Source: Maribacter sp.
GTDB taxonomy: Bacteria; Bacteroidota; Bacteroidia; Flavobacteriales; Flavobacteriaceae
Direction: 5' to 3'
Length of the DNA: 64,000 nucleotides
Assembly: GCF_016744255.1 (NCBI RefSeq)
Contig: NZ_JADGES010000004.1
Span: 10,142 to 74,141 of the forward strand
Shown here: positions 1 through 64,000 of the stretch, piece after piece
Layout of the letters: every line of letters begins with the position of its first letter
Position numbering within the stretch: the first letter of the stretch is position 1
Program-made: the position numbers and the translations under genes
The notes under the pieces: model-generated
Told to the model about the DNA's origin: nothing
What the model saw: only the letters and a program-made list of their open reading frames with translations
Database searches by the model: none

Positions 1-1265
1 CTATAATTTTGCATACGCTGATCTTCTAATCTACGGTTTTTGTTTCGGTCATTATCTATACCACCTTTGGTTTGTCTGCGAATTTCACCTTGATAACCTA
101 TAACGTTCTCTGTACCATCTGCAAATAAAGGTTCCATTTTTCTATATCGCAGTCTAAACCTGTTTTCCCTATCATCCCTCCAATTATACATAGTCTTTAG
201 GAATACCGTATTATTGGTGTTAAAAGCATAATCAAAGTTAGCAGAGAAGCTTCTTCGAATACGTTGAACATGATAGGTTCTTACATCAGATTCTTCCACA
301 AAAGGACTCACCTCTATATCTTCTCCTGTCAACGGGCTCTCCCCCTTGTTTACCCACTCGGCCTCAACATTATCAGACCCAAAATCAACATTATTATAAG
401 ATGTACCTAACATCCAACCAAATTTTCTATTCTTGGAACGATCACCAACTAAAAAACCCATATTATAAGTAGGCTTGTCATTAATAAAGCTTAAACCTGA
501 TCCTAAAGTAGCAGAAATTCTAAAATTTTGAGGAGAGGAACGGGTTATTAAATTCACGGATCCGCCCAAGGCATCACCATCCATATCAGGGGTTACTGCC
601 TTGCTCACTTCTATAGTTTGAATCATATCCGAAGGAATTAAATCCATTTGAACATTTCTATTATCACCTTCAGCAGAAGGAATACGACTGCCATTCAAGG
701 TCACAGAGTTCAACTGAGGGGCAAGACCACGAACAATAATATTCCTTGCCTCTCCCTGATCAACCTGCATAGTAATACCTGGTATACGTTTTAATGCATC
801 ACCAACATTAGCATCTGGAAACTTACCAATTTGATCTGTAGATACTACATTGGTAATGTTCATATTTGAGCGTTGGGTATTCAATGCTTTAGACTGCCCA
901 CTAAGACCGTAAGCTGTTATTTGAACTTCATCTAGTTCTAAATTTTCCGGCACTACAAATAAAGAAATGAAGGTAGTCCTACCAGCAGTGACAATAGCTT
1001 CTTTTTCAATATCTGCATATCCTAAATAAGAAATTTTTAATGTATAGACTCCTTCGGGAATACCTACTAAGGTAAACCTCCCATCAAAATTAGATATTGC
1101 CCCCTTATTCAAGGAGGAAATCACAACATTTGCACCAGGAACGTAAATCCCATTTTCATCGGATATGGCGCCTTGTATATTACCGATTTGAGCCATTACA
1201 ATGGAGTTACTTAGTAATCCAAATAGCGTAACAAATAATAGTTTCATTAGGTTGGTCGTTTTCAT
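1..1265 (-). CDS. TonB-dependent receptor, N-terminal part (runs off the left edge)
   Basis: Not in the ORF track; translated by hand from ATG 1265: MKTTNLMKLLFVTLFGLLSNSIVMAQIGNIQGAISDENGIYVPGANVV... It has a signal peptide, a CarboxypepD_reg-like domain and a plug motif (...FPDANVGDALKRIPGITMQVDQGEARNIIVRGLAPQLNSVTLNG...). Confidence 0.9.
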   Translation of the reverse strand, partial: MKTTNLMKLLFVTLFGLLSNSIVMAQIGNIQGAISDENGIYVPGANVVISSLNKGAISNFDGRFTLVGIPEGVYTLKISYLGYADIEKEAIVTAGRTTFISLFVVPENLELDEVQITAYGLSGQSKALNTQRSNMNITNVVSTDQIGKFPDANVGDALKRIPGITMQVDQGEARNIIVRGLAPQLNSVTLNGSRIPSAEGDNRNVQMDLIPSDMIQTIEVSKAVTPDMDGDALGGSVNLITRSSPQNFRISATLGSGLSFINDKPTYNMGFLVGDRSKNRKFGWMLGTSYNNVDFGSDNVEAEWVNKGESPLTGEDIEVSPFVEESDVRTYHVQRIRRSFSANFDYAFNTNNTVFLKTMYNWRDDRENRFRLRYRKMEPLFADGTENVIGYQGEIRRQTKGGIDNDRNKNRRLEDQRMQNY

Positions 1266-1288
1266 TTTATCAATAATTATATTTTTGA

Positions 1289-1296
1289 CAAATCTA
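1289..1296 (-). promoter_or_regulatory. Bacteroidota sigma70 -7 element (TAGATTTG) upstream of the TBDR
   Basis: Matches TAnnTTTG, 23 nt upstream of ATG 1265. Confidence 0.6.
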
Positions 1297-1433
1297 TATA
1301 TACCAATACATTAGAGCGTTAATCACAAGGCAACAAAGTGTAAATAGAATTACATTTTACAGAAACAAGAAGGCAACAATTACGATTTATTTACACTACC
1401 GTAACCCCAAAGAAGAGAATGATCCAAAGTAGA

Positions 1434-3035
1434 CTATAAAGCAATCAAAAAAGTAATCAACTCCTCTTTTTGATTAAGATTTAATTTTTTCCTTAACCTA
1501 TGTCTTGCAACTCGTATACTGTCTGGCGTAACCCTTAATATTGAAGCTATCTCCTTTGATGAAAGGTTGAGACGTAAAAGCATTCCCAACCGTAATTCTG
1601 CTGGAGATAAATTGTCTTTTGAAAGAGCCGATAGGTTTTTTATAAAGTTTGGGTGGATATCGCCAAAAAAGTAAATAAACTCATCCCACACTTTATCCTG
1701 TTTTAAATCAAAATTGATTTCTTTTACTAAACCTTTTAATTTTTCTGAAGTATTCATGTTTTTTCTATCTGCTAAATTCGTGAGGGTTGCAGACAAATCA
1801 GAAAGTATTTTGTTCTTTTGTGAAAGATGTAGGCTATATTTTGAAAGTGCAGCTGTTTTTAAATGTATTTCTTTTTGAAGGTTTTCCTCTTCAATCTCCT
1901 TTTTTTCCAATTCAGCCTTTAGTATAAGTTGGCGGTATTCTTGAATTTTCCTTTTCTTCCTTACAAAAACGAATACCCCTCCCAAAACTGCCAGCAATGA
2001 ACAAACAATGACCAATAATAAATTCTGCCGAGCACTGCGAACTTTACTTTCCTGTTCTAACAACTTAATCGTTGCCTCTTTTTTATTAGTATTATACACC
2101 GTTTGAAGCACATTCAGCTGATTTGTATTTTGGGCGTAAAATATTTCCTCGTTGATTTTTTCCGATTCTTTCAAATGGGAAAATGCCTTTTTATAATCTC
2201 CTAGTAAAACATATGTTTTAGATAAATCTTTATAAGCACTTTCTACTTGATGGTTATCCTTTATTTTCTTAGCAATAGCCAAGGCCTTCTCTGTATAGAA
2301 CAAACCATTTTCATAATCTCCCTTTTTCCGATGAACATCCCCTAGGTTATTTAAAATGTTAGCTTCATCTGCATTATTAGAATCTTTTACATAGTCATAG
2401 GCTACTATAAAATACTCTTTTGCCAAAGCATAGTTCTCCTGATCTTCATAAATACTTCCTATATTTTCATTAACCAAAGACAACCCTTCAATATCATGGA
2501 TTAATTGAAACTGTTCTAAGCTCTCATTCTGATACTTTAAAGCCTCGGCATACTCCCCTTTTTTTTCAAAACAAGTACCTAAAAAACCTTTAGAAATAGC
2601 CTGTCCTCTTATATAGCCCATCTTCTTAGACTTCTTAATTGCCTCTACAAAATAAGACATGGCTTGGTTATAATTCTTTAGTGAAAGAGCAACCCTTCCC
2701 ATTGAGTTTTTAACGGTTATTTGTAACGTATCTTTTGGAAACCTATCCAATAGAATCAAAGCTTTGTTAAAATGCCCCATAGCTTCTGAAAACACCCCTA
2801 CGTTGAAATAAAACTTTCCTAGCACCCAATGTTTCCGAGCGATAATTATTGCCCTACTATCTATCTGGGCTAGTTTCAATTGCTTCTTGTAAAGAAAAAA
2901 AGTGGAGTCCAACTCTTTATTGGCAAATGCGGTACTCCTGTCTTGGTCTTGACCAAAAGTCTGTAAGAAGAAACCAATATTCAAGAAAATCAAAAAAAAT
3001 CGAAAAGATAGACGCATAAAACAAATAAGACACAA
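1434..3035 (-). CDS. Tetratricopeptide-repeat sensor / LuxR-type HTH transcriptional regulator (likely start ATG 3017)
   Basis: N-terminal signal-like segment, several TPR motifs, one TM helix (LLLVIVCSLLAVLGGVFVFV), a coiled coil and a C-terminal HTH (LSPAELRLGMLLRLNLSSKEIASILRVTPDSIRVARHRLRKKL). Confidence 0.85.
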   Translation of the reverse strand: MCLICFMRLSFRFFLIFLNIGFFLQTFGQDQDRSTAFANKELDSTFFLYKKQLKLAQIDSRAIIIARKHWVLGKFYFNVGVFSEAMGHFNKALILLDRFPKDTLQITVKNSMGRVALSLKNYNQAMSYFVEAIKKSKKMGYIRGQAISKGFLGTCFEKKGEYAEALKYQNESLEQFQLIHDIEGLSLVNENIGSIYEDQENYALAKEYFIVAYDYVKDSNNADEANILNNLGDVHRKKGDYENGLFYTEKALAIAKKIKDNHQVESAYKDLSKTYVLLGDYKKAFSHLKESEKINEEIFYAQNTNQLNVLQTVYNTNKKEATIKLLEQESKVRSARQNLLLVIVCSLLAVLGGVFVFVRKKRKIQEYRQLILKAELEKKEIEEENLQKEIHLKTAALSKYSLHLSQKNKILSDLSATLTNLADRKNMNTSEKLKGLVKEINFDLKQDKVWDEFIYFFGDIHPNFIKNLSALSKDNLSPAELRLGMLLRLNLSSKEIASILRVTPDSIRVARHRLRKKLNLNQKEELITFLIAL

Positions 3036-3096
3036 TATACTATTGGTATGTAAAATTGAGGTTAGCGCTGGTTTACCAAAAGTTTATTTTGTATAA

Positions 3097-3136
3097 ATAA
3101 TAAAGGCCCTGACGATATCGTCAGGGCCTTTATTAT
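3097..3136. terminator. 40-bp perfect palindrome after rpmA, probable intrinsic terminator
   Basis: ATAATAAAGGCCCTGACGAT|ATCGTCAGGGCCTTTATTAT lies 18 nt past the rpmA stop. Confidence 0.8.
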
Positions 3137-3154
3137 CCTAAATGCAATTACTAA

Positions 3155-3415
3155 TTAAGCTTCAAAAGGCTCAATGGAAACGAATGATTTTCCACCTGCT
3201 TTTTTCTGAAACTTTACAAGACCATCTACACGTGCGTGTAATGTATGATCTTTTCCTAGGTAAACATTCTCACCTGGATTATGCACTGTTCCTCTTTGTC
3301 TTACGATAATGTTTCCGGCAATTGCTGCTTGCCCACCAAAAATCTTAACACCTAAACGTTTCGATTCTGATTCTCTACCGTTTTTAGAACTACCTACACC
3401 TTTTTTATGTGCCAT
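3155..3415 (-). CDS. rpmA: 50S ribosomal protein L27
   Basis: [24 protein letters not shown]...IIVRQRGT signature. Confidence 0.99.
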
Positions 3416-3457
3416 TTTGTTACGGTTTTATATTGTTATACATAAGCAGTTTAGCAA

Positions 3458-4096
3458 TTAAGCTTTACCACCGTCTAATTCGTCTTGCCATTTTTTTAAC
3501 TCGTCCCATTTGCCTTCAGCTGCTAATTTAGCTTGAGCTGGCCAAGTTTCCGTCACGTGATTACCACGAACACCTGCTATAATTTCAGATATTTTTTCCG
3601 ATTTCGCTTCTGCTAATTCAGCAAAAGTTGAAATACCTGCAGCTATTAAAGTTTCTGCAATTTTTGGTCCAATACCTTCAATCTTTTTTAAATCGTCTGC
3701 TTTTCCAGCAGCTTTCTTTGGAGCTGCTTTTTTAGCTTCTACTTTTGGAGCTGCTTCCTTTTTAGGAGCTGCTTTCTTAGAACCAGAAGCTACAATACTC
3801 TCAATAACGATTTCAGTTAAAGACTGGCGGTGACCATTCTTCTTTTTGTAACCTTTACGTCTTTTCTTGTGAAAAACGATTACTTTGTCACTTCTTAAGT
3901 GCTTAATGACTTTGGCCTCAACAGTGGCTCCGTCTATAGCTGGGGCGCCAATAGTTACATTCTTACCGTCATCTAGAAGAAGTACATTGTCAAAAGTTAC
4001 CTTTTTTCCTTCTTCCGTTTGCAAACGGTGAACATACACTTTTTGGTCTTTCGCAACTTTAAATTGCTGCCCTGCCATCTCTACAATTGCGTACAT
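3458..4096 (-). CDS. rplU: 50S ribosomal protein L21 with a Lys/Ala-rich linker and a C-terminal helix-hairpin-helix extension
   Basis: MYAIVEMAGQQFKV...KKNGHRQSLT L21 core, then KKAAPKKEAAPK linker and DDLKKIEGIGPKIAETL (HhH motif). Confidence 0.97.
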   Translation of the reverse strand: MYAIVEMAGQQFKVAKDQKVYVHRLQTEEGKKVTFDNVLLLDDGKNVTIGAPAIDGATVEAKVIKHLRSDKVIVFHKKRRKGYKKKNGHRQSLTEIVIESIVASGSKKAAPKKEAAPKVEAKKAAPKKAAGKADDLKKIEGIGPKIAETLIAAGISTFAELAEAKSEKISEIIAGVRGNHVTETWPAQAKLAAEGKWDELKKWQDELDGGKA

Positions 4097-4149
4097 AGCG
4101 TGTGTTAATTTATTATTAAAAACCTATCTATTTTTTAAATAGGCGGCTG

Positions 4150-4157
4150 CAAATATA
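4150..4157 (-). promoter_or_regulatory. -7 element (TATATTTG) of the rplU-rpmA operon
   Basis: Exact TAnnTTTG match 53 nt upstream of rplU. Confidence 0.7.
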
Positions 4158-4316
4158 CTGTTAATCCGGTAATTTACAAGGAATTTCGAGTGAATTTGAG
4201 CGTAAAATGTATTAAATTTCATAAAAAAATAGAAGCCAATTATTCATTTACCTAAAAAACGGCTTCAAATATCATCTCAAAAAATTGTTTTCAACCCTTT
4301 AAATAGAATCAAAAAC

Positions 4317-4349
4317 AAAAGAGAGAGGTCTAAAAAACCTCCCTCTTTT
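4317..4349 (-). terminator. Intrinsic terminator after the DUF2807 gene
   Basis: Minus strand: AAAAGAGGGAGG-loop-CCTCTCTCTTTT. Confidence 0.65.
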
Positions 4350-4370
4350 ATATGTAAATATATAAGATAG

Positions 4371-5123
4371 TTACCCTACCTTTCTTATTTCGGCTTCCCC
4401 AATAACTATACCCTTCTCTACGGCAGCATCACCAGTATAATTAATTGTAGTTTCTCCATAACAAGTAACTTTTAATCGGCCTGATACGTTTACTCTAAAG
4501 TTACTTTCTCCATAGGCCGTTATTTTTGTGTACACGTTATTTAAACTCACCGTATTTACTTCACTTTCTCCATAAGCTCTATACACCTGTTTTTGGACTA
4601 AACCACCTTTAATCTCTAGATAACTTTCTCCATAAATACTAGCCGTAAGTTGGTCTACGGTTAAAGAATTAAAATAAACCTTGGACTCTCCATATATAGT
4701 AAGTTTTAAATCCTTTTGACTTATAGCACTCATAACATTAACCACTTCTTCTCCTCTAATAGATAGCGCTCGTAATTTTTTATAACTAATACGAACAGAC
4801 ACCATGGTACCTTCATACAAAGAACGGCTTACCTTTCTTCCATTTTCATATCTGTCCTCCGATTTAGTAATAGTTTTAGCTCCTTCTAGATAAACCCTTA
4901 AGGTCTTCCCCTCTACTTCGACATTAATTTTATGCTCTGGCAATTTGGCTTTTTCAATAAACACCTGCTCTTCATCTCCCTCCACTAAAGCAACTTCAAT
5001 ATGAGGGCTTACAATAACTTTATCAAAAGCCTTTACAGCTATAATTTTTCCCTGTGCGCTGCTATTCTGAAACACAAACAGACTTAGACACCAAAAGAGA
5101 ACCGCACCTATTTTTGTTTTCAT
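4371..5123 (-). CDS. Head GIN domain / DUF2807 family exported beta-solenoid protein
   Basis: Signal peptide, FDKVIVSPHIEVALVEG motif and repeated xGES/xGET beta-helix units. Confidence 0.8.
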   Translation of the reverse strand: MKTKIGAVLFWCLSLFVFQNSSAQGKIIAVKAFDKVIVSPHIEVALVEGDEEQVFIEKAKLPEHKINVEVEGKTLRVYLEGAKTITKSEDRYENGRKVSRSLYEGTMVSVRISYKKLRALSIRGEEVVNVMSAISQKDLKLTIYGESKVYFNSLTVDQLTASIYGESYLEIKGGLVQKQVYRAYGESEVNTVSLNNVYTKITAYGESNFRVNVSGRLKVTCYGETTINYTGDAAVEKGIVIGEAEIRKVG

Positions 5124-5157
5124 GCTACTATTATTTTTGATTGGTTAATACAGCATA

Positions 5158-5185
5158 AAGACAATCGGTATTTAAAAGTGTTACA
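5158..5185 (-). promoter_or_regulatory. Putative ECF-sigma-type promoter TGTAAC-N17-GTCTT
   Basis: Seen upstream of the DUF2807 gene, which has no TAnnTTTG box nearby; resembles ECF -35/-10 elements (inference). Confidence 0.35.
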
Positions 5186-5218
5186 GTTTTAGAATATTAC
5201 TTAAAAAATATAATAGGA

Positions 5219-6097
5219 CTATACTTTCTTCTTTTTATTTACCAGCCACACTCCAAATAGAATGATTAATCCTCCTATGATTTGATAAAAATTGATTTTT
5301 TCTCCATCCAAAACACCCCAGAAGATGGCAACAAGAGGAATTGTATACGTAACAGATGCAGCAAAAACCGGACTAGAAATATGTATCAATCTATTAAAAA
5401 ATATATTAGCCATTGCAGTGCCCAACAATGCTAAAACAAGAGTATACCCTAGTGCCTTTTGAACTTCTGGCTGCTGAAAATCTACAGTAAAGATACCAGC
5501 ATAACCCACCATTGCAATTGCAGGTAATACAACCACACCAAAACTCGCAGTAGTAACAGCCAAAGGAGATAAATGTGCTAAATGCTTTTTTATAATATTT
5601 ATATTAAAAGCATAGCCTATGGCAGAAAGAATTATAAAAATAGAATAGCCATAATTTTGCTCTGGACTAAACTCCATACCCACAATAATTAGAGCCATTG
5701 TACCTAGTAAGCCAATAACAACTCCTAGTATCTGCCTTTTAGTAATAGCCAATCCAAAAAGCCAAATTCCTACCAGAGTAGTACCTAAAGGCGCAATAGA
5801 GTTTAATATAGAAGCAACACCGCTATCTATTTCTGTCTGGGCGATTGCAAAAAAGAAAGGAGGAAAAAAAGAGCTTAAAAACCCGGCTATTGTTACCCAT
5901 TTCCAATCCCTAAAACTTAAAGTCTTTAAGCTTCGTAAACCAAACAGGAATAAAAAAAGAGATGCAAAAACAATACGCAACCCCCCCAATTGTATGGAAC
6001 TAAACCCAACAAGCCCTTTCTTTATTAGGATAAATGAGGAACCCCAAATAAAAGAAAGTAAAACAAGGTAAAACCACTTCTTTTTATAATTATTCAA
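5219..6097 (-). CDS. EamA/DMT family permease
   Basis: About 10 TM helices in two EamA repeats (FIWGSSFILIKKGL; VTYTIPLVAIFWG). Confidence 0.9.
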   Translation of the reverse strand: MNNYKKKWFYLVLLSFIWGSSFILIKKGLVGFSSIQLGGLRIVFASLFLFLFGLRSLKTLSFRDWKWVTIAGFLSSFFPPFFFAIAQTEIDSGVASILNSIAPLGTTLVGIWLFGLAITKRQILGVVIGLLGTMALIIVGMEFSPEQNYGYSIFIILSAIGYAFNINIIKKHLAHLSPLAVTTASFGVVVLPAIAMVGYAGIFTVDFQQPEVQKALGYTLVLALLGTAMANIFFNRLIHISSPVFAASVTYTIPLVAIFWGVLDGEKINFYQIIGGLIILFGVWLVNKKKKV

Positions 6098-6451
6098 ACA
6101 AGATTAATTTTATACAAATGTGACACATTATTTTCTAATAAAGTATACCCAAAATGTCATTTTTTTAATTTTTACTTCTTGTTTTCTAATCTTAAACTTA
6201 AAGTATTAAAAGATAATAATCAAGCTAATTTATCTTCATAAAAAAATTGCCAATGTGCAAATATATAGAAGTAACAAATGGTGGGTTTTTGATTTTCTCT
6301 GGATGCCTCATACAATGAGTTATCAAAATCAGAGACAATCTTAATAACCTTTTACTACGAACTTACCCCTTTCTTTTTGAATTTTCACAATTATCTCTGG
6401 TTTTAGTTTGTATTATTTAACACCTAAAAAAGGAAGAAAAAAACAGCAATT

Positions 6452-6823
6452 TTGTACCTTCATAAAAAAAATATGCGATTAAAAGCCTTTATGCTCCTTT
6501 GCTTTATTACAGTATATAGCTGTAACAGCTCCAAAAAAAGTTTGTCTTTCTCGGAACAATCTGCAGTAAAACCAGCCACCTCTCTTGCTACAATTACCAT
6601 TAAAGGTATGGCATGCCAAGCTGGTTGTGCGGACGCCATACAGGAAAATCTATTAAAAATAGAAGGAGTAGAAAAGGCCGTTGTTAGTTATGAAGAAGCA
6701 AACGCCATCGTAACCTTTAACACTACCAAAACATCTACAACAGTAATAACAAAAACAATTACCGACACTAAAGTCAAAGATTATATTTATACTATAAAAA
6801 ACATTGAAATTAAAAACTTATGA
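6452..6823 (+). CDS. Heavy-metal-associated (HMA) domain lipoprotein (likely start ATG about 6473)
   Basis: Lipobox (VYSC) and TIKGMACQAGCADAIQENL, an HMA fold with CxxxC spacing. Confidence 0.75.
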   Translation: MYLHKKNMRLKAFMLLCFITVYSCNSSKKSLSFSEQSAVKPATSLATITIKGMACQAGCADAIQENLLKIEGVEKAVVSYEEANAIVTFNTTKTSTTVITKTITDTKVKDYIYTIKNIEIKNL

Positions 6824-7242
6824 AAAAGTACACACCAATTCTAATTGCACTAATAGCTTTAATTTACACCTCTTGTAAAGAAGAAAAAAAAGTACCACAA
6901 GAACCAACACAAATGCAACAAGTAATGGCTATTCATGATGAAGTTATGCCTAAAATGGGCACAATAGGAAAATTGGTTAGCACTTTAAAACCTATGATAG
7001 ATTCCACTGAAACAGGCGCACAATATGACATAGCAATGAAAGATTTGCAAAAAGCAAACAAATCTATGATGGAATGGATGCAAGATTTTGGTTCTAAATT
7101 TGATTCTGATGAAATTATTAACGGCAAAAAATTAACTCCAGAAAAACAAGTATTACTAGACATAGAAGAAGCAAAAGTTAAAGAAGTGGCTAACCTAATG
7201 AATACTAGCATTGCTAATGCTGAGGCTCTTTTAAAAGAGTAG
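6820..7242 (+). CDS. Hypothetical helical lipoprotein, Met/His-rich
   Basis: Lipobox YTSC; MQQVMAIHDEVMPKMG and KSMMEWM motifs; ATGA overlap with the HMA gene. Confidence 0.7.
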   Translation: MKKYTPILIALIALIYTSCKEEKKVPQEPTQMQQVMAIHDEVMPKMGTIGKLVSTLKPMIDSTETGAQYDIAMKDLQKANKSMMEWMQDFGSKFDSDEIINGKKLTPEKQVLLDIEEAKVKEVANLMNTSIANAEALLKE

Positions 7243-7247
7243 TCTAT

Positions 7248-7805
7248 TTAATTTTTCCATTTCAGGGTTTCCATTATTTTTCCGATATCTTCCTTTAAGT
7301 AGGATGCCGCCGGATAAATAGAATCGTAATTCGGCTTGGTATAAAAATAAAGAGAACCTGTTATAAAGTGCTGCGTGCTATCTGTTGCAAAAAATTGAGA
7401 TTGTGAGGCTGCATTACCAACAACCTCGAACAAAACACCATGTACATTGCTATCTGGATTACTAAATACTTGCGGCTGAATTCTTTCTGCTTTTACAGCA
7501 TGCTCGTAACTTAATCTTTCTGCATCTGTAACAAGCTTCTTTAAATTGTTGTTTACCTTTTTATAACTAATGAAAATTGCTCCTTTCATCTCTGGATAAT
7601 TAATAACAAAGGAGCTTTCTTTCTTTTTTTCTATTTGAGCTTTATCGTTATAAGCAAATTCAAAATTTTTGGTTTCTACTTTCCTTACTCCCCCAAGAGC
7701 ATATTCTAAACGTAATTTTGCTTTAGGCTTAGGCAATACTTCATCTTTGCAACTTGTTAAAAAAACAAATACAACTAGCAAACTATAAACAGACTTAAGC
7801 TTCAT
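7248..7805 (-). CDS. gldD: Gliding motility lipoprotein GldD
   Basis: LTSC lipobox, PKPKAKLRLEY, GNAASQSQFFATDSTQHFITGSLYF; directly follows gldE. Confidence 0.93.
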   Translation of the reverse strand: MKLKSVYSLLVVFVFLTSCKDEVLPKPKAKLRLEYALGGVRKVETKNFEFAYNDKAQIEKKKESSFVINYPEMKGAIFISYKKVNNNLKKLVTDAERLSYEHAVKAERIQPQVFSNPDSNVHGVLFEVVGNAASQSQFFATDSTQHFITGSLYFYTKPNYDSIYPAASYLKEDIGKIMETLKWKN

Positions 7806-9123
7806 ACGGAAGGGTTACTTTTATTTGTTTTAATCTCTTTTTATCTAAGCTTTCTACCACGAATTTATATTCTTTAAAAATAATTAATTCCCCCTTTTTG
7901 GGAAAGCTTCCTGCAATTTCTAACACAAAACCTGCTATGGTTTCTGATTCTCCTTTTTGATTTTCAAAATCGTCCTCATCTTCAATCTTAACTACTCTAT
8001 AAAAATCCTTTAACGCGGTCTTACCTTCGAATACATAGTTAAAATCATCTAATTTAGAATAAATTAGATCCTCATCATCAAACTCATCACTTATATCCCC
8101 GACAATCTCTTCTATTATATCCTCTAACGTAACTATGCCCGATGTTCCTCCATACTCATCTACCACAACAGCCAGGTGGTTTTTCTTTTCCTGAAATTCT
8201 AACAACAAATCGTCTAGCTTTTTATTTTCAGGAACAAAATAAGGTTCGCGTATAAGCGATAACCAATTAAATATTTTAAGATCTAAATGAGGCAACAAAT
8301 CCTTTACATATAAGACTCCCAATACATTATCCATGTTTTCGGAGAAGACAGGAATTCTAGAATATCCATTCTTTTTTATTTCTTCTAGAACCTCTAAGAA
8401 TTTCATTTCTTCATTAAGAGCAAAAATATCTATCCTAGGACACATAACTTGCTTGGTATCTGTATTACCAAAGGAAACTATGCCTTCTAAAATTTTCTGT
8501 TCCTCTTTAGTAGTATCTCCATCCGAAGTAAGCTCCAAGGCTTGTGATAAATGATCTACACTTAAATTAGATTTTTCTTTTCCTAACTTGTTATGAAGAA
8601 AGATAGTCGCTGAACGCATGGGCAAACTAAGCGGTGAAAAGATAAAATCTAACACCTTTAAAGGGTATACCATAAATTGCGTAAAACTTATTCTGTTTCT
8701 ATTAGCATATACTTTAGGAAGAATTTCTCCGAACATTAAAATAAGAAAAGTAGCAACTACCACTTCTAATAAAAAACGGACAGAAATAAAACCGAAAAGA
8801 ATGGTTGTAATATGCGAAAATAAATTATCTCCTATAACATTAAACAATAAAACAATGCCAATATTAATGGCATTATTAGCAATTAGTATAGTAGCTAATA
8901 ACTTTTTTGGTTTCTCTAACAAGGTAACTACAAGGCTTCCTTTTGCTGTTTTTTCTTCCTCTATCTCCTTAACATCTGTCTGGGAAAGACCAAAAAAAGC
9001 AACTTCGGCACCTGAGATAAGTGCAGAACAAATTAACAAAAATACTAGAGTACCAATTCTAAGCGCAAAAGCACTATCTAATACTACAAAATTTAGCAAT
9101 AAACTAAGGGGGTCAGGGTCCAA
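7795..9123 (-). CDS. gldE: Gliding motility-associated protein GldE (CNNM/DUF21 + CBS pair + CorC_HlyC)
   Basis: SGAEVAFF, GEILPKVYA, YSRIPV and VVDEYGGTSGIVTLEDIIEEIVG motifs; overlaps gldD. Confidence 0.9.
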   Translation of the reverse strand: MDPDPLSLLLNFVVLDSAFALRIGTLVFLLICSALISGAEVAFFGLSQTDVKEIEEEKTAKGSLVVTLLEKPKKLLATILIANNAINIGIVLLFNVIGDNLFSHITTILFGFISVRFLLEVVVATFLILMFGEILPKVYANRNRISFTQFMVYPLKVLDFIFSPLSLPMRSATIFLHNKLGKEKSNLSVDHLSQALELTSDGDTTKEEQKILEGIVSFGNTDTKQVMCPRIDIFALNEEMKFLEVLEEIKKNGYSRIPVFSENMDNVLGVLYVKDLLPHLDLKIFNWLSLIREPYFVPENKKLDDLLLEFQEKKNHLAVVVDEYGGTSGIVTLEDIIEEIVGDISDEFDDEDLIYSKLDDFNYVFEGKTALKDFYRVVKIEDEDDFENQKGESETIAGFVLEIAGSFPKKGELIIFKEYKFVVESLDKKRLKQIKVTLPYEA

Positions 9124-9140
9124 TAGTTATATTTTAGGGT

Positions 9141-9608
9141 TTAAAAAGGTAAATCGTCTTCTTGCTGTGGCTCATTAGTTTGAGCTGGTTGCTGAGCCAT
9201 TGGTTTAGCACTACTTGTCGCAGCCTGTTGCTGTTGCTGAGGCTGGCTTTGTGCATTTGCCATACTTTCTTTCTTTGTAGATAAAAAAGTAAAATCTTGC
9301 ACATGAACCTCCGTAGTATACCTAGTATTACCATCTTCTCCTTGCCATTGACGATTTTTTAAACGCCCCTCTACATATACTTTATCTCCTTTACTTAAGT
9401 ACTTTTCACAGATTTCTGCGGCTTTATTACGTACCACAACGTTATGCCAATCTGTATTAGTAACTCTTTCTCCTGTTTGTTTATTAGTATACGTTTCATT
9501 AGTTGCAATAGGGAAACGACCAATACTGTTACCGCCTTCGAAATAGTGCATTTTTACTTCATCACCTAAATGCCCAATTAGCATTACTTTATTTAATGTT
9601 CCGCTCAT
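9141..9608 (-). CDS. ssb: Single-stranded DNA-binding protein
   Basis: LNKVMLIGHLG OB fold with an acidic DDLPF tail. Confidence 0.98.
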   Translation of the reverse strand: MSGTLNKVMLIGHLGDEVKMHYFEGGNSIGRFPIATNETYTNKQTGERVTNTDWHNVVVRNKAAEICEKYLSKGDKVYVEGRLKNRQWQGEDGNTRYTTEVHVQDFTFLSTKKESMANAQSQPQQQQQAATSSAKPMAQQPAQTNEPQQEDDLPF

Positions 9609-9633
9609 AATTTTTATCTAATAATCAAAAGTA

Positions 9634-10680
9634 CTAAAATTTAAATGTTTTAATAAAGTCTGCGATTAAAACTGGTACTGCATATTTTTCTAGATCACTT
9701 ACTTTAACCCCTTTTTCTAACTTGCTTTGAGTTTCTATAATCCAAAATTTGGTATATAAATGCTGGTGAGAAAGTTTATGCACTACCGTATCTTTATATA
9801 TACGTATTCTAAAGTCCGAATTTATATTCAAGAGATTTGGTATATCCTTTTCAATTTCACTTTCCACAACCTCTTTTTCTGTTTCTATAAGTGGAAACTC
9901 CCATAATTCTTGCCAAATTCCTTTTCCTATTCTTTGGTTTAGCACCGTATATCTTTCTTTTGTTTCTCCATCATTAATAGGCACTACATAATTAAAGTAG
10001 CGCTTCTTAACCTTAGTCTTATTTATTTTAACCGGTAAAAAAGGCACCCTATTGTCTTTTAAAGCTATACAACTATCTCGCAAAGGACAATCCATACACT
10101 TTGGTTTTTTAGGTGCACATTGTATAGCCCCAAATTCCATTATCCCTTGATTATAGTCTCTTATATCTTCTCTATCTATAAGTTGTTTTGCTAAATTCTT
10201 AAAGTACGCAACACCTTTAGTACTATTAATAGGGATATCTATGCCAAAATAACGAGAAAGCACCCTATAGACATTCCCATCTACTACAGCTTCTGGAGCA
10301 TCAAAACAAATAGAAGCAATAGCACTTGCCGTATAGTCTCCAACACCTTTTAATTTTATCAACTCTTTATAGGTCTCTGGAAACTTGCCTTCATAATCTA
10401 AAACAACAGTTTTTGCAGCTTCATGTAGATTTCTTGCACGAGAATAATACCCTAATCCTTGCCAAAGCTTTAAAACTTTCTCTTGGGGGGCACTCGCCAA
10501 ATCAAAAACTGTAGGAAAAGTGCTAACAAACTTAAGGTAATATGGTGTTCCTTGTGCAACTTTTGTCTGCTGTAACATAATCTCTGACAACCAAATTTTA
10601 TAGGGATCTCGGCTTCCTCTCCATGGAAGAGTCCTTTTGTTTTGGGCATACCAAAGAAGAATTTTGTGGGAAAAGAGCAT
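9634..10680 (-). CDS. mutY: A/G-specific adenine glycosylase
   Basis: WLSEIMLQQT, WQGLGYYSRARNL, HhH LKGVGDYTA and the Fe-S motif CAPKKPKCMDCPLRDSC. Confidence 0.98.
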   Translation of the reverse strand: MLFSHKILLWYAQNKRTLPWRGSRDPYKIWLSEIMLQQTKVAQGTPYYLKFVSTFPTVFDLASAPQEKVLKLWQGLGYYSRARNLHEAAKTVVLDYEGKFPETYKELIKLKGVGDYTASAIASICFDAPEAVVDGNVYRVLSRYFGIDIPINSTKGVAYFKNLAKQLIDREDIRDYNQGIMEFGAIQCAPKKPKCMDCPLRDSCIALKDNRVPFLPVKINKTKVKKRYFNYVVPINDGETKERYTVLNQRIGKGIWQELWEFPLIETEKEVVESEIEKDIPNLLNINSDFRIRIYKDTVVHKLSHQHLYTKFWIIETQSKLEKGVKVSDLEKYAVPVLIADFIKTFKF

Positions 10681-10761
10681 GATAATGAATAGTAAACTAT
10701 AAAAGTACTAGTTTAAATACTTAAAATTAGTTCTTTAAGGTAAAATATTCAATTTAATGTA

Positions 10762-10769
10762 TATATTTG
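10762..10769 (+). promoter_or_regulatory. -7 element (TATATTTG) of the HU-bS22 transcript
   Basis: Exact TAnnTTTG match 37 nt upstream of HU. Confidence 0.7.
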
Positions 10770-10806
10770 CATCCCGAAAAAACATACAGAAAATCTAAAA
10801 TTCAAG

Positions 10807-11097
10807 ATGACGAAAGCGGAAATTGTATCGAAAATCTCAGATAAACTGGGAATTGAAAAAGGAGATGTACAGGCAACGGTAGAATCTTTCATGGAAGAAG
10901 TAAAGACTTCTTTAGAAAGTGGAGATAATGTTTACTTAAGAGGTTTTGGAAGTTTTATTATTAAAACAAGAGCCGAAAAAACTGGTAGAAATATATCTAA
11001 GAATACGACAATAAAAATACCAGCTCATAATATCCCAGCCTTTAAACCTGCAAAGGTTTTTGTTGAAGGTGTTAAGAGCAACGTACAAGTTAAATAA
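10807..11097 (+). CDS. hup: HU family DNA-binding protein
   Basis: MTKAEIV...VYLRGFGSF...GRNISK...PAFKPAK. Confidence 0.95.
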   Translation: MTKAEIVSKISDKLGIEKGDVQATVESFMEEVKTSLESGDNVYLRGFGSFIIKTRAEKTGRNISKNTTIKIPAHNIPAFKPAKVFVEGVKSNVQVK

Positions 11098-11122
11098 AAA
11101 AATAATCTTTAAATAAAATTTT

Positions 11123-11212
11123 ATGCCGAGCGGTAAGAAAAGAAAAAGACATAAGGTAGCTACCCACAAACGCAAGAAGCGTAGAAGAGCTAACAGACAC
11201 AAGAAAAAGTAG
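11123..11212 (+). CDS. Small basic protein, probable 30S ribosomal protein bS22 (Bacteroidota type)
   Basis: Not in the ORF track. ATG 11123 to TAG 11212 reads MPSGKKRKRHKVATHKRKKRRRANRHKKK (29 aa), with an A-rich upstream context and a terminator at the stop. It matches my recollection of the bS22 modelled in the Flavobacterium ribosome. Confidence 0.85.
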   Translation: MPSGKKRKRHKVATHKRKKRRRANRHKKK

Positions 11213-11234
11213 TTTTAAACTACTTTTTCTTTTT
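11202..11234 (+). terminator. Intrinsic terminator overlapping the bS22 stop
   Basis: AGAAAAAGTAGTTT-T-AAACTACTTTTTCT followed by TTTT. Confidence 0.65.
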
Positions 11235-11352
11235 ATTTGCGTTCATTGGCATAGAAGTTAACAATAACTTCGGCAGGTTATTTATGACCTGTTTATGGCA
11301 TTATACAAACCATCTATCTGTTTTTAAAACAGACTGATATAAATAAATTCAG

Positions 11353-12900
11353 GTGAATAGAGAATTAATCGTAAGATCAAGCTCTGATTCCGTTGACTTT
11401 GCCTTATTAAAGGATGGAAAACTTACTGAATTACATAAAGAAGAAGAAAAGAACGATTTCTCTGTTGGCGATATATTTATTGCTAAAATAAGAAAACCCG
11501 TTACTGGCCTTAACGCTGCATTCGTAAATGTAGGCTATGAGAAAGATGCTTTTTTGCATTATCATGACCTTGGACCGCAGCTTTCTTCTATGTTAAAATT
11601 CACTAAACAAGTAAGCACAGGGAAACTTCAAGACTTTTCCCTAAAAAACTTTCCAACCGAAAAAGATATTGATAAACATGGCGTAATAACAGATGTTATA
11701 AAGGCCAATCAATCAATATTAGTGCAAATTGTAAAAGAACCCATATCCACTAAAGGACCAAGAATAAGCTCAGAATTATCAATTGCTGGGCGCTATCTAG
11801 TAATGGTTCCTTTCTCTGACCGTGTATCTGTTTCTCAGAAAATTGCGAGCTCAGAAGAAAAAGACAGACTTAAAAGGTTAGTACGCAGTATTAAACCTAA
11901 AGGATTTGGAGTTATCATTCGTACAGTTGCCGAAGGACAAAAAGTAGCAGAATTAGACAAAGATTTAGAAAACTTGCTGGGCAAATGGTCCACAATGTGT
12001 ACAAAATTACATAAAGCACCAACACCATCTAAAGTTTTAGTAGAGCTCAACCGAGCTTCTTCTATTCTTAGAGATGTATTTAATGATTCTTTTACAGGAG
12101 TATTTGTAGATGATGAAACGCTTTATAATCAAATTAAAGATTACGTTCAAGAGATTGCACCTGCTAAAGAATCTATTGTTAAACAACATATTTCTCCTGT
12201 TCCTATTTTTGAGAAATTCGGAATTGAAAGACAAATAAAAACGTCTTTTGGCCGAACTGCTTCAATGAGCAAAGGAGCCTATTTAATTATAGAACATACA
12301 GAAGCATTACATGTTGTAGATGTTAATAGCGGTAATCGCTCTAACAAGGCCAAAAATCAAGAAGATACAGCCTTAGAAGTAAATCTTTTAGCAGCATCCG
12401 AAATTGCAAGACAATTACGTTTGCGAGATATGGGTGGTATTATAGTGGTCGATTTTATTGATATGGTAAAAGCACCGCATCGAAAAAAACTTTTTGATCA
12501 TCTTAGAGATGAGATGAAAGACGACCGTGCTAAGCATAAAATTTTACCTCCTAGTAAATTTGGATTAATCCAAATTACAAGGCAAAGGGTACGACCAGAA
12601 ATGAATATTAAAACTACTGAGGAAGACCCTAACCGTTCTGGAAAGGAAGTCGAAGCTCCTATAGTTTTAATAGACAAAATTAATTTTGCATTAGAGAAAG
12701 TCCTAAAGGGACCTGCAAAAGGAAATAGCATAACGCTAAACATTCATCCTTTTATAGCAGCATACCTTACCAAAGGCTTTCCTTCCATACGTTCTAAGTG
12801 GTTTTTAGAACACAAAAGATGGATTAAAATACAACCTCGAGATGCATATACGTATTTAGAGTACCGTTTTAAAAATAAAGACGGAAAAACCATATATTAA
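11353..12900 (+). CDS. rng: Ribonuclease E/G family (Rne/Rng); GTG start
   Basis: S1 domain (GDIFIAKI...AAFVNVGYEKDAFLH), KEPISTKGPR, VVDVNSG and DMGGIIVVDFIDM motifs. Confidence 0.93.
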   Translation: MNRELIVRSSSDSVDFALLKDGKLTELHKEEEKNDFSVGDIFIAKIRKPVTGLNAAFVNVGYEKDAFLHYHDLGPQLSSMLKFTKQVSTGKLQDFSLKNFPTEKDIDKHGVITDVIKANQSILVQIVKEPISTKGPRISSELSIAGRYLVMVPFSDRVSVSQKIASSEEKDRLKRLVRSIKPKGFGVIIRTVAEGQKVAELDKDLENLLGKWSTMCTKLHKAPTPSKVLVELNRASSILRDVFNDSFTGVFVDDETLYNQIKDYVQEIAPAKESIVKQHISPVPIFEKFGIERQIKTSFGRTASMSKGAYLIIEHTEALHVVDVNSGNRSNKAKNQEDTALEVNLLAASEIARQLRLRDMGGIIVVDFIDMVKAPHRKKLFDHLRDEMKDDRAKHKILPPSKFGLIQITRQRVRPEMNIKTTEEDPNRSGKEVEAPIVLIDKINFALEKVLKGPAKGNSITLNIHPFIAAYLTKGFPSIRSKWFLEHKRWIKIQPRDAYTYLEYRFKNKDGKTIY

Positions 12901-12935
12901 AAAAAGCGACTTCATAAACGGAGTCGCTTTTTTTT
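12900..12935 (+). terminator. Intrinsic terminator after rng
   Basis: AAAAAAGCGACT-loop-AGTCGCTTTTTT. Confidence 0.8.
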
Positions 12936-12953
12936 GTTTTATACATTTGTGCC

Positions 12954-13424
12954 ATGGACAACAAAAAATTCTATTCTGTAACTGATGCTACCAAAAAATT
13001 GGAAAGTTACTGCGCCTACCAAGACCGTTGCCATAAAGAAGTAGAAACCAAATTACGGAATATGGGTATGATTCCAGAAGCCTCTAATCAAATCATAGGG
13101 CATCTTATTCAAGAAAATTATCTTAATGAAGAACGATTTTCAAAAAGCTTTGCCCGAGGTAAGTTTAGAATTAAAAAATGGGGGAAAAACCGCATTGTCA
13201 ACGAACTTAAACAACGCCAAATAACTAAATACAACATTACTATTGCTTTAAGAGAAATAGAGGAAGATGCATACTTAGAAACCTTAGATTTTTTAGCTAA
13301 AAAAAGACTAACACAAATTAACGAAACCAACATTCAGAAAAAGAAAAAAAAGCTCGCAGACTATTTGCTTTACCGTGGATGGGAAAGTCATTTAGTCTAC
13401 CAGAAATTACAAGAGCTTATTTAA
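12954..13424 (+). CDS. recX: Regulatory protein RecX
   Basis: YCAYQDRCHKEV, NEERFSKSFARGK, KWGKNRI and LLYRGW motifs. Confidence 0.92.
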   Translation: MDNKKFYSVTDATKKLESYCAYQDRCHKEVETKLRNMGMIPEASNQIIGHLIQENYLNEERFSKSFARGKFRIKKWGKNRIVNELKQRQITKYNITIALREIEEDAYLETLDFLAKKRLTQINETNIQKKKKKLADYLLYRGWESHLVYQKLQELI

Positions 13425-14507
13425 TTAAGCCTTAGCTTTTGCAGCTTCGTTTCTTTCAATTTTATAATCTGGTCTAGACCATTTTGGTTTTTCTCCTAAG
13501 GCTGCTATTTTTGAATCTTCTGCTTCTACCGTTTTCGGTTGTGAAGATTTAGTAAATGGTTTTTGTGGATTCAAGCCAAGAACTTCAAACATGGCCATAT
13601 CCTCATTTACATCCGGATTTGGTGTTGTTAGTAACTTATCCCCAGCGAAAATAGAATTAGCACCTGCAAAGAAACAAAGTGCCTGGCCTTCTCTACTCAT
13701 TTCTGTACGCCCAGCAGACAATCTTACTTGTGTTTCTGGCATAACAATTCTAGTAGCTGCTACCATACGTATCATTTCCCATATTTCTATTGGCGCAATA
13801 TCCTCCATTGGAGTACCTTCTACAGGAACTAATGCATTAATGGGAGTAGATTCTGGTTGCGGATCTAGAGAAGAAAGTGCTACTAACATTCCAGCCCTAT
13901 CTTCTAACTTTTCTCCCATACCAATAATACCACCACTACAAACAGTGATATTACTTTTTCTTACGTGGTCAATAGTTTCTAAGCGATCTTCAAAAGCACG
14001 CGTAGAAATTACATCTTTATAATAATCTTCAGAGGTATCTAAATTATGATTGTAAGCGTATAAGCCCGCTTCTGATAAACGTTTTGCCTGATTTTCTGTT
14101 ACCATACCTAAAGTACAACAAACTTCCATATCTAACTTATTAATGGTGCGTACCATTTCTAACACTTGATCAAACTCTGGTCCATCTTTAACATTACGCC
14201 AAGCAGCACCCATACAAACCCTAGAACTACCAGAAGATTTTGCTCTTAAAGCTTGCGCCTTAACATGAGAAACTGACATTAAATCATTACCCTCAATATC
14301 TGTATTATAACGAGCGGCTTGTGGACAGTACCCACAATCTTCAGAACAACCGCCCGTTTTTATAGATAATAAGGCAGAAACCTGAACCTCATTAGGGTCA
14401 TGATTTACACGATGTATAGTTGCCGCCTCATACAGCAACTCCATTAACGGTTTATTGTAAATCTCTAAAATTTCTTCTTTTGTCCAGTTATGTCTTATTT
14501 GATTCAA
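13425..14507 (-). CDS. bioB: Biotin synthase (radical SAM); TTG start
   Basis: IKTGGCSEDCGYCPQ (CxxxCxxC), YNHNLDTS, VCSGGIIGMGE, PINALV and RLSAGR motifs; the frame is intact. Confidence 0.97.
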   Translation of the reverse strand: MNQIRHNWTKEEILEIYNKPLMELLYEAATIHRVNHDPNEVQVSALLSIKTGGCSEDCGYCPQAARYNTDIEGNDLMSVSHVKAQALRAKSSGSSRVCMGAAWRNVKDGPEFDQVLEMVRTINKLDMEVCCTLGMVTENQAKRLSEAGLYAYNHNLDTSEDYYKDVISTRAFEDRLETIDHVRKSNITVCSGGIIGMGEKLEDRAGMLVALSSLDPQPESTPINALVPVEGTPMEDIAPIEIWEMIRMVAATRIVMPETQVRLSAGRTEMSREGQALCFFAGANSIFAGDKLLTTPNPDVNEDMAMFEVLGLNPQKPFTKSSQPKTVEAEDSKIAALGEKPKWSRPDYKIERNEAAKAKA

Positions 14508-14571
14508 ATTCTTCTAAAATTACAGATTTATGAATTGTGTTCTTCTCGTCTAAATGGGCTTCAAACTTCAT
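14488..14571 (-). other. 27-aa upstream ORF overlapping the bioB start out of frame
   Basis: ATG 14571 to TAA 14488 reads MKFEAHLDEKNTIHKSVILEEFESNKT; it begins 6 nt after a TAGTTTTG box. Confidence 0.3.
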
Positions 14572-14577
14572 TTTTTA

Positions 14578-14585
14578 CAAAACTA
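14578..14585 (-). promoter_or_regulatory. -7 element (TAGTTTTG) upstream of bioB
   Basis: Exact TAnnTTTG match on the minus strand, between the TBDR terminator and bioB. Confidence 0.55.
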
Positions 14586-14607
14586 TTTTAGTTAGAAAGT
14601 TTTTTAG

Positions 14608-14645
14608 AAACCAAAACTGCTCACTAACAAAGTAAAAGTGAGCAG
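14608..14645 (-). terminator. Probable terminator or attenuating hairpin between the TBDR and bioB
   Basis: Minus strand: CTGCTCACT-N11-AGTGAGCAG followed by TTTTGGTTT. Confidence 0.6.
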
Positions 14646-14673
14646 ATAAATTTAAAGTAGGAAAGTAAGATTG

Positions 14674-16506
14674 TTATTTAAAACTATAACGCAATCCAAA
14701 TAACACATTACTTGGTGGCATTGGTGTAAATCCAGACTCAATGTATTCGGCATCAAAAATATTACTTGCCGTTATGGATAATTCAACTTGTTTTAATTTC
14801 ATTACAATAGAAGCATCCCAAACATTGTACGTTTGTCCTGTGGTACGTTCAGCGTATTTGTAAACAATATTCTGACTCACGTTTTTGAATAGTTTGGTAC
14901 TCCATCGTGTTGTAAAATGATGTTTCAATGTGTTTAGAGAGTAACGCGATAATGCTTCGTTTTGGTCTAAAATATTATCATCTAAAAAAGCATAACCGAT
15001 TGCTAAAGTTTGGTTGAAGTTATTCAGCTTAAAATTATAAGCAGCATCAAATTCAAACCCTTTGGTGTTCACTTCTGTAATGTTGGTTGCTGTAAAAACA
15101 CCTTCGTCTATATTAGGTCTACTGTAATCTATTAGGTTATCGGCATCTCTATTAAAAACGGCTAAAGTTGCCGTGAATTTTGGTGTATTGTATTTAATTC
15201 CAATTTCTTGTGCAAAAGCTTCTTCTGGTTCTAAATCTGAATTCCCCTGAGTGCTTGGGTCACTGTAATACAAATCCGTGTAGGTAGGAATTCTATAGGT
15301 GTAACCAATATTTCCATAAGCTTTTAAGTTATCGCTGATATCAAAACCAACATCTAACCCAGGAAATGCATTAAATTTAAAATCTGAAAAATACGTCATA
15401 GCAACACCAGGTGTAATGTCTAATCGGTTATCAATTAACTGAAATCTGTGTTCTAAAAATAGCGTCGTCATAAAACGATTACGCTTGCCTAAATTATTAC
15501 TTCGTAAATACGTTTTAGACATATCGATTCCAAAACCAGTCTCACCCAATTCTGACTTATAAGACGCATTGGCTTCAGCTCCAATTTTATTCGAAATATG
15601 AAAGTTTCTATAAAACCCAGGATCAGAACGTCTTAAAAGAAACATATCTTGATTACGTTTCCAGTAGATTCTTGGTTGAATTTTAAACTTTTCTGATTGA
15701 AATTTAGTCGTAAATGCTAATAAACTGTTTTGAGTTTCTTCGTATTCATTAAACGTAACATTGGTAGTGTAGAAATTTTCAGCACCAAATTTTTTATCGA
15801 AAAAAGTCGCTATCATTTCAATAGGTTGTGCTTTTTTGTTGAAAACACTTTTTAAGAAATAATTTGAATTATCATAATCTGAATTATTACGGTAACCATC
15901 AGAAGTCATTTTCCCAGCATGAAAAATATGTATTGAATTCTCTAATTCTGACCCAACGGTTACAGAACCATTAAGCTGACCAAAAGAACCAGCTTGAAGA
16001 TTTGCAGTAACAGAATTATTTAAGTTAGATTTAGTGACAATATTAATGGCACCTGTAAAAGCGTTCTGCCCAAAAACTCTAGCCGCAGGTCCTTTTATAA
16101 TTTCTATGCGCGCAATAACCTCTAGCGGTAAAGAAGCATTCATGGAATGATGACCTGTTTGTGCATCGTCCATTTTAATACCATCAATTAATAAGAGTGT
16201 TTGGTCAAAACCCCCACCTCTAATAAACAAATCAGCCTGACTCCCGCCAGTGCCACGTCTTCTAATGTCTACACCAGCAACTTGCTGTAATAAATCTGCA
16301 ATGGTAACGGCTGAACTATTTTTAATATCCGTTGCTGTAATAATATTTATGGTTCTAGAATTTTCTTTGAAGGGTAAATCAATTCGAGTTGAAGTAACTA
16401 CAACTTCACTTAAAGTATCGATTTTTATTATAGGTTGTTCTTGTTGCGCATGTAACTGAAATGCGCTAATTAGTAAAAATGTAAAAAGTAAGACTGTATT
16501 TTTCAT
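14674..16506 (-). CDS. Small TonB-dependent receptor (BtuB-like size, no N-terminal extension)
   Basis: Signal peptide, TonB box region (DTLSEVVVT), plug motif (IRGGGFDQTLLLIDG; RIEIIKGPAARVFGQNAFTGAINIVT) and C-terminal aromatic barrel end (FGLRYSFK). Confidence 0.92.
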   Translation of the reverse strand: MKNTVLLFTFLLISAFQLHAQQEQPIIKIDTLSEVVVTSTRIDLPFKENSRTINIITATDIKNSSAVTIADLLQQVAGVDIRRRGTGGSQADLFIRGGGFDQTLLLIDGIKMDDAQTGHHSMNASLPLEVIARIEIIKGPAARVFGQNAFTGAINIVTKSNLNNSVTANLQAGSFGQLNGSVTVGSELENSIHIFHAGKMTSDGYRNNSDYDNSNYFLKSVFNKKAQPIEMIATFFDKKFGAENFYTTNVTFNEYEETQNSLLAFTTKFQSEKFKIQPRIYWKRNQDMFLLRRSDPGFYRNFHISNKIGAEANASYKSELGETGFGIDMSKTYLRSNNLGKRNRFMTTLFLEHRFQLIDNRLDITPGVAMTYFSDFKFNAFPGLDVGFDISDNLKAYGNIGYTYRIPTYTDLYYSDPSTQGNSDLEPEEAFAQEIGIKYNTPKFTATLAVFNRDADNLIDYSRPNIDEGVFTATNITEVNTKGFEFDAAYNFKLNNFNQTLAIGYAFLDDNILDQNEALSRYSLNTLKHHFTTRWSTKLFKNVSQNIVYKYAERTTGQTYNVWDASIVMKLKQVELSITASNIFDAEYIESGFTPMPPSNVLFGLRYSFK

Positions 16507-16571
16507 CTATTTTAGTTTTGCAATAGTTGTTATTGCATCATTTAATTTTATTCTGTAAAAGTCGTAACTTT

Positions 16572-16618
16572 CCGGACGATTAAACTAGTCCAGTTTTAAA
16601 ACAATGAATAGTCCGGTT
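16572..16618. promoter_or_regulatory. Three-box MocR-type operator
   Basis: CCGGAC (16572-16577) is inverted to GTCCAG (16588-16593); direct repeats TAGTCCAGTT (16586-16595) and TAGTCCGGTT (16609-16618) are 23 bp apart. Confidence 0.65.
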
Positions 16619-18100
16619 AGCGATATATTAAAACAACTTGTCACATTCGACAAAACGATTGTACAACCTGTTTATATACAAGTAGCACAACAAATTATAA
16701 ATGCGATACAACGTGGCTATTTAGAAAAAGGCGGTAAGCTACCTGGAACACGTATTTTAAGTCAGTTGTTAAACATTCATCGCAATACAGCTGTTGCTAT
16801 TTACGAAGAATTGGCTTCACAAGGTTGGGTAGATATTATTGCTAATAAAGGGACTTTTGTTTTGGTTCCAGAGGAATCTACAGTGAAAATTAAAGCAACA
16901 GCTCAGCTTATTCATCAGGCTTATACGTATCCAAAAGTAGCTGGTTTTCCTTTTCAACAGTCCTTTCATTTGGCTTCAACAACAGAAGAAACTTCATCAA
17001 AATACACAATAAGCGATGGTAAACCAGATTTACGTTTACATCCCGTGTACCAGTTTTCTAGATGGTACAGTGCAGCAATGAAACGGAAACCATTAATTAA
17101 TAAATGGAATAGAACAAGTGCTTTAACTCCTTCGGTTTTTAGCACACAACTTTGTAATTATTTAAACGCAACACGAGGATTTCATATAAAACCAAATAAT
17201 TTAGTAAATACACGTAGCACAGAAATGAGCCTGTACATAGTTTCTCAATTATTAATTAAACACGATGATTTAGTGTTGGTTGGGCAATTGAGTAATTATG
17301 CAGCTAATATGATTTTTCAACAAGCTGGCGCAGCGATTAGAACAATTCCTGTAGATAGTGAAGGTCTAAATATAGAGTATATAAAAACGCATTTTGTAAA
17401 AGGAAGTATACGCTGTGTGTATGTTTGTGCCAATAGAGATTATCCTACAACTGTAACGTTGAGCGCAAAACGACGATTACAATTATTGCAATTAGCAAAA
17501 ACGCATGGATTTGCCATTATAGAAGATGATTACGACTACGATTTTCAGTTTGACGGGTCTGCAATGTTACCAATGGCAAGTGCAGATGCCAACGGAATGG
17601 TTATTTATTTGGGCAAGCTAGGGCAGTCGTTATTTCCAAGTTTCCACACGGGCTTTGTAGTAGCGCCAGAAAACTTGATTTCTGAAGCTAAAAACTATTT
17701 GCAATTATTGGATAAACAAGGAGATTTAATACAAGAACAAATGCTTTCTGAACTTATTTCTGAAGGCGAAATATATAGACTTAAGAAAAAAAACATAGTC
17801 ACTTACAAACAGCGTCGCGATAGTTTATGCCATTTTTTAAATTTTTATTTTGAAGGTATTACAACTTGGGAAATGCCCTTAGGTGGTTTGGCAATATGGT
17901 TGCAATTTGTAGAAACAATATCCTTAGTGAAACTTGCTGAGGAAGCCGAAAAATTAGATTTATTTCTACCAAAAACTATTTTATATCAAGATAAAAATAC
18001 CTGTGCTATACGTTTTGGCTTTGGGCAATTAAATGAAGAAGAAATCGAAATTGTAATTAAGAAGTTGAAAAGTGCTTATAATAAGGTTATTAATCTTTAA
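16604..18100 (+). CDS. MocR/GabR family regulator (GntR wHTH + PLP-aminotransferase-like domain)
   Basis: VYIQVAQQIINAIQRG..LPGTRILSQLLNIHRNTAVAIYEELASQGW wHTH; IIEDDYDYDF motif; divergent from the TBDR. Confidence 0.93.
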   Translation: MNSPVSDILKQLVTFDKTIVQPVYIQVAQQIINAIQRGYLEKGGKLPGTRILSQLLNIHRNTAVAIYEELASQGWVDIIANKGTFVLVPEESTVKIKATAQLIHQAYTYPKVAGFPFQQSFHLASTTEETSSKYTISDGKPDLRLHPVYQFSRWYSAAMKRKPLINKWNRTSALTPSVFSTQLCNYLNATRGFHIKPNNLVNTRSTEMSLYIVSQLLIKHDDLVLVGQLSNYAANMIFQQAGAAIRTIPVDSEGLNIEYIKTHFVKGSIRCVYVCANRDYPTTVTLSAKRRLQLLQLAKTHGFAIIEDDYDYDFQFDGSAMLPMASADANGMVIYLGKLGQSLFPSFHTGFVVAPENLISEAKNYLQLLDKQGDLIQEQMLSELISEGEIYRLKKKNIVTYKQRRDSLCHFLNFYFEGITTWEMPLGGLAIWLQFVETISLVKLAEEAEKLDLFLPKTILYQDKNTCAIRFGFGQLNEEEIEIVIKKLKSAYNKVINL

Positions 18101-18197
18101 TAGGACTGTTTTTAGTCTCGCAATATATTTTGAACTCTTTAGTAATAGGAAGTGTAATTCTCGAACAATCAACCGCTAATAACTTAAAATCTTTCCA
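18090..18197 (-). mobile_element. IS4-family (DDE) transposase remnant
   Basis: Reads WKDFKLLAVDCSRITLPITKEFKIYCETKN, resembling the IS4 first-catalytic-Asp motif W-K-G-x-R-L-x-A-x-D-G-S-x-x-x-L-P; stops lie on both sides. Confidence 0.6.
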
Positions 18198-18292
18198 TTG
18201 TTATTTAAAAGGTAAAATTACCATCATTTTATTTTCCTGACACCTCTCATAGTAGTAGTTTAATTTTTTTAGCGAATACCTTTATTCCATAA

Positions 18293-18330
18293 TATAAACC
18301 TAGTTGCTTTTCACTGCAACTAGGTTTATA
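18293..18330. terminator. Terminator hairpin downstream of the AbiH gene
   Basis: TATAAACCTAGTTGC-N8-GCAACTAGGTTTATA, a perfect 15-bp stem. Confidence 0.75.
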
Positions 18331-18358
18331 TCTACTTTAAAAATTGTCTTCTAATTCT

Positions 18359-19462
18359 TTATCCAATCTTTCTCGGTTTTGGCATGGGTTGAGATTTCTC
18401 TTTTGGAACTAATTTCTTCCTCATAAGGCCTTTATCCTTAAAATGTCTAGATATTTCATAAGTCTTGTCTGTAAAATCATCCGAACCATCAGCCCTTTTA
18501 TGATAAAAAATCTTAATAGATTTACAATTATCATGCTCGAATATTTCATTTAACATAGTCCTATCTGACAAACCACAAGAATGTCCAATAACAAATACCT
18601 GAAAATCATTTGATTCAATAAATCTTATCAAATCATGATAATTTTGAGTCTGAGAATACTTAAAAGATTTAATATGAGTAAAAAGACTATTGTTTTTCTT
18701 ATTTTCAAACTTAAGATAGTTTTCATCTAACTCATCTCCAAATCCAAATATTATTGGATTCTCTTTAACCTCTAATTCGCCATGTATATAATTATGCTTT
18801 ACAATATCTTGGTTTGAAATATTTTTTAAATAATTACCTACAGTATCAGTATAGTTAAAATTTAAAAAATAAATAGCTGCTGGATCCAAATCTTGATCCA
18901 AAGTATTAATTACAATATCGTCTCTAATTATCTTTTGCGAAAAAAGATTTGAATAAACTTTACCAAAAAAGTTAACTTCAGATATTTTAAGGCTAATTAA
19001 ATATTCATTCAGTTTTATTCCAATAAAGGTAAACTGGGAATTTAACTTTTCAACTGCTTCCTTTTTTTCTTTTATAATAATTAAATATTGAAAATAACTA
19101 GCTTCAATATCTACCCAATTTAAATCAGTGAGTTTTGTATAAAGAAATTCAAAAAAAGGTGAATGAAATATAACATTCACCTTTACCATACTTGAAATTT
19201 TAGATGATTTGAGATTTTTAATGTGTTCTCTAATATCATCGAAATTATTAATTATTAATTCAAAATCAGAAGTAAACATATAGCTGCTTGCATATGACAA
19301 CTCAAACAATTGATCTTCATAAGAGTCTTTCTCATGAAAAATAATAATTGCCTTTTTAAAATAATCAAAAATAAAATCCTTGTAGCTTGTTTTGAGACCG
19401 TGCGCCAAATCAAAACCGTTCCCTAATAATACAAGCCTATTCATTTGACCATTTTTAGCCAT
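18359..19462 (-). CDS. AbiH family abortive-infection (anti-phage) protein
   Basis: RLVLLGNGFDLAHGLKTSYKDF, FLNFNYTDT, YIHG..NPIIFGFGDE and IGHSCGLSD motifs. Confidence 0.88.
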   Translation of the reverse strand: MAKNGQMNRLVLLGNGFDLAHGLKTSYKDFIFDYFKKAIIIFHEKDSYEDQLFELSYASSYMFTSDFELIINNFDDIREHIKNLKSSKISSMVKVNVIFHSPFFEFLYTKLTDLNWVDIEASYFQYLIIIKEKKEAVEKLNSQFTFIGIKLNEYLISLKISEVNFFGKVYSNLFSQKIIRDDIVINTLDQDLDPAAIYFLNFNYTDTVGNYLKNISNQDIVKHNYIHGELEVKENPIIFGFGDELDENYLKFENKKNNSLFTHIKSFKYSQTQNYHDLIRFIESNDFQVFVIGHSCGLSDRTMLNEIFEHDNCKSIKIFYHKRADGSDDFTDKTYEISRHFKDKGLMRKKLVPKEKSQPMPKPRKIG

Positions 19463-19483
19463 AATATTTTCAAAAATATTTAA

Positions 19484-20926
19484 CTATTCTTCCGCATCGT
19501 CTTTTAATGCTTCTTTTTTGTTAGACCCATCTTCCACTGCAACAGCACCATCAACAATATCTTTTCCTTTTAAATATTCTGGTAATTGCATTCCAGCCAT
19601 ATTAAACATTTCCTGCAATGGAGGAACAGATTTATACATTCCAGAAATAAAGTTAGCTGTAGATCCCTTACCATCAGCAGTTTTTGCTCCAGAATCCCAC
19701 ACAGTAACCTTATCAATTTTAATATTCTTAATAGCTTCGGCCTGCGTTCTTACTAATTCTGGCAACTTGTCAGCAACTAACAATAGAACAGCATCTTTAG
19801 GACTATCCCCTGCTGCTTTTACAATCTGTTCTAAACCAGCAGCTTGCTTCGTTAACACCTCATACATACCTTTTGCTTCTGCTTGCGCTTTAAAAAGTAT
19901 GGCATCCGCCTCTCCTTTTGCTATTCTACGAGTTCTTTCCGCATCCGCTTCTGCATCTATCTCTACTTTCTTTTTATCAATTTCTGCAGGAACAATAATA
20001 TCTGCCATTTGAGAACTTCTTTCTCTTTCTGCTCTAGCAACTTCCGCATTTTGTTCTGCTGCGTAAGATTCTTCTAATGCTTTGGCAGATTGCACTTTTT
20101 CCGAAGCAATAGCCACTCTTTCTGCTTCTGCTTCTCTTTGCCTACGTAAGGAATCGGAGTTGGCTACATTAATTTTTGCAATATTTTCCCCTTCCACAGC
20201 CTGTGCGTTAGCAGCAGCTACTTGTGTTCTTTCATCTTGTACTGCATTAGCTTCTCCAATAGAACCATCTCTAGTCTTTTCTGCTACCGATTTACGCGCT
20301 GCATTTATTGCGTGTGCTGCGGCCTCTTTACCAAGCGCCTCAATATATCCAGATTCATCTACAATATCTGTAATATTTACGTTGATTAATTTAAGTCCCA
20401 CTTTCTTAAGTTCTGACTCCACACTTTTAGAAATGTTAGTCAAAAATTTATCTCTATCCGAGTTAATTTCTTCAATATCCATAGAAGCTACAACCAAACG
20501 TAATTGACCAAAAATAATCTCTTGTGCTAAGTCTTGAATCTCATTTTGCCCCAAGCCTAACAAACGTTCTGCTGCGTTTTGCATAATACCTGGTTCTGTA
20601 GAAACACCAATAGTAAACCTAGAAGGTACATTTACTCTAATATTCTGCTTACTCAATGCATTTATTAAGTTTACTTCTATAGATATAGGCGTTAAATCTA
20701 AAAACTCATAATCTTGAATAACTGGCCAAATAAAAGCGGCTCCACCGTGTACACATTTTGCAGAATTGCCATCGCCAACTTTACCATAGACCACTAAAAT
20801 ACGATCCGATGGGCAACGCTTATACCTACGTATAAATGAAATAATAATGATAAAAAAGAAAAGAACAGCAAAGCCCAAAGTAAGCAATGTAGCACTTCCT
20901 CCTAATTGTAATGGTAATAATAGCAT
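19484..20926 (-). CDS. Flotillin / SPFH (band 7) family membrane scaffold protein
   Basis: N-terminal TM, RYKRCPSDRILVVYG, GGAAFIWPVIQ SPFH domain and an Ala/Glu-rich flotillin coiled coil. Confidence 0.92.
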   Translation of the reverse strand: MLLLPLQLGGSATLLTLGFAVLFFFIIIISFIRRYKRCPSDRILVVYGKVGDGNSAKCVHGGAAFIWPVIQDYEFLDLTPISIEVNLINALSKQNIRVNVPSRFTIGVSTEPGIMQNAAERLLGLGQNEIQDLAQEIIFGQLRLVVASMDIEEINSDRDKFLTNISKSVESELKKVGLKLINVNITDIVDESGYIEALGKEAAAHAINAARKSVAEKTRDGSIGEANAVQDERTQVAAANAQAVEGENIAKINVANSDSLRRQREAEAERVAIASEKVQSAKALEESYAAEQNAEVARAERERSSQMADIIVPAEIDKKKVEIDAEADAERTRRIAKGEADAILFKAQAEAKGMYEVLTKQAAGLEQIVKAAGDSPKDAVLLLVADKLPELVRTQAEAIKNIKIDKVTVWDSGAKTADGKGSTANFISGMYKSVPPLQEMFNMAGMQLPEYLKGKDIVDGAVAVEDGSNKKEALKDDAEE

Positions 20927-20930
20927 ATAG

Positions 20931-21509
20931 TTATTTATTTAATAGTTCAACAATTAATATTCCGTTATTAGTAACCTCTTTTACTTTAACCACATCTCCT
21001 TGGACGAGGTCTCTTTTTTCTTCGGTTAAAGCATCTAATTCTCGCAAAGTACCCTGCACTGTAATACTCACTTTACCAATTTTAGACCTTTTATTCCCTA
21101 TCGTTAAATACACTTCCCCGATTTGATTCAGTGCGTTGTTTAATTTTAAAGTTCCGCTACTTTGCAGTTTTCCCAAATAATAAAATATTGAAGCCATTGC
21201 TAGCATCATAAGCAATCCACAAACAATAGATATTATTACGGTTAGTGTTTTAGATAAACCCCCATCTAAACAAGAAATTCCAGACCATCCAAAAATAGTA
21301 AGGAAACCCATTAAATTTTTAAAACTTAAAAATTGAAAACCTATTCCAGCATCACCATCAATTTCCGCATCTACATCGCCATCCATTCCATCGGTATCAC
21401 CACCTACCAATGTAAGTATCAATAATATGATAAAAATAACAGAGGAAACCCCAGCAATAGACCAATAAATCTTCTCAAAAAGTGATAACGCAGCAAACCA
21501 TTCTTCCAT
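20931..21509 (-). CDS. NfeD-like / YqiJ-like membrane protein, flotillin partner
   Basis: Three TM helices plus a C-terminal OB-fold (GEVYLTIG..GKVSITVQGTLRELDA); 4 nt upstream of the flotillin gene. Confidence 0.8.
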   Translation of the reverse strand: MEEWFAALSLFEKIYWSIAGVSSVIFIILLILTLVGGDTDGMDGDVDAEIDGDAGIGFQFLSFKNLMGFLTIFGWSGISCLDGGLSKTLTVIISIVCGLLMMLAMASIFYYLGKLQSSGTLKLNNALNQIGEVYLTIGNKRSKIGKVSITVQGTLRELDALTEEKRDLVQGDVVKVKEVTNNGILIVELLNK

Positions 21510-21578
21510 AAATTATAATATTTAGGTTAGTAATTCTAAGATAGAGTATTTTTTGAAAAAGGATAAGAAAAATCTTTC

Positions 21579-21850
21579 TTATTTGGAAAGCAAAATAGAA
21601 ACAGTATTACCGCCAAAACCAACAGCATTTACCATTATTTTATTCATTTTTGATTGGCGACTACTTTCTACAAATGGAACACCTATAAACTCTTAATGTA
21701 TTAACATTAACACAGCAAATTTTAAACTTAATGAGCCCGATGCTCCGAAAGTATGCCCTAGTTTCCATTTATTAGTAGTTAAATGTGCTGCTTTGTTACA
21801 AAAAACTTTTCAATAGCCTCTCTAGAAGCCAACAATGCATATGGATCCGT
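21579..21850 (-). pseudogene. Beta-ketoacyl synthase (FabB/FabF-like) remnant
   Basis: ...YALLASREAIE[K, 1-nt deletion]VFCNKAAHLTTNKWKLGHTFGASGSLSLKFAVLMLIH*EFIGVPFVESSRQSKMNKIMVNAVGFGGNTVSILLSK*. It keeps the KAS motifs KxxxGHTxGASG and NxxGFGG, with an internal TAA at 21693-21695. Confidence 0.8.
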
Positions 21851-21946
21851 AACTTAGGCTACGCTTATATTTCCTATTTCATCTGAACAAATAATAATTC
21901 AAATTTATTTCAGCCCTTTTGAAAATTATTTGGTATTATATCTATC

Positions 21947-23473
21947 TTGCAAAGATGGGAAATAATCGTATACTACTTGATGCTTAAAACAGTAATATCT
22001 ACATTAACACCTAATTATTCACAATTAAAAAGCAGAAGTGTATTTTTATTACTTTCTGCTATTTCTTTTGTACTACGCTTTCCTTTTTTTTTCAGAGATT
22101 ATATAGATAGAGACGAAAGTACTTTTATTCTTTTAGGTCAATCATGGGTGGAAGGCCATCTGCCATATACAGAGCTTTGGGATTTAAAACCTCCTATTAC
22201 TTATATTTTCTTTGCTGGGATTATTGCTGCCTTTGGGAAAAGCTTTATTGCCATAAGAGCGGTTGGTGTTTTAATTGTTGCTATTACAGCTTTTTTTACC
22301 TTTAAAATTGCAATACAACTAACCACAAGAAAAACAGCTTTTTGGGCTTCTTTTCTATGTGTGTGTCTACTAAGTATGTTTGGTAGCCTACAAGGGGTAA
22401 TGTCCGAACATATATGCATGTTCTTTTTTATGCCCGCCCTTTATATTGTACTTAGCTATAATCAATGGCAATGGCACGCCATTGCAGGTTTACTATTTGG
22501 ATTATCTGTAATGACCAAACTAAATATGGCCTACCCTGTACTTATAATTGGTTTGTATACCTTATATATTGCAATAAAAAACAAAAACATTAGTAAAGGG
22601 CTTCTTCATTCTTTTGCCTTTGGCACGGGCATTATATTACTTATTTTTTTAACCATTATTCCATATTATATACATGGAAATACAGAAATATGGTGGAAAT
22701 CTGTAATTCTGGCCCCATTAGAATACACTAACGCAAGGAGATATTCTATTTTTAAAATGGCTCCGATTTTTATTATCATAGGTACTTTTTTCTTTTTTTC
22801 TTGGAAAAATAAGTCTTTAAATTTTAGCAATAAAAAGCTTCAATTATTACTATTAGTTGTCTTTGGAATACTAGTTTCTTTTATAAAAGGAGGTAGAATT
22901 AATGGGCACTATTTAATACAATTACATCCCATCTTTATCATTTTAGTGGCAATTGTAGTTTCTAAGATTACTTTTTTTAAAAAATGGAATTACCAGACTT
23001 TGGTGTTCTTTTCATTAGTACTGCTTCCCATGGAGAGTTATTTAGAAATAGGAAACATCATAAAAAACAAAATACAAAGAGGAACTTTTTTCAATGGCGA
23101 GGGCATTTCTGTACCTAAATATATTTTAGATAATAATATTTCTACCGAAAACATTCTCTTTTTAGAATACCATATTGGTTACTGGCAATTAGGAAAACTG
23201 CCTCTAACCAAGGCAGCAACACACCCCAGTAATTTATGCAGAGATGAGCTTTTTTCTTTTTATGACAACCCTAGAAAGGACTCTACAGAAGAACTCCGAC
23301 ACATTATGGAAGTATTACAACCGCAAACTGTGGTAATACGAAAGGGTAAAAGGGTTTTTGATAAAAAAGAACTAGAAGAGAACGAATACATAGACACCTA
23401 CCTTTCCGAACATTATACTTTAAAATCTACTGTAGAAAGAGCAGAAATATTACAACGCTTAGAGGGACATTAA
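21947..23473 (+). CDS. GT-C fold membrane glycosyltransferase (ArnT/PMT-like); true start probably the ATG near 21980
   Basis: Polytopic membrane protein with DRDESTF and WDLKPP first-loop motifs and a soluble C-terminal domain. Confidence 0.75.
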   Translation: MQRWEIIVYYLMLKTVISTLTPNYSQLKSRSVFLLLSAISFVLRFPFFFRDYIDRDESTFILLGQSWVEGHLPYTELWDLKPPITYIFFAGIIAAFGKSFIAIRAVGVLIVAITAFFTFKIAIQLTTRKTAFWASFLCVCLLSMFGSLQGVMSEHICMFFFMPALYIVLSYNQWQWHAIAGLLFGLSVMTKLNMAYPVLIIGLYTLYIAIKNKNISKGLLHSFAFGTGIILLIFLTIIPYYIHGNTEIWWKSVILAPLEYTNARRYSIFKMAPIFIIIGTFFFFSWKNKSLNFSNKKLQLLLLVVFGILVSFIKGGRINGHYLIQLHPIFIILVAIVVSKITFFKKWNYQTLVFFSLVLLPMESYLEIGNIIKNKIQRGTFFNGEGISVPKYILDNNISTENILFLEYHIGYWQLGKLPLTKAATHPSNLCRDELFSFYDNPRKDSTEELRHIMEVLQPQTVVIRKGKRVFDKKELEENEYIDTYLSEHYTLKSTVERAEILQRLEGH

Positions 23474-23835
23474 TTTATCTCTAAACAAATTGCATACTTC
23501 TAAATCACTTCTTTATTAAATTCCTTCTCTTCGTTGATTCGGCCTATAATAGTAGCTCTTATTTTCTTTATAATAATATTTTCTGTGGTAGGGTGCTCAT
23601 CTTCACTAAATAGTTATGGCACATTAAAACTTTTTTCTTGCAGAGCAAAGACTGTCTATAAGGTAGGATTAATACTTCCCAGATAGCATCTAGAAACAAC
23701 CACTACTTTATGTTCCTGTTTAATTATATCTAATACCGTATCTGTATCATTCAAAGGAACTAATAATCCGCCTGCTCCCTCAATAACCAAATGATTATCT
23801 GTTACTGAAGCTACAATATTTTCTAACTTTATTCC
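23470..23835 (-). pseudogene. bioD: Dethiobiotin synthase remnant (C-terminal half, three in-frame stops)
   Basis: GIKLENIVASVTDNHLVIEGAGGLLVPLNDTDTVLDIIKQEHKVVVVSRCYLGSINPTL*TVFALQEKSFNVP*LFSEDEHPTTENII...EVI*KYAI... It has the BioD EGAGG and LGxINH-like motifs. Stops are at 23656-8, 23614-6 and 23500-2, and the N-terminal P-loop half is absent. Confidence 0.9.
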
Positions 23836-24212
23836 GGTTTAGTTATCATACCACATTGAAGGCATTTGTATTTTCTTTTTTCGAAAAAAGGAAATAGCTT
23901 GTGAAATATTCCTTTGCGAGAGTAATATACATCTGATTTTTCTGCCTTACAGTTTGGGCATTTTATTGGATCTCCGTCACAATCTATTGCATAAGCACGT
24001 ATTTCATTATAAATTTTCAGAGCCCGTTCTTTATCCTTAGCGTATACTTGTAGTTTTACTCCACCAATAGCATTGCTAATTATCGGGTCCGAGTTTAACG
24101 TGTTTTCATCTCTTAAAAAAACAGGAATTCCTTCGGATTCTAATTTCCCTTTAATAATCTGCACATCAGCTGCAAACTCAAACGATCCTAAGATGTAAAA
24201 TTTTTCTTCCAT
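23829..24212 (-). CDS. DUF2007 family protein with a C-terminal zinc ribbon
   Basis: KGKLESEGIPVFLRDE..GGVKLQV DUF2007 motif; CPNC...CLQC; starts 1 nt after the bioF stop. Confidence 0.8.
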   Translation of the reverse strand: MEEKFYILGSFEFAADVQIIKGKLESEGIPVFLRDENTLNSDPIISNAIGGVKLQVYAKDKERALKIYNEIRAYAIDCDGDPIKCPNCKAEKSDVYYSRKGIFHKLFPFFEKRKYKCLQCGMITKPE

Positions 24213-24213
24213 A

Positions 24214-25371
24214 TTATTTTAAACAACCACTTAATATTTGCAACACTAAACCAATTTCCTCTTTAGAATTCTGAGCATGCAAACAAAAACGAAGCCTCTC
24301 TTCTCCTTCAGGGACTGTTGGTGATAAAATTGCTTTTACATTAAAACCCTTGTCTTGTAATTTAGCTGCTACCTTTTTTACATTTTCATTTCCAGGGATA
24401 AGACAACATTGAATTGCAGAATCGCTAGGCAAAAATATAGTCTGTAATTTTAAATCTTTTGCCTTGTTTTTAAAGTGCCTTATGTTCCCTAACAGAAGCT
24501 TTCTTGCTTCTATCCCCTGATTACTAGTAACAAATCTAAAGGCGGCCATAATAGTAGCTACAGAGTGAGGAGGCAAACCAGTGGTATAAATAAAACTATG
24601 CGAAAAATTTATTAAATATACCTTTAATCGCTCACTCCCTAAAACAGCTGCACCATGACAACCCATAGCCTTACCAAAAGTTACTATTCTAGCAAACACC
24701 TCTTTATATGCCTTGTTTTGTTGTACCAAACCTTCTCCCTGAGTGCCAAAAACACCTATAGCATGAGCTTCATCAACCACTAAATGACACCCTTTTTTCT
24801 TTGTGAATTTTAGTAATGCATCTATATCTGGAGAATCGCCATCCATAGAAAAAATAGATTCTGTTACGATATAAACCTCACCCGTAAATTCTTTAGAAAT
24901 AGCTTGTGATAATTTTTCTTCTAAGTCCGCTAGACTATTATGTTTAAACTTATAATTTTTAGCATTACTTAATAAAATACCATCGCGAATGCTAGCATGT
25001 ATAAGCTCATCAAACAAAATAATATCTCCTCTTTGCGGTACAGCACTAAAAAAGCCCAAATTAGCATCATAACCAGAGTTAAATACCAATGCACTATCGG
25101 ACTTAAAAAAAGCAGGCAAATCTACCTCTAAATCTTTATACAAATTATGATTTCCAGAAATAAGCCTAGAACCTGTAGCTCCATTATGAGAAATACCTTT
25201 ATTTAATAATAACTGGAAGGTATTGGCGTACAAAGTATCATTAGTAGCGAAACCTAAATAATCGTTCGAAGAAAAATCAACCAAATTACCATTAGTTGGT
25301 AGGCTTCTAAGAGCATCTTCTTGCTCTCTCTTTTTTAATTTGGCATCTAAATTAGAGGGGAAATTACGCAT
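24214..25371 (-). CDS. bioF: 8-amino-7-oxononanoate synthase
   Basis: DFSSNDYLG, GSRLISG, DELIHASIRDG, ESIFSMDGD, DEAHA and TFGKA (PLP Lys) motifs; lies in the bio cluster. Confidence 0.88.
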   Translation of the reverse strand: MRNFPSNLDAKLKKREQEDALRSLPTNGNLVDFSSNDYLGFATNDTLYANTFQLLLNKGISHNGATGSRLISGNHNLYKDLEVDLPAFFKSDSALVFNSGYDANLGFFSAVPQRGDIILFDELIHASIRDGILLSNAKNYKFKHNSLADLEEKLSQAISKEFTGEVYIVTESIFSMDGDSPDIDALLKFTKKKGCHLVVDEAHAIGVFGTQGEGLVQQNKAYKEVFARIVTFGKAMGCHGAAVLGSERLKVYLINFSHSFIYTTGLPPHSVATIMAAFRFVTSNQGIEARKLLLGNIRHFKNKAKDLKLQTIFLPSDSAIQCCLIPGNENVKKVAAKLQDKGFNVKAILSPTVPEGEERLRFCLHAQNSKEEIGLVLQILSGCLK

Positions 25372-25435
25372 GCCCCAAATTTACTATCTTTTCTTGTTTT
25401 GTAACACTACTAAAACACACATATTACAAATATTT

Positions 25436-26002
25436 TTATTTAGATACTGTAAAATTTAAAAATAAAGGGTTGTTTTTAGTTATGGTATGGTTTATTCCAA
25501 CTGTGGGTTTATCTGTGTTATAAACACTTGAAATATACATATAGTCAAAATCTAATTGATAATCTCCTTCTTCTATTAGAATAACCCCTATCCTTGATTC
25601 GTACATATCCGTGTCGTTATTTAAAATTGCAGCTGGCTGGCTATAATAACTAATCATCCCTTTTTCTGCAATTATATATTGCTCGTCTATATTTACACCC
25701 ACGTAATCATCCGAAAAAGCAGAATATTTACGCACTTCAAAATTATAGGAGAACTCATCTACTCCAGATGTTTCGTATAAATCCAAAAGGCTAGAATACC
25801 CCTCTTCTGGTAAGTATCTACTAAAATTTAGTTCAAAAAATAGCGTATCACCCACCACATAGCTTACTTTGTTTTCTACTTTTATAGCGTCTTTTATATC
25901 TACCTCCACATTATTCCAATACACATCATCATCTGGTGGAGAGCACTGCATCCCCAAAACAGCTAAAAACAAAATTGAAATACTTACAATTACTTTTTTC
26001 AT
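25436..26002 (-). CDS. Hypothetical lipoprotein
   Basis: Lipobox GMQC; beta-rich; no family recognised. Confidence 0.6.
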   Translation of the reverse strand: MKKVIVSISILFLAVLGMQCSPPDDDVYWNNVEVDIKDAIKVENKVSYVVGDTLFFELNFSRYLPEEGYSSLLDLYETSGVDEFSYNFEVRKYSAFSDDYVGVNIDEQYIIAEKGMISYYSQPAAILNNDTDMYESRIGVILIEEGDYQLDFDYMYISSVYNTDKPTVGINHTITKNNPLFLNFTVSK

Positions 26003-26011
26003 TATTTCTTT

Positions 26012-26590
26012 TTAAAATCTATACCCAACTTTTATACCCGTTCTAACCAAACCAACATCAAAAAGCAAAACATCTTCAAAATTTGTCCGTATACCAATTT
26101 GAGCTTCCATAGACATTCTTTTATGGAATGCTAAAAAACGATACCCATAACCAGCACCAAGGCCTACATTTTCAATATTTCGAGTACCATAATCATAAAC
26201 GCCATATCCAGAAGCGTTATTACTTCTTTGAAGACCACTATCGGTTTCTGCCCTATTATAACTGCCAAAAATTTCGAAAAAATGACTCCTTTTTTGGGTT
26301 CCATTTACATACAAACGTGCATAAGGATTTATCTCATAATTTACTTTGTAATTGCTATATTCCTCTGCAGTTTTCAAATTGAGTTTCTGATGGGCATTAC
26401 TATATATAACTCCTCCCACACCCACAGTAAAATACTTGTTTAGAGTTCTCTCATAATTAAGCTCTGGACTTCCTAGGAGCAAATAACTTAAATTACCCGA
26501 GAATTGATTTTTATAAATTTCCTCCTCTTCTTCTTGAGAAAACAGGCTAACAGAAAATAATAGCGCAAATACTATCCAAAAATTCTTCAT
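26012..26590 (-). CDS. Outer-membrane beta-barrel protein (DUF3575-like)
   Basis: Signal peptide, alternating beta-strands and a C-terminal GIKVGYRF. Confidence 0.7.
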   Translation of the reverse strand: MKNFWIVFALLFSVSLFSQEEEEEIYKNQFSGNLSYLLLGSPELNYERTLNKYFTVGVGGVIYSNAHQKLNLKTAEEYSNYKVNYEINPYARLYVNGTQKRSHFFEIFGSYNRAETDSGLQRSNNASGYGVYDYGTRNIENVGLGAGYGYRFLAFHKRMSMEAQIGIRTNFEDVLLFDVGLVRTGIKVGYRF

Positions 26591-26720
26591 TCTAAATTAC
26601 TAATTTCATGTAAGATACTATATTTGGTAATGGTTGCTTTTTAAACCCTATCTTTAAATTGACAAGGATACAGACTGTTATATAACAGTAATGTTTTGAT
26701 AAAATAATATTTTTATCCTA

Positions 26721-27260
26721 ATGAAGATTACATACCACAAAGCGTCAGCTACAATCGAGTTACAACAAATAATTTCCTTGCAAAGGAAAAACTTATATGC
26801 CAACTTAACTAATGAAAACAGGCTACAACAGGGTTTTGTTTCGGCTTCCCACACCCTAAGTATTCTACAAGAAATGAATGTTGTATGCCCCCATATTATT
26901 GCTAAAGCAAATAATGCAGTAATTGGATATGCTTTAAGCATGCACCCAACCTTCAGTAACAAAATTCCTCTTTTAAAACCAATGTTTTTAGAAATAAATT
27001 CTTTAATTCCAAAACCAGAAAATTATATGGTAATGGGGCAAATTTGTATAGATAAAGATTTTCGTGGAAAAGGAGTATTTAGAAACTTATATACAACAAT
27101 GAAAGTAGCTATACGGAATGAATACGCCTCCATTATTACAGAAGTAGATGCTAAAAATATCCGTTCCATAAATGCTCATCGAGCCGTTGGTTTTAAACAT
27201 TTAAAAACATACCATTCTTTAGGACAAGATTGGGAGCTAATTATTTTAAAAAATAATTAA
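26721..27260 (+). CDS. GNAT family N-acetyltransferase
   Basis: MGQICIDKDFRGKGVFRNLY acetyl-CoA motif; NIRSINAHRAVGF. Confidence 0.88.
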   Translation: MKITYHKASATIELQQIISLQRKNLYANLTNENRLQQGFVSASHTLSILQEMNVVCPHIIAKANNAVIGYALSMHPTFSNKIPLLKPMFLEINSLIPKPENYMVMGQICIDKDFRGKGVFRNLYTTMKVAIRNEYASIITEVDAKNIRSINAHRAVGFKHLKTYHSLGQDWELIILKNN

Positions 27261-27313
27261 GCAATCCTTTGTTTAAAAAAAGCAAACTCAAAACACAATT
27301 TGCAATAGATACA

Positions 27314-27345
27314 AAAAAAGCCATACAATTATGTATGGCTTTTTT
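27314..27345. terminator. Bidirectional terminator between GNAT and atpC
   Basis: AAAAAAGCCATAC-N6-GTATGGCTTTTTT. Confidence 0.85.
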
Positions 27346-27364
27346 AACGTTTTATAGTAGCAAT

Positions 27365-27643
27365 TTAGTCCGCTAATACAATAACTTTATTATCCTTCAT
27401 TTCTATTGTGCCACTTATAATTGGCAAAATAGTTCTCCCTTTATCGTCTTTAGAGAATTTACTCTGGTACTCCTCTTCTATAGTTATATTACCATCTACC
27501 TTAACATTACCTCCTTGTAATAAAGAAACAATAGGTGCGTGATCATTTAACATTTCAAACTCTCCATTTATACCTGGAACCGTAACTGAAGTTACTTCTC
27601 CTGCAAATAAAGTTGCCTCTGGTGATACAATTTCTAAATACAT
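27365..27643 (-). CDS. atpC: ATP synthase F1 epsilon subunit (short, N-terminal beta domain only)
   Basis: LEIVSPE..VTVPGINGEFEMLNDHAPIVSLL; 92 aa; follows atpD. Confidence 0.93.
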   Translation of the reverse strand: MYLEIVSPEATLFAGEVTSVTVPGINGEFEMLNDHAPIVSLLQGGNVKVDGNITIEEEYQSKFSKDDKGRTILPIISGTIEMKDNKVIVLAD

Positions 27644-27651
27644 TTCTTTTT

Positions 27652-27724
27652 AGTTATTGGTTGATGGCTGATGGCTGATGGTGTTTTTGGTAAACCGAAA
27701 ACAAACTACTATCAACTGTCAACT
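27652..27724. repeat. Inverted 7-nt repeat arms forming a long hairpin between atpD and atpC
   Basis: AGTTATT GGTTGAT GGCTGAT GGCTGAT ... GTTTTTGG-TAAA-CCGAAAAC ... ATCAACT GTCAACT. Confidence 0.65.
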
Positions 27725-27727
27725 TAT

Positions 27728-29239
<1,512 letters not shown>

Positions 29240-29301
29240 CTACGTGTTTATGTTTATTTAGACTTAACCTTATTGCATTAAATCCTTTGTTTTTCAGGCT
29301 G

Positions 29302-29309
29302 CAAAGATA
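29302..29309 (-). promoter_or_regulatory. -7 element (TATCTTTG) of atpD-atpC
   Basis: Exact TAnnTTTG match upstream of atpD. Confidence 0.7.
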
Positions 29310-29357
29310 TGTTTTTCAATCTAAAATGAAAACTACTTTTTATTCTTTTTTAAACAT

Positions 29358-29386
29358 AAAAAAGAGCGCCTATAAATAAGCGCTCT
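29358..29386 (-). terminator. Terminator after the large TBDR
   Basis: Minus strand: AGAGCGC-loop-GCGCTCT followed by TTTTT. Confidence 0.7.
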
Positions 29387-29409
29387 AAATACATTTAAAA
29401 TCCCTACTA

Positions 29410-32160
29410 TTAAAGGTTTATACCCCAAGAAATATAATAGATGGATCCAACAAATCCTGTACCTACTGCAGAAAAATATTCTTCTGCTAATATATTAGAG
29501 CCTCCAATTTTAAATACCGATTTAATACTTGGTACTGCATAATTCACTTGCGCATCTAACACATTAAAGGCAGGAACATCACCATCTGCAAAAGTATTTT
29601 CCCAGAAATAAGCATCGCTCCATCTATAATTTAAGTTAAAACCTAAATTCTTAACAATCTCCGTATTTCCAAAAGATACTTTTACTTTATGTTTAGGTGT
29701 GTTAAAATTTGTTCTAAAATCTGGATATTCCTTTTTATCAAACTCAAACTCCGAATATGTGTAACTAGTTCCAAGATCAAAGTTCCCAAACACTTTAGCA
29801 TCAACGCCTATGGTTACGCCATAAGATTCTATATCCGCTTCTGAATTTGTGTATGTTTGGTATGCTTGGAAATCACCATTTTGTAAAGCTAATAGAGACA
29901 ATGCATTATCGCCTGCCTGTCCATAAAATGGTACCACTACAGTTGTATTAGAGATAAAATCTTTATACTTATTATAGTACCCACTTAAATCTATGGCTAC
30001 TTTTCCTATTTGTGCTCTGTATCCTAATTCATATGCTGTAATTTCTTCTGCCTTAACCAAATCGGTATTTACTGCGGTTGGCGCTCCTTCTTGTACAGAA
30101 TTTAAAGAGAACGCATTTTCATAGGCAGCTCTCCCGACTATAGTAACTGTTTCTCCTCCTGCAAAAGCAACTCCATCTGCACTTACAGGATAATCACGAA
30201 CATCTCTATCTAAGTTATCTGGAGCAGAACCCATTAATATAGCTCTACCTGCATTTAAGCCAATAAATAAATCTTGCGTAGAAGGATTTCTAAATCCTTG
30301 CTGTACAGAGGCTCTAAAATTTTGGTTTCTATTTTCCCCTGCTGTATAAACCACAGATAATCTTGGAGATAAAAATCCATCAAAAAATTCATTCTTATCA
30401 TAACGAACAGAACCCGTAAGTTTTAAACGCTCTTCCATTAACTTTTTTTGAACCTGAAGATACGCTCCAAATTCGGTATAACTAATAGGACCATCTATAT
30501 CGGTGAAAATTGTTCCATTAGATTTTAATATATATTCTCTAAAAGATCCTCCAACCTGAATCTCCGCTATATTTTTAGTCAAATGCGTAAAATTATAATT
30601 AGCATCTATATGGTTTAGCTCCGTATTATCAATAAACTTTGCTCCAGTAGTTAAATCGCCATCTACAATTACTTTATTAAATGCCGAATTAAATGCAGCT
30701 GTACCAGGAACCAATCTTCCTGTATCTGCCACTTGTCTTGCTGCGGCATGCGCTGTAGCATCATCTAATTGCTGACCAGTACCCACCCCTAGCTTTGCTC
30801 CAATATATGTACGGGCATACTGGGTAAACCAATCTGTATCTGATTTCCAAGATCTATTAATATTAATAGCTGCAAATCTAGAATCATAAGAATCTCCTGA
30901 ATTTTCAGATGTATGGTATCCTCTTAGAAAAAAATTATCATTACGGATTTCTAATTTATGTTGTTGCATCACAAAATTCTTTATAGAATATCTGTTTGCT
31001 CCTTGGTAAATAGTGTTTCCTCTACCTACTCTTCCGTTATATATAATTTCAAAATCATTTGCAAAAGGTTTGTAATGAATGGATCCATCAAATTTTACAC
31101 TTTGCGCATTATAGTCCATTAAATCTTCTTCCTCATACCCTGTTCTTGTAACAAATTCAGAGCCTACCGTACCAGAAGGCAATCCTGCTGCTGTATCGAA
31201 ATTCAACAAAGTACCTACTTCGTCTCCATATATATTTAACCCATCAAAATCTACATCTGCCCTTGTCTTTCCTGGATTCAGTAAATCTTCGTAATTATTA
31301 GCATGCCAATCTTCTCCTTGTAATATAGATAGGTTAACCTTTACTGCTAATTTATCATTAAATGCATGTGCTGCACGGATACCAAAATCATAGTAATTAT
31401 TATCTCCTGCGGCTTCTTGCGACGTTATACCTGTTTTAAAGTATGTACTTATTCCTTGATAATCAAAAGGGTTTTTACTACGCATAAACAATATACCATT
31501 GAATGCTCCTGCACCGTAAAGTGCCGAAGATGCTCCTGGAAGTATTTCTACACTTTGCACTTCTAATTCTGACATCCCAACTAAATTTCCTAAAACGAAA
31601 TTTAATCCAGGAGCCGAGTTATCCATCCCATCTACCAACTGCATAAAACGATTATTAGCAAAAGAAGCAAATCCTCTAGTGTTTATAGATTGGAATGTTA
31701 AACTATTGGTATTAACATCTACCCCTTTTAAATTTTGAAGTCCCGCATAAAAAGATTCCGAAGTCGTATTTTTTATTTCTTTTAATCCGAATCTCTCCAC
31801 AGAAACAGGAGATTCAAAAATACGTTCTGGCGTTCTAGATGCAGATAAAACAACTTCATCTAAAAATGTATGCGACTCATTAAGAGTTACTGCTATTGTC
31901 TGATTGTTTTTTGTAACACTTACAGAAGCTTCTGTGTATCCCAAACTAGTTATTTTTAATTCGAAGGGAGGATTCTCTGTGGTTTCCAAAACAAAATTAC
32001 CGTCAAAATCTGCAACCGTACCAATAGATTTTCCTGTAATTACAATATTTGCTCCTGGAATAGGGCTAGCATTTTCATCTGACACTTTTCCTTTAATGAC
32101 GGTCTGTGCATAACTACCCATTCCTATTAAAAGGAAGGATAAAAAAAGTATTTTTCTCAT
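29410..32160 (-). CDS. TonB-dependent receptor with a CarboxypepD_reg-like N-terminal domain
   Basis: Signal peptide, GANIV..GTVADFDGNF, DEVVLSASRTPE and plug (EILPGASSALYGAGAFNG). Confidence 0.92.
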   Translation of the reverse strand: MRKILFLSFLLIGMGSYAQTVIKGKVSDENASPIPGANIVITGKSIGTVADFDGNFVLETTENPPFELKITSLGYTEASVSVTKNNQTIAVTLNESHTFLDEVVLSASRTPERIFESPVSVERFGLKEIKNTTSESFYAGLQNLKGVDVNTNSLTFQSINTRGFASFANNRFMQLVDGMDNSAPGLNFVLGNLVGMSELEVQSVEILPGASSALYGAGAFNGILFMRSKNPFDYQGISTYFKTGITSQEAAGDNNYYDFGIRAAHAFNDKLAVKVNLSILQGEDWHANNYEDLLNPGKTRADVDFDGLNIYGDEVGTLLNFDTAAGLPSGTVGSEFVTRTGYEEEDLMDYNAQSVKFDGSIHYKPFANDFEIIYNGRVGRGNTIYQGANRYSIKNFVMQQHKLEIRNDNFFLRGYHTSENSGDSYDSRFAAININRSWKSDTDWFTQYARTYIGAKLGVGTGQQLDDATAHAAARQVADTGRLVPGTAAFNSAFNKVIVDGDLTTGAKFIDNTELNHIDANYNFTHLTKNIAEIQVGGSFREYILKSNGTIFTDIDGPISYTEFGAYLQVQKKLMEERLKLTGSVRYDKNEFFDGFLSPRLSVVYTAGENRNQNFRASVQQGFRNPSTQDLFIGLNAGRAILMGSAPDNLDRDVRDYPVSADGVAFAGGETVTIVGRAAYENAFSLNSVQEGAPTAVNTDLVKAEEITAYELGYRAQIGKVAIDLSGYYNKYKDFISNTTVVVPFYGQAGDNALSLLALQNGDFQAYQTYTNSEADIESYGVTIGVDAKVFGNFDLGTSYTYSEFEFDKKEYPDFRTNFNTPKHKVKVSFGNTEIVKNLGFNLNYRWSDAYFWENTFADGDVPAFNVLDAQVNYAVPSIKSVFKIGGSNILAEEYFSAVGTGFVGSIYYISWGINL

Positions 32161-32297
32161 TCTGTTCTTATTAAGTTTATTGCCTAGTCAATGGCAATAT
32201 ACCGATTTTTTTAAATTGACAATAGAAAAATTCAAAAATTATGCATGCATAGTAAATTATTTTTAAAATATGAGGCTTTAAAATGCGTTATTCATAA

Positions 32298-32331
32298 AAA
32301 AAGGGTTTCAACTAAAGTTGAAACCCTTTTT
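32298..32331. terminator. Terminator after glmS
   Basis: AAAAAGGGTTTCAACT-AA-AGTTGAAACCCTTTTT. Confidence 0.85.
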
Positions 32332-32350
32332 ACCTATTATATACTTTGCT

Positions 32351-34195
32351 TTATTCTACTGTTACAGACTTTGCCAAGTTTCGCGGCTGATCCACATTAC
32401 AGTTTCTCATAACAGCGATATGATAAGACAACAACTGCAATGGAATAGTTGTTAACAAGGGAGTTAAACTCTCCAAGGTCTCGGGAATTTCTATTACGTG
32501 ATCCGCAAGTTCTTTTACTTGTGTATCACCTTCTGTAACTATTGCTATAATTTTTCCTTTTCTAGATTTTATCTCTTGAATATTACTAACTACCTTTTCA
32601 TAATGCCCTTTTTTAGTCGCAATTACAAATACGGGCATTTGCTCATCAATTAAAGCTATAGGTCCGTGCTTCATCTCTGCAGCTGGATAACCTTCTGCAT
32701 GAATATAACTTATCTCTTTTAATTTTAATGCCCCCTCTAAGGCTACCGGAAAATTATACCCTCTACCTAAATATAAACAATTAGTAGAATCTTTATACAC
32801 TTCAGCAACAGTCTCTACTAAATCATTAGAAAGTAATGCCTTTTCAACCTTAGATGGTATCGTCTCTAATTCAGACAAATACTCATGAAACTTAGATTGT
32901 GAAAATTCTCCTTTTTCCTTCGCTAATTTTAAAGCTATTAAAGTTAATACTGTTATTTGTGTTGTAAATGCCTTTGTTGATGCAACACCAATTTCTGGCC
33001 CTGCGTGTGTATAAGCTCCAGCATCTGACTCTCTAGCTATAGATGAACCAACAACATTACAAACACCAAATACAAATGCTCCTTTTTCTTTAGCTAACTT
33101 AATAGCCGCAAGAGTATCCGCTGTTTCTCCTGATTGAGAAATAGCTATTAATACATCTTTATCTGTTATTACTGGGTTTCTATATCTAAACTCTGATGCG
33201 TATTCTACTTCAACAGGAATTCTTGCTAAATCCTCGAATATATACTCTGCAACTAACCCTGCATGCCATGAAGTTCCACAAGCCACAATAATTATACGGT
33301 TAGCGTTTACAAATCTCTCGATATTTTGATCAATCCCTGCCATACGAATAATCCCTTGGTCAGCTAAAAGCCTGCCACGATAGGTATCCATAATAGCTCT
33401 TGGTTGCTCGTATATTTCCTTTAACATAAAGTGATCGTAACCTCCTTTTTCGATCTCCTCTAAGTTCATTTGTAACTCTAATATGTTTGGATAGGCTACT
33501 GCATCATTCTTTATTTTACGAAGCTTAATCTCTTTACCAAGTCTAATAATTGCCATTTCCTCATCCTCTAAGTATATTGCATTATTAGTAAACTCAATAA
33601 AAGGAGAAGCATCGGATGCGATAAAAAATTCATCCTCACCAACACCAATAGCCAATGGGCTCCCTAATTTTGCAACTACAATTTCATCTGGTTTCTTCTT
33701 ATCGAAAACTGCAATTGCATATGCTCCGACCACTTGGTTTAAAGCAATTTGCACTGCTTTTCCCAATTTAACATCTTCTGTCTTTTGTACCTCTTCAATT
33801 AAATTAATCAATACTTCCGTATCCGTATCCGATTGAAAAGTATATCCTCTATTTTTTAAAGCCTGCTTAATAGATTCATAATTCTCAATAATTCCATTAT
33901 GGATAATTACTAAATCTCCTGAATTAGAATAATGTGGGTGAGAATTAACATCATTAGGAATCCCATGTGTTGCCCAACGAGTATGGCCTATTCCCAATGT
34001 ACCTGCTTGAGAGATTTCTTTGGCTTTATTTTTTAAATCTTCTACTTTTCCTTTGGTCTTTGAAAGGTTGATATCATTACCATCGAAAAGAGCAATCCCA
34101 GCACTATCATAACCTCTGTACTCTAAACGTTGTAATCCTTTTATAACAATTGGAAATGCTTCTCTATAACCAATATATCCTACTATTCCACACAT
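32351..34195 (-). CDS. glmS: Glutamine--fructose-6-phosphate transaminase (isomerizing)
   Basis: MCGIVG, RLEYRGYDSAG, GHTRWATHG and PRNLAKSVTVE motifs. Confidence 0.99.
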   Translation of the reverse strand: MCGIVGYIGYREAFPIVIKGLQRLEYRGYDSAGIALFDGNDINLSKTKGKVEDLKNKAKEISQAGTLGIGHTRWATHGIPNDVNSHPHYSNSGDLVIIHNGIIENYESIKQALKNRGYTFQSDTDTEVLINLIEEVQKTEDVKLGKAVQIALNQVVGAYAIAVFDKKKPDEIVVAKLGSPLAIGVGEDEFFIASDASPFIEFTNNAIYLEDEEMAIIRLGKEIKLRKIKNDAVAYPNILELQMNLEEIEKGGYDHFMLKEIYEQPRAIMDTYRGRLLADQGIIRMAGIDQNIERFVNANRIIIVACGTSWHAGLVAEYIFEDLARIPVEVEYASEFRYRNPVITDKDVLIAISQSGETADTLAAIKLAKEKGAFVFGVCNVVGSSIARESDAGAYTHAGPEIGVASTKAFTTQITVLTLIALKLAKEKGEFSQSKFHEYLSELETIPSKVEKALLSNDLVETVAEVYKDSTNCLYLGRGYNFPVALEGALKLKEISYIHAEGYPAAEMKHGPIALIDEQMPVFVIATKKGHYEKVVSNIQEIKSRKGKIIAIVTEGDTQVKELADHVIEIPETLESLTPLLTTIPLQLLSYHIAVMRNCNVDQPRNLAKSVTVE

Positions 34196-34372
34196 ATTTT
34201 AAAATTTATTGAAGGTGTTTCTTTTTTAATTTGCCGCAAACCTATAAAGTATCACATAAAAAGAAGGAATATAATAGATACATAACGTATTATTCCCACA
34301 AATTACACCACAAGAAGGTTTACTACATAGAAAAACGTCTGTTTATAATGCTTAGTATAAAAAAGAAAATAT

Positions 34373-36229
34373 TTAGTTGGCCTTGCTGTAATGAATTTCC
34401 AATTTTAACCTTTTTTCGCCAGAAGAAGGGTCACCAGCATATAGAACCGTGCTTAACGGGCTTATTATTGACGCTACTGGAAGCTCTTGATCACCACTAC
34501 TAATTTTTGCATTTAATGCCCCTGCAACTCTAATATTAGGAGTAGTCATTAACCCTAAGGTAACATTAGGATTATCAGACGACCTTAGCACCAAATTGTT
34601 TATATAATCGGTAATACGTATTCTATACTTATCACCGGATGTAGATTCTTCTAAAAAACCATCATAATTTAAAAAAGTTCCAAAAGTAGACTCTGCTATC
34701 GTATTTTCCGTAGCAGCATTATAAACCCCTGCATTCGTCTCCGTATTGAACAAATATAATCTTGGCGGTTTAATATTGCTTATATTTTGCGTTGCCGCAT
34801 TATCTACATAAAAAACCAAATTTGCTTCATTTATAATCCAATTATTCGCCTTGATTTCTGCTATAATTGACGAACTAATAACCGCATCTGAACTAAATAA
34901 ATCTATTGTAGCATATGCACCAGATCCACCTTTTAAATAAATTTTATCTGCTTCCTCTGAGGAATTAAGGGCATCGGCAATTTCGGTCGGATAAGCCTCA
35001 TTCACAAACGTATTAACAGCATTCCCTGTGAAATTTGCACCTATGAAAGAAAAAGAAAAATCTTTTGTTTTAACATCTATTGTATCATCTGTTGTATCAT
35101 CCTTAGTCTCATTAATATTATAAAAATTATAGGTATAAGTCATAACAATACTGGCCTTCGTTAAGTCTAAAAGAATCATTAATTCTTCGGCAGATGTTAA
35201 AGATAATTGTAAACCCCTAATATATTCTTTAAAATTAGCCTGATCTAATAACTCAGTACTTCCTTCTTTATTAATGATGTTATTTTGAAAGAAATCCACA
35301 TCTAAAGGAATACGTATTCCAGGGCTTAGCTTTTTATAAGTCTTAGCTTCGTTTATGTCCTCTGTAGAAAGATCATCTTTCCCCTCGATTAATATCTCTT
35401 TATCCTTAATTGTCTCTTCTACATTTGCTAAAACTTCCCCTGTAAAAGAAGTATAATCATTATTAGAGTAATATTTCTCTGCTTCTGTAAAATTGGTTTG
35501 TGGATCAAAATCTCTTAAAAAAAAGGTAGATCTTTTTACCGTTAGCGTAAATGGTGTTTCTCTATTTCCGTAGATACTATCTAAATCTACTTGTTTAGCG
35601 AAATTATTTTTTATTATTGGCTCTTTAGGAGCCACATCATTTATACCATCTGAATCGGCATCAACACTAGCTACACTTAAAGGGTTTGTTCCTTGCTGGG
35701 TTTCTCTTAAATTACCAACACCATCTCCATCGGTATCATTATCAGGATTAGTTTTATCATCACCCGAAAGTTCTAAGTCATCAATAACTCCGTCATTATC
35801 ACTATCCGATGTTAATGAATTGGTTAAATACGGTATATATAAATATACTTCCGTAACATCTTCTTCCTCCTTAATAGTAGCAACATTATCATCTGTATCG
35901 GCAGAATCTTCTATTGCCTGACTATATGCACCAAAAGAAGGGTTCGCTTGGGACAATTGTATCTGAGAAGTTATCTGTGCTTCTGTTTTACCGTAAATAG
36001 GATCATTAAAAGCTCCTAACTGATAAACCCCCAGCTTATTTGTTTGTACTGCTTCTATATTATTATTAAACGCAAATACATCATAAACCTCTGTTCCGGT
36101 AGTAAATGGTTGACCACCTATTACATCCTGACCTATTGTAGTTAAATCTTCCTCACAAGAGGAGAAAAAAATTAAAATAAACAAAGTACCCACCAAAGTA
36201 GGAGATTGTAATCTCTGTAATAAATTCAT
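34373..36229 (-). CDS. DUF4270 family lipoprotein with an inserted Asp-rich Ca-binding-type segment
   Basis: Lipobox FFSSC, LGAFNDPIYGKT, IYLKGGSG and KLEIHYSK; insert DSDNDGVIDD..DTDGDGVGN..DADSDGIND. Confidence 0.8.
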   Translation of the reverse strand: MNLLQRLQSPTLVGTLFILIFFSSCEEDLTTIGQDVIGGQPFTTGTEVYDVFAFNNNIEAVQTNKLGVYQLGAFNDPIYGKTEAQITSQIQLSQANPSFGAYSQAIEDSADTDDNVATIKEEEDVTEVYLYIPYLTNSLTSDSDNDGVIDDLELSGDDKTNPDNDTDGDGVGNLRETQQGTNPLSVASVDADSDGINDVAPKEPIIKNNFAKQVDLDSIYGNRETPFTLTVKRSTFFLRDFDPQTNFTEAEKYYSNNDYTSFTGEVLANVEETIKDKEILIEGKDDLSTEDINEAKTYKKLSPGIRIPLDVDFFQNNIINKEGSTELLDQANFKEYIRGLQLSLTSAEELMILLDLTKASIVMTYTYNFYNINETKDDTTDDTIDVKTKDFSFSFIGANFTGNAVNTFVNEAYPTEIADALNSSEEADKIYLKGGSGAYATIDLFSSDAVISSSIIAEIKANNWIINEANLVFYVDNAATQNISNIKPPRLYLFNTETNAGVYNAATENTIAESTFGTFLNYDGFLEESTSGDKYRIRITDYINNLVLRSSDNPNVTLGLMTTPNIRVAGALNAKISSGDQELPVASIISPLSTVLYAGDPSSGEKRLKLEIHYSKAN

Positions 36230-36234
36230 TTAGA

Positions 36235-37044
36235 TTATTTTAAAACTTCTGTGTCATAAAAATTAGCATATGCTTCTTCAAACTCCTGAAGAGGAACAAA
36301 TGGTAACACTGGTTTATCTAGGTTAGATATATGGTTTTGTAAATCTTCTGGAATTTCTTCCGCTGCTAAAATAACTGCATCAGAATAATCTACAGCAACC
36401 TTTAACAAATTATTATAACTAGGCTGTTTTAAAAAGCTAATATCCTCTTCTGCAACACCATCAAAAGCAATTTTAGATACCATCCCTTCATTTAACTCTC
36501 CTTCAAAGCCTTGCCCATAAACAGAAGTAACTATTTTACTATCTGCAAACAATGGCTCATCTGCATAATACTTTTTTAAATATAATGGCAATAAAGACGC
36601 CATCCATCCATGTACATGAATAATATCTGGAGTCCAGTTTAATTTTTTAACCGTTTCTACTACTCCTTTAGCAAAAAAAATAGCTCTTTGGTCATTATCC
36701 GGAAAAAGATTACCATCTGCATCCGCAAATGTCGCCTTTCTTTTAAAATACTCCTCGTTATCAATAAAATAGACTTGAATACGCTCTTTTGGAATAGAAG
36801 CGACCTTAATTATCAATGGCATATCCATGTCATTAATTACTAAATTCATTCCAGAAAGTCTAATTACCTCATGAAGCTGATGTCTTCTTTCGTTAATATT
36901 TCCATACCTAGGCATAAAAATTCTAATCTGCCCACCATTACTGTTAACCATTTTTGGTGTTTCATACGACATTAAAGAAACTTCATTCTGTGGGAGATAA
37001 GGAACTAACTCAGAAGAAACAAACAATACCTTTTTACCATTCAT
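36235..37044 (-). CDS. Glycogen/starch synthase-like protein (N-terminal Glyco_transf_5 domain only)
   Basis: IRIFMPRYG, YFIDNEEYF and PDIIHVHGW motifs; 269 aa; no C-terminal GT-B domain. Confidence 0.8.
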   Translation of the reverse strand: MNGKKVLFVSSELVPYLPQNEVSLMSYETPKMVNSNGGQIRIFMPRYGNINERRHQLHEVIRLSGMNLVINDMDMPLIIKVASIPKERIQVYFIDNEEYFKRKATFADADGNLFPDNDQRAIFFAKGVVETVKKLNWTPDIIHVHGWMASLLPLYLKKYYADEPLFADSKIVTSVYGQGFEGELNEGMVSKIAFDGVAEEDISFLKQPSYNNLLKVAVDYSDAVILAAEEIPEDLQNHISNLDKPVLPFVPLQEFEEAYANFYDTEVLK

Positions 37045-37146
37045 ATAGTAAATATTTTATTTTTTTGTGAACGTAGGTGCAAAATTACAAAAATTATAGA
37101 GATTACAGGTATTTATAGTAAGTTTGCTGCCTATTAAATTAAACCT

Positions 37147-37992
37147 ATGTTGGTAATTACAACCAATACCGAATTAAATACCTTTTTAAAAACAATAAAA
37201 AAGGATAATAACCTTGGGCTTGTTCCTACTATGGGTGCATTGCATAGTGGCCATCTATCTTTAGTGAAAAAAGCCATTAAAGAGAATGACCATGTTATTG
37301 TTAGCATCTTTGTAAACCCAACACAATTCAACAACAAAGAAGATTTAGAAAAATACCCTCAAACTCTAGATACCGATATAAAACTTTTGTCTATGGCTTC
37401 GGATCAAATTGTTGTTTACGTCCCTTCTGTTTCCGAAGTTTATAAAAAAGAGGTTACTCCCAAAAAATATAACTTTCAAGGTCTAGATCTTGTTATGGAA
37501 GGAGAATTTAGAGATGATCATTTTAATGGCGTAGGGACAATTGTAGAGATGCTTTTAAACCTCATAAAACCAAATAATGCTTATTTTGGAGAAAAAGATT
37601 TTCAACAATTACAAATCATTAAAAAGCTAACCGAAATAGAAAATATACCTGTTAACATTATTGGCTGCCCCATCGTAAGGGAGTCTCACGGATTAGCTAT
37701 GAGCTCTAGAAATGAAAGGCTGCCATCGCAAATTAGACAAGAAGCTTCTATTATCTACAATACTTTAAAAGCTGCCAAAGAAAAATTTGGCACGAAAAGT
37801 GCAAAAGTAATTACAGATTGGGTTACCAAAGTTATTAATGACAACCCAAATTTTAAAATAGAATATATAGAAATTTCAGACGCGCAAACTTTAAAACCTA
37901 TAAAGAGAAAGCAAAAAGGTAAAAAATACAGAGCTTTTATTGCTGTATATACTGCCAATGTTAGACTTATAGATAATATTGCCCTTAATTGA
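37147..37992 (+). CDS. panC: Pantoate--beta-alanine ligase
   Basis: VPTMGALHSGH, SIFVNPTQF, FGEKDFQQ and MSSRN motifs. Confidence 0.98.
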   Translation: MLVITTNTELNTFLKTIKKDNNLGLVPTMGALHSGHLSLVKKAIKENDHVIVSIFVNPTQFNNKEDLEKYPQTLDTDIKLLSMASDQIVVYVPSVSEVYKKEVTPKKYNFQGLDLVMEGEFRDDHFNGVGTIVEMLLNLIKPNNAYFGEKDFQQLQIIKKLTEIENIPVNIIGCPIVRESHGLAMSSRNERLPSQIRQEASIIYNTLKAAKEKFGTKSAKVITDWVTKVINDNPNFKIEYIEISDAQTLKPIKRKQKGKKYRAFIAVYTANVRLIDNIALN

Positions 37993-38005
37993 TTAATTTT
38001 ATCCC

Positions 38006-38356
38006 ATGCAAATAGAAGTAGTAAAATCCAAAATTCACCGTGTTAAAGTAACTGGTGCTGATTTAAACTATATTGGTAGTATTACTATCGATGAAGATTT
38101 AATGGATGCCGCAAATATTATTAGAGGCGAAAAAGTACAAATTGTAAACAATAATAATGGAGAGCGTTTAGAAACATACGCTATTCCTGGGCCTAGAAAA
38201 AGTGGTGAAATCACTTTAAACGGAGCTGCATCTAGAAGAGTTGCCGTTGGCGATATTTTAATCTTAATAACCTACGGAAGAATGGATATTGAAGAAGCTA
38301 AAACATTTAACCCTTCTTTGGTTTTTCCTAATGAAGAAAACAATCTACTAGTTTAG
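38006..38356 (+). CDS. panD: Aspartate 1-decarboxylase
   Basis: [14 protein letters not shown] (G-S cleavage site) and NGERLETY motifs. Confidence 0.98.
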
Positions 38357-38358
38357 TT

Positions 38359-39321
38359 TTGAACGGAAAATTAAAAAAAAACTTAAAAACGGTACTCCCA
38401 ATCGCCTTGGGAGTATTTTTAATATGGTATTCTTACAACACTACCTCTCCAGAAGATAGAACGCAAATAATTAAATACATTAAAGATGCCGATCTTTTTT
38501 GGGTAGGTTTATCTGTAATCATTGGAATACTAAGTCATGTATCTAGAGCCATTCGTTGGAACTATTTACTAGAACCACTGGGTTACAAACCAAAATTAAC
38601 AAATAACGTACTCATCATATTTTTATCTTATTTTGCCAACGCACTTATAATTAGATCCGGAGAAGTATTAAGACCTACAGCTTTGGCTACCTATGAAAAT
38701 GTGCCATTTGAAAAAGGATTAGGAACCATCGTGACAGAACGTATTGTGGATGTGGTTATGCTACTTATTATTATTTTAACTGCCTTCTTACTCCAGACCA
38801 AAATAATTATTGAAATTTTAGAAGAAAATGGCATCGGTTTAATTGCCTCTATAAGCATTCTTTTTATTGCTATTTTAGGTCTTTTTGCTTCTATTAAAAT
38901 TATTTCAAAATCTACCTCGAAAATAGCTTTAAAAATAAAAACCTTTTTAAAAGGCATACAAGATGGTGTCCTGAGTATTTTTAAAATGAAACATAAATGG
39001 TCTTTTATTTTCCACACCTTATTTATTTGGTTTGCCTATGTCGCTATGTTTTGGGTTATTAAATTCACGGTTCTAGAAACCATTGACCTTTCCGTTAGCC
39101 AGATTCTCGTTGCTTTTATTGCAGGTGCCTTTGCCATGTCAGCTACCAATGGTGGTCTTGGACTGTTTCCTATTGCAGTTAGTAAAGCTCTTGTTGTTTT
39201 TGGCATAAGCTCTGTCTCTGGAGATGCATACGGATGGATTATGTGGATAGCGCAAACATTAATGCTTGTTGTCTTTGGAACAATATCTTTTCTTGTATTA
39301 CCGTTATTAAATCGAAAATAA
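38359..39321 (+). CDS. Lysylphosphatidylglycerol synthase TM-domain / UPF0104 flippase-like membrane protein
   Basis: RAIRWNYLL, RSGEVLRP, GTIVTERIVD and GGLGLF motifs; polytopic; TTG start. Confidence 0.8.
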   Translation: MNGKLKKNLKTVLPIALGVFLIWYSYNTTSPEDRTQIIKYIKDADLFWVGLSVIIGILSHVSRAIRWNYLLEPLGYKPKLTNNVLIIFLSYFANALIIRSGEVLRPTALATYENVPFEKGLGTIVTERIVDVVMLLIIILTAFLLQTKIIIEILEENGIGLIASISILFIAILGLFASIKIISKSTSKIALKIKTFLKGIQDGVLSIFKMKHKWSFIFHTLFIWFAYVAMFWVIKFTVLETIDLSVSQILVAFIAGAFAMSATNGGLGLFPIAVSKALVVFGISSVSGDAYGWIMWIAQTLMLVVFGTISFLVLPLLNRK

Positions 39322-39351
39322 ATACTTTTTCACAGTACCAAAACCAATTTA

Positions 39352-40494
39352 ATGAAACATTTTTTTACAATTTTTGCACTTCTGCTATGCATGGGTGTCA
39401 ATGCTCAGGTAAAACAAGAAATTTTTGAGTCGTTTAAACTTCAAGAAAGACGCGATGTATATTATTATATTCCTGAAGATTACGATATTGAAAAAAAGTA
39501 CCCCATCATAGTTGTCTTAGATGCAGAATATTTATTTGACCAAGTTGTCGCAAATTCAAAATTTTACAGTAGATTCCATGGAATGCCACAAAGTATCATT
39601 GTAGGCATAAACCAAAGTGAAAATAACGTAAGGTTTGATGATTGCGCCTTTGACAAAGAAAATGGTTTGCCGACAGAGAAAGGGAAAGAATTCTTTGAAT
39701 TTATAGGAATGGAATTAATACCATACTTAGAAACCAGTTATTCTGTAGCTCCTTTTAAAATGATTCTTGGTTATGATATAACAGCTAATTTTCAAAATTT
39801 TTACTTATTTAAAGAAAAATCTTTATTCAATGCCTATGTTAGCATATCGCCAACTTTAGCACCAGAGATGGAAACTAGAATCCCAACTCGTTTAGCTGCT
39901 ATAGATCAAAAAATATTTTATCAAATTATTGTAGAAGCAGATAAAAACAAAAACACCGCGAAGATTTCTACCTTAAACAAAGGCCTAAAAGCTATTGAAA
40001 AAGAGTCGCTTCATTATTTTTATGAAGAATATGAAAATGCCGATCATATTTCTATTGCAACATACGGAATAGGAAAAGCTTTTGATAATATTTTTGGAAT
40101 GTTTAAGCCCATAAGTACCAAAGAATATAAATCTAAAATACTAACCTCAGAAGAACCAGTTTTTGATTACTTAAAAAACAAATATAAAGGAATTGAAGAC
40201 CTATTTGGATTTAAGAAAACGGTAGATTTAAATGACATAATGGCCATTTATGCTGCAACACGCAAGAAAGAAGATTTTGAATCTTTAAAACCATTATCTG
40301 ATTTATGCAAACGCGAATTTCCAAGTACTATGCTAGGTTTCTATTTTGAAGGAGAATATTACGAGCAAATGGGAGAACCTAAAAAAGCCTTGCGAACTTT
40401 TGAGAAATCATTTGGAATGGAAGAAATAGATTTCCTAACCAAAGAAATGGCACTAGAAAAAATTGACGCATTAAAAGCTGATTTTGGATACTAA
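39352..40494 (+). CDS. Putative esterase (alpha/beta hydrolase) with a C-terminal TPR
   Basis: KKYPIIVVLDA, FIGMELIPYL and C-terminal YFEGEYYEQMGEPKKA; the nucleophile elbow looks degenerate (GYDIT). Confidence 0.7.
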   Translation: MKHFFTIFALLLCMGVNAQVKQEIFESFKLQERRDVYYYIPEDYDIEKKYPIIVVLDAEYLFDQVVANSKFYSRFHGMPQSIIVGINQSENNVRFDDCAFDKENGLPTEKGKEFFEFIGMELIPYLETSYSVAPFKMILGYDITANFQNFYLFKEKSLFNAYVSISPTLAPEMETRIPTRLAAIDQKIFYQIIVEADKNKNTAKISTLNKGLKAIEKESLHYFYEEYENADHISIATYGIGKAFDNIFGMFKPISTKEYKSKILTSEEPVFDYLKNKYKGIEDLFGFKKTVDLNDIMAIYAATRKKEDFESLKPLSDLCKREFPSTMLGFYFEGEYYEQMGEPKKALRTFEKSFGMEEIDFLTKEMALEKIDALKADFGY

Positions 40495-40514
40495 AATAAC
40501 AGAACTGAATATTT

Positions 40515-40558
40515 AAAAAATGCTGCTTTGAACCTAAAAATTCAAAGCAGCATTTTTT
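40515..40558 (+). terminator. Terminator after the esterase
   Basis: AAAAAATGCTGCTTTGAA-N8-TTCAAAGCAGCATTTTTT. Confidence 0.85.
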
Positions 40559-40606
40559 TTTAATTTAAACTTTAAACTACCTTTAGGCCAAACTCTAATT
40601 TACGTA

Positions 40607-41968
40607 ATGGCTAAAACTAAGACTGCATATTTCTGTCAAAATTGTGGTACGCAATATGCAAAATGGGTAGGACAATGTTCTGCATGCAAGGAATGGAATA
40701 CCGTTGTAGAGGAAATAATCCAAAAAGAAGATAAAAAAGATTGGAAAACTCCGACAAATACCTCTAAAAAAATTGCAAAACCTTTACGCGTAAATGAAAT
40801 TAGCACAGAGAAAGAGATACGTTTAGACACCTACAATATAGAATTTAATAGAGTACTAGGCGGCGGACTTGTTCCTGGTTCATTAGTTTTAATTGGAGGA
40901 GAACCTGGTGTCGGAAAAAGCACCTTGCTTTTACAAATAGCATTAAAATTACCTTATAAAACATTATACGTATCTGGGGAAGAAAGTCAAAAACAAATTA
41001 AAATGCGTGCGGACCGGATTAACCCGGTAAGTGAAAATTGCCTTATACTGACAGAAACAAAAACACAAAATATATTTAAACAAATTGAGACTACAGAACC
41101 AGATATTGTAGTTATTGATTCTATACAAACCTTACATTCCGATTATATTGAGTCTGCAGCTGGTAGTATTTCTCAAATTAGAGAATGCACTACAGAGCTT
41201 ATAAAGTTTGCAAAAGAAACAAATACCCCAGTTATTCTTATTGGACATATTACCAAAGATGGATCTATTGCGGGCCCTAAAATTTTAGAACATATGGTAG
41301 ATACTGTACTTCAATTTGAAGGAGACAGAAACTATGTCTACCGTATTTTGCGGTCTTTAAAAAACCGTTTTGGGTCTACCGCAGAGTTAGGGATTTATGA
41401 AATGCAAGGCAGTGGATTAAGAGAGGTAAATAACCCATCAGAAATATTAATCTCTAAAAATGACGAAGGTCTAAGTGGTACAGCTATAGCTTCAACCGTT
41501 GAAGGTCTCCGTCCATTAATGATAGAAATTCAAGCCTTAGTAAGTACCGCGGTTTACGGAACTCCACAACGTTCTACAACGGGTTACAATGCCAAAAGAC
41601 TAAACATGCTCCTAGCTGTTTTAGAAAAAAGAGCTGGCTTTAGATTAGGTGCTAAAGATGTTTTCTTAAATATTACTGGAGGTATCTCTGTAGATGACCC
41701 AGCTATTGATTTAGCAGTTATTGCGGCAATCCTTTCTAGTAATGAAGATATTCCTGTAGACAAAGGCATGTGTTTTGCCGCAGAAGTAGGTTTAGCAGGT
41801 GAAATAAGGCCTGTACAACGGGTAGACCAACGGATTTTAGAAGCCGAAAAACTAGGTTTTACCTCGATTTTTGTATCTAAAAACAATAAAATAACCGTCA
41901 AAAAAACGGGTATAAACATTATTTCAGTTGCAAAAATAGAAGATGTTGTTAACTATTTATTTGGGTAA
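40607..41968 (+). CDS. radA: DNA repair protein RadA/Sms
   Basis: CQNC..CSAC zinc finger, GGEPGVGKST, KNRFG motif and a Lon-like C-terminal domain. Confidence 0.99.
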   Translation: MAKTKTAYFCQNCGTQYAKWVGQCSACKEWNTVVEEIIQKEDKKDWKTPTNTSKKIAKPLRVNEISTEKEIRLDTYNIEFNRVLGGGLVPGSLVLIGGEPGVGKSTLLLQIALKLPYKTLYVSGEESQKQIKMRADRINPVSENCLILTETKTQNIFKQIETTEPDIVVIDSIQTLHSDYIESAAGSISQIRECTTELIKFAKETNTPVILIGHITKDGSIAGPKILEHMVDTVLQFEGDRNYVYRILRSLKNRFGSTAELGIYEMQGSGLREVNNPSEILISKNDEGLSGTAIASTVEGLRPLMIEIQALVSTAVYGTPQRSTTGYNAKRLNMLLAVLEKRAGFRLGAKDVFLNITGGISVDDPAIDLAVIAAILSSNEDIPVDKGMCFAAEVGLAGEIRPVQRVDQRILEAEKLGFTSIFVSKNNKITVKKTGINIISVAKIEDVVNYLFG

Positions 41969-42077
41969 ACTAACGTTTATCCCTCATTATTCTAGCTAAA
42001 ACCATAAAAATTACCACAACAACAAGTATTAATACCAATTGCCAAATTCCAACTTTTAATGCAAACATATATAGATT

Positions 42078-43115
42078 TTAAGGTGCTGGGTTAGGTATAA
42101 CGTTATGTATTGCTTCAATTCCTTCTAAAACGGCATCGGTTAAAATGACATCTATACTTTCAATATTTTCTTTTAACTGCTTAAGGTTTGTTGCTCCGAT
42201 AATACTACTAGTTAAAAAAGGCCGTGTATTTACAAAAGCCAATGCCATTTGAGCCAAAGACAAATTATTTTCTGAAGCTAAATCAAAATACTTTTCTGTT
42301 GCTACTGCTGTATTTCCTCCTATATATCTATTATATATAGGAAATAAAGATAAACGAGAGTCTTCTGGTAATTTTCCTCCAATATATTTTCCGCTTAAAG
42401 CTCCAAATGCCATAGGAGAATAAGCCAACAGACCTATTTTCTCCCTCATAGATATTTCAGACAATCCAATTTCAAACTGTCTATTTAACAAGTTATAAGG
42501 ATTCTGAATTGTTATTGCTCTTGGTAAGTTATGTACTTTATGTTCTTCTAAAAAGCGCATGGTTCCCCAAGGTGTTTCATTAGAAATTCCTATCTGCCTT
42601 ATTTTACCTTCTTTGACTAAACCTTGCAACGTTTGTAAAACTTGATGAAAATTATCTTGCCAATGGTCTTTAACATCTGGTCTAAATTCTCTTTGTCCAA
42701 AATAATTAGTAGATCTTTCTGGCCAGTGCAATTGGTATAAATCTAAATAATCCGTTTTTAAACGAGTTAAGCTTCCTTCAACAGCCTCTATAATTGCTTC
42801 TTTTACAAAACCTGTAGAGCGAATAAATTTGGTATAATCTCCGTTACCAGCAATTTTAGATGCTAAAACAACCTTTTCCCTATTCCCTGTTTCTTTAAAC
42901 CAATTTCCTATTATTCTCTCTGTATGTGCATAACGGTCTTTATGCGCTGGCACAGGGTATAGTTCTGCCGTATCAAAAAAATTAACACCCTCTTCTAATG
43001 CATAATTCATTTGCTCAAAACCCTCTTGCTCCGAATTTTGATTACCCCATGTCATAGTTCCTAAACAAATTTTACTTACGACTATATCTGTATTTGGAAG
43101 TTTAGTATATTTCAT
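42078..43115 (-). CDS. Aldo/keto reductase (Tas-like)
   Basis: CLGTMTWG, FFDTAELYP, DLYQLHWPER, IGISNET and LLAYSP motifs. Confidence 0.93.
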   Translation of the reverse strand: MKYTKLPNTDIVVSKICLGTMTWGNQNSEQEGFEQMNYALEEGVNFFDTAELYPVPAHKDRYAHTERIIGNWFKETGNREKVVLASKIAGNGDYTKFIRSTGFVKEAIIEAVEGSLTRLKTDYLDLYQLHWPERSTNYFGQREFRPDVKDHWQDNFHQVLQTLQGLVKEGKIRQIGISNETPWGTMRFLEEHKVHNLPRAITIQNPYNLLNRQFEIGLSEISMREKIGLLAYSPMAFGALSGKYIGGKLPEDSRLSLFPIYNRYIGGNTAVATEKYFDLASENNLSLAQMALAFVNTRPFLTSSIIGATNLKQLKENIESIDVILTDAVLEGIEAIHNVIPNPAP

Positions 43116-43393
43116 AATTCTATTGTGCTCCTAAATTTTAAAGATTCAAATTTAGTAATTAAATAATAGCCCCCGTTTTTGGGTTCTATACTTTCTAAAA
43201 AAAGTCATTGAAACTACTCTGAAATAGCAGAGACATTCCTAGTTAAAACCCCCTGAACCCCTACAAAATTTATCCTCATCGACGAACAGATTACAATTTT
43301 TAAATACTAAAAACCAATAAGAAGCGTTATTTATAAGCTTATACCCTAAAGAACCTAGGTGTGTAAATAAACCAAACCACTAAATGCCTACTT

Positions 43394-46300
43394 ATGAGTA
43401 CGTTAAAGAGTTCCATACGCTATAAAAAAGCGTTAACACTAATCGTCCTAGGATTAGTTATGTCCTCTCTTTTTGCATACGTTTTACCCACCGTTTTTAA
43501 CCCCGATGACAAAAAACATGCTGAAAAAGAAAGTGCAGAAATACTTGCAAATACGCATCCACTAATAGGTATTTCGGATAATGTTGTTTTTTGCTCTAAT
43601 GACAATAGAGAATTACATGAAATTTATCTATGTGGTGCCTCAGACGAAAGGCTTTTAGACCTTAATATCTCAGATTTAAAACAAATAACTTGGGCTAAAT
43701 TAGATAATACCAGTTGTAGTACCTCGCAAAACAATTGCCCCAATACTTCTCCTAGTTGTACTTGGAGCCAGCTAGCAACAAATACACAATACAATATAAC
43801 CCAAGGTGGAGAATATAGAATTTTTATTCAATACACAGACAACACAACAGAACGTTTTTATTTTAATGTATATGCTAACGGACTTAATCCAAATGCCGTC
43901 GTTACAAATATAGATTGTGGTAACCCTGGTAATATTACAGTAAATAATGTTCCTGCTAGTTACGAATACAGTATTAACAATGGAGCTTCTTGGCAAGATT
44001 CTAACATTTTCCCAATTAGTACCGTTAGTACATACGCAATTCAAATACGTAATAAAAACTTATCCAATGGCTGTGTTTTTAATTTAGATGATATAGCTGT
44101 AAACAACAACAGTTTTAATGCAGCATCAACTATTCTACCAATTACGTGTAATACATCTAAAGGAGGAATTAAAATTGATTTAACAGATGCCTCATCTAGT
44201 TATATATATGAAATAAGCCAAGGAGGAAACCTTATAAGTTCTTCTGGACCAATTGCTAGTAACACTTACACTTTTAGTAATTTAGACTCTGGTAGTTATA
44301 ATCTAAATGTAACATTATCTAGTGTATCTAATTGTTCTTGGGCAGCATCTTCTACCGTACCTGTTTTTACAACAATACAACCCAATGCTGTTGTTACTAA
44401 AAATATTGATTGTACGGATGGTATTATTACCGTGGCTCCAACAGGAGGTACAGCGCCTTATCAATATAGTTTAGATGGTGGTACAACTTACAACGCATTT
44501 ACTTCTGGAAACCAAACTACTATACCTGCCCCTACTGCTGGATTATACACAGTAACGGTTAAAGATAGTAGCGGTTGTGAAATCGATGCTTCCCCAGTAA
44601 GCATAATCACAGAATCAGAAATAATATATACTATAATTCCAAAAGCCGTTACTTGTAATGGTACAGATGACGGCAGTGTAACTGTTGATATTACGAACCC
44701 TCAAGGATATTCTACCACATACAGTATAGATGGTAGCACCTTCCAAACATCTAATGTATTTAGTAATTTAGCTAGCGGTTCTTATACCGTAATAATTAAA
44801 AAAGAAAAAGCAGGGGGATCTTGTGATGTTACAACAACTTCTGTTGATGTAGACCCTAGTTCTGCATTCACAGCCTCTGCATCTGTAACGCAACAAATAG
44901 ATTGCACTAATGGTTCTGCTACTATAGAAGCCGCTGTTACATCTGGTGGTAATGCTCCTTTTGAATATAGCTTAAATGGTATTGATTTTCAACTTAATAC
45001 TGACTTTACTGGTTTAGGTTCAGGCACATTTACAATTACCACTAAAGATGCAAACGGATGTACAACAACTGTAAACCAAGTGGTTAATGCTGGTTCTAAT
45101 CCTTCTAATATCATTTTTACTACAAGTGATATTGATTGTTCTACAGGAGCTACAGATGTGCAATTAACAATAGAAAATGGAAATGCTCCATTTACATATA
45201 GAACAACATCACCAACAATTATAAACGCTCCTGATAATACTTTTAATGGATTATTACCAAACACATATACTTTTGAGGTCACAGCTGATGATGGTTGCAT
45301 AATTGTTAGGAACTTTACCGTTCCTAACCCTATTGGCTTTAGTGTTAATTCCTCTGTAAAGAAAAATGTAAGTTGTTTTGCTGCTGGTACTGCTGATGGT
45401 AGTATTGAGGTTAGCGTTAGTGATTACGACACTTCTTTCGATATAGTTGTAGAAGATAGTACAGGAACGCCTACAGGGTTAGGTGTATTAAACGCCACAA
45501 CTTCCCCTATAACCATTTCTGGCTTAGCAGCGGATACGTATACATTACGAATTAATGACGCAGCAAGTGCTTGTCAAAAAGTAGAGACTCTAGAAATTAA
45601 GGCGCCTACTAGTGCTTTAGTAATTGATTCTTTTAGTGTTGCACATATGAACTGTGGAACAACAGGCGGAATAACAATTGAAGCCTCTGGCGGGTGGAAT
45701 AATTATGCATATTATGTATTACAACCAGATAATACGCCTACAGCCCCACAAGCCAATAAAAACATTACAGGTTTAACACAAGCAGGAACGCATACTATAG
45801 TAGTGACAGATATAAATGGATGTGTATTAGATTCCGAAACATTTGTTTTAGAAGATCGTGGAGGGCCAACCTCAACAGTGGATATTGCTGCCTCTAACTA
45901 CTGTTATAGCACAGCTACCAAAGGAGAATTAAAAATAGATATTACCAGCGGTGACGCTCCCTATTTTTATACTTTAAATAATGGAACTCCTATGCCGATA
46001 ACTGGGGGAACTTTTACCCTGTCTAATCTAACACCAGACGATTATATTGTAAAAGTTATAGGTAACAACGGATGCGAAACTATAGTTGCCGACACCAAAA
46101 TTAGCGGTCAGTTGTTTGCTTTAGCGCAAATAACAAAACCATTAGGGTGCGGTACTTCGCCTGACGCTGTTATACAAGTAAATGCACAAGAAGGTTACCC
46201 AGACTCAGATTATATATATGAAGCTAGTACAGATGGAGGCGCAACATATAGTAGTGTAACTATGCCTTACTCAACTTCTACAGCCGCAACCTATACTTTT

Positions 46301-49300
46301 AAAGTAACAGATAGTAAAGGCTGTGTTACCATAACAGACCCCGTTACAACCATAGTTGCTCCTACTTTAACCTCTAGCCATAATGTATCTGATACAGCTT
46401 GCGGAAAAGACGGAACTGGTTCTGTGGAACTAGTTGTTTCTGGAGGAACACCTCCATTTTTATATAGTTTTGATGGTAGTAGCTATACTACTCAAACTTT
46501 ATATACTAATTTAGATGCTACTACCTATACTTATGGTATTAAAGATGCGCTTGGCTGCGAATTAATAGGAGAACAAGTTATTGTAGGTGCAGAGGCTTCA
46601 ATAACCGCCGATGTTACTAAAACAGATATTACTTGTGCTGTTTCTGGTGGTACGCAATGGGGTAATACTAATGTAAACAATATTCAAAATGCTACTGGCT
46701 TAGTAACTATTAAACTAATAAGAGTTAATAGCCCTGCTGCACATGCCGCTGGTACTGCTAGATATTGGACTTATAGAGAATATAAAAATGTAGATATGTC
46801 TACACATCCAAGTGGTTATGATATTAGAATGTACTGGCCACATCATTTTTACGTAGAAGTTGAAGATGAAAAGGGCTGTGTCTATGAATCCGATTTATTT
46901 GAAATTGAGCAGCCTGCTTTACCATGGGTTCAAAAACCACAAGTAAGTTTAGAGCAATCATGTGCAAGTGGTGCTACATTCGAGGTTGAAGTTGGTGACC
47001 CAGTAGGATTAGTAGGCCCATTTAAATATCGTATATGGCCTTATGACGAAGACAATCCACCGTCTTGGAGAGAATTTAATGACGCTTCTAACCCTGTTTT
47101 AGGCCTAGATTCTGACCCCGTAGGTTTTGAAAGAGACCTAAGAGTTAGTGGGCTTCTTTTTGGTGTTAGTTATGCTATTGTACTGTACGACGAAAATACA
47201 GGATGCCAGCGCTGGCGAAGTTTAGGTGTAGTCCATAATCCAGAGCCACCAAATACTAATATAGATGTAATCTCAACTCCTCAAAGTTTATCTTGTTTTT
47301 CAGGATCCGATGGAAAAGTAAAATTCACCGTTGCTGGTGCAGGAGATAATGATTTAGATGGCGTACAAACAGTCAATTGGAGTATTAGACATACAAGTGA
47401 TAGAGGACCCGTACATGACTCTCATTCCTGGATACCTTCTTTTAGAAGAAGTGGAACAGCAAATGATGGCGGATCTGGAGGAGATATTGAAATTGATTTA
47501 ACTGGCTTAAAATTAGCATGGTATGTGGTTGAAGTTACTACTGAAGCAGGTTGTAGGTCCGGAAATCGATTCTTAATTTATAGACCAAAGTCTAAACTAA
47601 AATTAGAACTAGACCAATATGTTCCAGCAACATGTAATATAGGAGCTCAAATATCCGTAACAGCCAAAGGTGGATGGGACAATCAGCGCTATTTTAACAT
47701 CAGAAACAAACTAGATCAAACTGGTTGGCATGAATATGAATATGCCTTTGTTGTAGATGGTACAGTACCTGTAGATTCAGATTTTGGCCCTGATAGCTTT
47801 AAAACAATAACTCCCACAGCTTATGACGGCACTAATAATATTTACCAAGTGTATGTTCGCGATGGTGGTGGGTGTGTAGAAGGTTTAGGAACCCCTATTA
47901 CTATTACTAAAGATGACGAACCTGTATTAGACACAATAGATGTAACTAACAGATGTACTTCTACGAATGAAATTTATGATATTACAGTTAGTCTATCCAA
48001 CCTAGGAACTAACCCAACAAATACTACTCCAAAATATATTTGGGATGGTGAAGTAACGAATTTATCGACTAAACAATTAGGTCCAGGAACACATGAATTA
48101 GAAGTGAGAGATGAAAATGGTTGTTCTTTTAAAGAAAACATATTTATTTACCCACAAATGGTAAGCAAAGCCAATATTAGTAGTGTTGAGCTATGTGACC
48201 CTTTAAATAGTGGAGAGGTAACTATAGAAGTATACGGCGGTTCAACCGATTATACGTTCATACAAACTGTTCCTGCTGGCCCAACAAACACTACAGGTAT
48301 ATTTCCAGGATTAACAAATTCTGTTAACTATGAGTTTACCGTCACAGATAATCTATCTGGTTGCCCTATACAAACAGTATACGCAACATTAGATCCCCCT
48401 ACACAACCCAATTTTAAAATACAGTCCATACAACATGTTACTTGTAACGGAGCTGATAATGGTAAAATAGTTGTAGAGCAAACACCTGCCACAGATAACC
48501 TAGATGTTACCTATGAATATAGCAAGGACGGTATTACATACCAAGCCTCTAATGTTTTCGAAAATCTAGCTCCAGGTCCATATGACATACGAGTAAGATC
48601 TGCCAAAAATTGTGTACAAACACTAGTTACGGAAACCATTACAGAACCTTCCGTATTAACCTTAGAAACACCAACAGTATCTACCTTTGCATGTAATATA
48701 ACTAACGGATTAGGGTTAGCTACAATTACTACAGGAATTAATAACGGAAGTGGTACTCCTACAGGAACAGCGCCCTATAATTACAGATTTAATAGCAATA
48801 GTTTTAGTGCGTCCAGTACTTTTTCTATTCCTTTTGAAACTATAGCACAAAGTGTAATCATAGATGTTGTAGATGCTAATGGTTGTACAGACCAAATTAC
48901 AGTCATCGTTCCTGCTGCTACTAAAGTAACCGCAAGTTACACAGAACTAACAGCTATGAATTGTATAACGGATGCTAGTATAACTATCAACGGAACTGGT
49001 GGAAGCGGTATGGCAAATTATAGTGTAAAAGAACTGCCTTCTGGTAACTTAATAAATAGCACTGGTTCAGGAACCGTAACTATTCCGGCAGGAAACCCCG
49101 GCACCTATATTTATGAACTAACAGATACTGTTACCGGCTGTACAGCACAAGTAAGTTATAAAATAGCACCTTTTGATACTATTAAAGTCATAGCGACTAA
49201 AACAAATGACATTACATGTTTTGGAGAATCTAATGGCGGAATTTCTTTTACCACTTCTGGATTTGGAACAGGATTTAGCTATGAAATTTACAATGCAAAT

Positions 49301-51730
49301 AACTTAACTACTCCTTACGTAGCTCTTACAAACAGTACAAGTACTGCTGCGATAAACAATAGTACGCTACCCGCAGGTACTTTCTTTATAAAAGTTATAG
49401 ATACGGATACTGGATGTAGTCAAAATTCTGATCAAATTTCTATTCAAAGTCCGGTACAGACTTTAGACTTTACCTATTCCATTACCCATGAACTTACATG
49501 CTCTCCAGGTACCGATGCGCAAGTAACTGCAACACCAGAAGGCGGCTGGGGTACGTACGAATTTGAGTTAGTTAATCCTAGTATTGGAACACCAATACAA
49601 TCTTTTGATGCTAATAATGTGTTTAGCGGATTAACTTCTGGCATTAATTACGAATTAACCCTTAGAGATGCTAATGGTTGCAGTGATGTAGAGATAATTA
49701 CAATACCAGAAATTGATGTGATTACAGTAGACCCTGTAACAATAACAGCTACCAATCCTTCTTGCACAGAAGCAGATGATGCTAGCATTACAGTTATTGC
49801 TACTAGAACAAATGGTCCTTCTAGCTACCAATACGTCTTAAACAATGAGATTACTGGAGTTAGCGGATTACCACAAGTCAGCAATATTTTTTATAATTTA
49901 TTCGAGGGAGACTATTCAGTAACCGTTATAGATGGCTATGGTTGTGATACTACAACAGCTACTATTCAAATTGTAGATCCATCCGAAATAAAAATTGATG
50001 GTGTAATAAGCCAAGAACCTAACTGTGCTCCTAATTCTGGAGAAATTACGGTATCAGCCAGCGGTGGCGGAGGCACTTATGAATATAGAATAATTTTTCC
50101 TACTGCTAATGTAACTCCATGGAGTAATCAGCAAGTATACCCATTATTAGCAGCAGGATCCTACGAGTTTGAAGCACGTGATGCAGCTAACCTTTGTGTT
50201 TCTCCTATTACAGTAATACGAACCATAAACATAGTAGAACCATTGGCTATAACAGTAAATAGAGACAATACTATTATCAACTGTTTTGGTGAAATGGATG
50301 CTGTCCTAATTGCAGAAGCAACTGGTGGTTTAGGAGGTTATCAATACCAATTAGAAGCTGGTGGTACACTACAAGGAACCCCTCAAGATTCTGGAATTTT
50401 TGAAAATTTAGGACAAGGAAGTTATAGAATTTTAGCAACCGGAGGTACTAACTGTAATGTGTATTCTGAAACTATTACTATATCGGAACCTGCGCTATTA
50501 AATGCTTCCATTGCTAACAAACAAGATATTAAATGTTTTGGTGAAGAAGATGGAAGTATAGAAATAAGTGTTAATGGCGGAAATGCACCATACCAATACA
50601 TTATCTCATCTAGTCCTGAAAAATCTGTAGATACTAATCTATTCGAGGAACTAGCTGGCGGAACATACAGTGTAATAGTACAAGACGCAAATGGTTGTGA
50701 AATTGCTGTAAATAACATCGTAGTAGATTCCCCAACAGCAGCATTAAATGCAATTGTTACCCGAGTAGAAGATGAGGTATGTTCTAGTGATGACAATGGA
50801 GTTATAGAAGTAAGCCTTTCTGGAGGAACTGCTCCATATGAATACAATCTTTCTAGTCCTGCAGATGCATACACTAGTGTAGGAAGTGCTACTTTACTTT
50901 TAGACAACCTAGATGGTGGTTTCTATGAAATTTACCTTAAAGATGCCAATGGATGCCAATTTGTATTAGTCCAAGAAGTAAAAGTAGGTTCTAATCTTTC
51001 TTCGGAAATAGATAAAATAAATGAATGTATCGATGGTATTCCTACTTATGGAGTTTCTGTTATATTCGATGATAGCACTTTAGATACCACAGAAATTGTA
51101 TTCGATTTAGATGATCCAACACCAAACAACCCAGATGTAGCAAATGCGCAGTCTGATACTAATTTCTCAGATATTACCTCTGGAAACCATACGATAAGTA
51201 TAGTGAATTTAGGTACTGGTTGTGTTGAGGTTAAAAGCTTTTCTATTGAAGCTCAAGAACAATTAGTTTTAGCCACTAAACCAGGCGAAATTAATGAAAT
51301 AGTTTTAGAAGCAACTGGTGGTGATGGAAATTACACCTATTATTTTGATGATGAAACTAACGCTACTGGTTCTATGTTTGTTAACCATACTGCTGTATAT
51401 ATTGCAAAAGTAATCGATGGAAAAGGGTGCGAAACTAGTATAGAAATACCTATGGAATTTATAGATATTGAAATTCCGAATTTCTTTACACCAGATGGCG
51501 ATGGAAATAATGACACATGGGTCTTTAAGAATGTAGAAGGGTTCCCTAATCTATGGGGAGCTATCTATGATAGATATGGTAGGCAAGTTAAGTATTTTAT
51601 AAAACAAGGAAATTGGGATGGATCATACAACAATGTAGATTTACCTGCAGGAGATTACTGGTACGTTATTAAACTAAACGGAGAAAATGATGACCGCGAA
51701 TTTGTTGGTCATGTAACCATCTATAGATAA
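43394..51730 (+). CDS. Giant SprB-like repetitive surface adhesin with a T9SS type-B C-terminal sorting domain
   Basis: Signal peptide; many C-x(5-8)-G-x-I..GG-x-x-PY..DANGC repeats; C-terminal IPNFFTPDGDGNNDTW..YDRYGR..WDG..DYWY..FVGHVTIYR. Confidence 0.92.
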   Translation: MSTLKSSIRYKKALTLIVLGLVMSSLFAYVLPTVFNPDDKKHAEKESAEILANTHPLIGISDNVVFCSNDNRELHEIYLCGASDERLLDLNISDLKQITWAKLDNTSCSTSQNNCPNTSPSCTWSQLATNTQYNITQGGEYRIFIQYTDNTTERFYFNVYANGLNPNAVVTNIDCGNPGNITVNNVPASYEYSINNGASWQDSNIFPISTVSTYAIQIRNKNLSNGCVFNLDDIAVNNNSFNAASTILPITCNTSKGGIKIDLTDASSSYIYEISQGGNLISSSGPIASNTYTFSNLDSGSYNLNVTLSSVSNCSWAASSTVPVFTTIQPNAVVTKNIDCTDGIITVAPTGGTAPYQYSLDGGTTYNAFTSGNQTTIPAPTAGLYTVTVKDSSGCEIDASPVSIITESEIIYTIIPKAVTCNGTDDGSVTVDITNPQGYSTTYSIDGSTFQTSNVFSNLASGSYTVIIKKEKAGGSCDVTTTSVDVDPSSAFTASASVTQQIDCTNGSATIEAAVTSGGNAPFEYSLNGIDFQLNTDFTGLGSGTFTITTKDANGCTTTVNQVVNAGSNPSNIIFTTSDIDCSTGATDVQLTIENGNAPFTYRTTSPTIINAPDNTFNGLLPNTYTFEVTADDGCIIVRNFTVPNPIGFSVNSSVKKNVSCFAAGTADGSIEVSVSDYDTSFDIVVEDSTGTPTGLGVLNATTSPITISGLAADTYTLRINDAASACQKVETLEIKAPTSALVIDSFSVAHMNCGTTGGITIEASGGWNNYAYYVLQPDNTPTAPQANKNITGLTQAGTHTIVVTDINGCVLDSETFVLEDRGGPTSTVDIAASNYCYSTATKGELKIDITSGDAPYFYTLNNGTPMPITGGTFTLSNLTPDDYIVKVIGNNGCETIVADTKISGQLFALAQITKPLGCGTSPDAVIQVNAQEGYPDSDYIYEASTDGGATYSSVTMPYSTSTAATYTFKVTDSKGCVTITDPVTTIVAPTLTSSHNVSDTACGKDGTGSVELVVSGGTPPFLYSFDGSSYTTQTLYTNLDATTYTYGIKDALGCELIGEQVIVGAEASITADVTKTDITCAVSGGTQWGNTNVNNIQNATGLVTIKLIRVNSPAAHAAGTARYWTYREYKNVDMSTHPSGYDIRMYWPHHFYVEVEDEKGCVYESDLFEIEQPALPWVQKPQVSLEQSCASGATFEVEVGDPVGLVGPFKYRIWPYDEDNPPSWREFNDASNPVLGLDSDPVGFERDLRVSGLLFGVSYAIVLYDENTGCQRWRSLGVVHNPEPPNTNIDVISTPQSLSCFSGSDGKVKFTVAGAGDNDLDGVQTVNWSIRHTSDRGPVHDSHSWIPSFRRSGTANDGGSGGDIEIDLTGLKLAWYVVEVTTEAGCRSGNRFLIYRPKSKLKLELDQYVPATCNIGAQISVTAKGGWDNQRYFNIRNKLDQTGWHEYEYAFVVDGTVPVDSDFGPDSFKTITPTAYDGTNNIYQVYVRDGGGCVEGLGTPITITKDDEPVLDTIDVTNRCTSTNEIYDITVSLSNLGTNPTNTTPKYIWDGEVTNLSTKQLGPGTHELEVRDENGCSFKENIFIYPQMVSKANISSVELCDPLNSGEVTIEVYGGSTDYTFIQTVPAGPTNTTGIFPGLTNSVNYEFTVTDNLSGCPIQTVYATLDPPTQPNFKIQSIQHVTCNGADNGKIVVEQTPATDNLDVTYEYSKDGITYQASNVFENLAPGPYDIRVRSAKNCVQTLVTETITEPSVLTLETPTVSTFACNITNGLGLATITTGINNGSGTPTGTAPYNYRFNSNSFSASSTFSIPFETIAQSVIIDVVDANGCTDQITVIVPAATKVTASYTELTAMNCITDASITINGTGGSGMANYSVKELPSGNLINSTGSGTVTIPAGNPGTYIYELTDTVTGCTAQVSYKIAPFDTIKVIATKTNDITCFGESNGGISFTTSGFGTGFSYEIYNANNLTTPYVALTNSTSTAAINNSTLPAGTFFIKVIDTDTGCSQNSDQISIQSPVQTLDFTYSITHELTCSPGTDAQVTATPEGGWGTYEFELVNPSIGTPIQSFDANNVFSGLTSGINYELTLRDANGCSDVEIITIPEIDVITVDPVTITATNPSCTEADDASITVIATRTNGPSSYQYVLNNEITGVSGLPQVSNIFYNLFEGDYSVTVIDGYGCDTTTATIQIVDPSEIKIDGVISQEPNCAPNSGEITVSASGGGGTYEYRIIFPTANVTPWSNQQVYPLLAAGSYEFEARDAANLCVSPITVIRTINIVEPLAITVNRDNTIINCFGEMDAVLIAEATGGLGGYQYQLEAGGTLQGTPQDSGIFENLGQGSYRILATGGTNCNVYSETITISEPALLNASIANKQDIKCFGEEDGSIEISVNGGNAPYQYIISSSPEKSVDTNLFEELAGGTYSVIVQDANGCEIAVNNIVVDSPTAALNAIVTRVEDEVCSSDDNGVIEVSLSGGTAPYEYNLSSPADAYTSVGSATLLLDNLDGGFYEIYLKDANGCQFVLVQEVKVGSNLSSEIDKINECIDGIPTYGVSVIFDDSTLDTTEIVFDLDDPTPNNPDVANAQSDTNFSDITSGNHTISIVNLGTGCVEVKSFSIEAQEQLVLATKPGEINEIVLEATGGDGNYTYYFDDETNATGSMFVNHTAVYIAKVIDGKGCETSIEIPMEFIDIEIPNFFTPDGDGNNDTWVFKNVEGFPNLWGAIYDRYGRQVKYFIKQGNWDGSYNNVDLPAGDYWYVIKLNGENDDREFVGHVTIYR

Positions 51731-51754
51731 TTATTATCTCTTATTTTATAAAAC

Positions 51755-51785
51755 AAAAAAGTACAGTTATCTACTGTACTTTTTT
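51755..51785. terminator. Bidirectional terminator between the adhesin and xth
   Basis: AAAAAAGTACAGT-N5-ACTGTACTTTTTT. Confidence 0.85.
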
Positions 51786-51801
51786 GTTTTTACTAATATT
51801 C

Positions 51802-52563
51802 CTATTTTATTTCTACTAAAACCGGACAGTGATCACTGTGTTTGGCTTCAGACAAAATTAAAGCTCTTTGTAGTCTATCCTCTAAAGAAGAACTTACCAT
51901 TCCATAATCTAAACGCCAACCTTTATTGTTATTCCTGGCATTAGCTCTATAACTCCACCAAGAATAGTTATCGGCATCTTTGTTAAAATGCCTAAAACTA
52001 TCAATAAATCCACTCTTCATAAAATCACCAATCCATTCTCTCTCTACAGGTAAAAACCCAGAAACGTTCTTATTACGAACAGGGTCATGGATATCTATGG
52101 CCTCATGGCATATATTATAATCTCCCAAAACAATAATATTAGGGTGTTCTTTTTTTAATTCATTTATATAAGTCTGAAAATCTGCCATATATTTTAGCTT
52201 AAAATCCAAACGATCCATATTCGTTCCAGAAGGTAAATACATACTCATTATGGAAACATCACCATAATCTACACGCAAATTTCTTCCTTCAAAATCCATA
52301 TAATCGATTCCAGTACCATACTGTATATGATCCGGTTTCTTCTTTGCTAATATAGCAACGCCACTATATCCTTTTTTTTGAGCGCTAAACCAATAATTAT
52401 AAGCGTATCCTGCTTGCGCAAAAACATCTAAATCTAACTGATCTTTATTTGCTTTTATTTCTTGTAAGCATATTACATCTGGGTCTGCAGCTAGCAACCA
52501 TTCTATAAATCCTTTTTTTAAAGCAGCTCTTATGCCATTTACGTTGTACGATATAATTTTCAT
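51802..52563 (-). CDS. xth: Exodeoxyribonuclease III
   Basis: ISYNVNGIRA, CLQEIK, GDYNICH, WRLDY and SDHCPV motifs. Confidence 0.97.
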   Translation of the reverse strand: MKIISYNVNGIRAALKKGFIEWLLAADPDVICLQEIKANKDQLDLDVFAQAGYAYNYWFSAQKKGYSGVAILAKKKPDHIQYGTGIDYMDFEGRNLRVDYGDVSIMSMYLPSGTNMDRLDFKLKYMADFQTYINELKKEHPNIIVLGDYNICHEAIDIHDPVRNKNVSGFLPVEREWIGDFMKSGFIDSFRHFNKDADNYSWWSYRANARNNNKGWRLDYGMVSSSLEDRLQRALILSEAKHSDHCPVLVEIK

Positions 52564-52667
52564 AGATTTTCTTGTGTGCCTAAAAATAATAAAATAGGAT
52601 TTAGTGGATCTATAATTTTAAAAATATAATATCTTATTTTTACATTTTTAAATTTAGAATTAAATTA

Positions 52668-53183
52668 ATGAAAAAGGTAATTGTTTTAATTATATTAATA
52701 GGAGCTTCCTATTTTTTATCAGCACAAGGGTCTTCAGAAAATAATGATGAGATTAAATTTAATGTTGGTCACTTTTTAGCTACGTCAACTATTGGTTTTG
52801 CATATGAACATTATATAAATGAAGACACTAGTATTGGTGGGGATATTTATTTTGATAATAAAGCAACAGACTACAACGGTAATTTTGGATTAGGGGCTAA
52901 CATAAGAGCTTATTTTGGCTATGAACCAAGAAGTGGATTTTTTGCGGAAGCTTTTGGTTTATATTATACTGGAGAAGATGATATTCCAGATAACAATTTA
53001 GGACAAAGAAATGTTGACTATAGTACCTTAGCGCTTGGTCTAGGAGGTGGTTTTAAACTCGTTACTTTTAGTGAAAGATTTACTGTAGAATTAAACGGTG
53101 GTTTCGGAAGAAATATAAGTCCGGAAGATTACCAAGACACATTTATGTATAAAGCCGGCCTATCTGTAGGTTTTCGATTTTAA
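52668..53183 (+). CDS. Outer-membrane beta-barrel protein (DUF3575-like)
   Basis: Signal peptide, amphipathic strands and a C-terminal SVGFRF. Confidence 0.7.
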   Translation: MKKVIVLIILIGASYFLSAQGSSENNDEIKFNVGHFLATSTIGFAYEHYINEDTSIGGDIYFDNKATDYNGNFGLGANIRAYFGYEPRSGFFAEAFGLYYTGEDDIPDNNLGQRNVDYSTLALGLGGGFKLVTFSERFTVELNGGFGRNISPEDYQDTFMYKAGLSVGFRF

Positions 53184-53185
53184 AA

Positions 53186-54058
53186 ATGTCAACCTTAAAT
53201 ATTCTAGAGTCGCACACAGCTAAGGTTTTACTTAAACCTGTGCGATTACAAGAATATGGTGTAGGTATATTTAATACCATTTCGACAAAATCGGCTTTAA
53301 AAAAAAGTCTCAAAAAAGGACTTATTCTCGTAAACGGAAATGTTGCCTCTACAGCAAATTTTATATGTGGAAGAGAAGTAATTGTTCTCTTAGAAGACAA
53401 AAAAACTACACCGCACAAAAAAATTACTCTATCCTTAGAAGTCATTTACGAAGATGCGTATTTTGCCATAATTAATAAACCTGCAGGTATTCTTGTAAGT
53501 GGCAACTCTTTTAAAACTATAACTAACGCCTTAGAACAAAATATAAGTCCAAGTACTTTACCAGATGCTGTTAATCCCAAACCTGCACATAGATTAGATT
53601 ACCCAACAACTGGTCTATTAGTAGTAGGTAAGACAAGTTCTAGTATTATTGCTTTAAATAAATTATTTGAGAACAAACAAATAAATAAAACCTATATAGC
53701 AATTACCATAGGAACAATGAAACCCTTTGGAACCATCTCTACACCCATTGACGGTAAAATAGCAACCTCTAAATATAAAGTTATAAAAACAACGCCATCT
53801 AAAAGGTTTGCATTTTTAAACTGGGTTCAATTATCCCCTGCTACAGGAAGGAAACATCAATTACGAAAACATTTATATGGTATAGGCAATCCTATTTTAG
53901 GAGACCCAACTTATGCTTTAAAAGATTTAGAATTAAAAGGCAAAGGGCTTTACTTGCATGCCTATTCCTTAGAATTTACGCATCCTTTTACTAAAGAAAA
54001 GGTTCTTTTGGTAAAAGACCCACCTAATAAATTTAATCGCATTTTCGAGAAAAAGTAA
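53186..54058 (+). CDS. RluA family pseudouridine synthase
   Basis: INKPAGI, HRLDYPTTG (catalytic Asp), TGRKHQLR and GDPTY motifs. Confidence 0.93.
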   Translation: MSTLNILESHTAKVLLKPVRLQEYGVGIFNTISTKSALKKSLKKGLILVNGNVASTANFICGREVIVLLEDKKTTPHKKITLSLEVIYEDAYFAIINKPAGILVSGNSFKTITNALEQNISPSTLPDAVNPKPAHRLDYPTTGLLVVGKTSSSIIALNKLFENKQINKTYIAITIGTMKPFGTISTPIDGKIATSKYKVIKTTPSKRFAFLNWVQLSPATGRKHQLRKHLYGIGNPILGDPTYALKDLELKGKGLYLHAYSLEFTHPFTKEKVLLVKDPPNKFNRIFEKK

Positions 54059-54082
54059 AAGGCTGTACAAATACAGCCTTTT
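54057..54082. terminator. Bidirectional terminator between RluA and glyQS
   Basis: AAAAGGCTGTA-CAAA-TACAGCCTTTT. Confidence 0.8.
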
Positions 54083-54151
54083 CATTATTCTTAAGCAAAT
54101 TACCTTGATGCAAGCATCGAGGTATTAAACCCACTAGTGGGAATAAATATT

Positions 54152-55696
54152 TTACTTCATTTTTAAAAGCCAAGTTTTCATATCTACAGCTTTAGAAATA
54201 ATACTTTTTAAATCTGCGATTGCAACTCTTTCTTGCTCCATAGAATCTCTATGGCGTATGGTAACTGTATTATCTTCTTTGGTTTGGTGATCTACTGTAA
54301 TACAAAACGGAGTACCATTAGCATCTTGTCTTCTATACCTACGACCTACAGCATCTTTTTCATCATACCTTACATTAAAGTCCCATTTTAAATCCTCTAT
54401 TATTGCGTGTGCAATCTCTGGTAAACCATCTTTCTTAACCAGTGGTAATATAGCCGCTTTTGTTGGAGCTAAAACTGCTGGAAGTTTTAATACTGTTCTT
54501 GTTGTGTTATTTTCTAATTCTTCTTCTTGTAAAGAGTTAGAAAAAACGGCCAAAAACATACGATCTAAACCTATAGAGGTTTCTAACACATAAGGAACGT
54601 AGTTCTTATTTAGTTCTGGGTCGAAATATTGTAGTTTTTTACCTGAAAATTTCTCGTGACTTCCTAAATCAAAATCTGTTCTAGAATGTATTCCTTCTAA
54701 TTCCTTAAATCCAAATGGGAATCTAAATTCTATATCTGCCGCAGCATCTGCATAATGGGCTAATTTTTCATGATCATGGAAACGATAATTATCCTCTCCT
54801 AGTCCTAAAGAAAGGTGCCATTTCATTCTATTTTCTTTCCATTTTTCATACCATTCTTTTTGCGTTCCTGGCTGAATAAAGAATTGCATTTCCATTTGCT
54901 CAAACTCGCGCATTCTAAAAATAAATTGTCTTGCTACAATTTCGTTTCTAAATGCTTTACCTGTTTGTGCTATTCCAAAAGGAATTTTCATACGTCCGCT
55001 TTTCTGAACGTTTAAGAAATTTACAAAAATACCTTGTGCAGTTTCCGGACGCAAATACAAATCCATTGCGCTTTCTGCATTGGCTCCAAGCTTGGTGCCG
55101 AACATAAGATTAAACTGTTTTACGTCTGTCCAGTTTTTAGATCCAGACATAGGGCAAGCAATATCTAACTCTTCTATAAGTTTTTTAACATCAACTAAAT
55201 CTTCTTTTTCTAAAGATTGTCCTAGTCTTTTTAAAATACTTGTTGCTTGTTCTTGGTATTCAACTACTCTTTGGTTAGTTGCTAAAAATTGTTTTTTATC
55301 AAAAGAATCTCCGAAGCGCTTTTCTGCTTTTTTAACTTCTTTTTCAATTTTATTTTCAATTTTAGCAACATAATCTTCTACCAAGACATCTGCTCTATAT
55401 CTTTTCTTAGAATCTTTGTTATCTATTAAGGGATCATTAAATGCATCTACATGCCCAGAAGCCTTCCAAGTAGTAGGGTGCATAAATATAGAAGCATCTA
55501 AACCTACAATGTTATCATTTAGTTGTACCATGGCTTTCCACCAGTACTCTCTAATATTTTTTTTAAGCTCTACTCCGTTTTGTCCATAATCATAAACAGC
55601 GCTTAATCCATCATATATTTCACTAGATTGAAATACATATCCATATTCCTTAGCGTGGGAGATTACCTTTTTAAATTTGTCTTCTTGTTTTGCCAT
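54152..55696 (-). CDS. glyQS: Glycine--tRNA ligase (homodimeric class II type)
   Basis: SSEIYDG, LRPETAQG, FRNEI, EFEQME and IETS/LETSIG motifs; anticodon domain GRRYRRQD. Confidence 0.96.
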   Translation of the reverse strand: MAKQEDKFKKVISHAKEYGYVFQSSEIYDGLSAVYDYGQNGVELKKNIREYWWKAMVQLNDNIVGLDASIFMHPTTWKASGHVDAFNDPLIDNKDSKKRYRADVLVEDYVAKIENKIEKEVKKAEKRFGDSFDKKQFLATNQRVVEYQEQATSILKRLGQSLEKEDLVDVKKLIEELDIACPMSGSKNWTDVKQFNLMFGTKLGANAESAMDLYLRPETAQGIFVNFLNVQKSGRMKIPFGIAQTGKAFRNEIVARQFIFRMREFEQMEMQFFIQPGTQKEWYEKWKENRMKWHLSLGLGEDNYRFHDHEKLAHYADAAADIEFRFPFGFKELEGIHSRTDFDLGSHEKFSGKKLQYFDPELNKNYVPYVLETSIGLDRMFLAVFSNSLQEEELENNTTRTVLKLPAVLAPTKAAILPLVKKDGLPEIAHAIIEDLKWDFNVRYDEKDAVGRRYRRQDANGTPFCITVDHQTKEDNTVTIRHRDSMEQERVAIADLKSIISKAVDMKTWLLKMK

Positions 55697-55730
55697 TTGG
55701 CAAAAATAGAATTTTAAGCTAAAAGAATGT

Positions 55731-56627
55731 TTATTTTAACTGAAATTCTGCCGATGATAATAACCGTTCATCTTCAAACACATTTATTGTGTAAATTCCT
55801 GGTTGTAAAGAACCTTCTGGAATAGAAATAAAATCGCATACAGGTGTCTCTTTTCCATTAAAAATAAATTCCACTCTTTTACTATATACGTTTCCGTTTA
55901 CATTTATAGTATTTGCGTTATCTTCTATAACCTGCTTATTAGGATCTAAGAATTGAAAATAAAGCACTTTATCTTTATTCTCATCTTCTGGATTAGCAAC
56001 TATAGTTACACAACCTCTTAATTTTTCAATTATAGACGCCTTGTTTGTTTTTATAGGTTTTTCACTACGTAATCTAAAACCACTTCCTGTAGCATTCTGA
56101 AGTTTTAAATAGTTCTTGGTTTTCAGCTCGTTATTTAACTCTAATATTTTCTTGCGTTGTAAAGCCTCTGCTTCTGCTAAAGAGTTACTCTTTCCTCTTA
56201 AAATTTCGATTTGACGTCTAGATTCTTCATACTTTTCACCTATAAGCATGCTATTATATTTAAGAAAATTATTCTTTAATTTAAGACTATCGTTTTTAGA
56301 TTCTAATCTTCTTAATTCCGTTTTAAACTCTCTTAATTTTTCTACGGTAAAGTTTAATCTACCGACAGAATCTATTAATTGTTGCACCCTGTATTTAGAA
56401 TCTTGTAATTCTATTTCATTAACCTCATTGAGAGCAGAAAGTCTATCCACATCTGCTTTCATAATAGTTAAATCCTTTACTAATAGGTCTTTCTCTTGCT
56501 CTAAGTAATTAATTTGAGTTTTAGATTGCGCATAACTATAGTAAAAGGCGATAAGAATTCCTAGTACTACTGCTGCCAAAGCTGCAAGTATTACTTTATA
56601 ATTTATTTTGTTATCTTGACTGTCCAT
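55731..56627 (-). CDS. Membrane-anchored coiled-coil hypothetical protein with a C-terminal beta domain
   Basis: N-terminal TM helix, long heptad region and a beta-rich C-terminus (PGIYTINVF). Confidence 0.65.
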   Translation of the reverse strand: MDSQDNKINYKVILAALAAVVLGILIAFYYSYAQSKTQINYLEQEKDLLVKDLTIMKADVDRLSALNEVNEIELQDSKYRVQQLIDSVGRLNFTVEKLREFKTELRRLESKNDSLKLKNNFLKYNSMLIGEKYEESRRQIEILRGKSNSLAEAEALQRKKILELNNELKTKNYLKLQNATGSGFRLRSEKPIKTNKASIIEKLRGCVTIVANPEDENKDKVLYFQFLDPNKQVIEDNANTINVNGNVYSKRVEFIFNGKETPVCDFISIPEGSLQPGIYTINVFEDERLLSSAEFQLK

Positions 56628-56674
56628 CAGAACAAAGCGGTCTTTAAAGTAGGTTAATAAAAAACTAAGATTTA

Positions 56675-57376
56675 TTGTATTCTAAGCTATCAAATATACT
56701 AAATGATATCAACACACTCCTATTACCCATAGTGTGTTTTGGTTGTAATGTACGATTACATAGAGGAGAGAAACATTTGTGTACCGTTTGCCGAAACCAA
56801 ATACCACTCACCGACTTTACCTTTAACGAAGAAAACTCGATAGACCGTATTTTTTATGGACGAATTAACATAAAAAAAGGAAGTTCCTTTTTATTATTCA
56901 CAGAAATTGGAATCGTTAAAAACCTTATCCATAATTTAAAATATAAAAACCAAGAGCAAATTGGTATTTTCATTGGAGAATGGTACGGTCAAATATTAGC
57001 TGAAAATAATTTTCTAAAAGATATAGACTACATTATTCCTGTTCCTCTTCATTCTAAAAAACTTAAGAAACGAGGCTACAACCAAGTAACTAAATTTGGC
57101 GAATGTTTGGCAAAACATTTAAACACTACGTTGTTAGAGAATGTTCTAATAAAAACAGCCAATACAAAAACACAAACTAAAAAGGGGCGTCTTAGAAGAT
57201 GGCAAGAGCAAAAAAATCTTTATCATTTAACAAATCCTTTGGTGCTTACTAATAAAAAAATTCTTTTATTAGATGATGTCATTACAACAGGAGCAACAAT
57301 GGAAATTTGTGCAAAAACTTTACAAGAAGCACCAGGAGTAACAATCTATATTGCCAGTATGGCTGTAGTTTTGTAA
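56675..57376 (+). CDS. comF: ComF family protein (zinc finger + phosphoribosyltransferase fold)
   Basis: CFGC..CTVC, IIPVPLH, RGYNQ and LLLDDVITTGAT motifs. Confidence 0.88.
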   Translation: MYSKLSNILNDINTLLLPIVCFGCNVRLHRGEKHLCTVCRNQIPLTDFTFNEENSIDRIFYGRINIKKGSSFLLFTEIGIVKNLIHNLKYKNQEQIGIFIGEWYGQILAENNFLKDIDYIIPVPLHSKKLKKRGYNQVTKFGECLAKHLNTTLLENVLIKTANTKTQTKKGRLRRWQEQKNLYHLTNPLVLTNKKILLLDDVITTGATMEICAKTLQEAPGVTIYIASMAVVL

Positions 57377-57394
57377 TTTCTAATTTCATTAAAT

Positions 57395-59044
57395 ATGTTG
57401 TTTCTTTGTTGTTCATATTTTAAGGTAATGTTACAACGTATTTTAGCCTACTTCTTTTTTATCATCATAATTGCCGCATTTTATCAATGTGCTAGGAGAG
57501 GTAGCCCTACAGGAGGCCCAAAAGACATCGAAGCTCCAATATTGATTAAAGCAGAGCCTGAAAATATGAGCATCAATTTTTCAGAAAACAAAATACGTTT
57601 ATATTTTAACGAGTATATAAAACTTAAAGATGTTCAAGAACAACTTATTATTTCTCCTCCCTTAAAATATACCCCCGATTTATCTCCTCAAGGTGGCGCT
57701 AGTAAATATGTAGAAATAACTATAAAAGATACTTTAAAAGAAAACACCACTTACACCCTTAATTTTGGTGAAAGTATTGTAGACAATAATGAAGGCAATC
57801 CCAATAGTTTTTTAACTTATATATTTTCTACAGGCACTTATATAGATTCTCTAGAGATTAAAGGCGTAGTAAAAGATGCCTTTAATAAAGATGCCGATAC
57901 GTTCATTAGCGTAATGCTTTACGAAATAGATAGCGCTTACACGGATTCTACAATTTTTCAAAAACCACCTAACTACATAACCAATACGCTAGATAGCACC
58001 ATAATATTCAACCTAAAAAACCTAAAAAAAGGAAACTATGCTCTTTTCGCCCTAAAAGACGATGCGAAAAACCATGTTTTTGACCAAAATACAGACAAAA
58101 TAGGTTTTATTAAAGACACTATTTCCATACCCACAGATTCTATTTTTCTTTTAACTCTTTTTAAAGAAGTGCCAAATTTTGCTATGGCAGTACCTACTTT
58201 AAGCGCTAAAAATAAAATTACTTTTGGCTATTTTGGAGACGGGAAAAATAGTATTATAAAACCAATTTCTATCATTCCAGATTCGGTAGAGATTATGTTG
58301 CAAAAAGAACCTAAAAAGGATAGTATTAATTTTTGGTTTACACCTTTTGAGATGGACTCGCTTCTTTTTACAGTAACTAACCAGAAATACAAAACACTCG
58401 ACACTTTTAAAATAAAGAGCCGAAAAATAGCAATTGATACTCTTACATTATCAGCAAATCATAGAGGCGCTATTGATCTGAATGATTCTTTTCATCTTAC
58501 AGGAAACACCCCATTAATAGCCATGGATTCTTCTAAAATTAAAATGATTGATAAAGATTCCTTACCTATTAAATTTTCTGTTATTTTAGATACTCTTGAG
58601 AATGCCTTAGCTTTTAATTTTGAAAAAAAACCAAATCAAAGTTATCTTATTGATATTTTTCCAGGAGCAATAACAGATTTTTTTAATACCACTAACGACA
58701 CTTTAAGTATTGGGTTAAAAACAAAGAGCTTAGCAGATTATGGAAACCTGAGATTATCTGTTGTAGGTACTAATTTAGAATTTCCTCTTATTGTACAACT
58801 AACCAATGAGAAAGGAGAAGTACAAAGGGAAATTTATGCTTTAGAATCGGAGGTTTTTGAGTTTAACCACTTAAAACCCGCTAAATATATGGCTCGTGTT
58901 CTTTTTGACTCTAATTCTAATAAAAAATGGGATACCGGTAATTATTTGCTGCAAATAGAACCAGAAAAGGTTAGCTATTATCCTGTTCCTATTGAAGTAA
59001 GGGCGAATTGGGAGTTAGAACAAACGTTTACGGTTTTAGATTAA
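57395..59044 (+). CDS. Ig-like (Big_5) domain lipoprotein
   Basis: YQCARRGSPTGGPKD lipoprotein start, FNEYI, DNNEGN and KWDTG motifs; the true start is probably the ATG near 57428. Confidence 0.75.
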   Translation: MLFLCCSYFKVMLQRILAYFFFIIIIAAFYQCARRGSPTGGPKDIEAPILIKAEPENMSINFSENKIRLYFNEYIKLKDVQEQLIISPPLKYTPDLSPQGGASKYVEITIKDTLKENTTYTLNFGESIVDNNEGNPNSFLTYIFSTGTYIDSLEIKGVVKDAFNKDADTFISVMLYEIDSAYTDSTIFQKPPNYITNTLDSTIIFNLKNLKKGNYALFALKDDAKNHVFDQNTDKIGFIKDTISIPTDSIFLLTLFKEVPNFAMAVPTLSAKNKITFGYFGDGKNSIIKPISIIPDSVEIMLQKEPKKDSINFWFTPFEMDSLLFTVTNQKYKTLDTFKIKSRKIAIDTLTLSANHRGAIDLNDSFHLTGNTPLIAMDSSKIKMIDKDSLPIKFSVILDTLENALAFNFEKKPNQSYLIDIFPGAITDFFNTTNDTLSIGLKTKSLADYGNLRLSVVGTNLEFPLIVQLTNEKGEVQREIYALESEVFEFNHLKPAKYMARVLFDSNSNKKWDTGNYLLQIEPEKVSYYPVPIEVRANWELEQTFTVLD

Positions 59045-59804
59045 AAGAATCACGGTCTTCTAAAAATTTTAGTTTGCCCCTTGTCTTTTCAATATGAGTT
59101 TTACTTAAGGTTGTGTATAAAGTTTCTTCCTTATTAGAAAAAACTAACGTATTTCCTAGATAATCGTATACAGCAGAATGCCCTGGGTATTCGTAGCCAG
59201 AGTTATCCTTTCCTATACGATTTACGCCAATACAATAGGCCATATTCTCTATAGCCCTAGCCTTTAATAGACTATCCCAAGCAAAAATTCTAGGTTTAGG
59301 CCAATTTGCAACGTAAAGTAATACATCATAATTTTCTGTATTTCTAGCCCAAACCGGGAATCGCAAGTCATAACATATTAATGGGCAAATACGAAAACCT
59401 TTATAATTTACTATTAACCGTTCCGTACCAGACTCATAAACCTTGCCCTCACCTACTAAAGTAAAAGTGTGTTTTTTATTATAATACCAATACTCTCCAT
59501 TTGGACTTACAAAACATAACCTATTGTAATGTTTATTTAGCTCTGTAAAAGCTATACTACCAACGAGGGCGACATCATTTTCGTATGCAACTTTTTGCAT
59601 CCAAGCAATGGTCTTGTTCCCCTCATCAATCTCTATAGAAGATGGATTCATTGTAAAACCCGTAGTAAACATTTCTGGTAATACTACAACATCCGTACTT
59701 TCCTTTAAAGCCTCTATCTTTTTTTGAATTAAAACTCTGTTTAATTCTGGGTTTTCCCATTCCAATGAAGTCTGTATTAAAGCAATATTTAGTTCTATAT
59801 TCAT
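59028..59804 (-). CDS. Nitrilase-family amidohydrolase (omega-amidase YafV/NIT2-like)
   Basis: VLPEMFTTGF, YNKKH and ICYDLRFP (catalytic E-K-C). Confidence 0.92.
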   Translation of the reverse strand: MNIELNIALIQTSLEWENPELNRVLIQKKIEALKESTDVVVLPEMFTTGFTMNPSSIEIDEGNKTIAWMQKVAYENDVALVGSIAFTELNKHYNRLCFVSPNGEYWYYNKKHTFTLVGEGKVYESGTERLIVNYKGFRICPLICYDLRFPVWARNTENYDVLLYVANWPKPRIFAWDSLLKARAIENMAYCIGVNRIGKDNSGYEYPGHSAVYDYLGNTLVFSNKEETLYTTLSKTHIEKTRGKLKFLEDRDSFNLKP

Positions 59805-60019
59805 TTTTTTATTTAATACCCATAAGACTACATTACGTAAAATACTTCTATAATAGTACCTGATGTTCTCCAGTATAAAAATAACCCAATAAACTTAATT
59901 TTAAGAAAAAATATTTACACCCATAAAATATTCCAAATCAAAACTCATTGAAAAAGGAAATATTACGCGTAAGATAATTCTTAAAAAATACGTGTTCTCT
60001 TTGCAAATAATTACTAAAT

Positions 60020-61855
60020 TTGAGTATGGCCACTTCTACAACAGCAGAAAGGACATTAAACCAGCTTTTAATTAAAGATGTGCCAATCCCTATCGCAACT
60101 TTAGATAAAAAATTAAGGTTTCTTACATATTCCCAAAAATGGGTTTCTATGCATGGCTTAAAAAAAGGATTTAATGGATTACCTTTTTTTACAGTAATGA
60201 ATAATTTACCAAAAGAATTTCTTCCAATTTTAGAAAATTGTTTACAAGGAAACTCCTATTCTAGTAAAGGAAAAAAATTCCTTTCTAAGAATGGAGAATA
60301 TATTTCATTAAAATGGAATATTAACCCCTGGACTATAGCCAATGGCGATATTGGAGGATTAATTATTGTTTTAGAAAATGTTACCTCTTCCAAGAACAAA
60401 GAAGAATCATTAAAAGAAGCACAATTATTATCTAGAATAGGTAGTTGGGAAGTAAACTTGCAAGATTTTAAAGTTTCTTGGACAAAAATGGTAAATATTA
60501 TACATGAACAACCTCATGATTATGTACCCCAAACCTACGAAGAATGTTTTAATCATTTTAAAGAAGGAAAACATAGAGACAAACTATACGAATTATCTAA
60601 TCTAGCAATAACCAAAGGAATTCCATGGGATACCGAAGTTAAAATGATTACTGGAAAAGGTAACGAGTTATGGGTTAGAACTAAGGGGCAAGCAGTATTT
60701 GTAAATGGAAAATGCGTTCGGCTTTTTGGTGTTTGCCAAGATGTTAACGACCGTAAAATAGCGGAATTAAAGTATAGCGAACAAGCAGAAAGAACCCAAA
60801 GAGCAACTGCCGCGTCTAATGTTGGTATATGGGAATTTTATACTAAGGATAAATTTACCATCTGGGATGAAATGTGTTTTAAAATTCACCATGTTGATCC
60901 CAAACACACAACTGCCTATGAAGGCTGGGCTTCTTCTATTCATCCAGAAGATTTTAGTAGAGTATTAGAGGAAGCTTATTGGCTAAGTAAAGGAAAAGGT
61001 AATGGAATAATCGAATATAGAATACTACTAACAGATGGCTCCATTAGACATTTAAAAGCCGTAGCAACTTTCGTTACCAACAAAGAAAAGGGTAACAACC
61101 AAGCTATCGGTGTAATTACAGATGTAACCAAAGAAAAAGAATCTGCCAAAAGACTTAGAGAATTCTCTGAAATTACCCGCGAACAAAATAATAGTTTAAG
61201 AAACTTTTCGCATATGGTTTCACATGATTTACGCTCACACGCAACTAATTTATCCATGGTAACTGGGTTTTTATTAGATGAGAAGGATGAAAATGAAAAG
61301 TATAAATTAATGGGCATGCTCAAAGAAGCAACGGAGAGTTTAAACAGTACTGTACATAATTTAAATGAGGTTGTACAATCTAGCTCTAACGTATATGAGC
61401 AATTAATTCCTATAGAATTAAAATCTGTGATAGAGACTGTTATAAATAATATAAATGTTCTATATAAAGAAAAAAAAGCCAGAACAATTATTAATATTCC
61501 CCCTACTGCTAAGGTTTTAGCAGTACCTGCTTATTTAGATAGTATATTATTAAATCTTTTTACTAATAGTCTAAAATATTCTGCAACCGACCGACCACCA
61601 ATCATAGAAATAAATGCCATAAAAAATGAAAAATATTTAGAGTTAACTTTCAAGGATAATGGGAAAGGCATAGACTTAAACAAGTTTGGAGGCAAAATAT
61701 TTGGTATGCACAAGACTTTTCATCGAAATAAAGATGCCCGAGGAGTAGGTTTATACATTACTAAAAACCAATTAGAAGCTATGGGCGGAAATATTTCTGT
61801 AGAAAGCAAGGTAGATTTTGGCTCTACATTTAAATTAATTTTTAAAACTCCTTAA
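60020..61855 (+). CDS. Cytoplasmic multi-PAS sensor histidine kinase
   Basis: Three PAS/PAC segments (IHPED), H-box VSHDLRSH, N-box NLFTNSLKYS and G-boxes DNGKG/GVGL; no TM helix seen. Confidence 0.93.
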   Translation: MSMATSTTAERTLNQLLIKDVPIPIATLDKKLRFLTYSQKWVSMHGLKKGFNGLPFFTVMNNLPKEFLPILENCLQGNSYSSKGKKFLSKNGEYISLKWNINPWTIANGDIGGLIIVLENVTSSKNKEESLKEAQLLSRIGSWEVNLQDFKVSWTKMVNIIHEQPHDYVPQTYEECFNHFKEGKHRDKLYELSNLAITKGIPWDTEVKMITGKGNELWVRTKGQAVFVNGKCVRLFGVCQDVNDRKIAELKYSEQAERTQRATAASNVGIWEFYTKDKFTIWDEMCFKIHHVDPKHTTAYEGWASSIHPEDFSRVLEEAYWLSKGKGNGIIEYRILLTDGSIRHLKAVATFVTNKEKGNNQAIGVITDVTKEKESAKRLREFSEITREQNNSLRNFSHMVSHDLRSHATNLSMVTGFLLDEKDENEKYKLMGMLKEATESLNSTVHNLNEVVQSSSNVYEQLIPIELKSVIETVINNINVLYKEKKARTIINIPPTAKVLAVPAYLDSILLNLFTNSLKYSATDRPPIIEINAIKNEKYLELTFKDNGKGIDLNKFGGKIFGMHKTFHRNKDARGVGLYITKNQLEAMGGNISVESKVDFGSTFKLIFKTP

Positions 61856-61866
61856 AAGAAAATCAA

Positions 61867-62262
61867 ATGGCAAAAACTAACTCTGTATGTATTATTGATG
61901 ACGATTCCATTTTTGTATATATCGCGGAACGTTTAATGAAAGAGTCTAATTTTTGTGAAAAAATCATAGTTTTTGAAAATGGAAAACAAGGGATTGAGGG
62001 TTTAATAGAAATTGATAAAAGTAAAAAAGAAATGCCCTCTATAATTTTTTTAGATTTAAGCATGCCAATAATGAGTGGTTGGGAATTTTTAGACAGTTTT
62101 GCAAATACCCCAATTTCTAATAAAGAAGACCTAAAAATTATTGTAATGAGCTCTTCTATAAACCCTAATGAAATTGAAATGATTAAGGCCTTACCAATGG
62201 TTACAGCTTATATAGTAAAGCCTATTACCCCTTCTGACCTTGAAAAAATTATTACAATGTAA
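61867..62262 (+). CDS. Stand-alone CheY-like response regulator
   Basis: IIDDD, FLDLSMP (phosphoacceptor Asp), MSSS and YIVKP motifs. Confidence 0.93.
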   Translation: MAKTNSVCIIDDDSIFVYIAERLMKESNFCEKIIVFENGKQGIEGLIEIDKSKKEMPSIIFLDLSMPIMSGWEFLDSFANTPISNKEDLKIIVMSSSINPNEIEMIKALPMVTAYIVKPITPSDLEKIITM

Positions 62263-62299
62263 TTGCTCTTTTACGGACTTTTAAATAGAATTTGACATC

Positions 62300-62659
62300 T
62301 ATAAAACCTACTTTCCTATGCCGATAGATAAAAAGCAATAGGTGTTTTGTAGGAATAAAACTACCCCAATTGTTTTATGAAATATTAATATGCCCTACAA
62401 AGATGGTTGGGAGTTTTTGGAAGAGTTTATCGACTTGCCAAAATACACTAGAAATAACACCCAATTATACATCATTAGTTCTTTCGTTAGCCCAGAAAAC
62501 ATTACTAAATCTAGAAAACATGAGGTTGTAAATGGCTATATTACAAAGCATTTAACTATGGAGAATATTCATTATATATGCTTTGCTCATCGTGAAAACA
62601 AAATTAATTATGATATCCAGGAGAATAATCGTCAGGAGCTACTTGCGGATTATGGATAG
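62300..62659 (+). pseudogene. Degenerate second CheY-like response regulator
   Basis: ...PIVL*NINMPYKDGWEFLEEF...YIISS...GYITKHL. TGA at 62378-62380 and Asn at the phospho-Asp position; the upstream part is broken by stops. The left boundary is approximate. Confidence 0.7.
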
Positions 62660-63977
62660 TACCACTACCTCCTGTATCATTTGTAATTATCCATTCGAAG
62701 AAAATATATGTAGGATTTCCTTTTAGCACATTAGATTTACGTACAGCCCGCCCGTCTTCAAACTCATGGTTGGTACCAGAACCATCTTCTCCTACTACAC
62801 CAAAAACATCGATTACAGTTCCAAAGGCATCTAAAAGAACTAAATTATCATCTCCGTTAGAATCTGCAGGGCCATTAGCACCAACTTCTAAATCTGGAAA
62901 AAAACCATAAATAGAATTAAAATCTTCTGCATGTGAAGCCAAAACTAGTGTGCTATTAGGTTCTATTATCAAACCAGACAGATCAACTTCAGAGCTCACT
63001 TCTGTATTACTATTCGTAAATCTTTGAAGCAACCAACCTTTTAATGATAAGGAAGTTTCTCCTGAATTGTATAATTCTACATATCTACCAGAGCTGTTGT
63101 TATCTGGGTCTGCTAATTCCGAAATAAAAATAGAGGTTGATGTAAATTCATCTACCATTTCTTCACAACGTTCCTCAGAAAAACTTATATCCTCTAATCT
63201 TCTAATAATTAATTGATAATTTTTAGTATCTCTAGATAGAACACCTGTAATAGAACCTCTTAAGCTTGGCATTATTTGCTCCTGAAAATCAGAATATCCA
63301 CTGTTCCGTACGAACAATTTATTACCCTCGCAATCTTCTAAAGAACGGTCTGTTTCTTCTTTTTTTTCTGCAAAGCTTAAACCTAGTATCTCTTGGGAAA
63401 ACTCTACATCGTTAATGGTAATTAACGTATTCAATAACGTGTCATTTATTTCTGGAATAGTAATCAATTTAGGCTTTAGTTCCTTTGCCTCTGTACAAGA
63501 CAAAAACAAATGTTGTTTTAAAGATAATGCAGGTAATCTTCCAACAGATACATTCCCAAATGAAGTAAAAACACCACCAATTTTATAAACCCCTCTACTC
63601 TTCCCAAAATACAACCCTTTCAATTTTATAACTATTCTAGAACCCTCAGGATAAAACAAATGAGAATCTTGAAGCTCAATTTCTATTTGTATTCCATGCT
63701 CTGGATTTTCATACTTATCCTGACAATGGAGTACACTAAAAAAATTACCCTCTTTATCTGACGATATAACAACAGCCTCTAAAATAAGATTTTCTTGAAT
63801 TTGAAACACCTGACCCACATACCTGTTTTTTAAATCTTCTATAGTAATATTTACTTCTAGACCATCCTTACATAGTTTATCTGGGACATCAAAATTTTTA
63901 TCTGCTACGCAATTACTAAGTAGCACAAAACACCCAATTAAAAAAGAATACAGTAAATCATTTTTTATATTAACCAT
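62604..63977 (-). CDS. DUF5689 (OB-fold) + lamin-tail-domain lipoprotein
   Basis: Lipobox LSNC, VISSDKEGNFF..GIQI, VRNSGYSDF and IFISELADP..YVELYN (LTD). Confidence 0.75.
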   Translation of the reverse strand: MVNIKNDLLYSFLIGCFVLLSNCVADKNFDVPDKLCKDGLEVNITIEDLKNRYVGQVFQIQENLILEAVVISSDKEGNFFSVLHCQDKYENPEHGIQIEIELQDSHLFYPEGSRIVIKLKGLYFGKSRGVYKIGGVFTSFGNVSVGRLPALSLKQHLFLSCTEAKELKPKLITIPEINDTLLNTLITINDVEFSQEILGLSFAEKKEETDRSLEDCEGNKLFVRNSGYSDFQEQIMPSLRGSITGVLSRDTKNYQLIIRRLEDISFSEERCEEMVDEFTSTSIFISELADPDNNSSGRYVELYNSGETSLSLKGWLLQRFTNSNTEVSSEVDLSGLIIEPNSTLVLASHAEDFNSIYGFFPDLEVGANGPADSNGDDNLVLLDAFGTVIDVFGVVGEDGSGTNHEFEDGRAVRKSNVLKGNPTYIFFEWIITNDTGGSGTIHNPQVAPDDYSPGYHN

Positions 63978-64000
63978 CCTCTATTCTTCATATTTAAAAA

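Follow-up and report, generated by a model that had tools for sequence, protein, structure and literature searches.

A TonB-dependent receptor and a divergent MocR-type regulator beside bioB as a candidate biotin or desthiobiotin uptake cassette in Flavobacteriaceae

The window (the whole 64,000-nt stretch of DNA that was analysed) carries a biotin (bio) locus in which intact and decayed biosynthetic genes lie near a small TonB-dependent receptor (TBDR) and a divergently transcribed regulator of the MocR subfamily. The features of this locus are listed below in order of position.

13425-14507, minus strand: bioB, biotin synthase, intact.
14600-18340, no strand: horizontally acquired TBDR-MocR cassette, 3.5 kb.
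About 14608-14645, minus strand: terminator-like hairpin 3′ of the TBDR gene, CUGCUCACU..AGUGAGCAG, then UUUUGGUUU.
14674-16506, minus strand: small BtuB-like TonB-dependent receptor, 610 aa, with plug and barrel domains.
16554-16616, no strand: operator and promoter, three C(C/T)GGAC-type boxes and a -7-like element.
16604-18100, plus strand: MocR-subfamily regulator, GntR helix-turn-helix and aminotransferase-like domain, in which Gln replaces the PLP Schiff-base Lys.
18359-19462, minus strand: AbiH-family gene (PF14253, 89 bits), a separate insertion outside the biotin system.
19484-21509, minus strand: flotillin (SPFH) gene (Band_7, 113 bits) and a 192-aa partner.
21582-21809, minus strand: scar of a FabF-like ketoacyl synthase (KAS), the last 76 of 386 codons, one stop.
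23479-23832, minus strand: bioD pseudogene, the C-terminal 119 codons with three in-frame stops, 5′ end deleted.
23829-24212, minus strand: DUF2007 gene (PF09413).
24214-25371, minus strand: bioF (8-amino-7-oxononanoate synthase), intact, without its downstream partners.

The state of each bio gene was established computationally. BioB meets the equivalog score of its family (TIGR00433, 398.4 bits vs. a cut-off of 225), is 89–91% identical to BioB of the same genus, and keeps all catalytic residues, including the radical-SAM motif CSEDCGYC (CxxxCxxC) and every 2Fe-2S cysteine ligand. TIGR00858 is the best family for BioF, though its 342 bits fall under the cut-off of 426, and the Pfam score matches that of the same-genus ortholog. 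The bioD remnant aligns by tblastn with residues 82–200 of a 206-aa relative (59% identity, three stops) and with positions 99–160 of TIGR00347 (50 bits vs. a cut-off of 83); roughly the first 81 codons are gone, and 229 bp are missing relative to same-genus loci. The KAS scar is 76% identical by tblastn to residues 311–386 of the KAS at locus L041, from which 2,216 bp (4948–7163), comprising bioA and most of KAS, are replaced by 116 bp in the window (21820–21935). No trace of bioA was found in the window, and no match in the whole genome (99.88% complete) reached the family cut-off; the best scored 243 bits against a required 405, and the top matches are paralogous aminotransferases sharing 22–27% identity. 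The genome likewise holds no second bioD copy. A sequence-only reading of this stretch had described bioB and bioF as intact, bioD as a half-gene with three stops, the ketoacyl synthase as a scar, and bioA as missing from the window. These gene calls all stand, the loss of bioA extends to the entire genome, and the lack of further bioA or bioD copies favors the candidate desthiobiotin salvage system proposed there.

Intactness alone is no proof that bioB is still in use, because bioF is equally intact yet useless here. Since bioF is as conserved as bioB despite being useless, bioB may simply not have decayed yet, and its present use is an inference. Values of dN/dS (0.03–0.08 for bioB; 0.09–0.14 for bioF, like those between pairs of prototrophs) were uninformative on relaxed selection, with dS saturated and both genes appearing constrained.

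The TBDR-MocR cassette was recently acquired by horizontal transfer and lies between bioB and the flotillin gene. Its DNA is 85–89% identical to module loci of Maribacter and Winogradskyella, while the flanks are 65–78% identical to the same loci yet 80–92% identical to same-genus genomes. All seven of the same-genus genomes (7/7) are without the cassette or a MocR ortholog and have a complete bioF-DUF2007-bioD-bioA-KAS-bioB cluster. The flotillin gene and its partner occupy the same place in same-genus loci and are thus resident genes, which interrupt the bio cluster of this genus; by synteny, prototrophs have the DUF2007 gene between bioF and bioD, and auxotrophs keep it beside MocR. The sequence-only reading had allowed that the receptor could equally be an unrelated insertion. 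It is indeed an insertion, but a lack of relation to biotin is contradicted by the family-wide linkage to bio genes described below.

The receptor comprises a plug (PF07715, 77.9 bits vs. a cut-off of 23.9, residues 48–153) and a barrel (PF00593, 109.2 bits vs. 27, residues 206–582). Its N-terminus, judged by eye only, reads MKNTVLLFTFLLISAFQLHAQ and then ..LSEVVVTST.., resembling a signal peptide and a TonB-box-like strand ahead of the plug. BtuB, the TonB-dependent B12 receptor, provides the best family model, and E. coli BtuB is the closest solved structure; it is likewise a protein of about 600 aa that consists of a plug and a barrel of 22 strands and serves a single scarce vitamin, as we propose for the TBDR. 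Unlike BtuB, the TBDR scores far under the family cut-offs (TIGR01779, 158 vs. 599.7 bits; NF007926, 144.6 vs. 836), has no cobalamin riboswitch, is paired with a protein regulator, and sits in a biotin rather than a cobalamin context. TonB-dependent thiamine uptake in Bacteroides is a second parallel from the Bacteroidota, in which outer-membrane receptors for a small B vitamin are controlled by TPP riboswitches. No riboswitch accompanies the present receptor: neither the window nor the surroundings of 10 homologs gave an Rfam match at the gathering score, and riboswitch control was dropped as a candidate. Which substrate the TBDR binds or transports is inferred only.

A gap of 166 nt separates the TBDR gene from bioB, which follows it in the same orientation. 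RNA folding of the intervening hairpin gives a 9-bp stem, followed by a U-run; a simple terminator scan missed this element, which has an 11-nt loop. The hairpin region aligns with Maribacter module loci L049 and L052 and is part of the acquired cassette. Given this terminator-like hairpin, co-orientation of the TBDR and bioB here does not imply one transcript. There is no MocR box upstream of bioB in this genome, and bioB is predicted from sequence features to have, probably, a promoter of its own.

The MocR regulator combines an N-terminal winged helix-turn-helix (PF00392, GntR, 35.9 bits vs. a cut-off of 27) with a C-terminal fold-type-I aminotransferase-like domain; residues 17–492 align to PdxR (7pq9, E = 1.4e-30), while Pfam Aminotran_1_2 scores 18.9 bits, slightly below its 19.7 cut-off. 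The best NCBIfam match is PdxR-like NF052282, whose cut-off of 320 bits is not met (253.8), and no pdx genes adjoin MocR. When YLGKLGQSLFPSFHTGF is aligned with YLGAFSKSLIPSVRISY of PdxR 7pq9, the Lys of the FSK motif is replaced by Gln and the phosphate-binding Arg by His. Gln was observed at the PLP-lysine position in 71/71 receptor-linked orthologs, and all of them carry His or Gln instead of the phosphate-binding Arg; orthologs linked to bio operons keep both the Lys and the Arg.

MocR is divergent from the TBDR gene over a 97-nt spacer with three boxes. Read on the TBDR strand, these are CCGGACTA (16609–16616, in the first MocR codons), CTGGACTA (16586–16593), and the inverted TCGTCCGG (16572–16579), after which comes the -7-like GACTTTTA. 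Across genera, the initial ~50 nt of this spacer hardly vary. These coordinates and domains bear out the sequence-only reading, which had placed a small TBDR co-oriented 166 nt upstream of bioB with a divergent MocR regulator and operator at its side. PdxR/GabR-type MocR regulators share the domain architecture, the divergent layout, and an operator of direct and inverted repeats; the receptor-linked orthologs differ from them in the Gln that replaces the Schiff-base Lys, the His or Gln that replaces the phosphate Arg, and the target genes. A genome-wide operator scan found a single site; a wider MocR regulon in this genome was therefore rejected, and the scan yielded no inner-membrane carrier. 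The direction of regulation, the effector, and induction by biotin shortage remain inferences.

The same operator architecture is conserved upstream of a second type of TBDR (type 2) and of orf207-bioFDBA operons. MocR orthologs of another family, sharing 46–48% identity, are divergent from orf207-bioF-bioD-bioB-bioA in 18/18 genomes, every one with the same three-box arrangement, and G218 has an equivalent divergent bio operon with a MocR that is 43% identical. No similarity was found between orf207 and the two unknown genes upstream of bioF in the present genome. BioR, one of the known biotin regulators, belongs to the GntR family and occurs in alphaproteobacteria. BirA, BioR, and BioQ are encoded beside bio or biotin transporter genes and are usually autoregulated (PMC5343134). 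The present regulator resembles them as a dedicated transcription factor adjoining bio or transporter genes, and differs in belonging to the MocR subfamily, with an aminotransferase-like sensor domain. The literature searched contained no MocR-type biotin regulator and no paper tying a MocR protein or a TonB receptor to biotin.

We surveyed the distribution of the module in 401 Flavobacteriaceae species. The TBDR-protein search scored 31 of up to 70 first-look candidates per genome, leaving its absences unreliable. For this reason, and because MocR orthologs (at least 66% identity) are separated by a clean gap from paralogs (at most 44%), MocR was used as the module marker instead, and how reliable this marker is was assessed in 13 genomes for which every candidate had been scored. 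A MocR ortholog was present in 50/401 genomes, and bioA occurred in 2/50 carriers vs. 222/351 non-carriers (Fisher p = 7e-17). This p value overstates independence, as the genomes are related; five genera hold both states, always in complementary fashion, and those five contrasts alone give a two-sided p = 0.06. Physical replacement at one locus could partly account for the bioA anti-correlation. Among bioA-negative genomes, 129/177 are without a type-1 MocR ortholog. TBDR orthologs in 80 named genomes always stand where prototrophs have bio genes, with MocR present in 72/80 and bioF, bioA, and KAS in 0/80. Some TBDR orthologs are without MocR, and one prototroph (G012) encodes a TBDR at 50% identity far from its bio genes.

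Genomes retaining only bioB numbered 11/401, of which one (G020) was rejected owing to a contig break. All 10 genuine cases (10/10) have the order MocR<>TBDR-bioB, bioB immediately following the receptor gene in the same orientation; measured gaps are 21–192 nt. Two of the ten carry the divergent type-2 cassette, whose TBDR and MocR are 28–33% and 39–42% identical, respectively, so the linkage of TBDR/MocR to bioB is old. The full state is observed in G229, where the cassette lies between the bio genes and bioB. In the TBDR tree, bioB-linked receptors are basal and scattered, and strongly supported branches force at least six changes. A biotin or desthiobiotin uptake system, as proposed, should be linked to bio genes in the genome and should complement de novo synthesis; the bioA distribution, the bioB-only genomes, and the bio-operon regulators make that linkage tight across the family, and both criteria are fulfilled.

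We favor, somewhat above even confidence and without experimental or expression evidence, the interpretation that the TBDR and divergent MocR constitute a two-gene biotin-regulon cassette of Flavobacteriales, with the TBDR acting as a receptor for biotin and/or desthiobiotin. The receptor would carry biotin over the outer membrane at low seawater concentrations, and probably also desthiobiotin, a close analogue. The regulator is proposed to bind the three C(C/T)GGAC-type boxes, which overlap the receptor promoter and its own start codon, and could thereby couple receptor expression to biotin status; a bioB kept directly downstream would turn imported desthiobiotin into biotin. In this genome, the cassette arrived horizontally between bioB and the flotillin gene, and the de novo pathway has been breaking up since, with bioA and KAS deleted, bioD truncated, and bioB still intact. 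Because 40/50 module genomes are without bioB, desthiobiotin is not the general substrate and biotin is the more likely one; biotin is probably the main substrate, with desthiobiotin salvage confined to the minority that keeps bioB. The sequence-only view of the TBDR and MocR as an import pair for biotin vitamers is consequently supported by the linkage and the bioA complementarity, but not with desthiobiotin as general substrate. BioY was rejected as an inner-membrane partner, being absent from 26/26 Flavobacteriaceae genomes tested.

The frequent loss of bioB among carriers also suits a narrower explanation, which we consider possible but unlikely: the cassette imports biotin only, and bioB survives, as bioF does, merely as a relic of a recently broken pathway, with no working desthiobiotin salvage in this genome. 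In other Maribacter-like carriers, bioB is gone and bioD alone remains, and in the window the hairpin, the missing operator box upstream of bioB, and the equally intact and equally constrained bioF all fit a leftover. The window lineage also shows a slightly raised dN for bioB (0.052–0.071 vs. 0.03–0.044 in comparably diverged pairs). Against this stands the adjacency of bioB to such a receptor in every bioB-only genome, in several genera and in both of the divergent cassette types, for which chance retention is no explanation. Moreover, bioB has every catalytic residue and no stops, whereas bioD and KAS have already acquired them.

It seems improbable to us that the TBDR-MocR pair is unrelated to biotin, serving uptake of a B6 vitamer or an amino compound and merely sharing a common variable neighborhood with bio genes. 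The MocR regulators characterized to date act on B6, GABA, taurine, and ectoine genes, with none linked to biotin (PMC5320631); the best family match here is PdxR-like, and some TBDR orthologs adjoin unrelated genes, such as tgt or uvrA-like genes. However, the PdxR cut-off is unmet, the PLP lysine is lost in every receptor-linked ortholog, and pdxJ is kept in 50/50 module genomes, so vitamin B6 is not the link and that hypothesis was rejected. Uptake unrelated to biotin also leaves unexplained the regulator orthologs that share the operator on complete bio operons, the position of bioB immediately downstream in two cassette types with so little TBDR identity, and an association with bioA absence that is specific and holds within genera. 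Import of an earlier intermediate (pimelate, KAPA, or DAPA) for the remaining bio enzymes is scarcely credible: bioF is intact in this genome and the ancestral regulator form, which keeps the PLP site, could respond to an amine (KAPA or DAPA, for example), but module genomes are without bioA and nearly all without bioD and bioF, rendering early intermediates unusable, and bioD in the window is itself inactivated.

Seawater contains little biotin. Roughly half of aquatic bacteria are unable to make it, the class that includes Flavobacteriaceae being counted as mostly prototrophic; how biotin and desthiobiotin get into Gram-negative marine cells is described as unknown, as is the desthiobiotin carrier (PMC9561691). 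Wienhausen et al. (2022) reported desthiobiotin rescue of bioB-only marine bacteria, with Roseobacter-group strains tested (PMC9561691). The logic of our proposal is the same, BioB alone being kept to convert external desthiobiotin to biotin, a bioB-only state that applies to this genome and to 10/401 family members, and we go beyond that study in naming a specific outer-membrane candidate and its regulator, in Flavobacteriaceae. BioY/BioMNY (ECF type) and YigM are inner-membrane biotin carriers often found in auxotrophs; the TBDR is likewise an uptake counterpart of biotin synthesis, but is unrelated to them in sequence and belongs to the outer rather than the inner membrane. The cassette offers a first candidate outer-membrane gate for biotin and desthiobiotin, and it is widespread, almost only in relatives unable to make biotin. 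If the proposal is correct, the TBDR would be the first outer-membrane transporter named for biotin vitamers, and MocR would add a new regulator type to BirA, BioR, and BioQ. In Flavobacteriaceae, a family of major algal-matter degraders, the pair would also allow biotin auxotrophy and desthiobiotin salvage to be recognized from sequence, and the locus would be a natural example of an uptake system gained and a biosynthetic pathway then lost.

A broader scheme, to which we give even chances, is that Flavobacteriales have their own, so far undescribed MocR biotin regulator, whose PLP-competent form runs the bio operon and whose Lys-less derivative runs the TBDR, and that the cassette spreads from genus to genus by entering the bio locus, where biosynthesis is then lost step by step, with the present genome caught mid-process. 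The AbiH-family gene marks a further event at the locus: positions 18341–19478 of the window are unmatched in Maribacter aquimaris (L051), whose flotillin gene directly adjoins the 3′ flank of MocR, and G+C drops to 25–27% at this insertion.

The biotin locus carries an intact bioB and bioF among the remains of other biotin-synthesis genes, together with a TonB-dependent receptor (TBDR) and a divergent MocR-type regulator.

Genes of the biotin locus (window coordinates, strand, identity)
11353-12900, +, RNase G
12954-13424, +, recX
13425-14507, -, bioB (398 bits against a cut-off of 225; cysteine motifs retained)
14674-16506, -, TBDR, 610 aa
16604-18100, +, MocR-type regulator
18359-19462, -, AbiH-family gene
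19484-20926, -, flotillin
20931-21509, -, 192-aa partner of flotillin
21582-21809, -, scar of the ketoacyl synthase (KAS): final 76 codons, one stop
21947-23473, +, PMT-like glycosyltransferase
23479-23832, -, bioD remnant (residues 82-200 of 206; three in-frame stops)
23829-24212, -, DUF2007 gene
24214-25371, -, bioF
beyond bioF, two unknown genes, a GNAT gene and atpC

Every item that a sequence-only reading had observed at this locus proved correct, namely the intact bioB and bioF, the three stops in the bioD half-gene, the KAS scar, the lack of bioA in the window and the receptor-regulator pair beside bioB. Its proposed search for copies elsewhere in the genome (99.88% complete) recovered neither bioA nor a second bioD; the best bioA matches, reaching 243 bits against a cut-off of 405, are paralogs with 22-27% identity. 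Two conserved genes (188 and 192 aa; 25436-26590) lie immediately upstream of bioF in this genus, and neither gave a match in Pfam or NCBIfam.

All seven species of the same genus retain the intact order bioF-DUF2007-bioD-(glycosyltransferase)-bioA-KAS-(192-aa gene, flotillin)-bioB-recX, and a MocR ortholog is present in none of them (all first-look candidates were scored; the best is 38% identical). Relative to these genomes, the window is missing 2,216 bp comprising bioA and most of the KAS, as well as 229 bp of the bioD 5' end. Between bioB and the flotillin gene it contains an added segment with the TBDR and MocR (approximately 14600-18105, extending to 18340 against one relative). The gained DNA is 85-89% identical to loci of Maribacter species and a Winogradskyella isolate, whereas the flanking DNA shares 65-78% identity with those genomes and 80-92% with the same-genus genomes. 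Because the segment is closer to other genera and its flanks are closer to the same genus, the TBDR-MocR pair is a horizontally acquired 3.5-kb cassette. In the Winogradskyella isolate 3-713-3Z (L048), the TBDR and MocR DNA is 88% identical to the window and the flanks 67-82%, except over a short stretch of the conserved ATP synthase gene that matches at 88%. The TBDR tree, in which Winogradskyella receptors enclose those of Maribacter, is consistent with inter-genus transfer; with the L048 comparison, it documents exchange of the cassette between genera at the same locus. The AbiH-family abortive-infection gene belongs to a separate insertion (18341-19478; 25-27% G+C), which sits exactly between the MocR 3' flank and the end of the flotillin gene; nothing corresponding to it occurs at the Maribacter aquimaris locus (L051). 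In this genus (L041:6245-7405 and the other same-genus loci) and in genome G229, the bio cluster invariably includes the FabF-like KAS, a ketoacyl-ACP synthase (148 bits, cut-off 494) encoded between bioA and bioB; the window lost it together with bioA. The KAS may have a role in starting pimeloyl synthesis, by analogy with BioZ.

The sequence-only reading had proposed testing for linkage of the receptor and regulator to bioB across the family, and linkage to biotin genes was found. Among 401 Flavobacteriaceae species from 302 genera, 50 carry a MocR ortholog (66-100% identity, next-best matches ≤44%), 224 have bioA and 233 have bioB. bioA occurs in 2 of the 50 carriers versus 222 of the 351 non-carriers (Fisher p = 7e-17, a value inflated because the genomes are related). 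Five genera (g1, g47, g56, g57 and g80) hold both a bioA-less carrier and a bioA-bearing non-carrier, with zero exceptions (two-sided sign test, 0.06). pdxJ, which served as the control for loss of vitamin pathways in general, occurs in 50/50 carriers.

Scanning one genome per species yielded 80 loci with a TBDR ortholog, distributed over Winogradskyella, Maribacter, Flagellimonas/Muricauda, Croceivirga, Psychroserpens, Lacinutrix, Olleya, Gaetbulibacter and Tamlana. The regulator gene is divergent from and adjoins the receptor gene in 72 of them, and in all loci the pair is placed within the atpC ... DUF2007 ... recX block, the exact site of the bio genes in prototrophs. None of the 80 loci holds bioF, bioA or the KAS, four hold bioD, and three hold bioB, invariably as the gene that follows the TBDR. 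Croceivirga radicis HSG9 and Lacinutrix mariniflava AKS432 are examples of bioB-retaining carriers; bioB-less carriers occur among Winogradskyella and Flagellimonas type strains. In four carriers (L051, L052, L056 and L125; M. aquimaris, M. arenosus, M. polysiphoniae and a MAG), a full-length bioD match survives although bioF, bioA, the KAS and bioB are gone, so the order of gene loss differs among lineages. The DUF2007 gene (23829-24212; loci L048-L127), located between bioF and bioD in prototrophs, stays beside MocR in most auxotrophs after the loss of all bio genes and is therefore not just a biotin-synthesis gene. TBDR orthologs without MocR were seen at L111, L115, L116, L120-L122, L124, L126 and L127 and in genomes G016 (L021) and G012 (L020). 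At three Winogradskyella loci among these, the receptor is abutted by DUF2007; G012 is a prototroph whose receptor, 50% identical, lies far from its own bio genes. Regulation of these orthologs is not uniform, and perhaps their function is not either.

Eleven of the 401 genomes scored as bioB-only (bioB present, bioA absent); G020 was ruled out owing to a contig break, with the KAS adjoining bioB at the contig end. Eight of the 11 carry the cassette, and without exception their bioB directly follows the TBDR in the same orientation; where measured, the gap is 21-192 nt. G054 and G143 have the same architecture with a second cassette type (TBDR only 28-33% identical, MocR 39-42%), and their same-genus relatives hold the type-2 pair without bioB. 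All genuine bioB-only genomes in the sample have a receptor of this kind directly upstream of bioB. G229 displays the full state: bioF-DUF2007-bioD-bioA-KAS-...-flotillin, MocR, TBDR-bioB and recX. In the TBDR tree, bioB-linked receptors take up the basal branches and recur at scattered points within the crown, with at least six changes forced by strongly supported branches, a pattern compatible with ancestral bioB linkage followed by repeated bioB loss.

The MocR-TBDR spacer opens with approximately 50 nt that are nearly invariant across genera (TGTTTTAAAACTGGACTAGTTTAATCGTCCGGAAAGTTACGACTTTTGCA). Two direct boxes, C(C/T)GGACTA, the first of which lies within the first codons of the regulator, and one inverted box, TCGTCCGG, are followed by a -7-like element; the full site occurs once in this genome. 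The boxes overlap both the promoter and the start codon of the regulator itself, a placement that suggests repression and autoregulation, with the effector and the repressor or activator role unknown. The TBDR -7-like element (16554-16560) reads TTTTACA in the window versus TTTTGCA or TTTTGTA in most orthologous spacers, and the window promoter may be weaker. The box arrangement recurs upstream of type-2 receptors and of an orf207-bioF-bioD-bioB-bioA operon. That operon occurs in G218 and in a second family of the order; in the latter, 18/18 MocR orthologs (46-48% identity) stand divergently beside it. By ordinary regulon logic, this shared arrangement places the receptor in a biotin regulon. 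In regulators linked to bio operons, two PLP-site residues are retained, the Schiff-base lysine and the arginine that binds the phosphate (SFGK...GFR). Receptor-linked type-1 regulators carry Gln at the first position and His or Gln at the second (71/71 sequences); in the type-2 regulators the arginine is gone and the lysine position is occupied by Arg, His or Lys.

Gene states, transfer, distribution, gene order and operator conservation are computed rather than inferred, and we hold with considerable confidence that the cassette is biotin-related. The receptor is inferred to import biotin across the outer membrane, because most carriers lack bioB and must obtain biotin itself. Desthiobiotin and biotin differ solely in the sulphur bridge, and import of desthiobiotin by the same receptor is probable. 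Where retained downstream, bioB would turn it into biotin, and the regulator would couple expression to biotin status. Once the cassette had arrived in this genome, de novo synthesis was presumably no longer needed, and decay of the pathway is under way. That the receptor carries one or both compounds is likely, with transport itself inferred; the whole scheme, including desthiobiotin salvage via bioB, is the best explanation, a judgment we make with some reserve.

Comparative genomics supports the import of desthiobiotin or biotin put forward in the sequence-only reading, with amendments: biotin is the more likely general substrate, as most carriers lack bioB, and desthiobiotin salvage would be a minority use. 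A hairpin (9-bp stem and U-run) lies 29 nt past the TBDR stop, within the acquired DNA, and no MocR box precedes bioB in the window; bioB is therefore probably transcribed separately from the TBDR in this genome. Both bioF (dN/dS 0.09-0.14) and bioB (0.03-0.08) are constrained. Since bioF, which serves no purpose in the absence of bioA and bioD, is just as intact and constrained, the intactness of bioB is weak evidence for its use, and the argument rests on the family-wide pattern, not this one genome. No inner-membrane biotin carrier was found, and BioY is absent from 26 genomes. For this genome itself, active desthiobiotin salvage is about as likely as not.

The receptor, as a vitamin TBDR, and the regulator, as a MocR protein, both belong to known kinds, and the functions inferred for them are new. 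The plug and barrel of the receptor exceed their family cut-offs; BtuB is its closest likeness, but the receptor falls below BtuB cut-offs and has no cobalamin riboswitch. The regulator shares MocR architecture without the defining PLP lysine and fails the PdxR cut-off. Biotin goes unmentioned in a survey of MocR regulons (PMC5320631), a desthiobiotin-rescue study declared the entry route unknown (PMC9561691), and full-text literature searches found no paper tying a TonB receptor or MocR protein to biotin.

In 18/18 other-family genomes and in G218, the bio operon under MocR control opens with a gene for an unannotated protein of approximately 207 aa (orf207; L145:10381-11004 in G030, L139:9347-9982 in G218, and L150-L167). 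With two E-x-x-H-like motifs (EEHRHAYY and EEEGHLEEM) and weak ferritin/COQ7-like matches, orf207 could represent an enzyme of pimelate-moiety synthesis that has so far escaped recognition.
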